NCBI GenBank assembly: GCA_963826115.1
Contig: CAWGVS010000006.1
Location: 384,001 to 448,000 of the forward strand
Length of the DNA stretch: 64,000 bases
Reading direction: 5' to 3'
Source of the DNA: an uncultured Candidatus Rokubacteria bacterium
GTDB lineage: Bacteria > Methylomirabilota > Methylomirabilia > Rokubacteriales > DASRDR01
Numbering within the stretch: the stretch's first letter is position 1; every line of letters starts with the position of its first letter. A model generated the notes under the pieces. That model worked only from the letters and a program-made list of their open reading frames with translations, did not search any database and was not told the DNA's origin. The position numbers and the translations under genes are program-made. Positions 1-64,000 of the stretch are shown here, piece after piece.

Positions 1-288
1 AACAATTGGGGGAACGGGGGTCCCGGAAACGGCGTCCCCAACGACAACTTCTCCGTCCGCTGGACGGGGCGATTCACCTTCACCGCTGGACAGAAGACCT
101 TCACAACCCGGAGCGACGACGGTATCCGGATGTGGGTCGACAACGTGCAGATCATCAACCGCTGGACGGACCATGGCCCCACGAACGATACCGCCACGCG
201 CGTCATGACCGCGGGGGACCACGACGTGAAGGTGGAGTACTACGAGCGCGGAGGCGGCGCGGTCGCCCAGGCGAGCTGGACGCCCTGA
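1..288 (+). CDS. 3' end of PA14-domain protein (partial, runs off window start)
   Basis: My frame-1 translation reads NNWGNGGPGNGVPNDNFSVRWTGRFTF...TTRSDDGIRMWVDNVQIINRWTDH...GDHDVKVEYYERGGGAVAQASWTP*. FSVRWTG, SDDG and VEYYE are typical PA14 motifs. Absent from the supplied ORF track. Confidence 0.85.
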   Translation, partial: NNWGNGGPGNGVPNDNFSVRWTGRFTFTAGQKTFTTRSDDGIRMWVDNVQIINRWTDHGPTNDTATRVMTAGDHDVKVEYYERGGGAVAQASWTP

Positions 289-432
289 CGCGCGGTCCTC
301 TCGCGCCGTTCGCTCGATCGCTCCCGTCCCGCCCGGTCCGTTCGCGCGTCCGGTAGGCTGCCGGAGTGGACCGGTCGGGCCAAAGCTCGCGTCGCCCGAG
401 CTTCACCGGCCCCGGCAGGGGAAGCCCGAGCA

Positions 433-1638
433 GTGAATGCGCCCGTTCGCCATGGCGTGGTGTTGGCGAGCGGGCCCGGCGCCGCCGTCCCGGTTGCGGG
501 CGTCCCGCTCGCCGTGCGAGCGCTCGTGGCGCTTCGCGAGGCCGGGTTCACCGACCTCGTGCTGGTTGCCGCGGGGACGCCTCGCTGGGCTGCCGAGCCG
601 CTCGCGCGCCGCGGGATACGGGTTCGGTGGGTGGAGCCCAGTGCGCTCGAGACGCCCGCCGCCCGGGACTTCGAGGGCGGAACCATCTGCGCCCTGACCG
701 GCGACACGCTGATCGATGCCGACGCGGCGGCGGCCCTCCGGGAGGCCCCGACGGGACCTGTGTGGGCGGGCGGCCGGCCCGTCGGCGTGGTGTGCGAGGG
801 CCGAGATGCCGCAGCGTGCCTAGGTCGACCCGATCTCTGGGCCTGCCTTCCGGGCCGCGGCACCCGGCTCGAGTCCGGCCTCGCGGTGCCGCTCGCGGCC
901 GCAGGGAGTTCCCGCCGCCTGGAGCAGGTCCTCCTCGAGCGCCTCGTGGGCCGGCCGACCGGGGACAGTTACCTGGCGGTCATGATCGATCGCCCCCTGT
1001 CCCGGCCCCTGACGCGCTTCCTCCTCCGGATGCCGCTCACGCCGTCCCACGTGACGCTGCTCGGGATCGTGGTCGGGCTCCTGGGCGCGGCGGGGCTCGC
1101 GACGGTCTCCTACTGGGGCCGGCTCTGCGGCATCCTCCTCCTGGTGCTCTCGATCGTGCTCGACTGCGTGGACGGCGACATGGCGCGGGCACGGCTCGCG
1201 CAGCATCCGGCGGGCGCCCGGCTGGACGTGACGGGTGACTACCTGGTGCACCTCGCCGTCTTCGCGGGCCTGTCGGTCGGCCTCCTGCGCGAGGGATTGC
1301 CCCCGTACGGGGTCTGGGCCGCCCTGGCCCTGCTCGCCGGCGTCGGCGCCGCGATGCTCGCCGTTCACGTCCTGTTCATCGGGCCCGCGCTCGAGCGTGG
1401 CGGCGATCTCCACTGGACGGGCGACGCCACGAGCCTGCGCGGCCGGCCCGGAGCGTCAATCGTGGAGAAGCTGGCGAGCCGCGACTACACGTACCTCCTG
1501 CTCGTGCTGGCCGCGATTGGCCACCTCGAGTGGTTCCTCTACGCCGCCGCCGGCGGGGCCTGGCTGTTCACGGGAGCCCTCGTCGCGTACCGGTTTCTGG
1601 CGATGCCGGCGGCGCCGCGACGGATCACGCCCGAGTGA
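433..1638 (+). CDS. CDP-alcohol phosphatidyltransferase family protein with degenerate N-terminal nucleotidyltransferase-like domain
   Basis: CDP-AP signature LDCVDGDMARARLAQHPAGARLDVTGD plus several TM helices. N-terminal GVVLASG...VAGVPLAVRALVALREAGFTDLVLV resembles the NTP-transferase fold. Confidence 0.85.
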   Translation: MNAPVRHGVVLASGPGAAVPVAGVPLAVRALVALREAGFTDLVLVAAGTPRWAAEPLARRGIRVRWVEPSALETPAARDFEGGTICALTGDTLIDADAAAALREAPTGPVWAGGRPVGVVCEGRDAAACLGRPDLWACLPGRGTRLESGLAVPLAAAGSSRRLEQVLLERLVGRPTGDSYLAVMIDRPLSRPLTRFLLRMPLTPSHVTLLGIVVGLLGAAGLATVSYWGRLCGILLLVLSIVLDCVDGDMARARLAQHPAGARLDVTGDYLVHLAVFAGLSVGLLREGLPPYGVWAALALLAGVGAAMLAVHVLFIGPALERGGDLHWTGDATSLRGRPGASIVEKLASRDYTYLLLVLAAIGHLEWFLYAAAGGAWLFTGALVAYRFLAMPAAPRRITPE

Positions 1639-2684
1639 CGACGCTCCGGCGCCGCGGTCTCGAGCTCGGGTGTCTCGCGCTCGGGGTGACGGTCCTGGCC
1701 GGTACGCTCTGGACCATCGGTGCGGACACGCTCGTTCGCGATCTTCGCACCCTGGGCTGGTCCCTGGCCGCGATCCTCTTGATCGAGAGCGCGAGCGTGG
1801 CTCTGAACACCGTGGGCTGGGCGGCCGCCTTTCCGGCCGGCGAGCGGACGGTCGGCGCGCTCCGGCTGTTCGGAGCCCGCTTGGCCGGGGATAGCATCAA
1901 CTACCTCACGCCGTCCGCCTCCGTCGGGGGCGAGCTTCTCCGGGTCCGGCTGCTCGGGCCCGGCGTCGCCCCGGGCGTCCGGTGGGCGTCCGTGAGCGCG
2001 GCCAAGGTCGGCCAGTCGCTCGCCCAGGCCGTATTCATCCTGCTGGGGATCGCCGTGACGCTGCCCGGCGTGGCCGCGGCGCGCGGCTGGCTCGGCGGGC
2101 CGCCCCTCGCGCTCGCCGTCGGGACGCTGGCGGCGGCCGCGGCTTTCGTGCCCGCGATCGCGTTCGTCTGGGCGGTCGATCGCGGGTTCTGGACGACGAC
2201 CCACGGTCTGCTCCACCGATGCCGTCTCGCGCGGATCGTGCCGGCGGGGTGGACCGGAGCTGGGCGCGACCTCGACGCTGCGCTGGCCCGGCTCGGCCGG
2301 TGGCGCGCGGCCGCCGTCCTCGCGTGCTTCGTCGCGGGCTGGACCGTCGGGGCGGCGGAGATCTACATCATCCTGCGCTCGATCGGCAGCGCCGTGAGCT
2401 GGCGCACGGCGCTGGCGCTCGAGACGGGCGCCGTGCTCCTCGATGGTATTCTCTTCTTCGTGCCGGCCAAGGTCGGGACGCAGGAGGGAGGCAAGGTCGT
2501 GCTGTTCGCGGCCCTCGGCCTCGACCCGGCGCGCGGCCTCACGGTCGGGATCGTCCGCCGGATCCGGGAGCTCGTCTACACGGGCGTCGGTCTGCTCGCG
2601 CTTGGCGGGCTGAGCGTGCGTTCGGCCACGGGCCCGGTTCCGCAGGCGGTCCCCGTCGCCGCCGACGAGCACGGGCATGTCTGA
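1635..2684 (+). CDS. Lysylphosphatidylglycerol synthase TM / HpnL-like flippase-domain membrane protein
   Basis: Multi-TM protein with RLAGDSINYLTPSASVGGE and FFVPAKVGTQEGG motifs. The GTG at 1635 overlaps the upstream TGA (GTGA coupling). Confidence 0.8.
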   Translation: MTTLRRRGLELGCLALGVTVLAGTLWTIGADTLVRDLRTLGWSLAAILLIESASVALNTVGWAAAFPAGERTVGALRLFGARLAGDSINYLTPSASVGGELLRVRLLGPGVAPGVRWASVSAAKVGQSLAQAVFILLGIAVTLPGVAAARGWLGGPPLALAVGTLAAAAAFVPAIAFVWAVDRGFWTTTHGLLHRCRLARIVPAGWTGAGRDLDAALARLGRWRAAAVLACFVAGWTVGAAEIYIILRSIGSAVSWRTALALETGAVLLDGILFFVPAKVGTQEGGKVVLFAALGLDPARGLTVGIVRRIRELVYTGVGLLALGGLSVRSATGPVPQAVPVAADEHGHV

Positions 2685-4155
2685 GGGAGCGGTGGCGCGG
2701 CGCACCCTGTTCCTGCACCCGCCCTCGTTCGAGGGCTTCGACGGTGGCGCAGGGTCCCGCTACCAGGCGCGCCGCGAGATCCGCTCGTTCTGGTACCCCA
2801 CCTGGCTGGCCCAGCCTGCCGCGCTCGTCCCCGGAAGCCGCCTGGTCGACGCCCCACCCGACGGCCTGACTCTCGAGCAGGTGGCCCCGCTCGCCCGCGA
2901 GTACGACCACGTGGTGATGCACACGAGCACGCCCTCCTTCGGCAGCGACGCGCGCGTGGCCGAGCGCCTGAAGGAGGAGCATCCGGGTGTCCTGGTCGGG
3001 ATGGTCGGAGCCCACGTCGCCGTCCTTCCGGAGGCGTCGCTTCGCGTGGCGCGTGCGGTCGACTGGGTCGGCGTGGGCGAGTTTGACCATGCCTGCGCGG
3101 AGATCGCCGCCGGCCGGCCGCTCGGGGACGTGCGGGGCATCGCCTATCGCCACGGCGACCGGATCCGGTTCACGCCGCCTCGTCCGCCGATCGAAGACAT
3201 GGACGCGCTGCCGTCCGTGGTGGACGTGTACCGGCGCGACCTGACGATCGAGCACTACTTCATCGGTTACCTGCTCCACCCGTACGTGTCGCTCTACACG
3301 GGACGCGGGTGCCGCTCCAAGTGCACGTTCTGCCTGTGGCCGCAAACCGTGGGCGGTCACCGCTACCGCGTGCGGAGCCCGGAGAGCGTCGAGGCCGAGA
3401 TGGCGCTGGCCAAGCGCTATTTCCCCCAGGTGCGCGAGTTCTTCTTCGACGACGACACGTTCACGGACGACCTGCCGCGGGCCGAGGAGATCGCGCGCCG
3501 GCTGGGCCGCCTCGGGCTCACGTGGTCGTGCAACGCGAAGGCGAACGTCCCGCGCCGGACGCTGGAGGTCCTCCGTGACAACGGGCTCCGGCTCCTCCTG
3601 GTGGGCTACGAGTCGGGGGACCAGCGGATCCTGAACAACATCAAGAAGGGCGTGCGCCTCGACGTGGCGCGGGAGTTCACGCGGCACGCCCGGGACCTCG
3701 GCATCGCGATCCACGGGACCTTCGTCCTGGGGCTGCCGGGAGAGACGCCGGAGACGATCCGGGAGACGATCCGCTACGCGTGCCAGATCGAGCCCGACAC
3801 CATCCAGGTCTCGCTGGCGGCGCCGTACCCCGGGACCGCGCTCTACCGGCAGGCGCAGGAGCAGGGGTGGCTCTCGCCGACGGCGGGGGACCTCGTGAAC
3901 CCGGACGGCGTGCAGGTCGCCGCGCTCGCCTACCCGGGGCTTGCGCAGTCGGAGATCTTCGACTCGGTCGAGGCGTTTTATCGCCGCTTCTACTTCCGGC
4001 CGCGGAAGATCGTCGCGATGGCCGGCGGCATGCTGCGGGACCCGTCCCTCATGCGGCGACGGCTCCGCGAGGGCGTCGAGTTCTTCCGGTTCCTCCGTGA
4101 CCGCCGCGCGTCCCCGCCGAAGGTCCGGCCGGCGGCCGCGGGCCGGGCGGGTTGA
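2677..4155 (+). CDS. hpnJ: Hopanoid biosynthesis-associated radical SAM protein HpnJ
   Basis: N-terminus TLFLHPPSFEGFDGGAGSRYQARREIRSFWYPTWLAQPAALVPGSRLVDAP is characteristic of HpnJ. CxxxCxxC motif CRSKCTFC. Confidence 0.92.
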   Translation: MSEGAVARRTLFLHPPSFEGFDGGAGSRYQARREIRSFWYPTWLAQPAALVPGSRLVDAPPDGLTLEQVAPLAREYDHVVMHTSTPSFGSDARVAERLKEEHPGVLVGMVGAHVAVLPEASLRVARAVDWVGVGEFDHACAEIAAGRPLGDVRGIAYRHGDRIRFTPPRPPIEDMDALPSVVDVYRRDLTIEHYFIGYLLHPYVSLYTGRGCRSKCTFCLWPQTVGGHRYRVRSPESVEAEMALAKRYFPQVREFFFDDDTFTDDLPRAEEIARRLGRLGLTWSCNAKANVPRRTLEVLRDNGLRLLLVGYESGDQRILNNIKKGVRLDVAREFTRHARDLGIAIHGTFVLGLPGETPETIRETIRYACQIEPDTIQVSLAAPYPGTALYRQAQEQGWLSPTAGDLVNPDGVQVAALAYPGLAQSEIFDSVEAFYRRFYFRPRKIVAMAGGMLRDPSLMRRRLREGVEFFRFLRDRRASPPKVRPAAAGRAG

Positions 4156-4166
4156 TCGGCGTCCCG

Positions 4167-4553
4167 ATGCGCGCGCTCTTCGTGTGCCGCGGCAACGTCT
4201 GCCGGAGCCGGGTGGCCGAGCAGATCTTCCAGGTCCTGACCTGGAGTGTGGGAGACCGGGGCGATCACGAGGCGCGCTCGGCCGGCGTCGATCCGGACTC
4301 GGGCGGCCGCCTGATCACGAAGCGGGACGTGGCGTGGGCCGACGTGATCTGCGTCATGGAGCCGGAGCACGAGGCCTACATCCGGAAGCACTGGCCGGAG
4401 CACGCGCCGAAGGTCCGCGTGCTCGGGATCCCCGACGTCTACGAGCCGGACGACGCCGACCTCCGGGACCGCCTCACCGAGGTGGTGCGAGGCCTCCTGG
4501 CCGAAGCCCAGCGCGGCTCCACCGGCGAGCCGCGGACCTCGCGGGGGCGCTGA
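4167..4553 (+). CDS. Low-molecular-weight protein-tyrosine phosphatase family protein
   Basis: P-loop FVCRGNVCRS (C-X5-R), SAG, WADVICVME and IPDVY motifs. Start is ATG 4167 or TTG 4152. Confidence 0.85.
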   Translation: MRALFVCRGNVCRSRVAEQIFQVLTWSVGDRGDHEARSAGVDPDSGGRLITKRDVAWADVICVMEPEHEAYIRKHWPEHAPKVRVLGIPDVYEPDDADLRDRLTEVVRGLLAEAQRGSTGEPRTSRGR

Positions 4554-4574
4554 CCGGGCCGCGGGGGCCGGTCA
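4551..4574. terminator. Short hairpin between convergent genes
   Basis: TGACCGG...CCGGTCA inverted repeat overlapping both stop codons. No U-tract. Confidence 0.35.
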
Positions 4575-5003
4575 GACCCGCCGCCGGCCGCTGTCCCGGA
4601 AACGAACGGCGGCCCGCACCGCGGCGACCAGCTCGTCGAGGTTGAACGGCTTGACGAGGTAGTAGAAGATTCCGGCCGCGCGAGCGGCCTGCTCCACCTC
4701 GTAGGACGCGTGCCCCGTCATGACGATGATCGGGAGTGACTCGTCGAAGCGCTTCACCACGGCGATCGCGTCCAGGCCGCCGAGTCCCGGGAGCTTCAGG
4801 TCCAGGATCAGCGCCCGGTAGCTGATTTTCATGATGCGCTGGATGGCGTCCACCGCGCGATCGGCGGTGTCCACCTCGAACACCTCCTGGGACAGCACCT
4901 CGACGATCGTGTCGCGCATGCGCGGGTCGTCGTCGCAGACCAGGACCCGCTCGCGCTCCGCCGCCGCCGGCCCCTGGGCCGAGGTCGCGCTCTCGTGGCT
5001 CAC
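4572..5003 (-). CDS. Single-domain response regulator (REC)
   Basis: Canonical receiver residues: VLVCDDD, LILDLKLPG, MTGH, VKPF. Start placed at GTG 5003, which follows a GGAGG. Confidence 0.88.
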   Translation of the reverse strand: MSHESATSAQGPAAAERERVLVCDDDPRMRDTIVEVLSQEVFEVDTADRAVDAIQRIMKISYRALILDLKLPGLGGLDAIAVVKRFDESLPIIVMTGHASYEVEQAARAAGIFYYLVKPFNLDELVAAVRAAVRFRDSGRRRV

Positions 5004-5025
5004 TTTCGCCTCCGCGCGCTCGGGC

Positions 5026-6453
<1,428 letters not shown>

Positions 6454-6491
6454 GTTTGATGGAAAAAGGCTACGGAATTTCTCCCGGTTCC

Positions 6492-6520
6492 ACTATCCAG
6501 AGTGGAGGGGAGGCTGTCAA
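6492..6520 (-). promoter_or_regulatory. Putative sigma70 promoter of the activator gene
   Basis: Minus strand TTGACA-17 nt-GATAGT upstream of ATG 6453. Confidence 0.5.
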
Positions 6521-6659
6521 GGCATTTCCCGAATGGCTACGCGGACTGGGAGCACGAGACCTGCGGGACCGTGGAACTGGCGGGCCTTTTGGCTTGTTTC
6601 CACGGTGCGCGTCACGGTTGGTCGTGAAGGAACGTGCGCTCGCAAACTTGCTATTGCCC

Positions 6660-6675
6660 TGGCACCTGGATTGCT
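6660..6675 (+). promoter_or_regulatory. Sigma54 -24/-12 promoter of the EPS operon
   Basis: TGGCAC-CTGGA-TTGCT matches the TGGCAC-N5-TTGCW consensus exactly. It lies 75 bp upstream of ATG 6750 and is divergent from a GAFTGA activator. Confidence 0.85.
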
Positions 6676-6749
6676 GTATCGTGGCGGGACTTCAGGAATC
6701 ACCACTGTCGTTGGCGGGCCACAGGCCCGAGGATTGGGGGAAGCGGAAT

Positions 6750-7301
6750 ATGACGCGTAGGGTGCTCATCGCGTTGCTCGGCGCACTCATCGTGGCCGTC
6801 GGAACATCCACTTGGGCCGCAACCGAGGACGAGAAGCGGATCATCAACGGGCCGAGCAAGACCTCGTTCGGTGGCTTGGAGCTGGTGCTCGGGCAGGGCT
6901 CGTCGGCCGAGACGTCTTTCCAGCCCGACGCGAGCAAGCTGATGGTGAAGACCCTCGTCGGCGAGGCACGCATCGTCACGTCGGCCAAGAACCTGATCCT
7001 GGTGGAGAGCAGCGAGGGTCGCATCGAGATCCTCCTGCCCAACGGGCGGGTCATCGTCGTGGAGCCGGGCAAGGCGGAGATCGTCGGCCGGGCGCTCGTG
7101 GACGACCCAGGAAACATCACGATCCGGCTCTCCGGGACCGGTCCGGTCGCGCAGGGGCCGGGGGGCCTGCCACCGTCGATCACGACGACCATAGTCAGCG
7201 TGCAGGTGATCCTGTCCGTCCAGCCGTCGATCATCGACCCGCTGGAGCCGCTCCAGAACTCCGTTCGCGGGGCCACCACCTCGCCGACGACCAACCCCTA
7301 G
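6750..7301 (+). CDS. Secreted hypothetical protein (FecR-like beta-rich region, Ser/Thr/Pro tail)
   Basis: Signal peptide MTRRVLIALLGALIVAVGTSTWA after a purine-rich RBS. Beta-strand-like core. C-terminus GATTSPTTNP. Confidence 0.7.
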   Translation: MTRRVLIALLGALIVAVGTSTWAATEDEKRIINGPSKTSFGGLELVLGQGSSAETSFQPDASKLMVKTLVGEARIVTSAKNLILVESSEGRIEILLPNGRVIVVEPGKAEIVGRALVDDPGNITIRLSGTGPVAQGPGGLPPSITTTIVSVQVILSVQPSIIDPLEPLQNSVRGATTSPTTNP

Positions 7302-7412
7302 CAGTCTGACCTGAGGACCCTCACCGGGTCCCTCGTTACGAATACAACCCGCGTCGCCGCCGCTCGGAGAGTATCCGGGGGCGGCGACGCTTCGTCGCTC
7401 AAGGAGGGGCGC

Positions 7413-8603
7413 ATGCGCCACTTGCGTGCTCCGGCGATGTGGTCCGGGTTGGTCCTCCTCGCGGTGCTGGGATTCGTCGGATCGGCGTCGGCTCAAGGTC
7501 TCCAGCTCGGCCCCTTCCGTCTGCTGCCGTCGCTCGAGCTCTCCGTCGAGTACGACGACAACATCCTCTTGACCCGAGACGACAAGATCGACGACATCAT
7601 CTTCCACATCACCCCCGGCATCCTCCTCGAGCTACCGTCCCGGAAGTACGCGATCCGTCTCGGGTATCAGGCCGACGTCCTGCAGTACGTGGACAACACC
7701 GACCTCAATACCATCCATCACGCGATGCTGGCCGACGCCCGCGTGGGCTTCAACATGGGCCTGGGCCTCCGGCTGACGGACCGCTTCCTGATCACCGACG
7801 AGTTCTCCGGCTTCCCCGTCCCGGAGCTGACGCAGCGGGTGGATCGGTGGGAGAACACCCTCGACGTCGGGATGGACTACACGATCCGTGAGCGGTTTAC
7901 GCTGGACGTCGGCTATCGCTGGTTCATGGTCGACTACAGGGACGATCCCGAATTCGATCAGTTCGACCGGGACGACCACACGATTACCGGGACGCTCTTC
8001 TACCGGGTCCTTCCGAAGACGTCGGTCCTCGGCGAGGTCGAGTACAACATGGTCCGGTACGACATCCCGTCGGTCGCCGCCGACCGCGATTCGGACGCTT
8101 GGCGCTTCAAGGTCGGCCTGAAGGGTGACCTCACCGCCAAGACGACCATCCTGTTGAAGGTCGGCTGGGAATGGCGGGACTACGAGAATCGGCAGGATTG
8201 GGACGGGCTCATCGCCGAGCTCAATGTCGTCTGGAAGTACCGCGAGCCCTCCGAGGTGCGTCTGTTCGCCGGCCGGGCGAACGTCGAGTCGCTGTTCGAG
8301 GGCACGAACTACTACGTCAGCACGTACGGCGGCGCCGAGGTCCGGCACTTCCTGAGCGAGCGTCTGACGCTCCGGGTTCGGGGCCTGGGCGGCGTGAACG
8401 ATTATCCGGAGGACGCCGCGCTTGGTGCGGGGTCCGCGGATCGCAGTGACGTGTTCATCGAAGCCGGCGCGGCGCTCAAGTACCAGATGCGGCGCTGGCT
8501 CGCGTTCGAGCTCGCGTACAACTTCCTGAAGCTCGACTCGAACTTCAACGAGTTCGACTACACCGACAACCGCGTGAAGGCGAGCGTTATCTTCTCGTAC
8601 TGA
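7413..8603 (+). CDS. Outer-membrane beta-barrel protein associated with polysaccharide export (EpsX/Wzp-like)
   Basis: Strong RBS AAGGAGG, signal peptide, YDDNI motif, amphipathic beta-strands and aromatic C-terminus (YTDNRVKASVIFSY). Directly upstream of the OPX genes. Confidence 0.85.
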   Translation: MRHLRAPAMWSGLVLLAVLGFVGSASAQGLQLGPFRLLPSLELSVEYDDNILLTRDDKIDDIIFHITPGILLELPSRKYAIRLGYQADVLQYVDNTDLNTIHHAMLADARVGFNMGLGLRLTDRFLITDEFSGFPVPELTQRVDRWENTLDVGMDYTIRERFTLDVGYRWFMVDYRDDPEFDQFDRDDHTITGTLFYRVLPKTSVLGEVEYNMVRYDIPSVAADRDSDAWRFKVGLKGDLTAKTTILLKVGWEWRDYENRQDWDGLIAELNVVWKYREPSEVRLFAGRANVESLFEGTNYYVSTYGGAEVRHFLSERLTLRVRGLGGVNDYPEDAALGAGSADRSDVFIEAGAALKYQMRRWLAFELAYNFLKLDSNFNEFDYTDNRVKASVIFSY

Positions 8604-8644
8604 GCCGGGCAACACCCGACGCAACGCGCGGCAAGGGCTCGATC

Positions 8645-10276
8645 ATGCGTCGTCCTTCACGGCGGTATCACTGGGCGGTCCTGTCCCTCGCGCTTCTCGG
8701 CGCGCTTCTCACGGGGCTCATCCCGCCGGCCGCAGGCCAGCCTGCGCGGGCGCCTAGTCAGGACTACCGGGTCGGCCCCAAGGACGTCCTGAAGGTCACC
8801 ATCTGGGGGCACGACGACCTGTCGCGCCTCGTCGTGGTGTCCGCGGACGGGACCTTCCAGTTCCCCCTGATCGGCGACGTCCGCGTGTCCGGTCTGACGC
8901 CGGGCGCCATCGAGACCCTCCTGCGAGAGCAGCTCGAGAAGGACTACCTCGTCAACCCGCAGGTCTCGGTCAGCGTCCAGGAGTTCCGCTCCCAGCGGGT
9001 GTTCGTGCTCGGCGAGGTCGAGAAGCCCGGGACCTACGCCATGACGGGCCAGACCACGCTCCTCGACGTCCTCTCCCAGGCGGGCGGACCCGGGAAGACC
9101 GCCGGGCGGCAGGTCCTCGTGGTCCGGTTCCCGACGTCCGAGGGACCGGTGACGCCGGGGGCCGCCGGCAGCGTCGCGCTGCGCGCCAATCTCAAGCGCC
9201 TGCTGGACGGCGAGGGCAAGGAGAACATCGTCCTGCAGAACGGGGACACGGTCTTCGTCCCCAAGCTGACGTCGTTCTTCGTCCTAGGGGAGGTCCTGCG
9301 CCAGGGGGCCTACGCGATGGAGAAGGACACGTCGGCACTCGAGGCGGTGACGCTCGCTGGTGGGTTCACGGACCGGGCTGCGCCCAGCGGCGCGAGGATC
9401 CTGCGCAAGGGACCGGACGGCGCCCAGGAGACGATCGAGATCGACCTCTCCGATCCGAAGGCGCGCGAGGTGCACCTGGCGGAGGGGGACACCCTGCTCG
9501 TGCCCCGCGGCAACACCTTCTTCGTGTCGGGGGAGGTGCGGAAGCCGGGCGCCTACCAGCTCGAGAAGTCGACCACGGCGTTCGGGGCGGTGACCGTGGC
9601 CGGTGGCTTCACCGAGAAGGCGGGGCAGAGCCAGGCGAAGCTCATCCGGCGTTCGCCCACGGGCCAGGAGCAGACGGTGGTACTGGATCTGTCCGGTGCG
9701 GACCCCGCCGCGCGGGACTTCCCGCTGCGCGACGGCGACACGCTCCTCGTGCCCTCGGGGAACACTTTCTACGTGCTGGGCGAGGTGCGGAAGCCTGGCG
9801 CCTATCAGCTGGACCCGGCGACGACCGCGGTCAGCGCGATGACGCTTGCCGGCGGCTTCACCGAGAAGGCGCTGCAGTCCCAGGTCAAGCTCACCCGGCG
9901 GCTCCCGTCGGGGGTCGAGCAGACCACGTTACTCGACCTCTCGGGCGCAGACCCCAAGGCGAGGGAATTTTTCCTCAAGGATGGAGACATTCTACTCGTC
10001 CCGGTTGGGAACACCTTCTACGTGCTGGGGGAGGTGAAGAAGCCCGGGGCCTACCAGCTGGACCAGACGACCACGGCCATCCAGGGGGTCGCCATGGCGG
10101 GTGGGTTCACCGACCGGGCGGCGCCAAATCGCACGAAGATCATAAGAACTCACATAGATGGCCGTCAGGAAACGATCGTGATTGACCTCAACGAGGTGGT
10201 GAAACGAGGCCGAAAGGAGAAGGACCTCCCCCTGCTGGCCAACGACGTCCTCGTCGTACCGGAGAGTTTTTTCTAG
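8645..10276 (+). CDS. wza: Polysaccharide export OPX/Wza-family protein, Poly_export + 5 SLBB repeats
   Basis: YRVGPKDVLKVTIW...DGTFQFPLIG Poly_export motif. Five (V/F)xVxGEV...G(A/T)Y repeats. Ends VPESFF. Confidence 0.9.
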   Translation: MRRPSRRYHWAVLSLALLGALLTGLIPPAAGQPARAPSQDYRVGPKDVLKVTIWGHDDLSRLVVVSADGTFQFPLIGDVRVSGLTPGAIETLLREQLEKDYLVNPQVSVSVQEFRSQRVFVLGEVEKPGTYAMTGQTTLLDVLSQAGGPGKTAGRQVLVVRFPTSEGPVTPGAAGSVALRANLKRLLDGEGKENIVLQNGDTVFVPKLTSFFVLGEVLRQGAYAMEKDTSALEAVTLAGGFTDRAAPSGARILRKGPDGAQETIEIDLSDPKAREVHLAEGDTLLVPRGNTFFVSGEVRKPGAYQLEKSTTAFGAVTVAGGFTEKAGQSQAKLIRRSPTGQEQTVVLDLSGADPAARDFPLRDGDTLLVPSGNTFYVLGEVRKPGAYQLDPATTAVSAMTLAGGFTEKALQSQVKLTRRLPSGVEQTTLLDLSGADPKAREFFLKDGDILLVPVGNTFYVLGEVKKPGAYQLDQTTTAIQGVAMAGGFTDRAAPNRTKIIRTHIDGRQETIVIDLNEVVKRGRKEKDLPLLANDVLVVPESFF

Positions 10277-10308
10277 GAAACTTCTCCACGCAGGCCGCCT
10301 CCCATGGC

Positions 10309-10324
10309 GGGCACGGTAATTGCT
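10309..10324 (+). promoter_or_regulatory. Internal sigma54 -24/-12 promoter upstream of the second OPX gene
   Basis: GGGCAC-GGTAA-TTGCT (GG-N10-GC) in the AT-richer gap after the first wza. Confidence 0.7.
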
Positions 10325-10357
10325 CTCTACACCACCGGATTCATGAGGGAGGGTGGT

Positions 10358-11503
10358 GTGCAGATCAACAGAAACGGCAACTTCGAGCGGGTCCCGGGGC
10401 GTGTCTGGGACCTCCTCATCCTGGTAGGTGTGGTCGCCCTGATCCTTTTTGCCCGGGCTGGCTTCAGTGCGACCGGGGAGGGCTATCGGATCGGCCCGGG
10501 CGACGTCCTGAAGGTCACGGTCTGGGGTCACGACGACCTGAGCCGGCCCGTGGTGGTCCCGGCCGACGGCCGCGTGCCCTTTCCGCTGATCGGGGACGTC
10601 CAGGTTAACGGGCTCACCCCGACCGAGCTCGAGGGACGGCTCCGCGATCTCCTCGGCAAGGACTACCTCGTGGACCCGCAGGTCACGGTGTCCGTCCAGG
10701 AATACCGCTCACAGCGCGTGTTCGTCTTGGGCGAGGCCGAGAAACCCGGTACCTATCCCCTCACGGGGCGGATCACCCTGCTCGATGTCCTGTCACAGGC
10801 GGGCGGGCCGGCCAAGACCGCGAGCCGCCAGGTCGTGGTCGTGCGGGCGCCGAAGGCCGAGGCGCCCGTGACTCCCGGGACGGCGGGCACCACGACCTTC
10901 CGGGTGAACCTGACGAAGCTCCTCGACGGCATCTCCACGGAGAACCTGGTCCTGGAGAACGGCGACACGGTCTACCTGCCCAGGCAGACGAGCTTCTTCG
11001 TGCTGGGCGAGGTGAAGAAGCCGGGCGCCTACGTGCTCGACAAGGACACCTCGGCGCTCGAGGCGGTCACGCTGGCGGGCGGGTTCACCGAGCGCGCCGC
11101 CTCGACGGTGGCCAAGGTGCTCCGCCGGAAGGCGGACGGCTCCCAGGAGACGATCGCGCTCGATCTCGGCGGCAGCGACACGCGCGCCCGCGACTTCCTC
11201 CTCACCGACAATGACACGATCCTCGTGCCGACCGGCAACAGCTTCTACGTCCTGGGTGAGGTCAAGAAGCCGGGCGCCTACCAGTTGGAGCACGCGGGGA
11301 CGGCTATTGAAGGCGTGGCCCTGGCGGGCGGGTTCACGGAGCGGGCGGCGCCCAACCGCACCAAGATCATTCGGACGCACCGCGACGGCCGCCAAGAGAC
11401 AATCATGATCGACCTGAACGACATCATCAAGCGGGGCCGGAAGGAAAAGGACATCCCGCTGCTCGCGAACGATGTCGTCGTCGTGCCCGAGAGCTTCTTT
11501 TGA
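10358..11503 (+). CDS. wza: Second OPX/Wza-family protein, Poly_export + 3 SLBB repeats
   Basis: Paralogue of 8645..10276 (YRIGPGDVLKVTVW, three GE(A/V)xKPG repeats, VPESFF end). The track's ATG 10304 overlaps the sigma54 promoter, so GTG 10358 (after GAGGGAGG) or ATG 10343 is more plausible. Confidence 0.88.
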   Translation: MQINRNGNFERVPGRVWDLLILVGVVALILFARAGFSATGEGYRIGPGDVLKVTVWGHDDLSRPVVVPADGRVPFPLIGDVQVNGLTPTELEGRLRDLLGKDYLVDPQVTVSVQEYRSQRVFVLGEAEKPGTYPLTGRITLLDVLSQAGGPAKTASRQVVVVRAPKAEAPVTPGTAGTTTFRVNLTKLLDGISTENLVLENGDTVYLPRQTSFFVLGEVKKPGAYVLDKDTSALEAVTLAGGFTERAASTVAKVLRRKADGSQETIALDLGGSDTRARDFLLTDNDTILVPTGNSFYVLGEVKKPGAYQLEHAGTAIEGVALAGGFTERAAPNRTKIIRTHRDGRQETIMIDLNDIIKRGRKEKDIPLLANDVVVVPESFF

Positions 11504-11515
11504 TCGGAGGACTGG

Positions 11516-12895
11516 ATGGATCGTTCTGAGGTCTTCGAGGGTGTCCACCTGCGCGAATACATCCGGGTCATCCGGAAGCACGTCTGGCTGATCCTGGCGT
11601 GCTTCCTGGTCGTCGTGGGTGCGGTCGCGGTGGGGACCTACATGCAGCAGCCCGTGTACCGCGCCGGCGCGGTCGCGCTGATCGCGCCCGAGGCGAACCG
11701 GGTCGTCAACATCCAGGAGGTCACCCCGACCGGCGGTGACTCCCTCGAGAACTTCCAGACCCAGGTCCAGATCATTCGAAGCCGGCCGGTCATCCAGCGG
11801 GTGATCGACACCACGGACCTCCTGAATCGCAAGCCGGAGCTGGCCCGTTCGGCCGAGCCGACCGAGGCCTTCCTCCGCCGCCTGTTCGTGGATCCGGTGC
11901 GCAACACCCGGCTGGTGGAGATCCAGGTGGAGGACCCGGACCCGAAGCTCGCGGCCGAGCTGGCGAACGCCGTCGCCAGCGCGTACGTGCACCAGAACCT
12001 CGAGCTCAAGTTCAGCGCCGCGCGCGACGCGTTGACGTGGCTGACGGCCCAGGTCGGGGACCTCAAGAGCAAGGTGAACGAGTCGGAGCTCAACCTCCAG
12101 CGCTACCGCGAGCAGGCGGGCCTCATCTCCGCCGAGGAGAAGCAGAGCCTCACGACCAAGAAGCTCGGGGAGTTCAACAGCAACTACATCGAGGCCAAGG
12201 CGAAGCGTCTGGAGATGGAGTCTCGCCTGAACGAGATCCGGCGCGCGGCGCAGCAGCCCGAGATGCTCGAGTCGTCCCCGATGGTCATCAACAACCCGCT
12301 GATCCAGCGGCTGAAGGGCCAGCTCGTCGAGCTCGAGGTCCAGCGCTCGAAGCTCCTCAAGACCTTCCGGGAGAAGCACCCGGAGGTCGTCAAGGTGCAG
12401 TCGCAGATCGACGAGATCTCGCAGAAGATCCGTGAAGAAGTGAGCCGCCTCGCGATGAGCATGGAGAGCGAGTACAACTCGCTCAAGGCGCGCGAGAACG
12501 CGATGCTCCAGGCGACCAACCAGTACCGGGACGAGGCGCAGAGCCTGGCCAAGAAGGAGATCCAGTTCGGCATCCTGAAGCGGGAAGCCGACTCGAACCA
12601 GCAGCTCTACGACGTCCTGCTGAAGCGACTGAAGGAGACCGGTTTGAGCCAGGGACTCGATTCCAGCAACGTCCGAATCGTGGAGCCGGCCGTGGCCCCG
12701 ATCCGGCCCATCAAGCCGCGCAAGGCCTTGAATCTGGCGGTCGGCATCGTGCTGGGGCTCGGGACCGGCCTGGCGCTGGCGTTCTTCGTGGAGTACATGG
12801 ACGACTCGATCCGCGCGCCCGAGCACATCGAACAGACCATCGGCGTCCCGGTGTTCGCGCTGATCCCGGTGATCCCGGGCCGAGGTCGGTCATGA
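11516..12895 (+). CDS. wzc: Polysaccharide co-polymerase (GumC/Wzc periplasmic-membrane part)
   Basis: HLREYIRVIRKH N-terminus, two TMs flanking a long coiled coil, EKHPEV, and PIKPRKALNL. Confidence 0.9.
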   Translation: MDRSEVFEGVHLREYIRVIRKHVWLILACFLVVVGAVAVGTYMQQPVYRAGAVALIAPEANRVVNIQEVTPTGGDSLENFQTQVQIIRSRPVIQRVIDTTDLLNRKPELARSAEPTEAFLRRLFVDPVRNTRLVEIQVEDPDPKLAAELANAVASAYVHQNLELKFSAARDALTWLTAQVGDLKSKVNESELNLQRYREQAGLISAEEKQSLTTKKLGEFNSNYIEAKAKRLEMESRLNEIRRAAQQPEMLESSPMVINNPLIQRLKGQLVELEVQRSKLLKTFREKHPEVVKVQSQIDEISQKIREEVSRLAMSMESEYNSLKARENAMLQATNQYRDEAQSLAKKEIQFGILKREADSNQQLYDVLLKRLKETGLSQGLDSSNVRIVEPAVAPIRPIKPRKALNLAVGIVLGLGTGLALAFFVEYMDDSIRAPEHIEQTIGVPVFALIPVIPGRGRS

Positions 12896-13617
12896 GCCGG
12901 CCCGTGGCCGGAAAGCGCGCCGAGCAGTCGCGCCTGGTCGTCCTGGACGACCCGCGCTCGTTCGTGGCCGAAGCGTACCGGGTTCTCCGGACGAACCTGC
13001 ACTACGCGAATCCTGACGCTCCCATCCGGCGCCTGCTCGTGACGAGCGCCGGTGAGGGCGAGGGCAAGTCGACGACCATCGCGAACCTGGCCGTCTGCTT
13101 CGCGCAGGCGGATCGGGCGGTCCTGCTGATCGACGCCGACCTGCGTCGGCCGGTCGTCAACACCCTGTTCCGACAGCCGGCGACGCCGGGCCTGTCCTCG
13201 TACCTGGCGGGCGACGCGTTGTTCGACGCCGTCATCCAGAAGACCGCCGTGCCGAACCTCTCCATCATCGCCAGCGGGCCCACGCCGCCGAATCCGGCGG
13301 AGCTGGTGGGCTCCCGGCGAATGCGCGAGTTGCTGGACGCGGCGGGCGAGCGCTTCGACATGGTCCTCCTCGATTCACCGCCGGTGCTCGCGGTGAGCGA
13401 CGCGGGGGCCCTCGTGCCGATGGTCGACGGGGTGCTCTTGGTCGTCGGGAGCGGCCTGGCCGCTCGCCTGGCCTTGCGGCGGGCGAAGGAGGCGATCCAG
13501 GCCGTCCAGGGGCGCATCGTGGGCGCCGTTCTCAACCGCTTCGACGCGAGCGCGCAAGGGTATCCCAAGCGCTACTACGACCGGTACGAGAACTACTACA
13601 CCAAGCGTAGTTCCTGA
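12892..13617 (+). CDS. CpsD/CapB-family BY tyrosine kinase (stand-alone Wzc kinase domain)
   Basis: AEAYRVLRTNL, Walker A GEGKST, IDADLRRP, LLDSPP and C-terminal tyrosine cluster YPKRYYDRYENYY. Confidence 0.93.
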   Translation: MSRPVAGKRAEQSRLVVLDDPRSFVAEAYRVLRTNLHYANPDAPIRRLLVTSAGEGEGKSTTIANLAVCFAQADRAVLLIDADLRRPVVNTLFRQPATPGLSSYLAGDALFDAVIQKTAVPNLSIIASGPTPPNPAELVGSRRMRELLDAAGERFDMVLLDSPPVLAVSDAGALVPMVDGVLLVVGSGLAARLALRRAKEAIQAVQGRIVGAVLNRFDASAQGYPKRYYDRYENYYTKRSS

Positions 13618-13625
13618 GCGGCCAT

Positions 13626-16553
13626 ATGGCGTCACGCCTCCTCGAGGTCGGGGTCGAGGCGGGGATTCTCGCGGTCGTGCTGTTCGCGCCGATCCCGCTC
13701 GGGTCCGTCCTTCCGTGGGCGCAGGCGGGGCTGCAGATCCTCGTCACGCTCACCGTGGGCCTGTGGATCATCCGCATGATGGTCGACGGCCAGGCCGCGG
13801 TGCGGGTGACGCCGCTCCTGTGGCCGGGCGCGGCGATGCTCGCGCTGGTCGGTGCCCAGCTCCTGATCCCGGGCGGTAGCGTCAGCCCGTACTTCACCTG
13901 GGAGAGCTTCCGGCTGCTGGCCGCCTACCTGGCGTTCCTGATGGTCCTGGGCGCGTACCTCGTCACGCCGGGCCGGATCGTCCGCCTGATCTCGATTCTC
14001 GTTGCCTGGGGGGTCCTGTGGGCGGCCTGCGGTCTGGTCAATCGCGCGGCCGGCCACGAGACGGTGCTCTGGCTCGAGAAGACGGCCTATCAGGGTCGCC
14101 TGGTGAGCACCTTCGTGAACGCGAACAACCAGGCGCTCTACTTCGCGGTCCTGCTGTTCCTCGCCCTGGGCATGGTGTTGCGTCCTTCGCGACGCTCGGG
14201 TAATCCCGGCCCCGCCCGGCCGGCGACCGCGGCGACGTCGCTGCGCGGGACGGGGATCGTCGCCCGCATCCTCTTTGGAGGCGCGGCGGTCGTGCTCGCG
14301 GTTGCGCTGGTGCTGACGGCGTCGCGGGGCGGCGTGGCGGCTGCCGCGGCGGGCTTGCTCGTCATGGGCGTGATGGCGCTGGCGGGGCGAGTTCGCAGCC
14401 GCGTGGTGGTGGGGCTCGCCGCGGGTCTCGGCGCCTTTGTCGGGTACATGGCGTGGCTCGGCGCCGACGGCCTGCTAGATCGCCTGGCCATTCTCGCGCG
14501 CGAGCCGTTCGGGGACCTCCGGTGGGAGATCTGGCGGTCGACGCTCCGCATCGCGGCCGAGGCGCCGGTGCTGGGTACCGGGCTCGGTACCTTCGCGGAC
14601 GCGATCATCGCCCACCGGCCGGCCGGGCTGACCGACGCCTTCTACGTCGACTTCGCGCACAACGACTACCTGCAGCTGCTCGCCGAGGGCGGGGTGCTGG
14701 CCCTGCTCATCCTGGGCTGGGCGGCCGTCGGGTGGCTCGTGTTCGTCGTCGGCCGGTGGCGCGATCGTCAGGACGTGTTCGTGCGCGGGCTCGTGATGGG
14801 CGGCGTGGGGGCCGTGGCCACCGTCGCGTTCCACAGCGCCGTGGATTTCGGGCTCCACATGCCGGGCAACGCGCTCCTGGTCGTTGCTGTCCTGGCGCTG
14901 CTGCCTGCGGTGGTGACCCTCCGCGCACATCGCACGGGTCTGCAGGTCGACCTGCGGGAGTGGCGCGGGAAGGTCGCGCCGCGCGGGCGCGTCATCGTCG
15001 CGGTCGTGACCGCCTTGATCGTCGTGACCTTCGGCCTGGGCCTCACGTCGCTCGCGATCGCCGACTGGAAATACCAGCGCGCCAGCCACCTGATCGGCGA
15101 GAAGCGGCGGATCCAGGGGGCGCTCACCATGGCGGATCTCGCCACGGCCGAGCGTGACCTCCGCGGGGCCGCGGGCTTCGACCGCTGGAACCCGCGCATC
15201 CAGACAGAGTGGGCGATTGCCGCCGGGGAGCTTGGCCACCGCGTATGGACCTACGGTCTGGCCCCGGACGGGACTCGCCTGCGGCCTGGTACCGCGCGCG
15301 AACGTCTCGTGGCCAGTCAGGGATTCCTGGGAGCTGCCGACGGGGCCTACGGACGGAGCCTGCGCTCGCAGCCACTGTTTGCGCTCAACCACGAGCGGTT
15401 CGGCTGGTTCCTCGTTCGCCTCGACGGCGTGCGGCGCACCGTGGTCGCCGAGCGGCTCGAGGATGTCCTAGTTCCGGAGATGGTCGCGACGCTCGGGGTG
15501 CCCGAGAGCCTGTTGCCCCGCGCCCTCGAGCACGTGCAGGAGGCGGTTCACCTCGATCCGGCGAGTCCGGCTCGACGGATGAGCCTCGTGTCGCTCGCGC
15601 TGGCGCGAAGCGCCGAGATCCCGGGCGCGCGCGCGATGGTCATCCGGGAGTCGCGCGAGGCAATCCACCTGGATCGCCGGAAGGTGCTGCCGGAGATCGT
15701 CCGCAAGCTGACCGCGCCGGGCGTCGAGCCCGACCTGCTCTGGCACGCCGTCCCGCGGGAGACGGGCACGCTCGTGGAGCTGGCCGGGATCCTCGAGGCC
15801 GAGGGCAAGGTCTCGGCGGCCGGCGTCGCGCTGGAGGACGCGGTGGCGATGGCGACCGAGCCCTCCGAGCAGGTTACGGTGCTGCTGGCGCGATCCCGCT
15901 TCCTGCTGCGCCATGACGGCAAGGCGCTCGCGCTGGCCCAAGCGCGGCAGGCGCTCGCGCTCAAGCCACCGGACGTCGAGGTCTTCGCAGTGCTGGCCGA
16001 GGCCTACGAGGCGAACGGGCGTCTCGACGAGGCCGCCGCCGCGTACAGCTCGGCGCTGGCGGGCACCGGGGACACGGATGTCCGACGGGCCAACCGGTAC
16101 CGGGCGGGGCTCGCGTCGATCCAGGCGCGACGCGGGGACCAGGCCGGCGCGCTGGCCTTGCGGCGCCAGGCGGTCGACGCCATGCCGAACGACCCCTGGG
16201 CGCGCCTCGAGCTGGCGCGGCTACTCGAGGCCAGGCAGGACCTGGCGGAGAGCCTCCGGGAGTACGAGTCTGCCCGCGTGCTCGGACAGGGAGAGTGGAT
16301 CGTCCAGATCAGCGCTGCCGAGGCCTTCATCCGCAACGGGATGCTGCGGGAAGCCACCGCGCCCACGTTGCGGGCGGTCCAGCTGAATCCGGGCGCGGAC
16401 GACCTGCGCGTCCGACTCGGGGACCTCTACGCCCGGATCGGCATGCCGGACGAGGCCAAGGAGCAGTACCGCCAGGTCCTGGCCCGGCAGCCCGCGCATC
16501 AGGCGGCCAGCCGCGGGCTGCGATCCGTCATGGGCCTCTCGGACCCCGGCTAG
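13626..16553 (+). CDS. O-antigen ligase (Wzy_C) family membrane protein with C-terminal TPR repeats
   Basis: STFVNAN, LTASRGG, RWEIWR...PVLGTGLGTF, FAHNDYLQLLAEGG and FHSAVDFGLH motifs, followed by an Ala/Leu-rich TPR region. Confidence 0.85.
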   Translation: MASRLLEVGVEAGILAVVLFAPIPLGSVLPWAQAGLQILVTLTVGLWIIRMMVDGQAAVRVTPLLWPGAAMLALVGAQLLIPGGSVSPYFTWESFRLLAAYLAFLMVLGAYLVTPGRIVRLISILVAWGVLWAACGLVNRAAGHETVLWLEKTAYQGRLVSTFVNANNQALYFAVLLFLALGMVLRPSRRSGNPGPARPATAATSLRGTGIVARILFGGAAVVLAVALVLTASRGGVAAAAAGLLVMGVMALAGRVRSRVVVGLAAGLGAFVGYMAWLGADGLLDRLAILAREPFGDLRWEIWRSTLRIAAEAPVLGTGLGTFADAIIAHRPAGLTDAFYVDFAHNDYLQLLAEGGVLALLILGWAAVGWLVFVVGRWRDRQDVFVRGLVMGGVGAVATVAFHSAVDFGLHMPGNALLVVAVLALLPAVVTLRAHRTGLQVDLREWRGKVAPRGRVIVAVVTALIVVTFGLGLTSLAIADWKYQRASHLIGEKRRIQGALTMADLATAERDLRGAAGFDRWNPRIQTEWAIAAGELGHRVWTYGLAPDGTRLRPGTARERLVASQGFLGAADGAYGRSLRSQPLFALNHERFGWFLVRLDGVRRTVVAERLEDVLVPEMVATLGVPESLLPRALEHVQEAVHLDPASPARRMSLVSLALARSAEIPGARAMVIRESREAIHLDRRKVLPEIVRKLTAPGVEPDLLWHAVPRETGTLVELAGILEAEGKVSAAGVALEDAVAMATEPSEQVTVLLARSRFLLRHDGKALALAQARQALALKPPDVEVFAVLAEAYEANGRLDEAAAAYSSALAGTGDTDVRRANRYRAGLASIQARRGDQAGALALRRQAVDAMPNDPWARLELARLLEARQDLAESLREYESARVLGQGEWIVQISAAEAFIRNGMLREATAPTLRAVQLNPGADDLRVRLGDLYARIGMPDEAKEQYRQVLARQPAHQAASRGLRSVMGLSDPG

Positions 16554-16564
16554 CACAGGTGTCG

Positions 16565-18301
16565 ATGATGGCAACCAGACCCGGGTTGTGGGGCATCGAG
16601 ACGGAGGCGCAGCAGCTTGCGTCGCTGATCGCTCGCACGCTGCCCGTGACCGTGGCGAGCGTGGCCCTGTGGGACGAACCGAGCCTGAGCCTGACGGTGA
16701 AGGCGATGGAGACGGTGCGACCGGTCGGCGGATCGCTGCCGGTCGGGGCCCGCGTGCAGCTTGCGGACGCTGCGTGGCACCGCCACGCCTTCGAGCACAA
16801 CGAGCCCGTCCTGCTGGAGGGGACAGGTGCCTCCGGACTCGCGGTCGAGCGCGAGTCGGAGCTCGCGCTCATCCCCCACGTCCAGTCGATGTACCTGGTG
16901 CCGATCCGGTTCGCAGACGAGACCGTAGGGGTGCTGGTGCTGGGGGAGGCCCGGGGGACGGATCGCGAGCGCTTCTCCAGCGAGAAGCAGCGGCAGTGCC
17001 AGACGATCCTCGACGAGTTCGTGGTGCAGACCGCGCACGCCTGGGAGGCCCGGCGGCTCCGTCGGCAGGTGCGGGCGATGTCCTCCCTGATGCAGCTCGT
17101 CCGCGGGGTCTCGACTGCGACCTCCTATGATGACCTGCTCGGCAGCTTGGCCGCCGAGGTGGCCGACTGGCTGGGCATCCCGGTCCGCGGTGCGCTGCTT
17201 GGCGTGATGGGCAAGGAGATCCATCTTCTGGCGGGCTGGCAGCTGCCCGATGAGATCCTGAGCGACGGCGGCCGGCAGATGTTCCTGGCGATGACGCGGA
17301 GTGGTGCACGGGGCTCGGGTCCCGTTACCCTGGCGATCGCCGGTGACGACCCCCTGGATCCGATCGCGTCGTGCGAGCCTGCGGCCAAGCGCTGGACGCG
17401 AGTCGGCGTTCCGCTCATGCGAGACGATGAGTTGGTCGGTGTGGTCTGTCTCTACCTGGAGGACGAGATCCGCCTCGCGGACTGGGAGCTCGAGGCGCTG
17501 CGACGACGGGGCGAGATCCTGGCGCTCGGCCTGGAGTCGATCGCGGCGGCGCACAGCCGGCAGGCCGAGCAGGAGCAGCTTCACCGCGTCGCCTTCGATC
17601 TGCTCACCGGTTATCGCTGCGCCCTCCTTCGGGAGGTGTTCGGCAGCATGACCCGCACGCTTGCGGGCTCGCTCGAGCGGCGGCTTCGCGAAGCGCTTCC
17701 CGGGCTCGTCGAGCAGGGCCAGGGGGCGGCGACTGGCCAGGCCGACCATGGCGACCTCGTCACGACGATCGTAGCCGACATGTCGGCAGCGGTGTCCGAG
17801 CTGTGGGAGCTGGAAGACACCGCCCAGTCGGTGACCATGTCGCTCGACGTGAACGACATCGTGGACCGGGCGCTGCGCATCGTGAAGACCAGTCTCGAGG
17901 ACCTGTCGCGACGTCGCGGCGTGACGGTCGTCGTTCGCCGTGATCCGGCCGGGCAGCCGGTCGTGGTGCGGGGGTCCTTGGTCCTGGTCGGCGCCCTCGT
18001 CCACGCGATCGAGAGCGCGGTAGAGGCGATGTCCGACGGGGGCGAGGTGCAGATCCGCACGGGCCGGGAGAACGGCCATGCGGTCATCTCCGTAGAGGAC
18101 ACGGGCGGCCAGACCCTCCGGGAACCCGACTCCGCGCCCCTCGCGCGCCTCTCCGTCAGGCACCCGAGCGTCGTCCTGTCCCTGGTGCGGTCGATCGTGC
18201 ACCCCTTCGGGGGTCGGGTGGCGCTGCAGCCGCTCGAGGCCTCCGGCAGCGCGCTGGTGCTCCACCTGCCGATCCTGTCTTCCGGCGGGACCAAGGACTG
18301 A
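16565..18301 (+). CDS. GAF-GAF-HATPase-like protein (degenerate histidine kinase)
   Basis: Two GAF-like segments (SMYLVPIRFADETVGVLVLG and VGVPLMRDDELVGVVCL). The C-terminal HATPase-like region (LDVNDIV...GGEVQIRT...ISVEDTG) lacks canonical H, N and G2 boxes. Confidence 0.75.
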   Translation: MMATRPGLWGIETEAQQLASLIARTLPVTVASVALWDEPSLSLTVKAMETVRPVGGSLPVGARVQLADAAWHRHAFEHNEPVLLEGTGASGLAVERESELALIPHVQSMYLVPIRFADETVGVLVLGEARGTDRERFSSEKQRQCQTILDEFVVQTAHAWEARRLRRQVRAMSSLMQLVRGVSTATSYDDLLGSLAAEVADWLGIPVRGALLGVMGKEIHLLAGWQLPDEILSDGGRQMFLAMTRSGARGSGPVTLAIAGDDPLDPIASCEPAAKRWTRVGVPLMRDDELVGVVCLYLEDEIRLADWELEALRRRGEILALGLESIAAAHSRQAEQEQLHRVAFDLLTGYRCALLREVFGSMTRTLAGSLERRLREALPGLVEQGQGAATGQADHGDLVTTIVADMSAAVSELWELEDTAQSVTMSLDVNDIVDRALRIVKTSLEDLSRRRGVTVVVRRDPAGQPVVVRGSLVLVGALVHAIESAVEAMSDGGEVQIRTGRENGHAVISVEDTGGQTLREPDSAPLARLSVRHPSVVLSLVRSIVHPFGGRVALQPLEASGSALVLHLPILSSGGTKD

Positions 18302-18303
18302 CG

Positions 18304-19713
18304 ATGTACGGCTTTCAGAGCCAGCACCGGCGCCGGATCGAGATGCTGATCGACGCGTGTCTCACGATCCTGGCGTTCGTCTCGGCGTACGGCCTGCGGG
18401 GCATGTTCGGGACCTTGCCGCCGGCTCCTCTGGCCCACCTGGCGCTCCTGCCCGTCATCGTCCCGATATGGGGATTCCTCCTGATCTTTTTCCGCGCCTA
18501 CCGGAGCCCGGGTGAGGCGTCGATCGTCGATCTGTTCCTCGCCACCGTCCGGGCCGTCGCCGCGGGACTGGTGCTGTTGCTGGCCCTGGTCTTCCTACTG
18601 CGGGCCCACGAGGTCAGCCGGTCTATCGTAGTCACGTTCGGCATTCTCGACTGTCTCGCGCTCTTGGTCGTGCGCCTGGCCCGCGTCTGGAGATTCCGGT
18701 GGGCTCTCGAGCGCGGTGAGAAGCATCGTCGGGTCCTCATCGTGGGGACGGGGAATCGCGCGGAGCGGCTGGCCGGCAAGCTCGTGCAGACCTCGAACTG
18801 GGGCATCGACATCGTGGGGTTCCTCGACACGGACCCCTCGGTCGTCGGGAAGATGATCCGCGGCGCCCCGGTGCTCGGGACCCTCGACGACGTCACCGCC
18901 GTCCTGCGAGACCAGGTGGTCGACGAGGTCGTCCTGGCGATCCCGCGCGGCATGATCGGCGTCGCGGAGAAGGTCGTGCTGGCCTGCGAGGAAGAGGGCG
19001 TCCGGGTCCGGCTCATGGCCGATCTGTTCGAGATCAACGTCGCCCGGATGGTGCTGGACGAGTTCGACGACCTGCCGCTGCTGACCTTCGAGCCCGTCGC
19101 CCAGGAGGAGTGGAAGCTCCTGCTGAAGCGGGTGACCGACCTGGGGCTGACGCTGCTGTCGATGCCCGTCGTCCTCCCGATCGTCGCGGCCGTCGCCGTC
19201 GCGATCAAGTGGGACTCGCCGGGCCCGGTCTTCTTCAAGCAGCTGCGGGTGGGCCAGAACAAGCGCCGGTTCACCCTGTACAAGTTCCGCACGATGGCCG
19301 AGGGCAGTGAGCAGCGGCAGGGCGAATTCGAGCACCTCAACGAGGCCCAGGGGCCGATCTTCAAGATCACCAACGACCCCCGGGTCACGCGGGTGGGCCG
19401 CTTCCTGCGGCGGACGAGCCTAGACGAGGTGCCGCAGCTCTTCAACGTCATCTACGGCGAGATGAGCTTGGTGGGGCCACGTCCGATGTCGGTGCGCGAC
19501 GTGAACCTCTTCGATCGCGGCATCCAGCGGAAGCGCTTTAGCGTGAAGCCCGGCCTGACCTGCCTCTGGCAGGTGTCAGGGCGCAGCAACCTGCCCTTCG
19601 AGAAGTGGCTGGAGCTGGATCTCTGGTACATCGAGCACTGGTCCATGCTCCTGGATCTGAAGATCCTGCTCCGGACGATCCCCGCCGTTTTCCGCGGCAC
19701 CGGGGCGATGTAG
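18304..19713 (+). CDS. Undecaprenyl-phosphate sugar-1-phosphate (priming) transferase, WcaJ/CpsE family
   Basis: N-terminal TMs, VLIVGTG domain, and KFRTM, DPRVTRVGRFLRRTSLDEVPQ, GEMSLVGPRP, KPGLTCLWQVSGR. Confidence 0.95.
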   Translation: MYGFQSQHRRRIEMLIDACLTILAFVSAYGLRGMFGTLPPAPLAHLALLPVIVPIWGFLLIFFRAYRSPGEASIVDLFLATVRAVAAGLVLLLALVFLLRAHEVSRSIVVTFGILDCLALLVVRLARVWRFRWALERGEKHRRVLIVGTGNRAERLAGKLVQTSNWGIDIVGFLDTDPSVVGKMIRGAPVLGTLDDVTAVLRDQVVDEVVLAIPRGMIGVAEKVVLACEEEGVRVRLMADLFEINVARMVLDEFDDLPLLTFEPVAQEEWKLLLKRVTDLGLTLLSMPVVLPIVAAVAVAIKWDSPGPVFFKQLRVGQNKRRFTLYKFRTMAEGSEQRQGEFEHLNEAQGPIFKITNDPRVTRVGRFLRRTSLDEVPQLFNVIYGEMSLVGPRPMSVRDVNLFDRGIQRKRFSVKPGLTCLWQVSGRSNLPFEKWLELDLWYIEHWSMLLDLKILLRTIPAVFRGTGAM

Positions 19714-19715
19714 CC

Positions 19716-20846
19716 GTGCGCATCGCGATCGTCCACGACTACCTGAACCAGCGCGGGGGGGCGGAGCGCGTGGTGGCGGCGTTCCACGAGATGTTCCCCG
19801 AGGCGCCGATCTTCACTAGCGTGCTGGACCGGTCAGCGCTCTGGCCCGAGCTCCGGTCGGCGGACATTCGGGTGTCCTGGATGCAGCGCCTGCCAGGCCT
19901 CCGGCGGCACTTCAAGAAGTACCTCCTCCTGTACCCCCTGGTGTTCGAGCGGCTCGACCTGAGCGGGTACGACCTGGTGCTGTCGTCGAGCTCGGCCTAC
20001 GCGAAGGGGACGAAGGCGCCCCGCGGCGGCGCTCACGTCTGCTACTGCCACACGCCCGCTCGGTTCATCTGGAACTACGAGCAGTACGTTGCGCACGAGG
20101 ATCTCGGGCTGGCCGTTCGGACCCTGCTGCCGTTCGGTATCCGGTTCCTGCGGGGATGGGATCTCCGGACCGCGAACCGACCCACCGCGTACGTGGCGAA
20201 CTCCCGCGTTGTGGCCGATCGGATCGGTCGGTTCTACAAACGGAACGCGACGGTCGTGCCGCCTCCGGTGGATGTGGCGCGCTTCCGAGGCGTCATGGCC
20301 GAGCCTGGCGACTACTACCTGGTTGTGTCGAGGCTCAACGCCTACAAGCGCATCGACCTGGCGGTAGAGGCCTTCAACCGGCTCCGGCTACCCCTGGTCA
20401 TCGCGGGCGACGGGCCACGCGGCCCCGCGCTCAGACGCATGGCGGGACCCACGATCCGGTTCCTGGGGCACGTTGACGAGCGCGAGCTGCTGACGCTCAT
20501 GGCGGGCTGCCGGGCCCTCATCTTCCCGGGCGAGGAGGACTTCGGGATCACTGTCGTCGAGGCGAACGCGGCCGGCCGGCCTGTCGTGGCCTACCTGGGC
20601 GGCGGGGCCCTCGACACCGTCGACCCGGGTGTGACCGGGGTGTTCTTCTCCGAGCCCTCGCCCGAGAGCCTAGCGGACGCGGTGCTCCGCAGCGCCCAGA
20701 TCCCCTGGGACTCGAGCGCCATCCGGCAGCACGCCTCGCGGTTCGACGGGGTGGCCTTCCGGCAGCGCATGGACGCCGTCCTCGCCCCTTTCATGCCGCG
20801 TCCCGCGGCCGGGCGCGCGGCCGACCGGGCGTCCGCGACGCGCTAG
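19716..20846 (+). CDS. Glycosyltransferase family 4 (mannosyltransferase-like)
   Basis: AIVHDYLNQRGGAERV, CYCHTPAR, KRIDLAV and EEDFGITVVEANAAG. GTG start 3 nt after the previous stop. Confidence 0.92.
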   Translation: MRIAIVHDYLNQRGGAERVVAAFHEMFPEAPIFTSVLDRSALWPELRSADIRVSWMQRLPGLRRHFKKYLLLYPLVFERLDLSGYDLVLSSSSAYAKGTKAPRGGAHVCYCHTPARFIWNYEQYVAHEDLGLAVRTLLPFGIRFLRGWDLRTANRPTAYVANSRVVADRIGRFYKRNATVVPPPVDVARFRGVMAEPGDYYLVVSRLNAYKRIDLAVEAFNRLRLPLVIAGDGPRGPALRRMAGPTIRFLGHVDERELLTLMAGCRALIFPGEEDFGITVVEANAAGRPVVAYLGGGALDTVDPGVTGVFFSEPSPESLADAVLRSAQIPWDSSAIRQHASRFDGVAFRQRMDAVLAPFMPRPAAGRAADRASATR

Positions 20847-20866
20847 GGCGGCACTCCCTGCCTCAG

Positions 20867-21928
20867 ATGCTCGAGCGTATCCGTCCGCCTCGCGATGGCT
20901 CGCGCGACGCGGCGCCGGCACTGCCGGCTGCGCGGCGGGCCGCCAGGCTGCAGATCTCCGTCCTGGTCCCGACCTATCGTCGCCCGACGGACCTGCGCCG
21001 GTGTCTCGACGCGCTGGCCGCGCAGTCGAGACGGCCCGACCAGTTGGTCGTGGTCGTCCGCGACGTCGACGCGGAGTCGCACGAGGTGGTCGAGTCGTTC
21101 CGACTGCGCGCGAAAGACCTCAACGTCCAGGTCGCGACGGTTAGCCACCCCGGGATCCTGCCCGCCATGAACACCGGCTTAGCCGCGATGTCTGGCGACG
21201 TGCTCTGCTTCACCGACGACGACGCGGAGCCATTTCCGGACTGGCTGGAGCGCATCGAGCGGTGGTACGAGGATCCGTCGATCGCAGGTGTCGGCGGGCG
21301 GGACCTGAATGTGCTCGCGCCGCAGACGCTGACCCAGTCTTGCCGCGTGGTGGGCCGATGGACCTGGTACGGGCGAGTCGAGGGAAACCACCACCTCGCG
21401 CTCGAGCCGGCGCGGCCGGTCGATGTCTTCGTCCTGAAGGGCGTGAACATGTCGTACCGCGCGAGCGTCTTCGAGGGATTCCGGCTGGACGAGCGGCTGG
21501 CCACCTTCGCGACGAGCGAGTACGAGTTTGACGCCGGGTCATTCGCACGCCGCAACGGTGGCCGGCTCGTCTACGACCCCCAGGTTCTGGTGCGCCACTA
21601 CACCAGCCCCCGGGCGGAGTGGGGGCGGGAGGACCTCGTCCGGTTCTACGACCACTCCCACAACCTGACGTACGTGATGCTGAAGCAGCTCCCGCTGGGC
21701 CGCCGGCTGATCTTCCTTTTCTACATGTTCCTCGTCGGCCAGCGGGCGTCGTGGGGCCTGGTCACCATCCTCCACCAGGCCGTGGTCCGGCGGCGCCTCG
21801 TACCGTGGGCCGAGATCCAGCAGTCAATGTCCGGGAAGATCGACGCCATCCGCACGTATCTCGCCTGGCGGCGGGAGCAGCGCGCCCGGCCCCCGCGAGA
21901 CTCTGGCGGACGGTCCTCGATCGGCTGA
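20867..21928 (+). CDS. Glycosyltransferase family 2
   Basis: SVLVPTYRRP, FTDDDA (DxD) and GVNMSYR. Confidence 0.9.
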   Translation: MLERIRPPRDGSRDAAPALPAARRAARLQISVLVPTYRRPTDLRRCLDALAAQSRRPDQLVVVVRDVDAESHEVVESFRLRAKDLNVQVATVSHPGILPAMNTGLAAMSGDVLCFTDDDAEPFPDWLERIERWYEDPSIAGVGGRDLNVLAPQTLTQSCRVVGRWTWYGRVEGNHHLALEPARPVDVFVLKGVNMSYRASVFEGFRLDERLATFATSEYEFDAGSFARRNGGRLVYDPQVLVRHYTSPRAEWGREDLVRFYDHSHNLTYVMLKQLPLGRRLIFLFYMFLVGQRASWGLVTILHQAVVRRRLVPWAEIQQSMSGKIDAIRTYLAWRREQRARPPRDSGGRSSIG

Positions 21929-21960
21929 CGGGCGCCCGCTGGCCTCGACACCGACCACAC

Positions 21961-23322
21961 ATGAGCTCCAACGAGAAGCCCGAGCGGCCCGCGCGCGCGT
22001 TCCGGCGGCGACTCACTGGGAGCCGGCTCGAGTGGCTCCCCGAGGGGTTCGCTCAGGGGGCCGCGGTGCTGCTGGGCGGCCGGGCGGGGTTCCATGCGCT
22101 GGGCCTACTGAGCGGCGTCTTCCTGGCCCGCGGCCTGGGACCGGACGGCCGGGGCTCGTACGTCGCGGTGCTGCTCTGGCCGATCTTCCTGGGGGGGCTC
22201 GCGACTCTCGCCGTCCAGCGATCCGCTCTCTACCTCAGGGCCCGTCATCCCGAGTACGAGCGCGACCTGGCCGCGACGGGCGTGTGGGTGGCACTGCTGG
22301 CGGGTGGCGGGCTGGTGCTGGCCGGGGAGTTGTGCCTCCCGTGGCTCCTGCAGGGGCACCCGGACTGGGTGTTCCACCTCGCTCGCATCGGGCTCCTGGT
22401 GGCGCCAGTGATGACTCTGACCGACGTGCTGATGAGCCTGTTCGACGGTGCCCGGGAGTACCGGCTGCTGACCGCGTTCCGGATCGGCCCCCTGCTCTGC
22501 CAGGTGGTGGGGTTCGGCGTGCTGCTCCTGTTTCACGCCCTGACTGTGACGACCGCGGTCTGGCTGTGGATCGTCATCACCGTGGTGTTCTGCGGTATCC
22601 AGTACCTGGTGGTAGCCAGGCGCTCCGGCGTGGTCATGTGGCCGCGGCCGGCAGTGGTCCGGGAGAGCCGCCGGTACGCGGTTCGGTCCTACCCGACCTT
22701 CATCGCCGATCTCGCCGCGTCCTTCCTGGACCAGCTCTACCTGGTGCCTATCCTGTCGGCCACGGACATGGGCCTGTACGTAATCGCCACACGATCGGCC
22801 ATTATCGTCGACGTGCCGGTGGCCATCGCTCAGCTCCTGTTCACGTTCGTGGCGCGGATGTCGCCGGCGCAGGGCATCGGACTGGCGCAGCGAGTCGCGA
22901 TGATCGGCGTGGTGGTCACGGCCGTCCTGGGAGGCGCGCTGTTCGTCGCCTCTGGGCCGTTGATCCTCTTCCTCTACGGCCACGCGTTCGAGGGCGCGAT
23001 CGCGCCGTTCCGGATCTTGGTGGTCGGGGCGTTCGCGATCGGCGTGCGGAAGATCCTCGCCGAGGGCCTGAGCGGGATGGGGAAGCCGCAGTACGGTGGC
23101 GCAGGGCAGGTGATGGCGCTGGTGGCGATGACGGCGCTGCTTTGGACCCTGGTGCCGCGGGGTGGCATTCTCGGAGCGGTGTGGGCGGTCGCCATATCGC
23201 AGTGGGTGAACCTGGCGGTGACCGGCTTCCTGTTCTGGCGAGAGCGGCAGCGCGTGATCAGGGCCAGTTCGATCGATCGGCTCGAGGGCGAGGCCCAGGC
23301 GTCGCATCGGGGGCGCCCGTGA
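21961..23322 (+). CDS. wzx: Wzx-type oligosaccharide flippase
   Basis: LARGLGPDGRG motif, about 12 TMs, DQL...GLYVIA and LVPRGGILGA. Confidence 0.85.
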   Translation: MSSNEKPERPARAFRRRLTGSRLEWLPEGFAQGAAVLLGGRAGFHALGLLSGVFLARGLGPDGRGSYVAVLLWPIFLGGLATLAVQRSALYLRARHPEYERDLAATGVWVALLAGGGLVLAGELCLPWLLQGHPDWVFHLARIGLLVAPVMTLTDVLMSLFDGAREYRLLTAFRIGPLLCQVVGFGVLLLFHALTVTTAVWLWIVITVVFCGIQYLVVARRSGVVMWPRPAVVRESRRYAVRSYPTFIADLAASFLDQLYLVPILSATDMGLYVIATRSAIIVDVPVAIAQLLFTFVARMSPAQGIGLAQRVAMIGVVVTAVLGGALFVASGPLILFLYGHAFEGAIAPFRILVVGAFAIGVRKILAEGLSGMGKPQYGGAGQVMALVAMTALLWTLVPRGGILGAVWAVAISQWVNLAVTGFLFWRERQRVIRASSIDRLEGEAQASHRGRP

Positions 23323-23395
23323 GAACGCGGAGGGCGGGGCGGGTGGATTGCGGGCGACCCGGCGTGATCCGGGTCGCGGGAGAGAGGCGTAGTCT

Positions 23396-24829
23396 GTGAA
23401 TGCGATGACGTCGAATCGTTCCGCGTACCTGGTGGCCGGCGCGCTGTGCGCCCTGGCAGCCATCGTGTTCTGGCAGATCCTCGCGGTGCAAGGGGACGTC
23501 CGGCTCGTCGCCGTGCTGGTCGGCGCCGTTGCGCTCGTTTACCTCTGCATGACACGGCCCCGGGTCACGCTTCTGGTCACCATGGCGTGGCTGCCGTTCC
23601 TCGGCTTCACGCGACGCCTCATGGACCCGGGCGGCGAGCCGGGGGCCGACCCGATGCTGCTCGTCGTCCCGATCGTCACCATCGTGCTGACCGCGCAGGC
23701 GGCCTGGAACTGCCGAGAGCGGCTCCTGACGAGCATCGACCGCTCCCGGACGACCATGCTGGTCACGCTCCTGCTGCTGGCGTTGATCCTGTCGGTGTTC
23801 AATCCGATACAAGGGGACCCGCTGGTCGGACTGAGCGGCACCATCTTCCTGTTCTTCCCAGTGCTGTGGTTCTACCTTGGGCGCATGTACTTCGACGACG
23901 ACACAGTCATGCTCATCCTGCGGATCCTGGTTTGGACGGGCTTCGTGTGCGCCCTGTACGGCGCGTACCAGGCCGTCGCCGGGTTCTCTGCTGCGGAGGA
24001 GCACTGGATCGCGACCCGGAACTTCGCGTCGCTCCAGGTCGGCCGGTTCATCCGGCCGGTCTCCACGTTCCCGAGCCCCGAGGAGTGGAGCCGCTACATG
24101 GTGGTTGCGGCGATCTCCGCGCTCGGGCTCGCCATGGCGGGGGCGCGCCGCCGCCTGGCGCTGGTCGTGGTCGGCGTGATCTGCGTCGGCGTTGTGTTCC
24201 TGAGCGCCATCCGCATCTCGGCCTTCGGCCTCATGGTGAGCTTCGCGGTCCTGGTGGTCGTGATGGCCAAGTCGCGCGCCCGGGCGGTCGGGGCGCTCGC
24301 CGGCCTGGCGCTGCTGGCGTTCGTGTTCACGTGGGTGGCCCCGGCGATCTCCATGAACGAGGAGTACGCGTCGAACGTGGCGCTGGACGCGTTCTTCGGC
24401 CGCGCCAGCCGGGGCATCGTGGACCCCTTGAGCGAGGGGACGCTGTGGGAGCGGGTTGACCTGTGGCTCGACCTGTTCGGCCGGATCATCCCGCAGTACC
24501 CGCTGGGCATGGGCCTGAGCGTGCCCACGCTCGGCGCCTGGCGGTTCGACTCCGCGGTGAAGGTCGGGACCGAGAGCTACGCGGTCGCCCTTTTCGTGGC
24601 GACCGGCTTCATCGGCGGTGGCCTTCTCCTCGCCGTGTTCTGGGGGATCATCGCGCGGATGATACGGCTCTACCGACGCTCAGCCGATCCGGTCGTCGGT
24701 ATCGTCACCGCTCTCACGGCCGGGATCATTTTCACCAGCCTGGTGGGCAACAGTCTGTCGCTGTACACGGTTGGGCCGCTGGGTTGGGGTCTCATGGGAT
24801 GGCTCTCCGCGCGGGAGTCGGGCGCATGA
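23396..24829 (+). CDS. Wzy-like polymerase / O-antigen ligase family membrane protein
   Basis: Polytopic protein with RPVSTFPSP, LSAIR and YPLGMGL motifs. Adjacent to wzx. Confidence 0.75.
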   Translation: MNAMTSNRSAYLVAGALCALAAIVFWQILAVQGDVRLVAVLVGAVALVYLCMTRPRVTLLVTMAWLPFLGFTRRLMDPGGEPGADPMLLVVPIVTIVLTAQAAWNCRERLLTSIDRSRTTMLVTLLLLALILSVFNPIQGDPLVGLSGTIFLFFPVLWFYLGRMYFDDDTVMLILRILVWTGFVCALYGAYQAVAGFSAAEEHWIATRNFASLQVGRFIRPVSTFPSPEEWSRYMVVAAISALGLAMAGARRRLALVVVGVICVGVVFLSAIRISAFGLMVSFAVLVVVMAKSRARAVGALAGLALLAFVFTWVAPAISMNEEYASNVALDAFFGRASRGIVDPLSEGTLWERVDLWLDLFGRIIPQYPLGMGLSVPTLGAWRFDSAVKVGTESYAVALFVATGFIGGGLLLAVFWGIIARMIRLYRRSADPVVGIVTALTAGIIFTSLVGNSLSLYTVGPLGWGLMGWLSARESGA

Positions 24830-24907
24830 CCAGTCGCACAACGGCCGGACTGGACGGATCCGCTGGACGCCCGGCCGCGGCCGGCGGCGCGAAAGGCGAC
24901 TGAGGCC

Positions 24908-26785
24908 ATGTGTGGAATCTTCGGAGTCAAGGGCGGGATCGAGGGGGCGCCCTTCGATCGGATGGACGCGGCGATCACCCACCGGGGGCCCGACTCCGGC
25001 GGGCTCCACGTGGACCGCGCCGGCGACGTCGCCATCGGGATCCGTCGGCTGCGGATCATCGACCTCCAGACGGGCGAGCAGCCAATCCACAACGAGGACA
25101 AGACGGTGTGGATCGTCTTCAACGGCGAGATCTACAACTACGCCGAGCTGCGGGCGCTGCTGGAGGGGAAGGGCCATCGGTTCTACACGCGCTCGGACAC
25201 GGAGACGATCGTCCATCTGTACGAGGAGTATGGGACGGCGTGCGTCCAGTTCCTGCGCGGGATGTTCGGATTCGCGCTCTGGGACGCACCGCGTCGCCGA
25301 CTCCTGCTGGCGCGGGATCGGCTCGGCGTGAAGCCCCTCTACTACTGGCAGAGTGGCCGCCAGCTAGTCTTCGGATCGGAGATCAAGGCGATCCTCGAGC
25401 ACCCGGCGGTCCCGCGCTCGGTCGACCGTGAGGCACTGCTGAGCCACCTCTCGCTCCAGTACGTGCCCCACCCGCGCACGATGTTTGCCGGCATCTCGAA
25501 GCTCCCGCCCGGGCACGTGCTGCTCGCCGACGACCGGGGGGTCTCCATCGAGCGCTACTGGGCGCCCACATTCGCGAACGTCCCCCGGCCCGTGCCCGAG
25601 TCGGTCATCGTCGAGGAGTGCCAGCAGCTCCTCCAGGAGGCGGTGGCGCTCCGGCTCGTCGCGGACGTCCCGGTCGGGGCGCTGCTCTCGGGTGGCGTCG
25701 ACTCGAGCCTCGTCGTCGCCCTCATGGCCCGGCAGACCTCGAATCGTGTCAAGACGTTCACGGTCGGCTTCGAGGAGGCGGGCGGCTACAGCGAGCTGGC
25801 CGAGGCGCGGCGCGTGGCGAACCTGATCGGGACCGAGCATCACGAGGAGATCCTGAAGCCGGTCCAGGTCGAAGCGCTCCTGCCGAGGCTGATCTGGCAC
25901 ATGGACGAGCCGATCGCGGACCAGGCGGCGATCCCGACGTATCTGATCTGCCAGGCGGCGGCGTCCCGCGTCCGGGTCGTCCTGACCGGGGAGGGGGGCG
26001 ACGAGATCTTCGGCGGCTACCCCCGCTACGCCTGGTTCCAGATCGCCGCTGCGCTCCACCGGCGAGCGCCCGGCCTGGCCGCGGTGACCGCGGCCGCGCT
26101 TCGGAGCGTGACCTGGCGCCCCGAGGCCCGGCGAAAGCAGGAATTGCTTCTCGGCGCGTTCGGCGACGCCGAGCGACACCTCCGCTGGATCGGAACGTTC
26201 GCCGGCCCGGAGCTGGCGAGCGTGCGTGGGCCGGCCCTCATCGACGGCTTGCCGCAGGATCCGGCCCTGGACCGGGCGGCGCGGGTGCTCGCGGGCTCCG
26301 GGACCGACCTGGTCCATCGGCTCATGGCGCTCGACCTGGACGGGTGGTTTCCCGACAACATTCTCGCCAAGGTCGACAAGATGAGCATGGCCCACTCCCT
26401 CGAGGCGCGGGAGCCACTTCTGGATCATCGGCTCGTCGAGGTGATGGGGACCATCCCGTCGCGGTTCAAGGTTCGCGGGCTCAAGACCAAGATCCTGCTG
26501 AAACTGGTGGCGGAGCGCGTTTTGCCGCCCGAGGTCGTGCACCGCCGGAAGCACCCGTTCCGGGTCCCGATCGGACCGTGGCTCCGAGGGCCGCTCGATG
26601 GCCTCGCGCGCGAGCTCCTGGCGCCCGAGGCGCTCCGTCGCGACGGGTACTTCGATGTCGCCCGGGTTAGCGCGCTGCTGCGGGCGCACCGCGAGGGGCA
26701 GCGGGACACGAACCGCCAGCTGTGGGCGCTTCTCTGCTTCCAGCTCTGGCACGCGATCTTCATCGCGCGCTCCGTGAAGGTGTGA
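24908..26785 (+). CDS. asnB: Asparagine synthase (glutamine-hydrolysing)-type amidotransferase
   Basis: MCGI N-terminal nucleophile, HRGPD, FNGEIYN, LLSGGVDSS, LTGEGGDE and KVDKMSMAHSLEAR. Confidence 0.95.
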   Translation: MCGIFGVKGGIEGAPFDRMDAAITHRGPDSGGLHVDRAGDVAIGIRRLRIIDLQTGEQPIHNEDKTVWIVFNGEIYNYAELRALLEGKGHRFYTRSDTETIVHLYEEYGTACVQFLRGMFGFALWDAPRRRLLLARDRLGVKPLYYWQSGRQLVFGSEIKAILEHPAVPRSVDREALLSHLSLQYVPHPRTMFAGISKLPPGHVLLADDRGVSIERYWAPTFANVPRPVPESVIVEECQQLLQEAVALRLVADVPVGALLSGGVDSSLVVALMARQTSNRVKTFTVGFEEAGGYSELAEARRVANLIGTEHHEEILKPVQVEALLPRLIWHMDEPIADQAAIPTYLICQAAASRVRVVLTGEGGDEIFGGYPRYAWFQIAAALHRRAPGLAAVTAAALRSVTWRPEARRKQELLLGAFGDAERHLRWIGTFAGPELASVRGPALIDGLPQDPALDRAARVLAGSGTDLVHRLMALDLDGWFPDNILAKVDKMSMAHSLEAREPLLDHRLVEVMGTIPSRFKVRGLKTKILLKLVAERVLPPEVVHRRKHPFRVPIGPWLRGPLDGLARELLAPEALRRDGYFDVARVSALLRAHREGQRDTNRQLWALLCFQLWHAIFIARSVKV

Positions 26786-27954
26786 AGACAGCCGACGGCC
26801 CCCCGTCGGGCGGTGATCGGGTGTTCTGCGTGACACTCGATTTCCCGCCTCGGGTCGGGGGGATCCAGATCATGGTGCACCGGCTCGCCCTGAGCTTTCC
26901 GTCGCTCCGGCCGCTGGTCGTCGCGCCGGTGAGCCCGGGCGCCGCCGACTTCGACGCGAGCCTGCCGGTGCCCGTGGTCCGCGTGTGGCCGGAGCCGTCC
27001 GGCGGGCGTGTGCGGAAGCTCTTGTGCCTCCTCAGCATGTTCGGCCGCACGATCCTCGAGGCCTGGCGCCTGCGCCCGCGAGTTCTCCTCTGCAGCCACG
27101 TCGTGGTCGCGCCGATCGCCCGGGCGGTGCGGTGGCGCTTCGGCGCACCGTTCGCCGTCTACGTGCACGCCTACGAGCTCATCCACCTGAAGGGCGTCTT
27201 GGCCCGCTGTCTCCGGGCGGCGGACGCGGTGATCGCCGATAGCCACTACTCGAAGGAGCTCGCGATCCGGCTGGGCGTGCAGGCTGATCGGGTGGCGGTG
27301 ATCGGGCAGGGGGCCGACGCCGACGTCGAGCCGGCGGCCTCGAGCGATCAGGTGGGGAGAGGCGCCCGGAGCCTCATCCTGTGCGTCGCCCGGATGGAGG
27401 AGCTCTACAAGGGCCAGGACGTTCTGATTCGGAGTCTTCCGATCGTCGCGGCCCGGGTGCCGGAGGTGCGGCTGGTGCTGGTCGGCGAGGGTCCGTATCG
27501 CGACTACTTCCAGCGGCTCGCCGAGTCCATGGGCGTGTCCGACCGGGTGCTCTTCACGGGGCGCGTCTCCGACGCTGAGCGCGACCGCTGGTTCCGGGAG
27601 TGCGACGTCTTCGCCATGCTGAGCCGCGTGAGCGCGCTGGACGGTGCCGGTGAGGGCTTCGGAGTCGCGTATGTCGAGGCGGCAGCGCACGGGAAGCCGG
27701 TCGTGGCCGGGCGTGCCGGAGGTTCGGTGGACGCGGTGCTCGACGGGGTCACGGGGCTCCTGCCGGATCCCCAGAGCGTGCCGGAGGTCGCCGACGCGCT
27801 CGTGCGCCTTCTGACGGACCGGGATCTCGCGCGGAGGCTCGGGGAGGCGGGGCGCCTGCGGGTTGCGACGGACCTCAGCTGGCGCGAGATCGGCCGCCGT
27901 GTGGAGGGCGTCCTCCGGAACGCCATGGCCGTGACGGAGACGGCGCGCCGCTGA
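26782..27954 (+). CDS. Glycosyltransferase family 4
   Basis: DFPPRVGGIQ, YKGQD and EGFGVAYVEAAAHGKPVV. GTG coupled to the asnB stop. Confidence 0.9.
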   Translation: MKTADGPPSGGDRVFCVTLDFPPRVGGIQIMVHRLALSFPSLRPLVVAPVSPGAADFDASLPVPVVRVWPEPSGGRVRKLLCLLSMFGRTILEAWRLRPRVLLCSHVVVAPIARAVRWRFGAPFAVYVHAYELIHLKGVLARCLRAADAVIADSHYSKELAIRLGVQADRVAVIGQGADADVEPAASSDQVGRGARSLILCVARMEELYKGQDVLIRSLPIVAARVPEVRLVLVGEGPYRDYFQRLAESMGVSDRVLFTGRVSDAERDRWFRECDVFAMLSRVSALDGAGEGFGVAYVEAAAHGKPVVAGRAGGSVDAVLDGVTGLLPDPQSVPEVADALVRLLTDRDLARRLGEAGRLRVATDLSWREIGRRVEGVLRNAMAVTETARR

Positions 27955-27962
27955 GCTCTGGG

Positions 27963-29141
27963 TTGCGGGTCGCCCTCGTCAATCACAGCGGAGAGGTCAG
28001 CGGGGCCGAGGTGAGCCTCCTCGGGACCGCGGACGCCCTCCGCGGCGCCGGCGTCCGCGTCCTCGTCGTCGCCCCCGAGTCGGGTGACCTGGCCACCCGC
28101 GCGCGGGCGGCGGGCCACGACGTGGAGACGGTACCGTTCCCGGCGCCCCGCCTGACGCGCAATCCGTTCCTCGCCGCGCGTCGGCTCGGCGCGCTGGCCG
28201 GCGCCGCGTCGCCCCTGGCCCACCTCGTCCGTCGCCGGGAAATCGAGCTCGTCCACGCCAACTCCGTGCGGGCGGGCCTCATCTGCTCGCTCGGGCGGCC
28301 CCTCCATCGCCGGCCGGTCGTCTGGAGCGTCCGGGACTTCGTGCCTGTGAGCGCCGTGGGCGTGGCCATCCGCGTGGCGGCGGGCTTCGGCGCCGCGCGG
28401 ATCGTCGGAAACTCGAACGTGATCTCGGCCGACTTCGCGAGGTGGCCGTGGCTCCGGGCGCGGGCGCACACCGTTTATCCGGGCGTCCCGGCCAGCGCGT
28501 TCGACGCGGCAGAGGGGCCGAACTTCCGGGAGGCTTGGGGTGTGGCGCCGACGGACATGGTCGTCGGCTGCGTCGGCCAGATCGCCCCGTGGAAGCGTGT
28601 CCATGACGCACTCGCGGCGTTCCGCGCGGTCGCCGCGGCTTCCGCCGCCGCTCGCATGGTGATCGTTGGCGCCCCGAAGTTCCGCGCCGAGAACCAGGCG
28701 TACCTGGCCGAGCTCCAGGCGCTCGTCGCCGGCTGGGGGCTCGCGCCACGCGTCGTGTTCGCGGGCTTCCAGGAGGACGTCCAGCGCGTCTTCCGGAGCA
28801 TCGACGTCCTCATCCATGCCACCGACCGGGAGCCCTTCGGCCGGGTCCTCGTTGAGGCCATGGCCCAACGGGTCCCGGTCGTGGCGGTTGGCGCCGCCGG
28901 CATCGTCGAGATCGTGCGGGATGGCCAGACCGGCTTCCTGGTGGCCGCGGGCGACACGGCCTCGATGGCCGCGCGGACGCTCGATCTCCTGCGGGACGGC
29001 GCGCTGCGGCGCCGGATGGGCGAGGCCGCGCGCCAGCGGGCGTGGGAGACCTTCCGCACGGATGAGGCCGCGCGACGTCTCGTCGAGATCTACCGAGCGG
29101 TGCTGGCCGAGCGGGCCGGGGGCGCCCACGCGCTGGCCTGA
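27963..29141 (+). CDS. Glycosyltransferase family 4
   Basis: SGAEVSL, GQIAPWK and EPFGRVLVEAMA. TTG start. Confidence 0.9.
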   Translation: MRVALVNHSGEVSGAEVSLLGTADALRGAGVRVLVVAPESGDLATRARAAGHDVETVPFPAPRLTRNPFLAARRLGALAGAASPLAHLVRRREIELVHANSVRAGLICSLGRPLHRRPVVWSVRDFVPVSAVGVAIRVAAGFGAARIVGNSNVISADFARWPWLRARAHTVYPGVPASAFDAAEGPNFREAWGVAPTDMVVGCVGQIAPWKRVHDALAAFRAVAAASAAARMVIVGAPKFRAENQAYLAELQALVAGWGLAPRVVFAGFQEDVQRVFRSIDVLIHATDREPFGRVLVEAMAQRVPVVAVGAAGIVEIVRDGQTGFLVAAGDTASMAARTLDLLRDGALRRRMGEAARQRAWETFRTDEAARRLVEIYRAVLAERAGGAHALA

Positions 29142-29159
29142 GCGCGCGCCCCCCCACTC

Positions 29160-30056
29160 TCAGGAGCGGTTCCCGGCCCTCCGGAAGAGCAACCGCTCGA
29201 GGCGCGCCCCGCGGACGATGCCAGGAAGCTTCCGCAGCGACCGGTTCCGGGCGAGGTAGATCGGCAGGTGGAGAAAGTAGAGGACGTGGAAGCCGATCGC
29301 CTTCAAAGGATTGGGAAACAGCACGAGGTAGCGCTTCGCGCCCACGTAGAGGCGCGCAGATTCGCACAGGGCGGCGTACTGGTCGATGGTCGGCCTGTCC
29401 TCAGCAGCGCGCTCGACGAGCGTGCTCCGAGTGGCGCCGGTGTCGCGGCTCCGTAGCTCCGGGGCGTGCCGGATGGCGTAGCCGGACTTCAGCGCCCGGA
29501 GCGAGAGCTCCGCATCCTCGTAGCCGAAGAAGATGTTCTCGTCGAAGCGGTGCGTGTTCAGGAAGCGACGCGGGAACACCGTCGCCTGGATGGCGACGGC
29601 CTCGGGCGTGGCCGCCGGCACGAAGTAGCCGCGGAACGAGAGCCGCACCGGCACGCTAGCGACTCCGTCCTCGCGCACCGACACGCCGGTCAGGATGACC
29701 CGGTCCCAGCCCGGCCCGATCGTCGCGTAGTGAGCAAGCGCGTTCGCGAAGAAGTCGCGGTCGACGATCACGTCGTCGTCCACGAAGCTCACGAGGTCGA
29801 TGTCCGGCCGCACAGAGGCCAGCGCGTGGTTCCGGTTCGCGCACACGCCGCGGCGCGGGCCCTCGAGGTACGTGGCGGCCGGCACGCGCTCGACGATCGC
29901 GCGGTTCCTCGCGCGCATGGCGGGATCGGCGGAGTCGTCCGACACGACGATCTGGTCGGGAGACTCCGTCGAGGCCTGGAATGCGGCGAGGCATGCCGAC
30001 AGGGGCTCGGGCCGGTTCCGAGTGGTCACGCAGGCCGCGATCTTCACCGCCCCCAC
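29160..30056 (-). CDS. Glycosyltransferase family 2
   Basis: ACVTTRNRP, VSDD, FVDDD and FGYEDAE. The start may be GTG 30047. Confidence 0.88.
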   Translation of the reverse strand: MGAVKIAACVTTRNRPEPLSACLAAFQASTESPDQIVVSDDSADPAMRARNRAIVERVPAATYLEGPRRGVCANRNHALASVRPDIDLVSFVDDDVIVDRDFFANALAHYATIGPGWDRVILTGVSVREDGVASVPVRLSFRGYFVPAATPEAVAIQATVFPRRFLNTHRFDENIFFGYEDAELSLRALKSGYAIRHAPELRSRDTGATRSTLVERAAEDRPTIDQYAALCESARLYVGAKRYLVLFPNPLKAIGFHVLYFLHLPIYLARNRSLRKLPGIVRGARLERLLFRRAGNRS

Positions 30057-30080
30057 CTTGCCATGGCCGAGCAGGGCGCC

Positions 30081-30110
30081 AGTCTACCGGAGCGCGCCCG
30101 ACCCGGTCAA
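30081..30110 (-). promoter_or_regulatory. Putative sigma70 promoter for the GT2 gene
   Basis: Minus strand TTGACC-18 nt-TAGACT. Confidence 0.55.
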
Positions 30111-30131
30111 ACGGCGGGACCGTCGGATCCG

Positions 30132-33100
30132 CTATTCCGCGATGCTCAGGAGATACGGGCTGTCGCCGACGGGAAGCGACACGACCAGCGTGGACGCGGT
30201 TCGCTCGATGACATTCACCGGACGGTTCGTCCCGGTGAGCGGGTCGAAGTACCGGAGCGAGGCCGCCCGACCGTCGACGTTGGTCAGCTTCACGATGAAC
30301 TCCGTGTCGGGCAGCGTCTGGAGGATGTTCCGGCTCATCACGTAGATGGCGACCACGAACGTCCGCGGATCGACCTGGAAGGGGAAGATCGCCAGGGCGT
30401 CCTCGTAGGTCAGGTCCGGGTGCGTGGCGTCGCCCCGGAAGATGATCCCGCCGCCGTCACCATCCGCAGCCGCCGCGGCGGCGCCGACCTGACGCGGCGT
30501 GCCCACCGGCGTCGCGCCCTCGAAGACGCGCGCGGCGTTGCCGAGAGCCTTGAAGGGGAGCGGCAGGACGGCGTCGGGATTCGAGGGGTAGCTGGAGAGC
30601 TGAGCCACCGAATCCGGCATGAGGTCATACGCGAGGAGGTTGTGGTCGAGATAGTCGGCGAAGAACCAGATTCCCGCGATGCCCTTGTTCAACCAGAAGA
30701 ACGAGGCCCGGAGGAGCGCCTTGGCCTTCAGGTAGGAGGCCTTCTGCACGTCGGTGACGCCGTAGCCCGACGGGTTGAATCCCCACTCCGTCATGTAGTG
30801 GCGGAAGACCGGCGACGAAGGGGGACGCTCCTGCCGTCCGTTCGGCGTGAGGTGCCGGACGAGGCCGTCGGGCCGGATGTACATGCCGGCGCCCTCCGGC
30901 ATCACGACCCGGTAAGGGGGTGCCGGCGGGGCGTAGCCCTCCAGGTTGTAGGCGATGCCCTGGTGCTCGTCGGCGAACGAGTCGTACTCGGCGAACTCGT
31001 AGGGATGGTAGGACTGCCCGAGCATGCCCGGGGGTAGGCTGGGCACCTGGGGGTTGAAGAAGGTCGTGTTGCTGAAGCCCCAGATCGGCGTCACGCGCGG
31101 GTACTCCGCGGCGAGCATCGCCACCGTGCGCCGCGCGAGCTCCCACGACCGCTTGCCGGGCTGGAGCGACACCTGATCCGGCACGATCGGCGGTGAGTAG
31201 TAGTTGTTGATCTTGAGGAAGTCCGAGCCGAACGTCAGCTCGTTCCAGATTTCGACGTCGAAGTCCGTAATGCCCGCCGCGATCACGGCGCGCACCGAGG
31301 TCCGGACGTACGCGAGCCAGCCCGCGACCGTCTCCTCGTACGCCGCGGTGCCCGGCTCGGAGAGCGGCTGGTAGCGGAGGGTGTCGAGCTTGACCGACTG
31401 GCCGGCGCCGAGGGTGACGGGCAAGGGCTTCGAGAGGGTCACGGTGCGCGACGACGTGTTGACGGCGGTGATGATGACCTCCGCCATCTTGTAGCCTGTC
31501 AGGTTCGAGAGGCCGGTGTAGCTTGGCTTGATGCCGCTCACGTCGTTGAGCTGAAGGGTGCGGTTCCCGGCGCCGGCGGTGGTCGAGACGGTTCGCCCCG
31601 TCAGCTCGCGATGGGGGACGGGATAGCCGTGGTGCCCGTTGAGGAGGATCAGCGGGCGGATCCCATTGGCCTTCGCCGCGCTCAGGATTGCCGCCATGGT
31701 CGTCTTCGTGGACGGGATGAGGTCGAGGGTGTCGTAGTCCGTGCGCCCCCACCCGATCTCGATGCGGATGCGGGCAATGCCGCTCTCGGCCAGGAGCCGC
31801 ATCTCGACGTCGTGGCGCACCCGGTACGTGTCGACGTGGTAGTTCAGTCCGAGGCCGTCGAGATAGGCGGAGGCGGGCATCGTCTCCAGCCAGCCGCGCC
31901 ACGGATGCTTGTAGTGCGAATGGTACGGGTTGGGCACGTCGAGCTGGCCGGGATCGAGCTGGTTGACCAGGGCGACGTTGATGTCGTTGATCTGGATCGA
32001 CACCGAGCGGTCGTTGTTGGACTCGACGGCCTCGACGACGGTACGGCCGGAATCGGCCCGCGCGGTCACGCAGTGCGTGCCGGGCGCGGCCGCCGGCGCG
32101 GTCACCGTCGTCGTCAGCCGCGTGGACGCCCCGGCCGCCAGGGAGGGGACCGGGAACGTCTTGAGGACCGAGGCCCCCGCGTCGCTCGTGTCCGAGCATT
32201 CCTTGAACAGGAGCGCCGCGACGTGCGCCGGGGCCGTCGCGGAGCCGATGTTCTTGACCGTGAAGGCGGCGCCCACGGTGGTTCCGGGGCGTAGCTGGGT
32301 CGAGTCCAGCGAGAGCTCGGAGACGGTCAGGTCGGGCATCTGCACAGTGAGCTTGATGGCCTTCCGCCGGAACTGGCTGGAGGGAGTGACGGCGACGGTC
32401 GATGCCACCATCCCCGCCCAGGGGCCCGTTGCGGCGGCCGTGTCGATCTGGGCGATCAGGTAGTAGGCGCCCGGATCCGTGCTCGGGATCGTCATGGGTG
32501 ACGTGAGCCGGAGGCTGCCGTTCGCGGGGATCGTGTCGACCGGCAGGGTGGCGACCAGCACGCCCGCGGAGAGCGGCGCGTCGGGGTTGGTCGCCAGGAA
32601 GACGACGACGCTGGTGGGACGCGAGGCCACCCGGCCGGCGTTGCCCACGCGGAGGTTCGCGACCACCGCTTGGCCTGGCTGCACGAGGCTCGGGTCCACC
32701 GACAGGTCGGCGATCGCCACGTCCGGCACGGCCACGTCGAACCGGGCGGTCCTCGAGTTGTTCGTGTCGTTCGACTCGCCGACCGCCAGCGACGGATCGA
32801 GCCTGGCCAGGAGGTTGTACGACCCTGGTGTCACCACCGGCACCGTCACCGGGACCTTCAGGGCGACCGTCTTGCCGGGGCCGAGCTCGGGGATGTCGAA
32901 GGTGCTGCTCGGCGCGACGGTCTGGGTCGCGGTCGCGGAGGTCGGCAGGACGAACAGCGCGCCGGTCGTCTTGGCCGCGGGGACGGCGCCTCCGTTCCGG
33001 ACGGTGACGCTCGCGCTCACGACGTCGGCGGCGCGGACGATCGTTGGCGAGAGCGTCAGGGCGTCCGCTCGGAGATCGGGCAGGGCGACCTGGAACGAAG

Positions 33101-34964
33101 CGGCGCGGCGGTTGTTGGCGTTGTTGGTTTCGGCGAGCCGGCCGGCCGCGTCCAGGACGGCCAGGATCTGGAAGGAGCCGGGCGCGACGTTGGGGACACG
33201 GAAGGTCACGAGGAGCGGGGCAGACGCACCGGCGGGCAGGACCGCGGTCGTGGTGGAGCCGAGGAGCGTCGCGACCTCGAGGGGCGTCTCGGCGGATCGC
33301 GCGAAGTAGAGGGCGACGGGCGCGGCATCGGCCGCGACGGCGCCCGCGTTCCGGACGGTGAGGGTGGCGGTGACGCTGTCACCGGCGCGGGCCACGGCCG
33401 GCGCGAGGCTCAGGGCGCTCGGCGTCAGGTCCGGGAACGTGACGCGAAGCGAGGTGGCCCGGCGGTTGTTGGCGTTGTTGGTCTCGGCGAGCCCGCCGGC
33501 CGCGTCGATGACGGCGAGGATCTGGAACGTCCCCGGGGCCACGTCCGGGACGTGGAAGGCCACGGGGAGCGGCGTGGACGCCCCGGCGGGGAGCACCGGA
33601 GTCGTGGTGGAGCCGAGCGGCGTCGCGAGTTCGAGGGGCGTCCCCGCGGACGGCGCGAAGTAGAGGTTGACCGACGCGGCATCTGCCGGAACCGGTCCCG
33701 CGTTGCGGACGGTGACGGTGGCGGTGACCGCGTCGCGGGCGCGAGCCACGCTTGGAGCGAGGCTCAGCCCACTCGGGGTGAGGTCCGGGAACGTGACACG
33801 GAGCGACGTGGCGCGGCGGTTGTTGGCGTTGCTGGTCTCGGCGATGCGCCCCGGACCGTCGACGACCGCGACAATCTGGAAGGTTCCCGGCGCGACGTTT
33901 GGCACGCTGAACGTGACGGGCAGGGCGGCCGATCCGCCGGCGGGGAGCGTCGGGGTCGTCGTGGTGCCGATGGGCGTTGCGAGCTGGAGCGGCGTGTCGG
34001 CGGACGGCGCGACGTAGAGGGCGATCGGCGCGGGATCGGCCGGGACGCGCCCGGAGTTGCGGATCGTGACGGTGGCGGTCACGCTATCGCGGGCGCGGGT
34101 CACCGGCGGGCTGAGCCGGAGGTCCTGCACGGTGAGGTCCGGGAACGTGACCTGGAGCTCGGCGCTGCGACGGTTGTTGGTCTCGCTAGTCTCGGCGAGG
34201 CGGCCGGGCGCGTCGATGACGGCGATGATCCGGAAGGTTCCCGGGGCCAGGTCCGGAACCGGGAAGGTCACAGGGAGTGGGGCGGACGCGCCGGCGGGGA
34301 GCGTCGGGGTCGTCGTGGTGCCGATGGGCGTTGCGAGCTGGAGCGGCGTGTCGGCGGACGGCGCGACGTAGAGGGCGATCGGCGCGGGATCGGCCGGGAC
34401 GCGCCCGGAGTTGCGGATCGTGACGGTGGCGGTCACGCTATCGCGGGCGCGGGTCACCGGCGGGCTGAGCCGGAGGTCCTGCACGGTGAGGTCCGGGAAC
34501 GTGACCTGGAACTCGGCGCTGCGACGGTTGTTGGTCTCGCTAGTCTCGGCGAGGCGGCTGGGCGCGTCGACGACGGCGAAGATCTGGAAGGTCCCCGGAG
34601 GGACGCTGGGAACGGCGAACGTGACGGGAAGCGCAGCGGACGCGCCGGGCGCGAGCGACGGGGTCGTGGTCGTCCCCAAGGGGGTCGCGAGATCCAGAGG
34701 TGTCTGCGCCGAGGCCGCGAAGTAGAGGGCGACGAGCGCGGCATCGGCCGGCCCGGCGCCGGAGTTCCGGATCGTCACGGTGGCCGTGACGGAGTCGCGG
34801 GCGCGAGCCACCGGCGGAGCGAGCCGCAAGTCCGTGACCACGAGGTCTGGCCTCGTCTGCGCTGCGGCGCCGAGCGGCGCCGTAAGCGCGCAGACGACCA
34901 GCGCCATCGTGAGGGCGCGGATCCTGCCGGTGACACCACATGGCATAGCCCGGCTGGCGGACAT
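30132..34964 (-). CDS. Large secreted protein: 8 CARDB (Ig-like) repeats + C-terminal clan GH-A-like TIM-barrel domain
   Basis: Signal peptide ending AAAQ. Eight ~118-aa repeats starting PD(L/V), most ending E..xxNN. The C-terminal region has IWNE (acid/base-like) and YMTEWG (nucleophile-like) motifs. Confidence 0.8.
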   Translation of the reverse strand: MSASRAMPCGVTGRIRALTMALVVCALTAPLGAAAQTRPDLVVTDLRLAPPVARARDSVTATVTIRNSGAGPADAALVALYFAASAQTPLDLATPLGTTTTPSLAPGASAALPVTFAVPSVPPGTFQIFAVVDAPSRLAETSETNNRRSAEFQVTFPDLTVQDLRLSPPVTRARDSVTATVTIRNSGRVPADPAPIALYVAPSADTPLQLATPIGTTTTPTLPAGASAPLPVTFPVPDLAPGTFRIIAVIDAPGRLAETSETNNRRSAELQVTFPDLTVQDLRLSPPVTRARDSVTATVTIRNSGRVPADPAPIALYVAPSADTPLQLATPIGTTTTPTLPAGGSAALPVTFSVPNVAPGTFQIVAVVDGPGRIAETSNANNRRATSLRVTFPDLTPSGLSLAPSVARARDAVTATVTVRNAGPVPADAASVNLYFAPSAGTPLELATPLGSTTTPVLPAGASTPLPVAFHVPDVAPGTFQILAVIDAAGGLAETNNANNRRATSLRVTFPDLTPSALSLAPAVARAGDSVTATLTVRNAGAVAADAAPVALYFARSAETPLEVATLLGSTTTAVLPAGASAPLLVTFRVPNVAPGSFQILAVLDAAGRLAETNNANNRRAASFQVALPDLRADALTLSPTIVRAADVVSASVTVRNGGAVPAAKTTGALFVLPTSATATQTVAPSSTFDIPELGPGKTVALKVPVTVPVVTPGSYNLLARLDPSLAVGESNDTNNSRTARFDVAVPDVAIADLSVDPSLVQPGQAVVANLRVGNAGRVASRPTSVVVFLATNPDAPLSAGVLVATLPVDTIPANGSLRLTSPMTIPSTDPGAYYLIAQIDTAAATGPWAGMVASTVAVTPSSQFRRKAIKLTVQMPDLTVSELSLDSTQLRPGTTVGAAFTVKNIGSATAPAHVAALLFKECSDTSDAGASVLKTFPVPSLAAGASTRLTTTVTAPAAAPGTHCVTARADSGRTVVEAVESNNDRSVSIQINDINVALVNQLDPGQLDVPNPYHSHYKHPWRGWLETMPASAYLDGLGLNYHVDTYRVRHDVEMRLLAESGIARIRIEIGWGRTDYDTLDLIPSTKTTMAAILSAAKANGIRPLILLNGHHGYPVPHRELTGRTVSTTAGAGNRTLQLNDVSGIKPSYTGLSNLTGYKMAEVIITAVNTSSRTVTLSKPLPVTLGAGQSVKLDTLRYQPLSEPGTAAYEETVAGWLAYVRTSVRAVIAAGITDFDVEIWNELTFGSDFLKINNYYSPPIVPDQVSLQPGKRSWELARRTVAMLAAEYPRVTPIWGFSNTTFFNPQVPSLPPGMLGQSYHPYEFAEYDSFADEHQGIAYNLEGYAPPAPPYRVVMPEGAGMYIRPDGLVRHLTPNGRQERPPSSPVFRHYMTEWGFNPSGYGVTDVQKASYLKAKALLRASFFWLNKGIAGIWFFADYLDHNLLAYDLMPDSVAQLSSYPSNPDAVLPLPFKALGNAARVFEGATPVGTPRQVGAAAAAADGDGGGIIFRGDATHPDLTYEDALAIFPFQVDPRTFVVAIYVMSRNILQTLPDTEFIVKLTNVDGRAASLRYFDPLTGTNRPVNVIERTASTLVVSLPVGDSPYLLSIAE
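33936..34558. repeat. Near-identical 354-bp-period intragenic direct repeat
   Basis: By eye, 33936-34204 and 34290-34558 are identical except one base (34157 G vs 34511 A). Confidence 0.85.
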
Positions 34965-34970
34965 AGTCCC

Positions 34971-35000
34971 GCTCCTTCCGGAGGCCCCCTCCGGAGGAGC
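34971..35000 (-). promoter_or_regulatory. SD-sequestering hairpin (riboswitch expression platform candidate)
   Basis: Minus strand GCTCCTCCGGAGG-GGG-CCTCCGGAAGGAGC. The 3' arm holds the AAGGAG located 7 nt before ATG 34964. Confidence 0.65.
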
Positions 35001-35016
35001 ATCTGCTCCCCATCCT

Positions 35017-35112
35017 TCTTCGGTAACCCGGCTATCAGGTGAGCGAGGTGCACTCGCGCCTGACCCGTGGCTTTGCGTCCCCGCCTCACGACGGGTTTGC
35101 CCTTTTCGGAAG
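35017..35112 (-). ncRNA. c-di-GMP-I (GEMM-I) riboswitch
   Basis: Minus strand AAGGGCAAACCCGTC-GTGA-GGCGGGGACGCAAAGCCACGGGTC...GATAGCCGGGTTACCGAA. Shows GGCAAAC, a GNRA-capped P2, GACGCAAAGCC and GGTTACC, all hallmarks of the class. Lies in the 5' UTR of the CARDB gene. Confidence 0.9.
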
Positions 35113-35161
35113 GAGGCCGTCCTGTTCAGTTGTCGGACCTGTAACTGGACGCGACTCGTGG

Positions 35162-35178
35162 TGCAAGTTAGGTGCCCT
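35162..35178 (-). promoter_or_regulatory. Sigma54 -24/-12 promoter upstream of the riboswitch/CARDB gene
   Basis: Minus strand AGGGCAC-CTAAC-TTGCA (GG-N10-GC). The predicted TSS near 35151 would include the riboswitch in the transcript. Confidence 0.75.
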
Positions 35179-35586
35179 AGTTCGTCGTCGGGCGCACCGT
35201 CTGCACGAGACGGCAGAATTGCCTGTCCGCACAGTCAGATACGATGGGAATCGGGATCGTCGCTGGATCTTTTCGTCGGACGCCCGTCGACGGTTTGGCG
35301 TGCCAGATTTACACTCGCGAGACACTACGACAGTCGGTGGCACGTCGAGTCACTGCCAGGCTGGACACCCGGACAGGGGTCGCAGGCAAGCGGGGCCCGG
35401 CGAACCCACTATCCTGTTAGTATCGATCGTCGAAGCGATTCAGGCGCCCGGCGCGCGCAGCGCGCCGCCTCGCCGCCCAAGCCGGCCGCTCATGGCGGAT
35501 GCTCGAAACGCGCATGTCAGGCGACCGGTGTGGGGACCCGCCATGACCCAGACATGCGGCTGGTCCGGGAGCGGAGACACGAACGC

Positions 35587-37104
35587 ATGGTGGCCCCGAT
35601 GACATCCGGCGGCGATCGCGCCGGGCGGCTCTCGGATGTCGGCTGGGTCCTCGTCTTCTTCCTCTGCAGCTTCTGGCTCACCAACAGCGGATTCGAAACC
35701 TCCGAGGCCGTCTATCAGTACGCCGTCGCGCGGAACGTGGTCGAGACGGGACGGCTCGGATTCGACCATCCGATGGAGGGCATCTTCCACACGGCGCCGA
35801 ACGGCATGACGTACGGCGCCCACGAGATCGGCAACGCCGTGGTCCTGATCCCAGTGGCCACGCTGGGCGCCGTCGCGAACAGGGTTCTGCTGAGGCTCGG
35901 TTTCAAGCCCGAGCTGGCGAGCCGTGTCCCGCCGTTCATCACCTCCTTCCAGGCGGGTCTCCAGGCGGCCCTCGCGCTCGCGCTGCTGTACCTGATCCTC
36001 ACCCGGGAGTACGGGCAGAGCCCGAGAGCGGCGTTCGCGGGCTCGCTGGCCGTCGGCTTCGGCACGTATTACTGGAGCTACAGCCGGAGCCTGTATGACG
36101 GCATGTTGTGCCTCCTCCTGCTGGTGGCCGCCCTGGTGCTTCTGCTCCGTTACCGCGGCGGGGCGTCGGTCGGCGCGGTCGTCGGAGCGTTCACGCTGCT
36201 GGGGTTCTCGATCATCACGCGCCTGACGATGGTCCTGCCCACGGCCGCGGCCTTCCTGTTCATCCTCATGTCCGGCCGGCGTCCCGTATGGCGGCCCTTG
36301 ATGGCGGGCGCGTTGGCGCTGGTCCCCTTCGGGGTCTGGCAGCTCTGGTACAACAGCCTCCGCACCGGGAATCCGTTGGTATCCCCGGTCCAGACCGCCC
36401 AGTACGCGGCCAACAACGCCCTCGACGGCCACCTGGGGACCGGCCTGATCGGTCTCACGCTGAGCCCGGGTAAGAGCATCTTCGTCTATGCCCCGCTCCT
36501 CGTGCTCGCGATCGCGGCGTTCCCGAGCTTCTGGCGCCGAGACCGCGCGTCCGCGATGTTCGTCCTCGTCTCCGGAGGACTGTGGCTCCTCCTCCACGCC
36601 AAGCTTCGGAGCTGGTACGGCGCGTGGGGGTGGGGGCCACGGCACCTGATTACGCTCTTGCCGATCCTCGCGCTGCCGGCGCTGGTCGCGCTGCCCGGCC
36701 TCTGGGCGAAGCGCTGGGGGCGGACGATGATCGTGGTCGCGACGACGATGGGCGTCGTGCTCGGGGCGGCAGCGATCGTGGGGAACTGGCACTTCCGCCT
36801 GGAGCTGGCGGTCGCCGAGGGGCGGGAGGGCGACGCGACGTTCGTCTGGGGGCGGCACTCCCAGGCGGTCGACATGCTGGCGGGCGCCGGGAGCAATCTG
36901 CTGGTCGTAGCCGGCCGGCGTCAGCCGATCGCCCTGCCAACGTACTCCGACCTCGACAACTACGCGTCGAACCGGATCAACGTGTGGTGGCTCACGCTCG
37001 CACGGGTGGGCGTGCCCCGCATGGCGCTCGGGCTCGCCTGCGCCGTGCTGTTGGTGGGGCTCGTGTGGGCGGCAGCGCGCCTCGCCCGCGAGCCCGGCAG
37101 GTGA
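35587..37104 (+). CDS. GT-C-type (lipid-carrier-dependent) glycosyltransferase-like membrane protein
   Basis: Polytopic protein with an acidic residue after TM1 (FETSE), SPGKSIFVYAP and WYGAWGWGPRHL motifs. Start uncertain (35554, 35587 or 35599). Confidence 0.7.
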   Translation: MVAPMTSGGDRAGRLSDVGWVLVFFLCSFWLTNSGFETSEAVYQYAVARNVVETGRLGFDHPMEGIFHTAPNGMTYGAHEIGNAVVLIPVATLGAVANRVLLRLGFKPELASRVPPFITSFQAGLQAALALALLYLILTREYGQSPRAAFAGSLAVGFGTYYWSYSRSLYDGMLCLLLLVAALVLLLRYRGGASVGAVVGAFTLLGFSIITRLTMVLPTAAAFLFILMSGRRPVWRPLMAGALALVPFGVWQLWYNSLRTGNPLVSPVQTAQYAANNALDGHLGTGLIGLTLSPGKSIFVYAPLLVLAIAAFPSFWRRDRASAMFVLVSGGLWLLLHAKLRSWYGAWGWGPRHLITLLPILALPALVALPGLWAKRWGRTMIVVATTMGVVLGAAAIVGNWHFRLELAVAEGREGDATFVWGRHSQAVDMLAGAGSNLLVVAGRRQPIALPTYSDLDNYASNRINVWWLTLARVGVPRMALGLACAVLLVGLVWAAARLAREPGR

Positions 37105-37221
37105 CGGGATGCGGATCCTGGCCGGCGCCGGGACCGAGACTGCGGCACGACGTGCATATACACTCGTGCTCCTCGGCAGCCGGGACGGGCTCGGATGCCC
37201 CGGCCGGTCAGAGAGGAGGAA

Positions 37222-38100
37222 CTACCGCGGCGGGTCCACCCCGAGGCCGCGAAGCCGACGTAGCGCCTCGCCGTGTAGCCAGACCCGATGGCGAATGGAC
37301 CAGGTCGCCTTGAGGAATCGGGTCCAGAGCTTCTGGCGGCGAAGGCGCTCCGACGTCAGGACGTGGGTGGCATCTCCGATGTGATAGAGGTGCCGGGAGC
37401 CGCCGCCGAGCTGGACGTTTCGCTCGACCTCTGGTCCGCGGTACGCCCATTCGCGCCCACCGGCGACATGCGCGTAGTCGTGCTGTTGGTGGACAGCCAT
37501 GACCGCCTGGCTCGCGTCCACGACCGGCACTCCTAGGATTCGCGCCCTCCATACGAGCCAGTTGTCGAACCCGGCTCGTCCGACCGCGAAGGGGGGCGGC
37601 GCCGGATAGAGGTCGTGGTTGAAGACGAAGTAGTCGATGAACCAGCTGCCGCGATGCTCGCCATCGGCGACGACCCGGCGCCGGAGCTCCGCCTGCCATG
37701 ATGGATCCGCGAAGGGGACCGGCGTGGGCAGGTCGAGATTCCAGCATTCGCCGACCATCAGGAACCGGCGCATCCTGGCACGCACACGCGCGACCGCCGG
37801 CAGGAAATCGTCGAGCAGCACGATGTCGCTGTTCACGTAACAGAGGGTGTCGTCGGGCGTGGCGAGGCGACGTCCCGTCTCGAACAGTTCGCTGAGCAGG
37901 GGGGTCCCGAACTCGTTGCGTTGCACGTCCGCCACGTGCTCGAGTCCGAGGTCGCGCGCGACAGTGGCTGTTCCGTCCTCGCCGCCGAAGAGCACGACGC
38001 GAACCCCGTGGCCCAGACGCGCCCAGCTTTCGATCGCGTTGCGCTGTATGACCGCGATGTGGCCTTTGAAGGGCTTGGGGATGGCGAAGAGCGTCAACAT
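37222..38100 (-). CDS. Conserved hypothetical GT-A-like protein
   Basis: MLTLFAIPKPFKGHIAVIQRNAIESW, YVNSDI, DYFVF, GRAGFDNWL and HQQHDY. Located in a polysaccharide locus. Confidence 0.7.
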   Translation of the reverse strand: MLTLFAIPKPFKGHIAVIQRNAIESWARLGHGVRVVLFGGEDGTATVARDLGLEHVADVQRNEFGTPLLSELFETGRRLATPDDTLCYVNSDIVLLDDFLPAVARVRARMRRFLMVGECWNLDLPTPVPFADPSWQAELRRRVVADGEHRGSWFIDYFVFNHDLYPAPPPFAVGRAGFDNWLVWRARILGVPVVDASQAVMAVHQQHDYAHVAGGREWAYRGPEVERNVQLGGGSRHLYHIGDATHVLTSERLRRQKLWTRFLKATWSIRHRVWLHGEALRRLRGLGVDPPR

Positions 38101-38218
38101 GCGGCGGCCTCACCGTGGTACGACAGTGTCGGGTGCGACGCGCCCGGTCATGCCCATCTCAACGGCTCGCGTTCGGCGCCCGCCGCGCTCTTTGCGGGGC
38201 TTCGGCCCCGTCACGCGA

Positions 38219-38247
38219 TTGCTCAAATGCGCGATATCCGCTATCGT
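38219..38247 (+). promoter_or_regulatory. Possible sigma70 promoter/operator upstream of fcl
   Basis: TTGCTC-17 nt-TATCGT in an AT-rich patch flanked by the inverted repeat TTGCTC...GAGCAA. Confidence 0.4.
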
Positions 38248-38436
38248 ATAGGAGCAAAACGCGAGGAACAAGGCATGGGTCCGCACTTCCGCACTGTGGG
38301 GATGACGCCGCATGTGTGCCATCGCGAAAGCATGTGGAGGGGTGCTCGGGATGGAGCGCTGCGCCCCGCGTCCGAGGGTAGCGACATTCGATCGAGACTG
38401 GGCTCCCAGAACTTGGTGCTCGAGTGATCCCGGCGC

Positions 38437-39426
38437 ATGACCACCGACCTCACGAACGCTCGAGTCTGGGTGACCGGCGGTAGCGGCTTCCTGGGCCAGC
38501 ACGTGGTCGACGCGCTGCGCCGGCACGGCGCCAGGACGATTCTCGCGCCGCGCAGCTGCGACTACGACTTGCGCGACCGCCAGGCCATCCGCGCCGCGCT
38601 ACGCGACCTGCGTCCCGACGTGCTCATCCACCTGGCAGCGGTGGTCGGCGGCATCGGCGCCAACCGTGCCAACCCGGGGCGGTTCTTTTACGAGAATGCG
38701 ATCATGGGCATCGAGCTGATGGAGCAGGCGCGTGCCTTCGGGATCGCGAAGTTCGTCCAGATCGGGACCGTGTGCGCCTATCCGAAGCTGACGCCGGTGC
38801 CGTTTCGCGAGGAGTCCATCTGGGACGGCTACCCCGAAGAGACGAACGCCCCTTATGGCTTGGCCAAGAAGATGCTGCTGGTCCAGGCCCAGGCCTACCG
38901 CCGGCAGTATCGCTTCAACGCCGTCTACCTCATCCTTGTGAACCTCTATGGACCGGGCGACAATTTCGATCCGGAGAGCAGTCACGTGATCCCCGCCTTG
39001 ATTCGCAAGTTCATCGAGGCCCGGGAGCGGGGTGACCGTGAGGTCACGGCGTGGGGCACCGGCGCGGCCAGTCGCGAGTTCCTTTTCGCCGCCGACGCGG
39101 CGGAGGGGATCGCGCTCGCCACCGAGCGGTACGATGGCGACGAACCCGTCAACATCGCCACAGGCCGGGAGATCACGATCCGCGAGCTCGCGGAGATGGT
39201 GCGGCGGCTCGTGGGCTACGGGGGCAGTATCCGCTGGGACACCTCGCAGCCCAACGGTCAGCCGCGCCGCATGCTCGATACGTCCCGGGCGCGCGACCTC
39301 TTCGCCTTCGAAGCCAAGGTGGGCCTCGAAGCGGGCCTCCGGCGGACGATCGAATGGTACGAGAGCCATCGGGCGAGCGAGGCGAGGCAGGGCCACGTCT
39401 GTCTGTCGCAGAACACGGGCCGCTAG
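38437..39426 (+). CDS. fcl: GDP-L-fucose synthase
   Basis: [52 protein letters not shown] and [11 protein letters not shown]. Confidence 0.93.
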
Positions 39427-39570
39427 CCCCCGCGTCATCGCTGCCGTGCTTCGCATCGGTTCGAGTACGTGAACCGTCGGCCGACCGGGGGTACGGTAGA
39501 TGCCGGCGCGCATCCCTCCGCAAGGCGTCCCCGGCGAGGGTCGGTGGCGTCACCTGATGTCCTGACCCCC

Positions 39571-40536
39571 ATGCAGCCGAGCATCTCCATTTGCGTGCCC
39601 ACGTACCGGCGCAGCGCGTTCCTCCGGGAGGCCCTCGTGTCGTGCCTCGGCCAGGGGTACGCCAATCTACAGGTCCTGGTGGGCGACGATTCCAACGATC
39701 CGGCCACGCGGGTCTTGTGCGAGAAGCTCGACGAGCGCATCCAATATGTAGGGAACGCGACGCGCCTCGGCCAGGCGGGTAACCTCAATGCGCTCCTCGA
39801 TCGGGCGCGTGGCGAGTACCTCATGGTGCTTCACGATGACGACAAGCTGGTCGGCGACGCCCTGTCCAGCCTCGTCGAGGCACTGAGGAACGACGCCGAC
39901 GCGATGGGCGCGTTCGGCCTTCAGCAGATCATCGACACCAAGTCGGCCGTCGACGAGAGCGCCAGCGCCGCGCTGAATGTCTTTTGCTACCGCACCGCCG
40001 AGTTCGAGGGCGGGAGGCTCTCCAGCATGGCCTCGGCACTCAGGCAGCAGTTCCCCAACGACGGCTACCTCTTGCGGTCGGAGTGCGTGCGGGGCGTCCG
40101 ATTCCGGAGGTACGAGGAGGCCGGGGACGGCTGTGACTTCGTATTTCCCCTCGACATCGCTCGGGCGCAGGGGGACCGTCGATTCCTCTTCCTGAATCGC
40201 GTGACGTGCCAGTACCGGGTTCATCCCGAGCAGGTGTCCAGCAACTTCGTCAACTATCCTGTCCTCGCGATTGTTGAAGCGATTTCGCCAAGCGAGCTGG
40301 ATGACGCGGCGGCGGCGGCGCTCGTCGATTCGAAGGACAAGTTCGCCAAGCGAGCAGTTAGGGAATTGCTGGCGCGGGGCTGCCGCCGGGAGGCGAGGCG
40401 GATCATCTTCTCGGAGAGCTTTCGATTCCGCCGGAAGGCGATCCGGAACGTGGCATACCTTGCGCTGAGCTGCCTTCCGACTGTCGCCGCGAGAGCCGTT
40501 CTGGCGCCGCGGGCTGTGGGCGCGCGACGAAGTTGA
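39571..40536 (+). CDS. Glycosyltransferase family 2
   Basis: ISICVPTYRR, VGDDS, LHDDD and YRVHPEQ. Confidence 0.88.
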   Translation: MQPSISICVPTYRRSAFLREALVSCLGQGYANLQVLVGDDSNDPATRVLCEKLDERIQYVGNATRLGQAGNLNALLDRARGEYLMVLHDDDKLVGDALSSLVEALRNDADAMGAFGLQQIIDTKSAVDESASAALNVFCYRTAEFEGGRLSSMASALRQQFPNDGYLLRSECVRGVRFRRYEEAGDGCDFVFPLDIARAQGDRRFLFLNRVTCQYRVHPEQVSSNFVNYPVLAIVEAISPSELDDAAAAALVDSKDKFAKRAVRELLARGCRREARRIIFSESFRFRRKAIRNVAYLALSCLPTVAARAVLAPRAVGARRS

Positions 40537-40796
40537 GGACCGCCGGTAGGTCGGCCGGTCGCTGCCGTGCGCAACGCGCCAGCGCGCGGAACGCCTCGGG
40601 TCGGACGAGGAGGCGCCGGCGGCGACCGGGTGTCCGGCAATCTGACCAGATCCCGGCCCAGGGGCCGTTCCACGAGAGCGACCCGAGAAAGGGTCGCCGG
40701 AGGCGTGCGCCTGACCACGGCAGGGAGACGCGTTCTAGATGGCAACGAGCATCGCGGCCGGATCCCGTTCGGACCGGACCCGGAGCATCGCCTTCG

Positions 40797-40922
40797 TGGG
40801 ACGTCACGCGAGCTCATGTCGACGACCTCGCCCGCGATTTCGGCCATCAGCCACGAACGACCGTGGAAGACGGCGGCGCGCGGTTCGTCGAGCGGTACCG
40901 AGCCGACTACCGGATCGACTGA
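40797..40922 (+). pseudogene. C-terminal remnant of an NAD-dependent sugar-nucleotide epimerase (UDP-glucuronate 4-epimerase-like)
   Basis: WDVTRAHVDDLARDFGHQPRTTVEDGGARFVERYRADYRID* resembles the family C-terminus (GDVxxTxADVDDLxxDxGxxPxTxxEEGxxxFVxWYR). No Rossmann N-terminus upstream. Confidence 0.65.
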
Positions 40923-40938
40923 GGGACGTCTTCGATCG

Positions 40939-41748
40939 GTGCCGACGTTTCGCCTGCTCGTGGTGGACCTGGATGGCACCGTTCGGTCGCGGGTGCTCGG
41001 CATCACCCCGGGCGTGCGGGCTGCCGTGGCCGCCGCGCGGGCCCGGGGAGTCCGGGTCTGCGTGGCTACCGGGCGGATGTGGCGGTCCGCGGAGCCATGG
41101 GTGCGTACCCTAGGGGCCGATTCACCGGCGATCCTCTACAACGGGGGACAGGTGTTCGACTTCGCCACCGGCCGGACGCTGTACGAGCGGGTCCTGCCTC
41201 GAGCCGCGGCCCAGGCGGCGCTCGACCTGACGCGACGCGACCCCGAAGTGCAGGCACACGTGTATCTCCGCGACCGCGTCTACGTGGAGCGCCCGCATCC
41301 TCTGACGGACGCCTATTCGGCCGATGACGGTCTGGGCGTCGACGTCGTGCCATCCTTCGACGCGCTCCTCACCGAGGACCCGCACAAGATCCTCATCATC
41401 GGGTCTCGCGATCGGATCGACGCGCTCCAGGCGAAGGTCCGGGCCGTCCGCCTTCCCGTCCACGACGTCAAGTCCGAGCCGATCTACCTGGAGATTCTTC
41501 CGCCCGGAGTCTCGAAGGGCGTTGCGCTCCAGGCCATGCTCGACGTGCTCGGCGTCGATGCGGCGGAGACGATCGCCGTCGGCGACAACTGGAACGACGT
41601 CGAGATGCTCGAGGTTGCCGGACTTGGGGTCGCGATGGGGCACGCGCCCGAGGGTGTCCGCGCCAAGGCCGACTTCGTGTGCGGCACCGTGGAAGAGGAC
41701 GGGGTCGGGCGGGTCATCGAGCAATACATCCTGGACGGAGCCGGATGA
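40939..41748 (+). CDS. Cof-type HAD-IIB family phosphatase
   Basis: DLDGT, ATGR, ILYNG, SKG and GDNWNDVEML. GTG start after GAGGGA. Confidence 0.9.
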   Translation: MPTFRLLVVDLDGTVRSRVLGITPGVRAAVAAARARGVRVCVATGRMWRSAEPWVRTLGADSPAILYNGGQVFDFATGRTLYERVLPRAAAQAALDLTRRDPEVQAHVYLRDRVYVERPHPLTDAYSADDGLGVDVVPSFDALLTEDPHKILIIGSRDRIDALQAKVRAVRLPVHDVKSEPIYLEILPPGVSKGVALQAMLDVLGVDAAETIAVGDNWNDVEMLEVAGLGVAMGHAPEGVRAKADFVCGTVEEDGVGRVIEQYILDGAG

Positions 41749-41838
41749 TTCCGGATCCGGGCCACGGCGTCAAACCGGCGTGCCCGGGACGACCCGGGAG
41801 CGGGCCGCCCCGCGGCCGCTGGTGCTTGCGGGACTGAC

Positions 41839-42978
41839 GTGAGGGTCCTGCTGCTGTCTCCCCACAAACGGAACTGGGACACGGATCCCGTCTACCCGCA
41901 GATCGAGTCGGGGCTGCGCCGCCTGGGCTGCGAGGTCACCCTCCTCACGGAAGAGGACTACCTGAGCCCCCGCATGCCGGGCCCCGTGACGAAGCTCGTT
42001 GGCGCGAGTCTGATGCGACGGCGCGCCTTCGCTGCCGCGATCGAATCGGATGTGGTGGAGGCCGCGGGAGGGCTTGGGTGGAGCCTGTTCTCCGCACTGC
42101 GGGCCGGCCTTCAGCGGACGCCGCGGCCACTCCTGGTGACGCGTCTGCACGGGCTCGAGTACCTCGACGAGCAAGCGCGCTTCATCGAGGACATCGCCGG
42201 CTTGATCCGCTTGCCGGCGAAGTACAAGCTGTTCACCCGGCACTGGGTCAACTGGCAGGACTTCCGGAGCATCCGCCTCAGCGACGCAGTGGTGTGCCAC
42301 ACGTCGAGGGATGCCGACGGCGTCATGAGCCGTCGACTGAAGCCCGAGTGCGCGATCGCCACGATGCCGCTCGCGATGGAGTCGCGTTATGTCAGGGAGC
42401 ACACCTATCGTGATCCGGGGGTCCGGATCTTGTGGTGGGGGTCGTGGATCGAGCGCAAGGGTATCACGACGCTCCCGCGCGCCCTGGAGCTGCTAGGCAG
42501 GTCGGTCCCGGACGCGACCGTCACCCTGGGCGGCACGGGCGTCCCCGCGGAGACCGTCCTCGCGACGCTGCCCCCCGGCGTGCGCTCGCGGGTTACCGTC
42601 CTACCCTTCGTGTCACGCGAGCAGCACCTGGAGATCCTCGACGCGCACGACGTGTTCCTCTTCCCGTCGCTGTCGGAGGGGTTCGGGCTCGCCCTCGCCG
42701 AGGCCATGGCGAGCGGCCTGCCGTGCGTGACGACGTTCACTGGCCTCGCCCACGACTGGCTGGAGCACGGGCAGAACTGCCTGCTCGTGCCGATGAGCTC
42801 GCCTACGGGAGTGGCAAGAGCGCTCGAGCGGCTCCTGACGAGCGTGGATCTGCGGCGCGCCCTCGGCCGGTCGGCTCAAGCGACCACGCGCCACTGGTCG
42901 TGGGAGCGCCTCGCCCGGGAGACGGTAGAATGGTACGAAAAGCAGCTGCGGGAGCTGCGACAGCCACCCGCGGCGTAG
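41839..42978 (+). CDS. Glycosyltransferase family 4
   Basis: GSWIERKG and FPSLSEGFGLALAEAMASG. Confidence 0.9.
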   Translation: MRVLLLSPHKRNWDTDPVYPQIESGLRRLGCEVTLLTEEDYLSPRMPGPVTKLVGASLMRRRAFAAAIESDVVEAAGGLGWSLFSALRAGLQRTPRPLLVTRLHGLEYLDEQARFIEDIAGLIRLPAKYKLFTRHWVNWQDFRSIRLSDAVVCHTSRDADGVMSRRLKPECAIATMPLAMESRYVREHTYRDPGVRILWWGSWIERKGITTLPRALELLGRSVPDATVTLGGTGVPAETVLATLPPGVRSRVTVLPFVSREQHLEILDAHDVFLFPSLSEGFGLALAEAMASGLPCVTTFTGLAHDWLEHGQNCLLVPMSSPTGVARALERLLTSVDLRRALGRSAQATTRHWSWERLARETVEWYEKQLRELRQPPAA

Positions 42979-43096
42979 ACTGCAGTCGGTGACGCCGGGG
43001 CCACCGGGAGGCGAGTGATCGTGGGAGGCCTGCCCGTCGAGCGACGATCGGGGGATTCGGGACCGACGCCCCGCATCGTCCGCTGCCCCGGCACCA

Positions 43097-43408
43097 CTGT
43101 TTTCGACGCACTCCGACGGCTTTGGGCTGGCTCTCATCGAAGGGATGGCCTGTGGGCTGGCCCCGGTGGTCACCGCGGTGGGTGTGGCGCCGGAGATCGT
43201 GCGGCAGGGGGAGACCGGCCTGCTGGTCCCGATCGGGGACGTGGAGGCCATCGTCGGCGCGGTACGGACGCTCTCGCGGGATCCTCGCCGGCGACTCGAC
43301 CTGCGACGAAGCGCCCAGAACACGGTGCGGGAGCTCTCCTGGACCAACGTCGCGACGCGCACGGTGGCGCTCTACGAGCGAATCCTGCGTGAGCGCTCCC
43401 GGGCGTAG
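43097..43408 (+). pseudogene. C-terminal remnant of a GT4 glycosyltransferase
   Basis: LFSTHSDGFGLALIEGMACGLAPVVTAVG...GETGLLVPIGD...SW. The frame is closed upstream by TGA at 43016-43018 and the N-terminal domain is missing. Confidence 0.75.
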
Positions 43409-43470
43409 CCGTCGCGAGCAGGCCCTCGACGGGCGAGGCTGAGCGGAAGAGAAACCCGGTAGCGGTAGAT

Positions 43471-43515
43471 GATCCGCCCGCGGGTCGCGTCGGCTCGCGA
43501 TCCCGCGGGCGGGTC
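43471..43515. terminator. Strong hairpin between convergent transcription units
   Basis: GATCCGCCCGCGGG-TCGCG / CGCGA-T-CCCGCGGGCGGGTC inverted repeat, 15 bp beyond the SBP stop. Confidence 0.65.
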
Positions 43516-43530
43516 TTGTGCGGAGTCGAG

Positions 43531-44811
43531 CTACTTCAGGATCTCGTCCACCCGCTTCTGAGCCTCGGCCAGGATCGGCGCGATGGGCTGGGTCGTCGTC
43601 ACGACCGTCTGGATCGCCGTGACGATCGCCCGCTTGACCTCGATGATGTTCTTCACGGGCAGCTCGGCGTGCGCGTACTGGAGCTGATCGCGCGCCGTGA
43701 TCGCCTGGGGATACTTGCCGACGTAGTCCTTCATGAGGGGCGTCTCCCACGATGACTTCCGCGGGGCGACGTAGCCCGAGTCAATCGACCACCGGGCGAG
43801 CATCTCCGTCGATGTCATCCACTTCGTGAACTCCCAGGCCGCCTTCCGGCGGTCGGGCGGGGTGGCCTTGAAGAGGTAGAAGTTCCCGCCGCCCGTCGGG
43901 GCGCCGAACCGCTGGTCCTTCGCCAGGAACGCCGTCCCGAACTCGAACTTCGCGTTGTTGCGGATGAACCCGAGGCCGCCCGTCGTGTAGTAGATCATCG
44001 CGACGTTGCCGGCGGCGAAGTCGTTCGCCGTGGTGCCCCAGTTGACCGCGCCCGGGGGACTGACCTTCTCCTTCTCCCCGAGGTCGCGGAGGAACTGGGC
44101 CGCGGTCTCGGCCTGCTTGGTATTGAGCAGGACCTTGCAGCACGAGTTGTTCGCGTCGTAGAGGAGGCCGCCGGCCGCGATGGTGAGCCCCTCGTAGAGC
44201 CACGTGTCGACGCCACCGCTGGAGGGGATCATGAGACCCCAGCGGGTGGTGCGCCCGCCCTCCTGCTTGGTCAGCTTCTTGGCCGCCGCGACCATCTCCG
44301 CCCAGGTCTGGGGCGGCTTGTTCGGATCGAGCCCGACCTCCTTGAACGCCTCCTTGTTGTAGTACATGACCGGCGTCGAGCGCTGGAAGGGGATGGACCA
44401 CACCTTCCCGCCGCTGGTGGAGTTCAGCATGAACGCGGGGAAGAAGTCGTCCATCTTCACCTGGGCGGCGTCCGCCGCGATCAGCTCGTCCAGCGGGATG
44501 ACGATGTCCTGGCCGATGATGTCGTTGAGGTTCTGGGACAGCATGATGGCCACGTCCGGCGGGGTGCCCCCCTGGATGGCCGCCAGCGTCTTCGCGTAGG
44601 CCTCCGTGTAGCCGCCGGCGAACACCGGCTCCACCTGGACCTGCGGATGGCTCTTGTTCCACTCCTGGACGTAGCCGTCGATGATCCGGGCGAGCGGCCC
44701 GGCCACGCCGACCGGGTAGTAGAACTGTAGCTTCATCTGCGCCTGCGCCACCGGGGCGATCCCGCCGACCAGCGCGAGGACGAGGGCTGCGAGCAGCGCG
44801 CGGAGCTTCAT
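43531..44811 (-). CDS. ABC transporter substrate-binding protein (UgpB/CUT1-like)
   Basis: ATG 44811 after GAAAGGGAG, signal peptide MKLRALLAALVLAL..AQA, and IPFQRSTPVMYYNKEAF, PPQTWAE, PTGGGNFY motifs. Confidence 0.9.
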   Translation of the reverse strand: MKLRALLAALVLALVGGIAPVAQAQMKLQFYYPVGVAGPLARIIDGYVQEWNKSHPQVQVEPVFAGGYTEAYAKTLAAIQGGTPPDVAIMLSQNLNDIIGQDIVIPLDELIAADAAQVKMDDFFPAFMLNSTSGGKVWSIPFQRSTPVMYYNKEAFKEVGLDPNKPPQTWAEMVAAAKKLTKQEGGRTTRWGLMIPSSGGVDTWLYEGLTIAAGGLLYDANNSCCKVLLNTKQAETAAQFLRDLGEKEKVSPPGAVNWGTTANDFAAGNVAMIYYTTGGLGFIRNNAKFEFGTAFLAKDQRFGAPTGGGNFYLFKATPPDRRKAAWEFTKWMTSTEMLARWSIDSGYVAPRKSSWETPLMKDYVGKYPQAITARDQLQYAHAELPVKNIIEVKRAIVTAIQTVVTTTQPIAPILAEAQKRVDEILK

Positions 44812-44840
44812 GGGTGTCTCCCTTTCGCGGGCCGGGGCCG

Positions 44841-45641
44841 TCACCCCTTCAGGCCCGACTGCGTGAAGGACTGGATGAACACACGCTGGAACAGCACGAA
44901 CAGCAGCATCAGGGGCGCGATGACGATCAGGGTGCCGGCGCAGATCAGCCCCCACTCCGCTCCGGATTCTGACGCGCGGGTGAAGGACTGGAGGCCGACG
45001 GCGAGGACGCGGGTCGAGTTGCTGGACGTGGCCACCAGGGGCCAGAGGAACTCGTTCCAGTGGTAGATCAGGCTCACCACGGCGAACGCGGCGAGGTGCG
45101 GTCGGACCATGGGCACCAGCACGTGCCACAGGATCCGCACCCTCCCCGCGCCGTCCAGCATGGCAGCCTCGTCGTACTCCCGCGGGATGCTGCGGAACCC
45201 CTGGCGGACGAGGAAGATCCCGTACGCGCTGGCGACGTAGGGCATCGCGAGGCCCGTCAACGTGTCGCCGAGGCCGATGGCGCGGAGGGTCAGGAAATTC
45301 GGCAGGATGAGGACGACCGGCGGCAGGAACAGCTGGAGGAGCACGGCGTAGAAGACGACCTGCCGTCCCGGGAACCGGAGGCGCGCGAGGGTGTAGGCGG
45401 CGAGCGTGACGGTCACGAGCTGCACCGCCAGGAGCCCCACCGTGTAGAGGACCGTGTTGCGATAGTAGAGGACGAACGTGGCCGACTGCCAGGCCAGGGA
45501 GAAGTTCTCCAGCGTCGGCGGGAAGCTCCAGTAGCGACCCTGGCCGAACTCCCGCGACGGCGTGAACGACGCGAGGAACAGGAACGCGATCGGCCCCAGG
45601 AACGGGAGGCACAGCGCGAGGGCCGGCCAGTCACGCCTCAT
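44841..45641 (-). CDS. Carbohydrate ABC transporter permease (UgpE/MalG-like)
   Basis: EAA loop IPREYDEAAMLDGA and WNEFLWP. Confidence 0.92.
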   Translation of the reverse strand: MRRDWPALALCLPFLGPIAFLFLASFTPSREFGQGRYWSFPPTLENFSLAWQSATFVLYYRNTVLYTVGLLAVQLVTVTLAAYTLARLRFPGRQVVFYAVLLQLFLPPVVLILPNFLTLRAIGLGDTLTGLAMPYVASAYGIFLVRQGFRSIPREYDEAAMLDGAGRVRILWHVLVPMVRPHLAAFAVVSLIYHWNEFLWPLVATSSNSTRVLAVGLQSFTRASESGAEWGLICAGTLIVIAPLMLLFVLFQRVFIQSFTQSGLKG

Positions 45642-46620
45642 AGTGAACCCCTCGCTCGAGGCGCGGCATGACCAGGACGGCGAGCGCCAGGAGCAGCGCC
45701 ACCATGAGGACCGTGAGCGCCGAGGCCCGCCCGGTGTCCCAGAACTCGAAGGCCTTGAGGTACGTCTCGTAGAGCAGCACGTTGGTCGCGTTCGCCGGGC
45801 CGCCGCGCGTCAGCACGAAGATGTGATCGACGTTCCGGAGCGCGTCGAGAGCGGCGGTCACCATGACGTAGAAGGTGATCGGCCCGAGGAGCGGCCACGT
45901 CACGTGGCGGAAAACGCGCCATTCCGAGGCACCCTCGACCCGCGCGCCCTCCTGGAGCTCGCGCGGGATCGCCTGGAGGCCCGCGAGGAAGAACAGCATG
46001 TAGAGCCCGCAGTTCTTGTAGATGGCCACGAACGCGACGGTAATCAGGGCGGTGTGCGGGTCCTCCAGCAGGCCCTGGGCGCGGCCGGTGAGCCGGGTGA
46101 TCAAGGTCGCGACGGGGCCCGAGACCGGATTCAGGAGGAACAGCCACGTCGCGGCGATGGCGACGGTCGGCAGCAGGACGGGATGGAAGATGAGCGTCCG
46201 CGCGACGAGCCGGAGCCGGCGGTGCCCGTCAACCGCCACGCCGGCGGCGAGCCCGAACGCCACCGCCAGCGGCCCGGCGATCAAGGCGTAGAGCCCCGTG
46301 TTCACCAGTACCTGGCGGAAGAGCGCGTCGTTCCAGAGGTCCCAGTAGTTCTGCCAGCCGACCCAGCGTGGCGCGGTCCCTCCCCGGCCGAAGCGCTGGA
46401 AGGAGCCCACCACGGAGACTACCAGCGGCCAGTAGGTGAAGACGAGCAGGAAGACAAGCGTCGGCGCCAGGAGCGCCGCTGCCAGCCAGGCGGCCGACCG
46501 GTTGGTACCCTGACGCGCCCGGGCGCCCGGGACGGCCAGTGCCCGCGCCTCCGCGCTGAGTGTGCTCAGGAGCCTCCTCCGCGACGGTCCGCGAGGAACG
46601 ACGCCCCGTGATCCCAACAC
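45631..46620 (-). CDS. Carbohydrate ABC transporter permease (UgpA/MalF-like)
   Basis: WVGWQNY, LAGLQAIPRELQEGARVEGA and TRGGPANAT. Start uncertain. Confidence 0.9.
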   Translation of the reverse strand: MLGSRGVVPRGPSRRRLLSTLSAEARALAVPGARARQGTNRSAAWLAAALLAPTLVFLLVFTYWPLVVSVVGSFQRFGRGGTAPRWVGWQNYWDLWNDALFRQVLVNTGLYALIAGPLAVAFGLAAGVAVDGHRRLRLVARTLIFHPVLLPTVAIAATWLFLLNPVSGPVATLITRLTGRAQGLLEDPHTALITVAFVAIYKNCGLYMLFFLAGLQAIPRELQEGARVEGASEWRVFRHVTWPLLGPITFYVMVTAALDALRNVDHIFVLTRGGPANATNVLLYETYLKAFEFWDTGRASALTVLMVALLLALAVLVMPRLERGVHYEA

Positions 46621-46665
46621 CGGGCCCGGCTCCTCGAATCGAGGGCTTCCAGGCCTGCCGGGGGG

Positions 46666-46739
46666 ACACTAGCACCGCCCCCAGGGACCGTCAAACCCGC
46701 GACCGAGGCTTGACGCCGGTGTGATCGGATCGTTACGAT
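46666..46739. promoter_or_regulatory. Back-to-back divergent sigma70 promoters
   Basis: Minus strand TTGACG-17-TAGTGT with TGn extension (46694 to 46666). Plus strand TTGACG-18-TACGAT (46710 to 46739). Confidence 0.65.
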
Positions 46740-46828
46740 TCGGTAACAGCCGCGGCCGCCCGCCCGGTTCCGGGCCTGCTCGGCGGCCGCCGACGACCCC
46801 CACATCCTCGACGAGGAGGACCAGAGGC

Positions 46829-47863
46829 ATGCGACCACCCGTTCGGACTCTCTTGGCGCTCGTGGCCGGGCTCGCCGCGTGTCTCGCCCCTGCGGTCGCT
46901 CCGGCCCAGGGCCAGCTGGTCGTGTACTGCACGGTCCAGGAGGAGTGGTGCCGGGCCATGGTGACCGCCTTCGAGCGGGCCACGAACATCAAGGTCAGCA
47001 TGACCCGGAAGAGCTCCGGCGAGAACTATGCCCAGGTGAAGGCGGAGGCGGCGAACCCGAAGGGTGACGTCTGGTGGGGCGGCACCGGCGACCCGCATCT
47101 GCAGGCGGCGGAAGAGGGGCTCACCCTCGAGTACAAGTCGCCGAAGCTCGCCGATCTCCACGAGTGGGCGGTGCGCCAGGCCGAGCAGTCGAAGTACCGG
47201 ACGGTCGGCGTCTACGCGGGCGCTCTCGGGTTCGGCTTCAACACCGAGCTCCTCGCCAAGAAGGGCCTGCCCGAGCCCAAGTGCTGGGCGGACCTCCTGG
47301 ATCCCAAGTTCAAGGACGAGGTGCAGGTCGCGGACCCGAACTCGTCGGGGACGTCGTACACGATGCTCGCGACCATGGTCCAGATCATGGGCGAGGACAA
47401 GGGCTTCGACTACCTGAAGAAGCTCCACAAGAACGTGAACCAGTACACGAAGTCGGGCGCGGCGCCCGCCCAGGCGATGAGCCAGGGCGAGACCATGATC
47501 GGCATCACCTTCATGCACGACATCGTGACCTTCGCGGTCCAGGGGCGGCCGGTGAAGGTCGTGGCGCCGTGCGAGGGCACGGGGTACGAGATCGGCTCCA
47601 TGAGCATCATCAAGGGCGCGCCGAACCTCGAGAACGCCAAGAAGTGGTACGACTGGGCGCTCACCCCCGAGGCCCAGGCGATCGGCGCCCAGGCGAAGGC
47701 CTACCAGGTGCCGTCGAACAAGAACGCGCAGGCCCCGCCCCAGGCGCCGAAGTTCACGCTGATCAAGCTGATCAACTACGACTTCGCCAAGTACGGGTCG
47801 TCGGCCGAGCGGAAGCGCCTGCTTCAGAAGTGGGACACGGAGGTCAAGGCGCTGCCGAAGTGA
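46829..47863 (+). CDS. afuA: AfuA-type ABC substrate-binding protein (sugar-phosphate; often annotated Fe3+)
   Basis: LVVYC, DVWWGGTGDP, PKCWADL, ADPNSSGTSY, QYTKSG, FMHD and PCEGTGYEIG match AfuA as I recall it. Confidence 0.8.
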   Translation: MRPPVRTLLALVAGLAACLAPAVAPAQGQLVVYCTVQEEWCRAMVTAFERATNIKVSMTRKSSGENYAQVKAEAANPKGDVWWGGTGDPHLQAAEEGLTLEYKSPKLADLHEWAVRQAEQSKYRTVGVYAGALGFGFNTELLAKKGLPEPKCWADLLDPKFKDEVQVADPNSSGTSYTMLATMVQIMGEDKGFDYLKKLHKNVNQYTKSGAAPAQAMSQGETMIGITFMHDIVTFAVQGRPVKVVAPCEGTGYEIGSMSIIKGAPNLENAKKWYDWALTPEAQAIGAQAKAYQVPSNKNAQAPPQAPKFTLIKLINYDFAKYGSSAERKRLLQKWDTEVKALPK

Positions 47864-47870
47864 GGGTAAC

Positions 47871-47918
47871 GGAGCTCCCGTCGTCGGCGCTCCGGCGAGC
47901 GCCGCGGGCGGGAGCTCC
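47871..47918 (+). other. Intergenic stem-loop after the SBP gene
   Basis: GGAGCTCCCG..CGGCGCTC-CGGC-GAGCGCCG..CGGGAGCTCC nested inverted repeat. Confidence 0.6.
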
Positions 47919-47951
47919 CGCCTTGCCGGTCCGTCTCCCGCTCCGTTCGAG

Positions 47952-50156
47952 ATGACACGCGCGGCCCGGGGGTGGCTGGGCCTCGCCTGGCTGGGCTTCG
48001 CGATCCTCCCGTGGTACGCGCTCCCGGGCGACGGCGTGCTCGCGCCGGGCTGGTTGCTCCACCTGACCGACGCCGCCAACGGGTCCGCGCTGCTGCAGGG
48101 TCTCCTCCACGGACGGCCCTGGCTCCTGCCCGCCGGTCTGTCGCTGCTGCTGCCGTTCCTCGCCTGGCGACGCGAGCGAGAAGACCCGCGCGTCGCCCGG
48201 TGGCTCATCCTGGCGGGCGCCGGCGGGCTCGGGTGGATTGCCGCGCAGGGCTTCGCCATCGGTCACCGTGGCTGGGCTACCGGCTGGCTCGCGGCGCTCT
48301 TCGGCGCGCCGGGGCCGAGTCAGGCCGGCTTCGGCGTGGGGGCCGTCCTGGTCTGTCTGGCGTGCCTCCTGCTGGTGTGCGAGGGGCTGGCGGCGCGCGG
48401 CGTCATGAGGGGCGACGCCTTCCTCACGGGCGCGATCGGTCTCGTGATCGCCCTGGTGGTCGTCTTCGTGTTCTGGCCGGTGGGGACCGTGCTCTCGAGC
48501 GCGGTGCGCGACGACGCCGGGGCCTTCGCGCCGGCCGTGTTCCTGCAGAAGCTGGCGAGCCGCTCGATCTGGGGCCTGGACTGCCTGGTCGGGCCGCTCC
48601 GCTGCGGGGTGGCCTGGAACACGCTGTTCCTCGCGGTGCTGGTCGGCGTGGGCACGACCGTCATCGGCCTCGCCTTCGCGCTGATCGCCACGCGGACCGG
48701 GTTCCGGGCCAAGCCGCTCCTCCGCGCGCTCTCGGTGCTCCCGATCATCACGCCGCCCTTCGTCATCGGCCTCGCCCTGATCCTCCTGTTCGGGCGCGCG
48801 GGGGCGGTCACCGGCATTCTGTCGGACTGGTTCGGTATCCCGCGGACCCGCTGGCTCTACGGGCTGCCGGGCGTCCTGATCGCCCAGCTGCTCGCGTTCG
48901 CGCCGATCGGCTTCCTGGTCCTGATCGGGGTGGTGCAGGGGATCAGCCCGTCCCTCGAGGAGGCGGCGCAGACGCTCCGGGCCAGCCGCTGGACGACGTT
49001 CCGGACCGTGACGTGGCCGCTCCTCCGGCCGGGGGTCGCGAACGCGTTCCTGCTCGGGTTCGTCGAGAGCATGGCCGACTTCGGGAATCCGCTGGTGCTG
49101 TCCGGCAACTACGAGGTCCTGTCCATCCAGATCTTCTTCGCCGTCGTGGGGGCGGCGCACGACCAGGGACGGGCGGCGGTGCTCGCGATCGTGCTGCTCG
49201 TCTTCACGCTGGGGGCCTTCTACGCCCAGCAGCGATGGCTCGGCCGGGTGGCGTACACCACCGTGACCGGCAAGGGCGACGCGGGGCTGCCCGTGCCCCT
49301 GCCGGCGGGCATCCGCTGGGGCTGCTACGCGCTGGCCTTGCCCTGGGGGATCCTGACGGTGGTCATCTACGCGGTCATCGTCGTCGGGGGCTTCGTCCGC
49401 GCCATGGGCCGCGACTACTCGCCGACGCTCCAGCATTTCCTGACGGCCTTCAGCGTCGAGCGCGCCGCGACCGGCGGCCTCCACTTCACCGGGTCGGCCT
49501 GGGACTCCTTCTGGACCACGATCCAGATCGCCGCCATCTCGGCGCCGATCACCGCGGCGTTCGGCATCCTGACCGCCTATCTGCTCGCGCGCCAGCGGTT
49601 CGCCGGGAAGGGCCTGTTCGAGTTCGGGACGATGCTCTCCTTCGCGATTCCGGGGACGGTCATCGGCGTGAGCTACATCCTCGCCTTCAACGTGCCGCCC
49701 ATCGAGATCACCGGGACCGGCCTCATCCTCGTCCTCTGCTTCGTGTTCCGGAACATGCCGGTCGGTGTGCGGGCGGGGATCGCCGCGCTGTCGCAGATCG
49801 ACCGGAGCCTCGACGAGGCCTCGCTGACGCTGGGCGCCCGGACCGGGACGACGATGCGGCGCGTCGTGATGCCGCTCCTCCGCCCGGCCATCGTGGCTGC
49901 GCTCGTCTACAGCTTCGTCCGCGCGATGACCGCGGTGAGCGCGGTGATCTTCCTGGTCAGCGCGCGCTACAACCTCGCCACCGCCTACATCGTCGGCCGC
50001 GTCGAGGCCGGGGAGTTCGGGCTGGCGATCGTGTACTCGTCGGTGCTGATCGTCGTCATGCTGGCGGCGATCCTTCTGATCCAGTGGCTCGTCGGCGAGC
50101 GCCGGCTCGGGCGGCGGGCGCCGGCCGACCTCGGGCTGCAGGCGGCGGGCGGATAG
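47952..50156 (+). CDS. afuB: AfuB-type duplicated ABC permease
   Basis: Two EAA loops (SLEEAAQTLRA and SLDEASLTLGA), IITPPFVIGL and ADFGNPL. Confidence 0.82.
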   Translation: MTRAARGWLGLAWLGFAILPWYALPGDGVLAPGWLLHLTDAANGSALLQGLLHGRPWLLPAGLSLLLPFLAWRREREDPRVARWLILAGAGGLGWIAAQGFAIGHRGWATGWLAALFGAPGPSQAGFGVGAVLVCLACLLLVCEGLAARGVMRGDAFLTGAIGLVIALVVVFVFWPVGTVLSSAVRDDAGAFAPAVFLQKLASRSIWGLDCLVGPLRCGVAWNTLFLAVLVGVGTTVIGLAFALIATRTGFRAKPLLRALSVLPIITPPFVIGLALILLFGRAGAVTGILSDWFGIPRTRWLYGLPGVLIAQLLAFAPIGFLVLIGVVQGISPSLEEAAQTLRASRWTTFRTVTWPLLRPGVANAFLLGFVESMADFGNPLVLSGNYEVLSIQIFFAVVGAAHDQGRAAVLAIVLLVFTLGAFYAQQRWLGRVAYTTVTGKGDAGLPVPLPAGIRWGCYALALPWGILTVVIYAVIVVGGFVRAMGRDYSPTLQHFLTAFSVERAATGGLHFTGSAWDSFWTTIQIAAISAPITAAFGILTAYLLARQRFAGKGLFEFGTMLSFAIPGTVIGVSYILAFNVPPIEITGTGLILVLCFVFRNMPVGVRAGIAALSQIDRSLDEASLTLGARTGTTMRRVVMPLLRPAIVAALVYSFVRAMTAVSAVIFLVSARYNLATAYIVGRVEAGEFGLAIVYSSVLIVVMLAAILLIQWLVGERRLGRRAPADLGLQAAGG

Positions 50157-50167
50157 GCGGGAGCGCG

Positions 50168-51241
50168 ATGGCCAGCGACAACACCGACCGGACCGCCGCC
50201 GTCGAGTTCCGCCGCGTGACCAAGCGCTACGGGACCGTCGTCGCCGTGAACCAGGTGTCCTTCACGATCGAGCGGGCGACGCTCGTCACCTTGCTGGGCC
50301 CGTCCGGCTGCGGCAAGACCACCACCCTCCGTCTCATCGCGGGACTCGAGCTCCCGTCGGAGGGCGAGGTGCGCATCGGCGGGCGGGACGTCACCCGGCG
50401 GCCGGCGACCGAGCGGAACGTGAGCATGGTCTTCCAGTCCTACGCGCTGTTTCCGCACATGAGCGTGCTCGACAACGTCGCCTACGGCCCGGTCGTGGCG
50501 GGCGCGCCGCGAGCCCGCGCGCACGAGCAGGCGCGCGAGAAGCTGGCGCTCGTGGGGCTGACGGGCCTCGACACCCGGCTCCCCTCCGAGCTGTCCGGAG
50601 GCCAGCAGCAGCGGGTCGCCGTGGCCCGCGCGCTCGTCCTCGAGCCGGAGGTGCTGTGCTTCGACGAGCCCCTGTCGAACCTCGACGCGAAGCTCCGGCG
50701 CCGCGTCCGCGAGGACATCCGCGAGCTCCAGCAGCGCCTCGGTCTGACCGTCGCCTACGTGACGCACGATCAGCAGGAGGCGCTCGCGGTCTCCGACCGC
50801 ATCATCGTCATGGATCACGCCGCGATCGCCCAGAGCGGGACGCCGCGGGAGCTCTACGAGGCGCCGGTGAGCCTGTTCGTCGCCGACTTCGTCGGCGACT
50901 CGAACCTCGTCGATGCCGAGCTCACGACGCGGAACGGGGTGGCAGGGCAGGTGCGGGTCGGCGGGGTCGAACTCCGCCTGCCGCACCGGGGCGCGGCGAC
51001 TGGCCCGGTGAAGGTGGCGGTCCGTCCCGAGTCGCTCCGGCTCTCCACCGCGGCGCCGGCGGGGCCCGCGCTCGAGGGGCGCATCGCCAAGGCGGCCTAC
51101 CTCGGCACGCACATGGAGTACACTGTGTCGACGGCCGTCGGGGAGCTCTTCGTGGTCGATCGCGCCGTGTCCCGTCCCGTGGCGGCGGGAACGCCGGTGT
51201 GGGTGGCGTTCGAGGAGCACGGCGTCACCGTCGTCCCCTGA
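50168..51241 (+). CDS. afuC: AfuC-type ABC ATP-binding protein with TOBE domain
   Basis: GPSGCGKT, FQSYALFPH, LSGGQQQR, FDEPLSNLD and VTHDQ. Confidence 0.88.
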   Translation: MASDNTDRTAAVEFRRVTKRYGTVVAVNQVSFTIERATLVTLLGPSGCGKTTTLRLIAGLELPSEGEVRIGGRDVTRRPATERNVSMVFQSYALFPHMSVLDNVAYGPVVAGAPRARAHEQAREKLALVGLTGLDTRLPSELSGGQQQRVAVARALVLEPEVLCFDEPLSNLDAKLRRRVREDIRELQQRLGLTVAYVTHDQQEALAVSDRIIVMDHAAIAQSGTPRELYEAPVSLFVADFVGDSNLVDAELTTRNGVAGQVRVGGVELRLPHRGAATGPVKVAVRPESLRLSTAAPAGPALEGRIAKAAYLGTHMEYTVSTAVGELFVVDRAVSRPVAAGTPVWVAFEEHGVTVVP

Positions 51242-51258
51242 CCCGCGGAGGAGAAACC

Positions 51259-52422
51259 ATGCCGCTGTCCCACATCCGCGTCGTCGACCTCTGCCGCGCC
51301 CGGACCGGCCCCACCTGCATCCGGCAGCTCTCGGAGTTCGGCGCGCAGGTCATCAAGGTCGAGCTGCCCGAGGAGCAGGACGACGACGTCGGCGGCCGGC
51401 ACGGCTTCGACTTCCAGAACCTCCACCCGAACAAGCGGAGCCTCACGCTCAACCTGAAGGCCGAGGCCGGCCGCGAGGTGCTCTACCGGCTGGTCCGCCA
51501 GGCCGACGTCTTCGCCGAGAACTATCGCCCGGGGGTGAAGCACCGCCTCGGGATCGACTACGAGACCCTGTCGGCCATCAACCCCCGGCTCGTCTACGTG
51601 AGCATCTCCGGGTTCGGCCAGGCCGGCCCGTACGCCGACCGGGCGGGGCTCGACCAGATCGCCCAGGGACTCTCGGGCTTCATGACCGTCAATGGCTTCG
51701 CCGGCCAGGGGCCGCTCCGGGCGGGCCTGCCGATCGCCGACCTGACGGCGGGGCTGATGGCGGCCCACGGCGTGATGGTCGCGCTCCTCGAGCGCGAGCG
51801 CTCCGGACGCGGGCAGTGGGTGCACACCTCGCTCCTCCAGGCGATGGTCCGCCTGATGGACCTCCAGGCCGCGCGCTGGCTCATCGGCGGCGAGGTCCCC
51901 GGGCAGGCGGGCAACTACCACCCGGTCGGCGTGCCCACCGGCGTCTTCCGCTGCCGCGACGGCAGCATGATCATCCAGGCCGCCAACAACCGCCTCTACC
52001 AGCGCCTCTGCCGCGCGATCGACGCCCCCGAGCTCATCGACGACCCCCGGTTCGCGACGAGCGATCTCCGGCGCGGGCACCGCGAGGAGATGACGGAGGA
52101 GCTCGAGCGCCGCCTGGTCGCGCGCGACCGGGCGGACTGGCAGGGGCGGTTCGACGAGGCGGGCGTGCCCGCCGGCGCGATCCTCGACGTGAAGCAGACC
52201 TTCGAGGACCCCCAGGTGCGCACGCTGCCCGTGGAGCGGCCGGTGGTGAGCAAGGCCCTCGGGCCGATCCGGCTGGTCGGGCACGGCGTGAACCTCGAGC
52301 GGACGCCGCCCGTCATGCGGTCCGCCGCTCCCGAGCGCGGCGAGCACACGGAGGAGATCCTCCGCGAGCTCGGCTACCGGGACGACGAGGTCCGGGCGCT
52401 CCGCCAGGCGCGCGTCGTCTAG
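51259..52422 (+). CDS. Class III CoA-transferase (CaiB/BaiF family)
   Basis: IRVVDL, GAQVIKVE, NKRSLTLNLK, ENYRPG, SISGFGQAGP and catalytic Asp in PIADLTAG. RBS GGAGGAG. Confidence 0.92.
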   Translation: MPLSHIRVVDLCRARTGPTCIRQLSEFGAQVIKVELPEEQDDDVGGRHGFDFQNLHPNKRSLTLNLKAEAGREVLYRLVRQADVFAENYRPGVKHRLGIDYETLSAINPRLVYVSISGFGQAGPYADRAGLDQIAQGLSGFMTVNGFAGQGPLRAGLPIADLTAGLMAAHGVMVALLERERSGRGQWVHTSLLQAMVRLMDLQAARWLIGGEVPGQAGNYHPVGVPTGVFRCRDGSMIIQAANNRLYQRLCRAIDAPELIDDPRFATSDLRRGHREEMTEELERRLVARDRADWQGRFDEAGVPAGAILDVKQTFEDPQVRTLPVERPVVSKALGPIRLVGHGVNLERTPPVMRSAAPERGEHTEEILRELGYRDDEVRALRQARVV

Positions 52423-52430
52423 GCCCGGCG

Positions 52431-52451
52431 GCGCCGGCGGAACGCCGGCGC
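52431..52451. terminator. Hairpin between convergent CoA-transferase and iolE
   Basis: GCGCCGGCG-GAA-CGCCGGCGC perfect 9-bp stem. Confidence 0.55.
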
Positions 52452-52454
52452 GCA

Positions 52455-53342
52455 CTACATCCGGAGGTCGGCCAGCAGCCGGCTCAGGTGGGCGAAGCCC
52501 ATCCGGGCGTAGGTCAGCGGGTGGGCCTTCTGCGGATCCTGCTCGGCCTCCACGACGAGCCAGCCCGTGTAGCCGGCGCCACGCAGGACCTCGAGCAGCG
52601 CCCGGTAGTCGACGCACCCGTCGCCGGGCACCGTGAAGACGCCGTCCACCACGGCGTCGAGGAAGCTCTGGTCGCGCCGGCGCGCGGTGTCGAGGACGGC
52701 GGGGCGGATGTCCTTGCAGTGCACGTGGGCGATCCGGCTCGCGTGGCGCCGCGCGACGCCGAGCACGTCGCCGCCCGCGTACGTGAGGTGCCCGGTGTCG
52801 AGGAGGAGGCCCACCGCCGGACCGGTCGCGGCCATCAGCCGGTCGATCTCGGCCTCGGTCTCCACGACCGTCCCCATGTGGTGGTGATAGGCGAGCCGCA
52901 TCCCGCGCCCGGCCAGGTGCTCGGCGACCTCGGTCAGCGCCTTGCCGAAGCCGGCCCAGTCCCCGTCGGCCAACCGCGGGCGCGAGGACAGCGGCACGCC
53001 GAGCCGTCCGTGGACGGACCCCGTTCCCTCGGCGAACACCACGGTCGTGGCGCCCAGGGCGGCCAGGAGGCCCGCATGGTCCTGCATCGCGGCGATCTCG
53101 TCCGTCGCGCCGCGGCGGACGAGGTGCGCGTCGTACCAGCCGGACACGAGGTCCAGCTGGTGCCGCTGGAGGACCGCCCGGAGCTCCGCCGGTCGCCGCG
53201 GGAACTTCCGTCCGAGCTCGATGCCGCCATAGCCCGCCCGCCGCGCCTCGTCGAGGCAGGTGTCGAGCGAGATGTCGTCGCCGAGGGTCTCGAGGTCGTC
53301 GTTGGTCCAGCCGATCGGATTGACGCCGATTCGTACGGGCAC
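52455..53342 (-). CDS. iolE: Myo-inosose-2 dehydratase
   Basis: GVNPIGWTNDD, YHHHMGT, LLLDTGH, HVHCKD, FTVPGDG and WLVVEAEQDP. Confidence 0.93.
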   Translation of the reverse strand: MPVRIGVNPIGWTNDDLETLGDDISLDTCLDEARRAGYGGIELGRKFPRRPAELRAVLQRHQLDLVSGWYDAHLVRRGATDEIAAMQDHAGLLAALGATTVVFAEGTGSVHGRLGVPLSSRPRLADGDWAGFGKALTEVAEHLAGRGMRLAYHHHMGTVVETEAEIDRLMAATGPAVGLLLDTGHLTYAGGDVLGVARRHASRIAHVHCKDIRPAVLDTARRRDQSFLDAVVDGVFTVPGDGCVDYRALLEVLRGAGYTGWLVVEAEQDPQKAHPLTYARMGFAHLSRLLADLRM

Positions 53343-53343
53343 G

Positions 53344-55179
53344 CTAGCCTCCGGTTCGCTGACGGCGGCGCGCGACGTCGTAGGCCTGACGCGCCGCCTG
53401 GACCTCGGGTCGGACCGAGACCTCGGGCACCGGGACGTCCCACCACGCGCCGCCGCCGGTGAAGGGCCGGCCCGGGTCGGTCTCGATGACGACCACCGAG
53501 GTGCGGTCGCTCCGCCGTGCCCGCTCGAGGGCGCCCTCCAGGTCCGCGATCGTCTTGACCTGCTCGGCGTGGGCGCCGAGGCTCCGCGCGTGCGCCGCGA
53601 AGTCGACCGCCGGCGCCTCGGGCCCGAGGAGGTTGTTGAACGAGGCGCTCCCGCACGCCTGCTGCAGACGGTTGATGCAGCCGAAGCCGTGGTTGTCGAG
53701 CAGCACGACGACGAGCTTCTGACGCATCGCCACCGACGTGGCGATCTCGGAATTCATCATCAGGTAGCTGCCGTCGCCGACCATCACGAACACCTCGCGG
53801 TCGGGGAGCGCGAGCTTCACCCCGAGGCCGCCGGCGATCTCGTACCCCATGCAGGAGTACCCGTACTCGAGGTGGTAGCCGCGCGGGTCGCGCGTCCGCC
53901 AGAGGCGGCTCAGCTCGCCGGGCAGCCCGCCGGCTGCGCACACGACCACGTCGCGCGGCCCGGCCGCCCGGTTCACGGCGCCGATCACCTGTCCCTCGGT
54001 CGCCGGGACGTCCGCGCCGCCAGCGGTCGCGGCGTCGACCAGGCGGTTCCACTCCGCCGTGAGCCGGCGCGCCGTCTCCATGCGCGTGGCGGGCGCCCGC
54101 CAGCCGCCGAGCGCCGCCGACAGCTCCTCGAGGCCCCGGCGAGCGTCGCCCACCAGGGGCAGGGCGCCGTGCTTCCCGGCGTCGTGCGGGGCGACGTTCA
54201 GCGCCACCAGGGTCAGGCCCGGCCCCTGGAACAGGGCGCGGGAGCCCGAGGGGAAGTCCGCCAGCCGGGTCCCGACCGCGAGCACCAGGTCGGCGTCGGC
54301 CGCGAGCGCGTTCGCGGCGCTCGATCCGCACACCCCGATCGCGCCCACGCACGCCACGTGGTCCCAGGGGAGGGCGCCCTTGCCGGCCTGCGTCTCCGCG
54401 ACCGGGATGCCGTGGCGCTCGGCGAAGGCCCGGAGCGCGCCCTCGGCCAGCGAGTAGTGCACGCCGCCGCCGGCCACGATGAGCGGCCGCTCCGCACGGC
54501 GAAGCCGCTCGACCACCGCCGCGAGCTGCGCCGGGTCGGGACCGGGCCGCGGGAGCCGGTGCACCCGCGGCTCGAAGAAGTGCTCCGGGTACTCGAACGC
54601 CTCGGCCTGCACGTCCTGGGGGAGGGCGAGCGTCACGGGCCCGCAGGCGGCCGGGTCCGTCAGGACGGCCACGGCCGCGGGCAGGCTCTGGAGGAGCTGC
54701 TCGGGCCGCGTGATCCGGTCCCAGAACCGCGAGACGGGCCGGAAGCAGTCGTTCGCGGAGATCGTCGGGTCGCCGAAGTTCTCGACCTGCTGGAGGACCG
54801 GATCCGGGATGCGATTCGCGAAGACGTCGCCGGGCAGCAGGAGCACCGGCAGGCGGTTCACGTGGGCCACCGCCGCCGCCGTCACCAGATTCGTCGCGCC
54901 GGGACCGATCGACGTCGTGCAGGCCATCATGCGGCGCCGCGCGTGCGCCTTCGCGAAGGCGATGGCCGCGTGCGCCATGGCCTGCTCGTTGTGGGCCCGG
55001 AAGGTCGGGAGCCGGGACTGCGCCGCGTGCAGCGCCTCGCCGAGCCCCGCCACGTTGCCGTGGCCGAAGATCGCCCACACGCCCGCGAAGAGCGGCGCCT
55101 CGCCGCCGTCCACCTCGGTCGCCTGCGCGCCGAGGTACCGCACCAGCGCCTGGGCCATCGTCAGCCGAACGGTGCCCAT
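53344..55179 (-). CDS. iolD: 3D-(3,5/4)-trihydroxycyclohexane-1,2-dione acylhydrolase (ThDP-dependent)
   Basis: RLTMAQALVRYL, IFGHGNVAGLG, HNEQAMAH, YHLEYGYSCMGYE, GDGSYLM and WWDVPV. Confidence 0.95.
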   Translation of the reverse strand: MGTVRLTMAQALVRYLGAQATEVDGGEAPLFAGVWAIFGHGNVAGLGEALHAAQSRLPTFRAHNEQAMAHAAIAFAKAHARRRMMACTTSIGPGATNLVTAAAVAHVNRLPVLLLPGDVFANRIPDPVLQQVENFGDPTISANDCFRPVSRFWDRITRPEQLLQSLPAAVAVLTDPAACGPVTLALPQDVQAEAFEYPEHFFEPRVHRLPRPGPDPAQLAAVVERLRRAERPLIVAGGGVHYSLAEGALRAFAERHGIPVAETQAGKGALPWDHVACVGAIGVCGSSAANALAADADLVLAVGTRLADFPSGSRALFQGPGLTLVALNVAPHDAGKHGALPLVGDARRGLEELSAALGGWRAPATRMETARRLTAEWNRLVDAATAGGADVPATEGQVIGAVNRAAGPRDVVVCAAGGLPGELSRLWRTRDPRGYHLEYGYSCMGYEIAGGLGVKLALPDREVFVMVGDGSYLMMNSEIATSVAMRQKLVVVLLDNHGFGCINRLQQACGSASFNNLLGPEAPAVDFAAHARSLGAHAEQVKTIADLEGALERARRSDRTSVVVIETDPGRPFTGGGAWWDVPVPEVSVRPEVQAARQAYDVARRRQRTGG

Positions 55180-55231
55180 CTGGAACCTCCTCCCGGCGCG
55201 TCCCGGGCGCGCCGACGCCCGGAGCCTAGTC

Positions 55232-55261
55232 TTGACGGGCTTTCGCGCGCGATGCTACGGT
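55232..55261 (+). promoter_or_regulatory. Putative sigma70 promoter of the aminotransferase operon
   Basis: TTGACG-18 nt-TACGGT with TGn extension. Confidence 0.5.
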
Positions 55262-55429
55262 CCCGCGCAGGCTAGATGCTTTTGCCGGAGTCCGCAAGCC
55301 TCGGCCAATGCTGGCCCTTGGCAGCGCGCTGAACCCATCCGTCGCGCCACCTGACCCGCTGGCGCTCGCATTTCCATCGGCGTCCGACTCGGTGAGGGAC
55401 AGGCCGACACGCCGGACCACGGAGGACGC

Positions 55430-56704
55430 ATGACCCGCAACGCGACCAAGCTGGCCCTCGACGGCGGGACGCCGGTGCGCAAGGAGCCCATCCTGCCCGG
55501 GTGGCCCGGCGGGCTCCTGATCGGCGCCGAGGAGAAGGCGCAGGTGCTGGAGGTGCTGGAGAGCCAGAGCCTCTACCGGCACTACGGCCCGCATCCCCGG
55601 CACAAGGCGGCGGAGCTCGAGCAGAAGTTCGCGGCGGCGATCGGCGCGCGCCACGCGCTCGCCGTGACGTCGGGGACCGGCGCGCTCCTGGTCGGGCTGG
55701 CCGCCCTCGGCGTCGGGCCCGGCGACGAGGTCATCGTGCCGACCTACACCTGGGTCGCGACGATCAATGCCGTGGTGACGCTGGGCGCGGTGCCGGTCTT
55801 CGTCGACATCGACGAGAGCCTCACGATGGATCCGCGCGCGGCGGAGGCCGCCATCACCGAGGCGACGGTGGCCATCGTGCCGGTGCACATGCGCGGCGCG
55901 GCGGCCGACATCGCCCCGATCCTGGCCATCGCGGCGCGGCGCGGCCTCGCGGTGCTCGAGGACGCCGCCCAGGCGGTCGGCGGCCTCTACCACGGGAAGC
56001 GGCTCGGCACCTTCGGCAAGTTCGGCGCGTTCAGCCTCCAGTACCACAAGACGATCACGACCGGCGAGGGCGGGATGGTCGTCAGCGACGACACCAAGAT
56101 GTTCGAGCGGGCGGTGCGCTACCACGACCAGGGCTCGGTGCGCGTCGAGGAGCTCGATCAGATGATCCCCGAGGAGAGCCCGCTCATCATCGGCGTCAAC
56201 TACCGGATGAGCGAGCTGACCGCCGCGGTGGGGGTCGCCCAGCTCGGCAAGATGGAGTGGATCATCGGCCAGATGCGCTCGCACAAGGCGCGCGCGGCCC
56301 GGGGCCTCGCCGGCATCCCCGGCGTGCGTCTCCGGCCGCTCGCGGACCCCGCGGGGGAGACGGGCGCGACGCTCATCTTCTCGGTGCCGTCGGCCGCCGC
56401 CGCCACGCGGTTCGCCGCCGCGCTCTCGGCCGAGAACGTGAAGGCATCGGTGCCGTGGACGAGCGGGCAGCACGTCTACTACCACTTCGACCAGCTGATC
56501 GAGCGCCGGTTCCTGTCGAAGCGCCACTGCGCGTGGGAGTGCCCGCACTACAAGGGCAAGGCGACCCTGAAGAAGGGACAGTTCCCACGGACCGACGAGA
56601 TCCTCCAGCACGCGGTGCACGTCGACCTCCACCCTCTCCTCGCCGAGTCGGATGTGGACGACATCGTGACCGCGGTCGACAAGGTCGCGGGCGCGATCCT
56701 GTGA
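55430..56704 (+). CDS. DegT/DnrJ/EryC1/StrS family PLP aminotransferase
   Basis: LALDGGTPVR, SGTGAL, GVGPGDEVIVP, EDAAQA, FSLQYHKTITTGEGG (PLP Lys) and NYRMSE. Confidence 0.93.
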   Translation: MTRNATKLALDGGTPVRKEPILPGWPGGLLIGAEEKAQVLEVLESQSLYRHYGPHPRHKAAELEQKFAAAIGARHALAVTSGTGALLVGLAALGVGPGDEVIVPTYTWVATINAVVTLGAVPVFVDIDESLTMDPRAAEAAITEATVAIVPVHMRGAAADIAPILAIAARRGLAVLEDAAQAVGGLYHGKRLGTFGKFGAFSLQYHKTITTGEGGMVVSDDTKMFERAVRYHDQGSVRVEELDQMIPEESPLIIGVNYRMSELTAAVGVAQLGKMEWIIGQMRSHKARAARGLAGIPGVRLRPLADPAGETGATLIFSVPSAAAATRFAAALSAENVKASVPWTSGQHVYYHFDQLIERRFLSKRHCAWECPHYKGKATLKKGQFPRTDEILQHAVHVDLHPLLAESDVDDIVTAVDKVAGAIL

Positions 56705-57843
56705 GCGCGCCCGAGATCGGGATCGGCCTGCTCGGCCCCGCGGGGATCGGGCAGGCGCATGCGCACGCCTACACGCTCGTGCGGCAGGTCCTCTGGCCGC
56801 CGCCGGCGGTGCCCCGCCTCGTGCGGGTGTCCGGGCGGCAGATGGCGAAGGCGGAGCTGACGCGGGCCCGGTACGGATTCGAGCGGGCCGGGGAGCGCTG
56901 GCAGGAGCTGGTGAGCGATCCGGCGGTTCAGGCCCTCGACAACTGCGCGCCCAACCACCTCCACCTCGAGCCCTCGCTGGCGGCGATGCGAGCGGGCAAG
57001 CACGTGTTCTGCGAGAAGCCCCTCGGACGGACCGCGGCGGAGGCGCGGACCTTGCGGGACGCGGCGGTCCAGGCCGGGATCGTTCACATGGTCGGCTTCA
57101 ACTACCGCTTCGTGCCGGCCGTGGCGTTCACGCGCCGTCTGATCGACGAGGGCCGGCTGGGCCGGATCCATCACTTCCGCGCCCGCTTCGCGGACGCCTC
57201 GTTCCTGGACCCCGAGGCGCCGTTCACGTGGCATCAGGACGCAGAGGCGGCGGGATCGAACGCGCTCCTGGATCTCGGGAGCCACCTCATCGACCTCGCG
57301 CGGTTTCTCGTCGGCGAGCCGGCGGCGGTCAGCGGGGCGATCACGACGTTCGTGCCCGAGCGCCCGGACCCGGCGACCGGCCGGCGGCGCCGAGTCGAGA
57401 CGGAGGACGCCTTCGAGGCGACCGTGGAGTTCGCCGGGGGCGCGCTCGGCAGTCTCTCGGGGACGAACATGGCCGCCGGCCGCCGGGCGCACATGACGTT
57501 CGAGCTGAACGGCTCGGGCGGCACGGTGGCGTTCGACCTGGAGCGGCTCAACAGCCTGTCGGTCCACCTGCTCGGCGAGCGTCCGACCGGCGGCGGTCTC
57601 CGGGAGATCCACGTGACGGACGGCGATCACCCGTACGGGGGGGTCTGGTGGCCGCCCGGCCACTCGATCGGCTGGGAGGCCTCGCTCGTCCACGAGCTCG
57701 GCCACTTCCTCGGCGCCGTCGCCAACCGCCGCTCGGCGGGGCCGCTCGGCGCGACGTTCGAGGACGGCTACCGCTGCGCGGTGGTGTGCGACGCGATCCT
57801 CGAGGCCGCGCGCACCGGCCGGCGCATCGAGGTGCGCGAGTGA
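56701..57843 (+). CDS. Gfo/Idh/MocA family oxidoreductase
   Basis: IGLLGPAGIG, KHVFCEKP, GFNYRF, DLGSHLID and WWPPGHSIGWE. GTG coupled to the previous stop. Confidence 0.92.
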   Translation: MSAPEIGIGLLGPAGIGQAHAHAYTLVRQVLWPPPAVPRLVRVSGRQMAKAELTRARYGFERAGERWQELVSDPAVQALDNCAPNHLHLEPSLAAMRAGKHVFCEKPLGRTAAEARTLRDAAVQAGIVHMVGFNYRFVPAVAFTRRLIDEGRLGRIHHFRARFADASFLDPEAPFTWHQDAEAAGSNALLDLGSHLIDLARFLVGEPAAVSGAITTFVPERPDPATGRRRRVETEDAFEATVEFAGGALGSLSGTNMAAGRRAHMTFELNGSGGTVAFDLERLNSLSVHLLGERPTGGGLREIHVTDGDHPYGGVWWPPGHSIGWEASLVHELGHFLGAVANRRSAGPLGATFEDGYRCAVVCDAILEAARTGRRIEVRE

Positions 57844-57941
57844 CGAGCGTCTCGATCGCGCCGTCGGGCCGGCGTGGCCACCGACCGGGGCCGTCGGCCG
57901 CCACCTGACCGTCGAGTCGACGCTCGCCACTGGAGGACGGA

Positions 57942-59024
57942 ATGTCCCGGATCCGCATCGGCGTCGTGGGATGTGGCCTGATCGGCCAGATGATGCACCT
58001 GCCGCACCTCAAGGAGCTCCACGAGCTCTACGAGGTGGTGGCGCTCTGCGACGTCTCGCCGGGCACCCTCCGGTACGTCGGGGACTACTACGGGGTCGCC
58101 CGGCGCCACACCGACCACCGGGAGCTCCTCAAGGAGCCCCTCGACGCCGTCATGGTGCTGAGCGCCGACTCCCACGGCCAGGTCATCGTGGACGCGCTCC
58201 GGGCGAAGAAGCACGTCGTGACCGAGAAGCCGATGTGCTTTGCCATGAGCGAGGCCGACGAGATCCTCGCGGCCCACAAGGCCGCCGGCACCGTGTGCAT
58301 GGTGACCTACATGAAGCGCTACGACCCCGCCTACCGATACGTCGAGCCGCTGATCCGGGGGCTCAAGGACCTCCAGGCGATCGAGATCACCGTGCTCCAT
58401 CCCTCCGAGGCGAACCAGATCGGGCACCACGACATCCGGCGCTTCCCCGACGTGCCGGGCCCGCTGCGGACGCAGCTCCGCGCCGACCAGGACCGGCTGA
58501 TCCGCGAGGCGATCGGGCCCTTCACGCCGCTCGAGCGGCGGGTCTTCGCCGAGAACCTCCTGTCCACGCTCGTCCACGACGTGAACGTGCTCCGCGGTCT
58601 TTCCGGGGACCCGGCCGAGGTGCTGTTCACCGACGTCTGGGCCGGCGGGGAGAGCATGCTGAGCGTCCTGCGCTATCCGTCGGGGGTGCGCGCAACGATC
58701 GTCCTCCATTACCTCCCCGACCTCGCGAACTACCAGGAGACGGTCGCGTATTACGCGAAGGCGGACCGCGTGAAGCTCGTGTTCCCGTCGCCCTTCTTCC
58801 GCAACATGCCGACGGAGATCGTCGTGGAGTCGATGGAAGGGGGCAAGGCGGTGGAGAAGCGCGTCACCGCCTCCCTGAAGGAAGCGTTCAAGGAGGAGCT
58901 GATCCACTTCGCCGAGTGCGTTCGCACCGGCGCGCGCCCGATCACGACACCCGAGGAGGCGCGCGGGGACGTCGCCCTCCTCCACAAGATCTTCCACGCC
59001 ATCAAGCGGCCCCTCGTCGGATGA
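57942..59024 (+). CDS. Gfo/Idh/MocA family oxidoreductase
   Basis: IGVVGCGLIG, HVVTEKP, YMKRYDP and VHD. Confidence 0.92.
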   Translation: MSRIRIGVVGCGLIGQMMHLPHLKELHELYEVVALCDVSPGTLRYVGDYYGVARRHTDHRELLKEPLDAVMVLSADSHGQVIVDALRAKKHVVTEKPMCFAMSEADEILAAHKAAGTVCMVTYMKRYDPAYRYVEPLIRGLKDLQAIEITVLHPSEANQIGHHDIRRFPDVPGPLRTQLRADQDRLIREAIGPFTPLERRVFAENLLSTLVHDVNVLRGLSGDPAEVLFTDVWAGGESMLSVLRYPSGVRATIVLHYLPDLANYQETVAYYAKADRVKLVFPSPFFRNMPTEIVVESMEGGKAVEKRVTASLKEAFKEELIHFAECVRTGARPITTPEEARGDVALLHKIFHAIKRPLVG

Positions 59025-59070
59025 GCCACAGGTTGCCGCAGGCCGAGGGCCGTTCGGTCGAGATCCCCCG

Positions 59071-59868
59071 ATGAGCATGCGCCCCGAGACGCAGGCCGCC
59101 ATTGCCGCCGCCTGGACGGCCGGGCGGATCCTCGAGCGCTGGTTCGGCCGGGTCGGGCCCGTCCGGCTCAAGAGCGCGCGCGACCCGGTCACCCGGGCCG
59201 ACGGCGCGTCCGAGCGGGCGATCCGGCGGCTCCTCGGCCGGCGGTTCCCGACGATCGGGTTCCTCGGGGAGGAGGGCGGCACGGTGGCGACCGGGCCCGA
59301 CGGCCGCTGGATCGTCGACCCGCTCGACGGCACCATCGCCTTCGTCGCCGGGCTGCCGACGTTCGGCGTGTCGATCGCGCTGGAGCGCGCCGGGCGGCTC
59401 GAGGTGGGCGTCATGCTGTTCCCGCGTCTCCGCGAGCTGTTCGTCGCGGAGCGCGGCCGAGGCGCGTGGCTCAACGGCCGGCGGATCCACGTGACGCGGA
59501 CGCGGGACATGGCGCGCTGTGTCCTCTCGCTCTGGCACGAGGCCGGGCTCTGGCGGGACCGCCCGATGCGAGAGCGCGTCGCCCGGCTGGGCGCGGAGGT
59601 CCGCAGCGTCGCCATGGTGGGCGCGTGCTTCTCTCTCGCCTACGTGGCGGCGGGGCGGCTCGACGGCTACTGGGAGCGCCAGGCGCACCCGTGGGACGTG
59701 GCGGCCGGCGCGCTGCTTGTCCGGGAGGCGGGCGGCCGGGTGACCGGTGGCGCGGGCCAGCCCTTCGACGTGGACGAGGCGACCATCGTCGCCTCGAACG
59801 GCCGGATCCACGACCGGATGGTCGCCATCCTGAACGGGCGGCGCCCCCCGGCGCGCCGGACGCGATGA
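59071..59868 (+). CDS. Inositol monophosphatase family protein
   Basis: VTRAD, GEE, WIVDPLDGT and HPWDVAAGALLVREAGG. Confidence 0.92.
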   Translation: MSMRPETQAAIAAAWTAGRILERWFGRVGPVRLKSARDPVTRADGASERAIRRLLGRRFPTIGFLGEEGGTVATGPDGRWIVDPLDGTIAFVAGLPTFGVSIALERAGRLEVGVMLFPRLRELFVAERGRGAWLNGRRIHVTRTRDMARCVLSLWHEAGLWRDRPMRERVARLGAEVRSVAMVGACFSLAYVAAGRLDGYWERQAHPWDVAAGALLVREAGGRVTGGAGQPFDVDEATIVASNGRIHDRMVAILNGRRPPARRTR

Positions 59869-59996
59869 AGGACGGCGGCGCCCGGGTCCGGCTCGACGCG
59901 GTCACCAAGCGATTCGGCCAGACCCTTGCCGTCGACGCCGTCTCGCTGACCGTCGAGCCGGGCGAGTTCCTCACGGACGCCGCGGAGGTGACGTGA
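59865..59996 (+). pseudogene. Truncated N-terminus of an ABC transporter ATPase
   Basis: MKDGGARVRLDAVTKRFGQTLAVDAVSLTVEPGEFLT, then DAAEVT*. It breaks just before the expected LLGPSGCGKT Walker A. Confidence 0.8.
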
Positions 59997-60874
59997 TGAC
60001 GGTGCCCCTGGCGCGCGGAAGGTTCGGCGTGTCGGCCTGGATCTACGGCGACGCGCCGCTCCCGGAGACCCTCGGCCGCATCGCCGCCGCCGGCTTCGAC
60101 GGGGTGGAGCTCCCCGGCGAGCCTGGCCGCTGGCCGCCGGCGGACCTGCGCCGCTGGCTCGGCGATCACGGGCTCGTGCCGGTCGCGCTGACGGCGTCCT
60201 GCTGGCTGACGACCGAGCGCGACCTCGCGCATCCCGACGCGCGGGTCCGCGGCGTCGCCGTGGACTATGTCCGGCGCTGCCTCGACATGGCGGCGGAGAT
60301 CGGGGCGCCCCTCGTGCAGATGCTCGCCTCCGGCGAGCCCCGCCTCGCGCCGATCGCCACCCGCGACGCGGAGTGGGCCTGGTCGGTGGCGGGCATGCAG
60401 GCGGCGGCGCGCGACGCGGAGCGGACCGGCGTGCGCATCTGCGTCGAGCCGCTGAACCGCTACGAGGCCTACCTCGTGACCTCGGCCCGCGAGGCCCTGG
60501 CCTACGTCGACGCCGTCGGATCGCACGCGGTCGGCATGACGCTCGATCTCTTCCACGCCAACATCGAAGAGCCCGACGTCGCGGCCTCGATTCGCCTGGC
60601 CGGGCCGCGGCTCTGGCACGTGCAGGCCGCCGACACGACGCGGCGGGGCCTCGGTCACGGGCACCTCGACCTCGCGGCGGTCGCGGCCGCGCTGGCGGCC
60701 ATCGACTACGGCGGCGCCCTGGTGGTGGAGATCGTGGCGCCGGGGCCCGACCCGTTCCGGGCGATCAAGGACGCCGAGTCCGCCGGGATCCTCGACCGCG
60801 ACATCCGGGAGTCGCTCGACCGGCTCCGGGCGCACTGGCCCCCGCGAGCCGGGGCGCGACGGCCAGGCAGGTGA
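59996..60874 (+). CDS. Sugar phosphate isomerase/epimerase (D-tagatose 3-epimerase / IolI-IolO-like TIM barrel)
   Basis: GFDGVEL, EPLNRYE, DLFHANIEE, HVQAAD..R...GHGHLD and VVE. Confidence 0.88.
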   Translation: MTVPLARGRFGVSAWIYGDAPLPETLGRIAAAGFDGVELPGEPGRWPPADLRRWLGDHGLVPVALTASCWLTTERDLAHPDARVRGVAVDYVRRCLDMAAEIGAPLVQMLASGEPRLAPIATRDAEWAWSVAGMQAAARDAERTGVRICVEPLNRYEAYLVTSAREALAYVDAVGSHAVGMTLDLFHANIEEPDVAASIRLAGPRLWHVQAADTTRRGLGHGHLDLAAVAAALAAIDYGGALVVEIVAPGPDPFRAIKDAESAGILDRDIRESLDRLRAHWPPRAGARRPGR

Positions 60875-60896
60875 TCGCGACCGGAGGGATTGCCCC

Positions 60897-61679
60897 ATGA
60901 AGCTCGGCTGCATCTGTGGCTCGTTCAACCGCTCCTTCGCCGCCGGCGCGATGGACCAGCTCCGCTTCGTCGCGCACTGCGGCGACACCCTCGGCGTGGC
61001 CGGGGTCGAGTTCCAGGACGTCCACTTTCCGGAGACGCGGCCCGCCTACCTCGACCGGCTGCGCCGCGCGGCGACGGACCGGGGGCTCGCCATCATCGGG
61101 ATCGGGATCCACAACGATTTCGGCCGCCAGGACGACTTCCTCCGCCAGAGCGAGGTCGTGAAGGTGAAGCAGTGGGTCGAGGTGGCCGAGCGCATCGGCG
61201 CGCCGATGGTCCGCGTCTTCGCCGGCTGGCCGGAGGGCCCGGCCGCCGAGCGCTGGGACGGCATGATCGCGAACCTCAGGGAGGCCGCCGCGTTCGCGCA
61301 GGCCGCCGGCGTGCGCCTCGGGCTCGAGAACGAGGCGGGCTTCACGCCGTCCGTTGCCGAGCACCTCCGGATCCTGGAGGAGGTGGGCTCGCCCGCGCTC
61401 GGTCTCCTCCTCGACACGGGCAACTATCCGGCCGGCTGGCCGTCGGTCGTGACGGCGGCGCCGCGCGCGATCCACGTCCACGCGAAGTTCTGGAAGGTGG
61501 GCCCGGGCGGGGAAGAGCCGTCGATGGACTACCCGGCCCTCCTCGCAGGGCTGCGGCAGAGGGACTACGGCGGGTGGATCACCTTCGAGTACGAGGCGGC
61601 CGAGCCGGAAGCGTCGGGACTTCCGCGCGCCTTCGCCTACCTGCGCGGGCTGATGGCGTCCGAGGGAGCGAAGCGCTAG
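60897..61679 (+). CDS. Xylose-isomerase-like TIM barrel sugar isomerase/epimerase
   Basis: RVFAG, LGLEN, LDTGN, HVHAK and ITFEYE. Confidence 0.85.
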   Translation: MKLGCICGSFNRSFAAGAMDQLRFVAHCGDTLGVAGVEFQDVHFPETRPAYLDRLRRAATDRGLAIIGIGIHNDFGRQDDFLRQSEVVKVKQWVEVAERIGAPMVRVFAGWPEGPAAERWDGMIANLREAAAFAQAAGVRLGLENEAGFTPSVAEHLRILEEVGSPALGLLLDTGNYPAGWPSVVTAAPRAIHVHAKFWKVGPGGEEPSMDYPALLAGLRQRDYGGWITFEYEAAEPEASGLPRAFAYLRGLMASEGAKR

Positions 61680-61758
61680 AGGAACGTCGGGTCAGCCCCG
61701 CATGCGCTGGTGTCGAGCCGCGAGGCGCGGCGGCCGGTCCCGGACAGCGTGGAGAGGG

Positions 61759-61950
61759 TTACGCGAACGAGGGCGTGTCCTCGCTGTCGGTGCGGGGGCG
61801 GGGGAGCAAGGAAGGCCCCTGGCGGCGGTCCTCGATCACGTCGACCCAGCCGAACTCCGCGAAGAGCTCGCGGACGGCTTCCAGCAGGCTGTTCTGCCCG
61901 CGTGCCACGACCAGGAGCGCTCGCTCGTCCCGAGGATCGGTGCCCGCCAT
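61759..61950 (-). CDS. Small hypothetical protein (63 aa)
   Basis: MAGTDPRDERALLVVARGQNSLLEAVRELFAEFGWVDVIEDRRQG..., with a good RBS (GGAAGGGGG) before ATG 61950. Confidence 0.65.
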   Translation of the reverse strand: MAGTDPRDERALLVVARGQNSLLEAVRELFAEFGWVDVIEDRRQGPSLLPRPRTDSEDTPSFA

Positions 61951-62076
61951 CTGAGCCCCCTTCCGGGTGGATCGATCGGCCACGAATCCACTGCCGCGAC
62001 GCTGCCGGGATCATACCGCAGGGCCGCGCGCAACCGCTAGCGGCGGCCGTCAACCGGCCCGGCGGGCGCCGCGCGA

Positions 62077-62105
62077 TTGACTCTCCCGGAGGGGCCCCAC
62101 AGAAT
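62077..62105 (+). promoter_or_regulatory. Putative sigma70 promoter giving a leaderless pfkB transcript
   Basis: TTGACT-17 nt-CAGAAT. The predicted +1 falls on the GTG at 62112. Confidence 0.5.
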
Positions 62106-62111
62106 GACCAC

Positions 62112-62969
62112 GTGGCACCTGGCCGCTCGGGCGAGCCTCTCGACTTCGTGGCGGTGGGCCACCTCACCGTCGACGAGCTGTCTGGCGGGCTGCGCCCGGG
62201 CGGATCGGCGCTCTACGCGGGGCTTTTCGCTCACCAGCAGGGTCTCCGGGTCGGGCTCCTGACGAGCTACGGCCCGGACTTCCCCTTCGAGGTCCTCCCG
62301 CCGGAGATCGAGGTAGTCGGGGTACCGGCCGCGGGGACCACGCGGTTCGCGCTCGACTACCGGCCGGAAGGCCGGCGCCTGACCCTCAAGGAACGCGCCG
62401 CCCGGCTCGAGCCCCAGCACCTGCCGCCCCACTTCGCGGAGGCCGGGCTCGCGTACCTCTGCCCCATCGCGGACGAGGTCGCGCCCGACCTGGTGGACGC
62501 CTTTCCCGAGGCGGCCGTCGGCGTGGGGGCCCAGGGCTGGTGCCGGGTGTGGGACGAGGCGGGCGTCGTGGCGATGCGGCCCTGGCCCGATCCCCGGCCG
62601 ATCCTGGCGCGCGCCCAGGCGCTGTTCCTGTCGAGCGATGACGTGGCGGGCTGGGAGGAGCGCGCGATCGAGCTCTACCAGGAGGTGCCCCTCGGGGCCC
62701 TCACCTTCGCCGACAAGGGCGCCGTCCTCTTCGTGAACGGCGAGCGGCACGCGGTGGCCGCCGCGCGGGCACGAGAGGTCGAGCCGACCGGGGCGGGGGA
62801 CGTCTTCGCCGCCGCTTTCCTCCTTCGCTACAACCTCACCGGCGATCCGTTCGAGGCCGCGTCGTACGCGGCGGTGGCGGGGGCGCTCACGGTGGAGGCT
62901 CCGGGCATCGCCGGCGTGCCGACGGCCGAGCAGCTGGCCGGCCGGTGGCGGGCCTCGCAGCCGCGCTGA
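62112..62969 (+). CDS. PfkB family carbohydrate kinase
   Basis: VAVGHLTVD, PGGSALY and EVEPTGAGDVFAAAFL. Confidence 0.88.
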   Translation: MAPGRSGEPLDFVAVGHLTVDELSGGLRPGGSALYAGLFAHQQGLRVGLLTSYGPDFPFEVLPPEIEVVGVPAAGTTRFALDYRPEGRRLTLKERAARLEPQHLPPHFAEAGLAYLCPIADEVAPDLVDAFPEAAVGVGAQGWCRVWDEAGVVAMRPWPDPRPILARAQALFLSSDDVAGWEERAIELYQEVPLGALTFADKGAVLFVNGERHAVAAARAREVEPTGAGDVFAAAFLLRYNLTGDPFEAASYAAVAGALTVEAPGIAGVPTAEQLAGRWRASQPR

Positions 62970-63014
62970 GCCGGCTGCCGCGCCCCGGCGCGCCGGCGGC
63001 CGCGGAGGGACCTC

Positions 63015-63839
63015 ATGGCGCTGAGTGATCTCTGGTGGGTCGCCTTCCTCTTCATCGGCCTCCAGCCGGTCATCAGGCAGAAGGTGCTGGAGGCGAGCCG
63101 GCTCCGCGTCCTCAAGCGGCTCGAGCAGAACCGGCGGAGCCGCGTGATCGCGCTCGTGCACCGCCAGGAGACGATGAGCCTCCTCGGCTTCCCGATCATG
63201 CGCTACATCGACGTCCACGACTCCGAGGAGGTGCTCCGCGCGATCGAGCTGACGGACCCCGACGTGCCGATCGACCTCGTCGTGCACACGCCGGGCGGCC
63301 TCGTGCTGGCCGCGGGCCAGATCGCCCACGCGCTGAAGCGCCACCGTGGCAAGGTCACCGTGTTCGTGCCGCACTACGCGATGTCGGGCGGCACGCTCCT
63401 CGCCCTCGCCGCCGACGAGATCGCGATGGCGGCCAACGCCGTCCTGGGACCGGTGGACCCTCAGCTCGGCCAGTCGCCCGCGGCGTCGATCCTCTCGGTG
63501 CTCGAGCGCAAGGAGATGAAGGACATCGACGACCAGACGCTGATCCTCGCGGACGTGGCGCGGAAGGCGGTCGTGCAGGTGCAGATCATGGTTCGCGACC
63601 TCCTGATGGAGCACATGCCCGAGGAGAAGGCGACGGACCTCGCCGTGAAGCTCGCGACCGGCACCTGGACCCACGACTACGCGATCACCGTCGAGGAAGC
63701 GCAGGCGCTCGGGCTCCCGGTGACGACGGAGATGCCGGCCGAGGTCTACGAGCTGATGCGGCTGTTCCCGCAGCCCACGCGCACGCGGCCGTCGGTGGAG
63801 TACGTGCCGATTCCGTACCGGCAGCCCAAGGAGCCCTGA
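63015..63839 (+). CDS. SDH-family ClpP-fold serine protease
   Basis: LVHRQETMSLLGFP, HTPGGLVLAA, PHYAMSGGT, LGPVDPQ and WTHDY. Confidence 0.9.
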   Translation: MALSDLWWVAFLFIGLQPVIRQKVLEASRLRVLKRLEQNRRSRVIALVHRQETMSLLGFPIMRYIDVHDSEEVLRAIELTDPDVPIDLVVHTPGGLVLAAGQIAHALKRHRGKVTVFVPHYAMSGGTLLALAADEIAMAANAVLGPVDPQLGQSPAASILSVLERKEMKDIDDQTLILADVARKAVVQVQIMVRDLLMEHMPEEKATDLAVKLATGTWTHDYAITVEEAQALGLPVTTEMPAEVYELMRLFPQPTRTRPSVEYVPIPYRQPKEP

Positions 63840-63845
63840 GGCCTC

Positions 63846-63874
63846 GGGCTGCCCGGCCGGTGGGCCGGCGGCCC
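63846..63874. terminator. GC hairpin between convergent genes
   Basis: Imperfect inverted repeat GGGCTGCCCGGCC / GGCCGGCGGCCC. Confidence 0.4.
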
Positions 63875-64000
63875 TCAGTGGTTCTTGCGGATGCTGCCGA
63901 CGAGCGACGCGTAGCCCGCGCGGAGCACCGCGGCGTCCGACGAGTAGTTGATCAGGGTCACCCCGAGGGCGATCATCTCGCGCACGCCCTCCAGACTGTC
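63875..64000 (-). CDS. 3' end of a probable HpcH/HpaI aldolase family protein (partial)
   Basis: My translation DSLEGVREMIALGVTLINYSSDAAVLRAGYASLVGSIRKNH* resembles the HpcH C-terminus (GxxxxxxSSDxxxL). Only 41 residues are visible. Confidence 0.5.
   Translation of the reverse strand, partial: DSLEGVREMIALGVTLINYSSDAAVLRAGYASLVGSIRKNH

Follow-up and report, generated by a model that had tools for sequence, protein, structure and literature searches.

The 64,000-nt stretch of DNA analyzed here (hereafter the window) includes the module that regulates a Wzx/Wzy-type exopolysaccharide (EPS) locus; the module consists of three regulators and a promoter. The names attached to close homologues point to a Rokubacteria-like soil bacterium. 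Judged from sequence, the receiver domain of its sigma54 activator is non-canonical in every orthologue examined and under purifying selection, and the kinase-like protein encoded in the EPS operon is a pseudokinase that is still constrained. We estimate at roughly 0.5 the probability that these two proteins are a former two-component pair that now acts as a binding or ligand-driven switch, for which NifL-NifA would be the closest analogue. The third regulator is a lone canonical receiver. The features of the locus, in window coordinates, are as follows.

4152..4553, plus strand: low-molecular-weight phosphotyrosine phosphatase (LMWPc, Wzb-like; Pfam LMWPc 43.6 bits), a context gene
4572..5003, minus strand: single-domain canonical receiver, 143 aa, GTG start at 5003 (Response_reg 87.8 bits)
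5026..6453, minus strand: NtrC-family sigma54 activator, 475 aa (Pfam Sigma54_activat 226.9, Response_reg 71.5, HTH_8 51.9 bits)
Activator domains, minus strand: pseudo-receiver 6094-6453, AAA+ 5521-6024, HTH_8 5080-5205
Activator key codons, minus strand: H10 6424-6426, D54 6292-6294, Q104 6142-6144
6492..6520, minus strand: sigma70-type promoter TTGACA-17-GATAGT, 10/12 matches, serving the activator-receiver operon
6568..6606, unstranded: candidate upstream activator site, a 9-nt perfect inverted repeat ACCGTGGAA / TTCCACGGT, 21 nt apart
6660..6675, plus strand: predicted sigma54 promoter TGGCACctggaTTGCT, a perfect match, heading the EPS operon
6750..7301, plus strand: 183-aa protein, first gene past the sigma54 promoter, with a signal-peptide-like N-terminal hydrophobic stretch
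7413..13617, plus strand: conserved export block (TIGR03016 94.5, EpsE 281.7, eps_fam 186.7 bits, each above its cut-off)
Export block genes, plus strand: beta-barrel porin 7413-8603, two Wza-type exporters 8645-10276 and 10304-11503, Wzz/GNVR co-polymerase 11516-12895, BY-kinase 12892-13617
13626..16553, plus strand: fusion of a Wzy_C polymerase/ligase domain to TPR repeats, marking the start of the variable part of the locus
16565..18301, plus strand: GAF-GAF pseudokinase, 578 aa (GAF-GAF-helical hairpin-GHKL)
Pseudokinase domains, plus strand: GAF1 16565-17029, GAF2 17117-17479, DHp-like helices 17480-17809, degenerate GHKL 17837-18274
Pseudokinase key codons, plus strand: R364 17654-17656, S484 18014-18016
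18304..19713, plus strand: initiating polyprenyl glycosylphosphotransferase (TIGR03025 427.6 bits), 3 nt after the pseudokinase gene

The activator has the core of an NtrC-family enhancer-binding protein, with an AAA+ domain containing Walker A, Walker B and GAFTGA motifs and a C-terminal HTH_8. An earlier sequence-only reading of the window, which had placed all three regulator genes correctly, had listed these motifs as kept; the translation shows GESGTGKE, GAFTGA and DEIGE, and the motifs are invariant in the orthologue alignment. Its receiver departs at H10-E11 and Q104 from the residue set of a phosphorylatable receiver (acidic pair, Asp54, Thr/Ser82 and Lys104). A phmmer alignment with the receiver of NtrC (1dc7), which contains no gaps, puts H10/E11/D12 opposite D10/D11/D12, D54 opposite D54, S82 opposite T82 and Q104 opposite K104, in agreement with the earlier claim that VPQPF replaces KPF and that the conserved Lys is lost. 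The companion claim, that IIHED replaces the DD/ED pocket, is half right: the first acidic residue is His, but E11 and D12 remain. Because E11, D12, D54 and S82 are all retained, the window activator could still undergo some residual phosphorylation.

These substitutions extend across the family. Among 92 activator orthologues, each a cluster representative, position 104 is Gln or Glu in 88 and Lys in one, which has Asn at position 54. Both acidic residues are retained in none of the 75 orthologues whose N-terminus is present. D54 is kept in the window activator and in 73/92 orthologues (one further row is gapped) and is replaced by N, G, S, A or E in 18/92, all with Walker A and GAFTGA or GSFTGA intact; position 82 is Ser or Thr in 78/92. 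The next-nearest homologues (45-49% identity) have canonical receivers in 15/15 cases, and the full residue set is present in all 14 of the other receiver-bearing sigma54 activators in the same genome. Linker position 124 is Arg in the activator orthologues, compared to an invariant Leu in the canonical relatives.

The sequence-only reading had reasoned that orthologues retaining K/DD would indicate lineage-specific decay. Every activator orthologue examined has a non-canonical receiver, and dN/dS is as low in the receiver (0.06-0.33) as would befit a domain under purifying selection, compared to 0.06-0.25 for the AAA+ domain. The activator receiver has thus not undergone lineage-specific decay, and this refuting condition was not borne out. 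A contig search with the activator yielded 80 loci across many phyla, with identities of 37-44%; these hits were swamped by generic AAA+ patterns and none was used.

When the genome is searched in six frames, the kinase-like protein is the sole HATPase_c match that falls within the window. Its score, 22.2-22.6 bits, is short of the 26.4-bit cut-off and ranks 50th among the 53 matches found genome-wide. No kinase domain was found in the 33 other window ORFs scanned, consistent with the previous statement that this is the only kinase-like gene of the window. The gene is also degenerate, as had been proposed. Arg364 aligns with the phospho-acceptor His (the His of AHDFNN) of 12 outgroup kinases, and by comparison with DivL, ZraS and KinB, Ser484 takes the place of the N-box Asn, G1 is DTGGQ and G2 (GxGLGL) is HPSVVL. 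The protein is thus without both defining features of a sensor histidine kinase, the H-box phospho-acceptor His and the N/G1/G2 ATP-binding boxes. Across the 57 cluster representatives of the kinase-like family, the phospho-His column reads R37 D9 G6 E2 K1 Q1 H1, leaving 56/57 without His, and a HisKA-type Pfam match is found in none of the 57. We dismiss chance as the source of these substitutions, given their recurrence across the 92 and 57 cluster representatives.

The ATP-binding motifs have a different history. In the window's subclade, the N-box Asn and G2 are each present in 1/27 members, whereas in the sister subclade, the ATP-binding motifs (CA; N, G1 and G2) are all intact in 19/30. 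In five genomes (G001, G002, G003, G007 and G014), intact N/G1/G2 motifs are encoded next to a Q104 activator. ATP-motif loss is therefore confined to the window's subclade, and the activator shows no accompanying change. The proposal that both partners co-degenerated survives for the phospho-sites (the Lys and acidic pocket of the activator and the H-box His of the kinase-like family), which are lost family-wide, but not for the ATP motifs, whose loss is lineage-specific, given the intact CA in the sister subclade.

Compared to its nearest orthologue (G008), the pseudokinase has dN/dS of 0.19-0.38 in all four domains, so that purifying selection, which the sequence-only reading had named as a check, is seen in both proteins. 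Between the two pseudokinase subclades, dN/dS is saturated (dN 0.4-1.1) and was left unused. The AF2 model of the pseudokinase (pLDDT 82.6) has a GAF-GAF-long helix-hairpin-GHKL arrangement, with no membrane region in the model, and NifL from the NifL-NifA complex is found at rank 49 among the fold matches of the model.

The lone receiver gene lies 22 nt downstream of the activator gene. Its start is the GTG at 5003 and no further upstream, and a 143-aa form is on record. In keeping with its earlier description as canonical, it comprises the CheY-like fold alone with the acidic residues, Asp, Thr and Lys of a single-domain response regulator (DDD, D, T and K). Over 58 sequences, DDD, T96 and K118 show no variation and the conservation of D68 is at least 90%; dN/dS is 0.09-0.26.

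A local sigma54 promoter, also put forward from the sequence, is found beside the activator gene at the head of the EPS operon. The predicted site matches TGGCAC-N5-TTGCW, lies upstream of a gene and near an activator, and rpoN is present in the genome. It is the only 0-mismatch match in the window, where 0.03 are expected and 3/100 shuffles had one, and TGGCA[CT]-N5-TTGCT occurs at the same place in 8/8 loci. With up to two mismatches allowed, the pattern gives 8 matches compared to 14.3 expected, i.e., no enrichment, and we therefore count only the exact match and its conservation. The sigma70-type site, 140 bp away and pointing the opposite way, is the only one in 4400-7450 (0.1 expected), and both of its hexamers fall in blocks conserved among orthologous loci. 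The candidate upstream activator site lies ~60-100 bp upstream of the sigma54 promoter, and a GGAAC...GTT(T)CC dyad is recognizable in several orthologous spacers.

The kinase-like gene is located inside the EPS operon, with the polymerase gene on one side and the initiating transferase on the other. The Wzy_C-TPR protein has 40-42% identity in five orthologous loci, compared to 54-86% across the export block. The G014 and G008 loci no longer have the export genes that separate activator from pseudokinase, and the promoter and pseudokinase still adjoin the activator. In the genus, all eight pseudokinase-bearing genomes also have the activator; as these all come from one genus, they do not provide independent support for co-occurrence. 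In G004, the activator-receiver pair and truncated pseudokinase copies are ~98 kb apart or on another contig. The Wzb-like phosphatase gene adjoins the regulator pair in all orthologous loci, and its product is likely the partner of the EPS-locus BY-kinase.

The best-described precedent for such a pair is NifL-NifA, whose genes are neighbours. NifL is described as a non-phosphorylating kinase homologue that binds the AAA+ domain of NifA via its DH and GHKL domains, controlling NifA by stoichiometric binding (PMC12998190). Like NifL of Azotobacter vinelandii, the window pseudokinase combines sensor domains, dimerization helices and a GHKL domain and is predicted not to be a kinase; from its sequence and model, it would fit the NifL type, with kinase-like DH and GHKL parts and kinase function predicted absent. 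The two systems differ in that NifL has PAS/FAD sensors and requires ADP in its GHKL domain, whereas the pseudokinase has two GAF domains and no longer carries the nucleotide motifs. On the activator side, NifA has a GAF domain and no receiver, whereas the window activator has a pseudo-receiver. Unlike in NifL-NifA, the target is EPS and the kinase-like gene is itself part of the target operon; the pair is known here from sequence and model.

Two other sigma54 activators are described as being under the control of a bound protein rather than phosphorylation: FleQ with FleN (PMC12998190) and dephospho-DctD with IIAGlc (PMC11077940). FleN is a MinD-type ATPase and IIAGlc a PTS protein; unlike the window pseudokinase, neither is a kinase homologue. 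At PEP-CTERM/exosortase EPS loci, the PrsK/PrsR systems likewise combine a GAF kinase-type protein and a sigma54 regulator with a similar export set, represented at the window locus by TIGR03016, EpsE-type and EpsF-like genes. Unlike at those loci, no exosortase was found among the window ORFs scanned, and the modelled pseudokinase is without a membrane region. The activator falls outside PrsR (TIGR02915; 316.1 bits vs a cut-off of 502.6) and the pseudokinase outside PrsK (TIGR02916; 22 bits vs 300).

DivL of Caulobacter, a kinase homologue, signals with no phosphotransfer step, and a Tyr at the H-box His is its hallmark. The best solved-structure sequence match of the pseudokinase is DivL (4q20, E 8.9e-7). 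Tyr350, which is replaced by His in the sister subclade ('TTHQR'), was considered as a DivL-like H-box site and rejected: the canonical site of the pseudokinase is Arg364, and Tyr350 lies 14 residues upstream. The Tyr-for-His replacement that defines the DivL type is thus lacking.

We weighed three other explanations for the locus. The activator might be governed by a small ligand, such as c-di-GMP, at its AAA+ domain or receiver, in which case the pseudokinase and lone receiver would not be direct partners. A receiver beyond phosphorylation needs another input, and the solved-structure relatives of the activator include the AAA+ domains from FleQ and VpsR. In the available part of the source, these two and EpsI/Nla24 of Myxococcus xanthus are NtrC-like EPS activators whose input is c-di-GMP rather than their own phosphorylation; EpsI/Nla24, from the eps locus and needed for EPS, has a c-di-GMP KD of 0.53 uM, and no kinase-like partner is described there (PMC4877007). 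The window activator is similarly NtrC-like and encoded at an EPS locus, but its locus has a pseudokinase. We consider ligand control of this kind unlikely, as no GGDEF, EAL or PilZ domain was found among the window ORFs scanned and as it leaves unexplained why rearranged loci keep a constrained kinase-like gene next to the activator and the promoter.

The conservation of D54 (the window and 73/92 orthologues) and of Ser/Thr at position 82 (78/92), the retention of E11 and D12, and the 53 HATPase_c matches of the genome would all suit an ordinary two-component regulator that receives its phosphate on D54 from a kinase whose gene lies elsewhere, with Gln104 tolerated and the local kinase-like gene unrelated. 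The orthologues speak against this: Lys104 occurs in 1/92, together with Asn54, both acidic residues in 0/75, and N/G/S/A/E at position 54 in 18/92 with the protein otherwise intact, yet every other receiver-bearing activator of the genome keeps the full set. We therefore regard this explanation as quite unlikely. It is improbable, in our view, that the activator is constitutively active, EPS being set solely by its amount, and that the pseudokinase survives as a relic with no part in regulation. The activator operon does have its own conserved sigma70-type promoter, and Arg in place of Leu at linker position 124 could, we infer, weaken an NtrC1-type inhibitory dimer. However, the receiver domain is under purifying selection, as is the pseudokinase; 27 cluster representatives from many contigs fall in the window's pseudokinase subclade alone; and the canonical receiver, transcribed together with the activator, hardly varies.

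Under the preferred reading of a binding or ligand-driven switch, the pair would derive from a kinase/sigma54-regulator two-component system after loss of phosphotransfer and would now work by stoichiometric contact, as in NifL-NifA. The GAF domains may sense a small molecule, perhaps tied to polysaccharide type, since the pseudokinase gene diverges with the variable biosynthetic block, and the helical/GHKL part may hold or release the activator. As the pseudokinase is encoded in the activator's own target operon, a feedback loop would result. The pseudokinase evolves fast (36-41% identity vs 75-89% for the activator across the same genomes), and its helical hairpin has 24% identity between subclades, which sits poorly with a fixed contact surface on an activator that is itself highly conserved. 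A complex prediction for two copies of pseudokinase residues 306-578 with the activator receiver alone (residues 1-125) stayed below the mark, with a score of 0.00 in each of two runs, and counts neither for nor against contact.

The canonical receiver could be phosphorylated by one of the ~49 other kinase-type genes' products or by a small phosphodonor and might then feed into either the activator or the pseudokinase as a second input. In a fuller version, which we offer as speculation and think unlikely to hold as a whole, the three proteins would form a partner switch: the EPS-operon pseudokinase would sense a polysaccharide-type metabolite and sequester or release the activator, and the phosphorylated receiver would compete for the same docking surface. 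If so, product feedback and an external phospho-signal would together tune EPS, and at no point would the activator itself be phosphorylated.

Atypical receivers have been described before, as have pseudokinases, and the principal case worked out to date of a two-component system turned binding switch is NifL-NifA. A locus in which both halves of a pair have been stripped of their phospho-sites and both are selected would, if the reading is right, be a natural example of this transition. It would also offer a first handle on exopolysaccharide regulation in an uncultured, soil-abundant lineage, and three proteins with one promoter make a small set that is tractable in a heterologous host.

The 183-aa protein encoded just past the sigma54 promoter gave 0 matches in a Pfam search, with no family assigned, and is kept in seven orthologous loci at 48-88% identity. 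None of the sequencing runs contains half of the 64-kb stretch. Contigs of RNA library X20 and of library X19, which is labelled metatranscriptomic and is probably DNA, have zero coverage across 6003-6670 and span this small ORF and the porin gene from 6731/6771 on at ~93-95% likeness. As assembled contigs give neither transcript starts nor strand, the X20 RNA contigs offer no more than a faint indication that the EPS operon is transcribed in relatives.

Genes of the locus, called from GC3 and domain scans, are as follows (G+C of the window is ~70%; sources label close homologues 'Candidatus Rokuibacteriota').

Genes of the locus
2677-4155, + strand, hpnJ
4152-4553, + strand, low-molecular-weight Tyr phosphatase
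4572-5003, − strand, single-domain receiver (lone receiver)
5026-6453, − strand, NtrC-family sigma54 activator
6750-7301, + strand, small ORF without a family
7413-8603, + strand, beta-barrel porin
8645-10276 and 10304-11503, + strand, two Wza-type exporters
11516-12895, + strand, Wzz/GNVR
12892-13617, + strand, BY-kinase
13626-16553, + strand, Wzy_C-TPR
16565-18301, + strand, GAF-GAF kinase-like gene
18304-19713, + strand, initiating phosphotransferase

Glycosyltransferases follow downstream of 19713 on the + strand up to ~43400. Because the intergenic gaps across 7413-19713 are only −4 to 42 nt, the kinase-like gene lies inside the exopolysaccharide (EPS) operon.

The AAA+ and DNA-binding parts of the activator are canonical by domain scan and by motifs in the translation, and they include the GAFTGA and Walker motifs that the sequence-only reading had stated. 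In a gapless alignment, its receiver pairs H10/E11/D12, D54, S82 and Q104 with D10/D11/D12, D54, T82 and K104 of NtrC. A search among 5.8 billion proteins returned a sharply bounded orthologue set (62-91% identity; next step down 48%), and we aligned 92 orthologues with the 15 next-nearest homologues. The claimed loss of the conserved Lys extends across the family: position 104 is Q in 77, E in 11 and H, R, K and T in 1 each. Position 54 is D in 73 (N 8, G 3, S 3, A 2, E 2, gap 1), and those lacking Asp54 are full length with Walker A and GAFTGA/GSFTGA intact. Position 82 is S in 50, T in 28 and another residue in 14. Among the 75 rows with an N-terminus, positions 10-11 are both acidic in none (HP 17, HE 13, HA 12, HQ 7, others), the second acidic residue being present in 14. 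The outgroup reads D/E-D, D, T and K in 15/15, and the other receiver-bearing activators of the same genome are canonical in 14/14. Pairwise Nei-Gojobori dN/dS, approximate at dS of 0.5-1.8, ranges over 0.06-0.33 in the receiver and 0.06-0.25 in the AAA+ domain. The receiver substitutions are shared by orthologues under purifying-range dN/dS, and the residue counts together with these low values indicate that the receiver is a conserved pseudo-receiver rather than a decaying one. At linker residue 124, 97% of orthologues have Arg and 15/15 canonical relatives have Leu, a difference that may make an inhibitory coiled coil of the NtrC1 type weaker.

Pfam finds GAF domains in the 578-aa kinase-like protein, with HATPase_c below threshold. 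Its AlphaFold2 model (pLDDT 82.6; 57-row alignment) places GAF domains at 1-155 and 185-305, a long helix and hairpin at 306-415 and a GHKL domain at 425-570, and Foldseek matches it to bacteriophytochrome kinases, tandem GAFs, ZraS and KinB, with NifL of the NifL-NifA complex at rank 49. The protein belongs to a small, well-delimited family, with 71 proteins at E ≤ 1e-10; when profiles were searched exhaustively, ~14 full-length representatives of 50% clusters preceded a fall from ~1e-150 to ~1e-50. The family's 57 full-length members form two subclades, that of the window (n=27, at least 53% identity) and a sister (n=30, 35-44% identity). The N-box Asn is present in 1/27 (Ser in 24) versus 23/30, G1 in 3/27 versus 21/30, G2 in 1/27 versus 27/30 and all three in 1/27 versus 19/30. 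Against 12 canonical outgroup kinases from the profile search, the His of the AHDFNN box aligns with Arg364, a column that reads R 37, D 9, G 6, E 2, K 1, Q 1 and H 1 over the 57 members; no member matches a HisKA-type Pfam model. By sequence, then, the canonical phospho-acceptor is absent from the family as a whole, with nucleotide binding additionally lost in the window's lineage. The protein is the sole HATPase_c match of the window, ranking 50th of 53 genome-wide, and the sole local kinase-like gene is degenerate as described earlier from sequence. Relative to G008, the only other genome of this subclade with a full-length pseudokinase adjoining the activator, dN/dS is 0.27 for GAF1, 0.19 for GAF2, 0.38 for the hairpin and 0.32 for GHKL.

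The lone receiver (143 aa, GTG start; 216 relatives at E ≤ 1e-25) proved as canonical as first read, with DDD, T96 and K118 invariant and D68 at least 90% conserved in 58 aligned sequences, and an almost invariant alpha4-beta5-alpha5 face. It must presumably be phosphorylated by something, which the local kinase-like gene is predicted to be unable to do; the genome holds ~49 other kinase-type ATPase domains.

Upstream of the operon, TGGCACctggaTTGCT at 6660-6675 is the sole exact sigma54 consensus match in the window (expected 0.03), TGGCA[CT]-N5-TTGCT occupies the equivalent position in 8/8 loci, and the genome has rpoN. A predicted sigma70-type promoter, TTGACA-17-GATAGT, is directed toward the activator with its hexamers in conserved blocks, and a perfect 9-nt inverted repeat between the two promoters is a candidate binding site. 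From the sigma70-type promoter to the activator start codon runs a short leader that carries the hairpin CGGGAGAAATTCCG and then a T-run (6473-6486, − strand); the sequence block of this hairpin is conserved in 7/8 orthologous loci, and a leader structure or an attenuator are possible roles for it. A second predicted near-consensus sigma54 promoter, GGGCACctaacTTGCA (35162-35177, − strand, 1 mismatch), lies inside the EPS cluster in a spacer, ~200 nt upstream of where a CARDB-repeat protein gene (30135-35234, − strand, ~1700 aa) probably begins. The sigma54-like GGGCACggtaaTTGCT (10309-10324, + strand, 1 mismatch) sits just past the point where the second Wza gene is annotated to begin; it may be either an internal promoter or a chance match.

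Of 14 same-genus genomes, 8 have full-length pseudokinase relatives and 10 have activator receiver-region orthologues, each of which occurs in 0/46 others of the order; both tallies take in the unpublished genomes G038 and G055, neither of which matched strongly. Since the contigs of G012 and G005 stop short of the pseudokinase position, we draw no inference from the lack of the gene in these two genomes. The compared loci share their gene order and divide into two blocks by identity, which is 54-89% from the activator to the BY-kinase and 32-42% for the polymerase, pseudokinase and transferase. Against L025-L029, window 13626-19713 (polymerase-TPR, pseudokinase, initiating transferase) is likewise at 32-42% and the export block at 54-86%, a split reminiscent of serotype-type cassettes in polysaccharide loci. 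G014 and G008 have lost the export block and retained the regulators: the pseudokinase gene comes immediately after the sigma54 promoter, with sugar-nucleotide enzymes next; porin and Wza fragments remain between activator and pseudokinase in G008 (L021, 13371-14734), and none are found there in G014 (L024). The activator pair is also present in G004, where no EPS genes accompany it. The two pseudokinase copies of this genome (L022, L023) are nearly identical and truncated (443-491 aa matched, without the GHKL domain), and one has an in-frame TGA; they lie a long way from the pair, next to another EPS gene set, which is inverted. In G013 (L028), frame breaks interrupt hpnJ, Wzz, BY-kinase and the 3' end of the pseudokinase; these seem to stem from indel errors in the assembly and not to be biological.

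The proposed co-degeneration of the pair holds in part. Canonical phospho-sites are absent in both families, but ATP-site loss is not coupled to the activator, because G001, G002, G003, G007 and G014 carry the same Q104 activator with an ATP-competent-looking pseudokinase. Taken by sequence, an activator unable to use the canonical phospho-switch and a kinase homologue incapable of phosphotransfer are each conserved and tied to a conserved predicted sigma54 promoter. Among the titles and abstracts retrieved from a paper library on Rokubacteria EPS/sigma-54 and on pseudo-receiver enhancer-binding proteins, none describes such a module.

We infer that activator and pseudokinase may act through contact and/or a ligand, the mode described for NifL-NifA in PMC12998190. 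A partner encoded within its target operon would then provide feedback. The activator might instead be under ligand control, as PMC4877007 has it for EpsI/Nla24, a reading that the conserved pseudo-receiver would suit and that leaves aside the kinase homologue kept behind the same promoter. Residual phosphorylation would draw on the Asp54 that most orthologues retain, and would have to proceed with the Lys and the paired acidic residues replaced. Constitutive activity would fit an activator operon with its own predicted sigma70-type promoter; the receiver is nonetheless maintained at purifying-range dN/dS.
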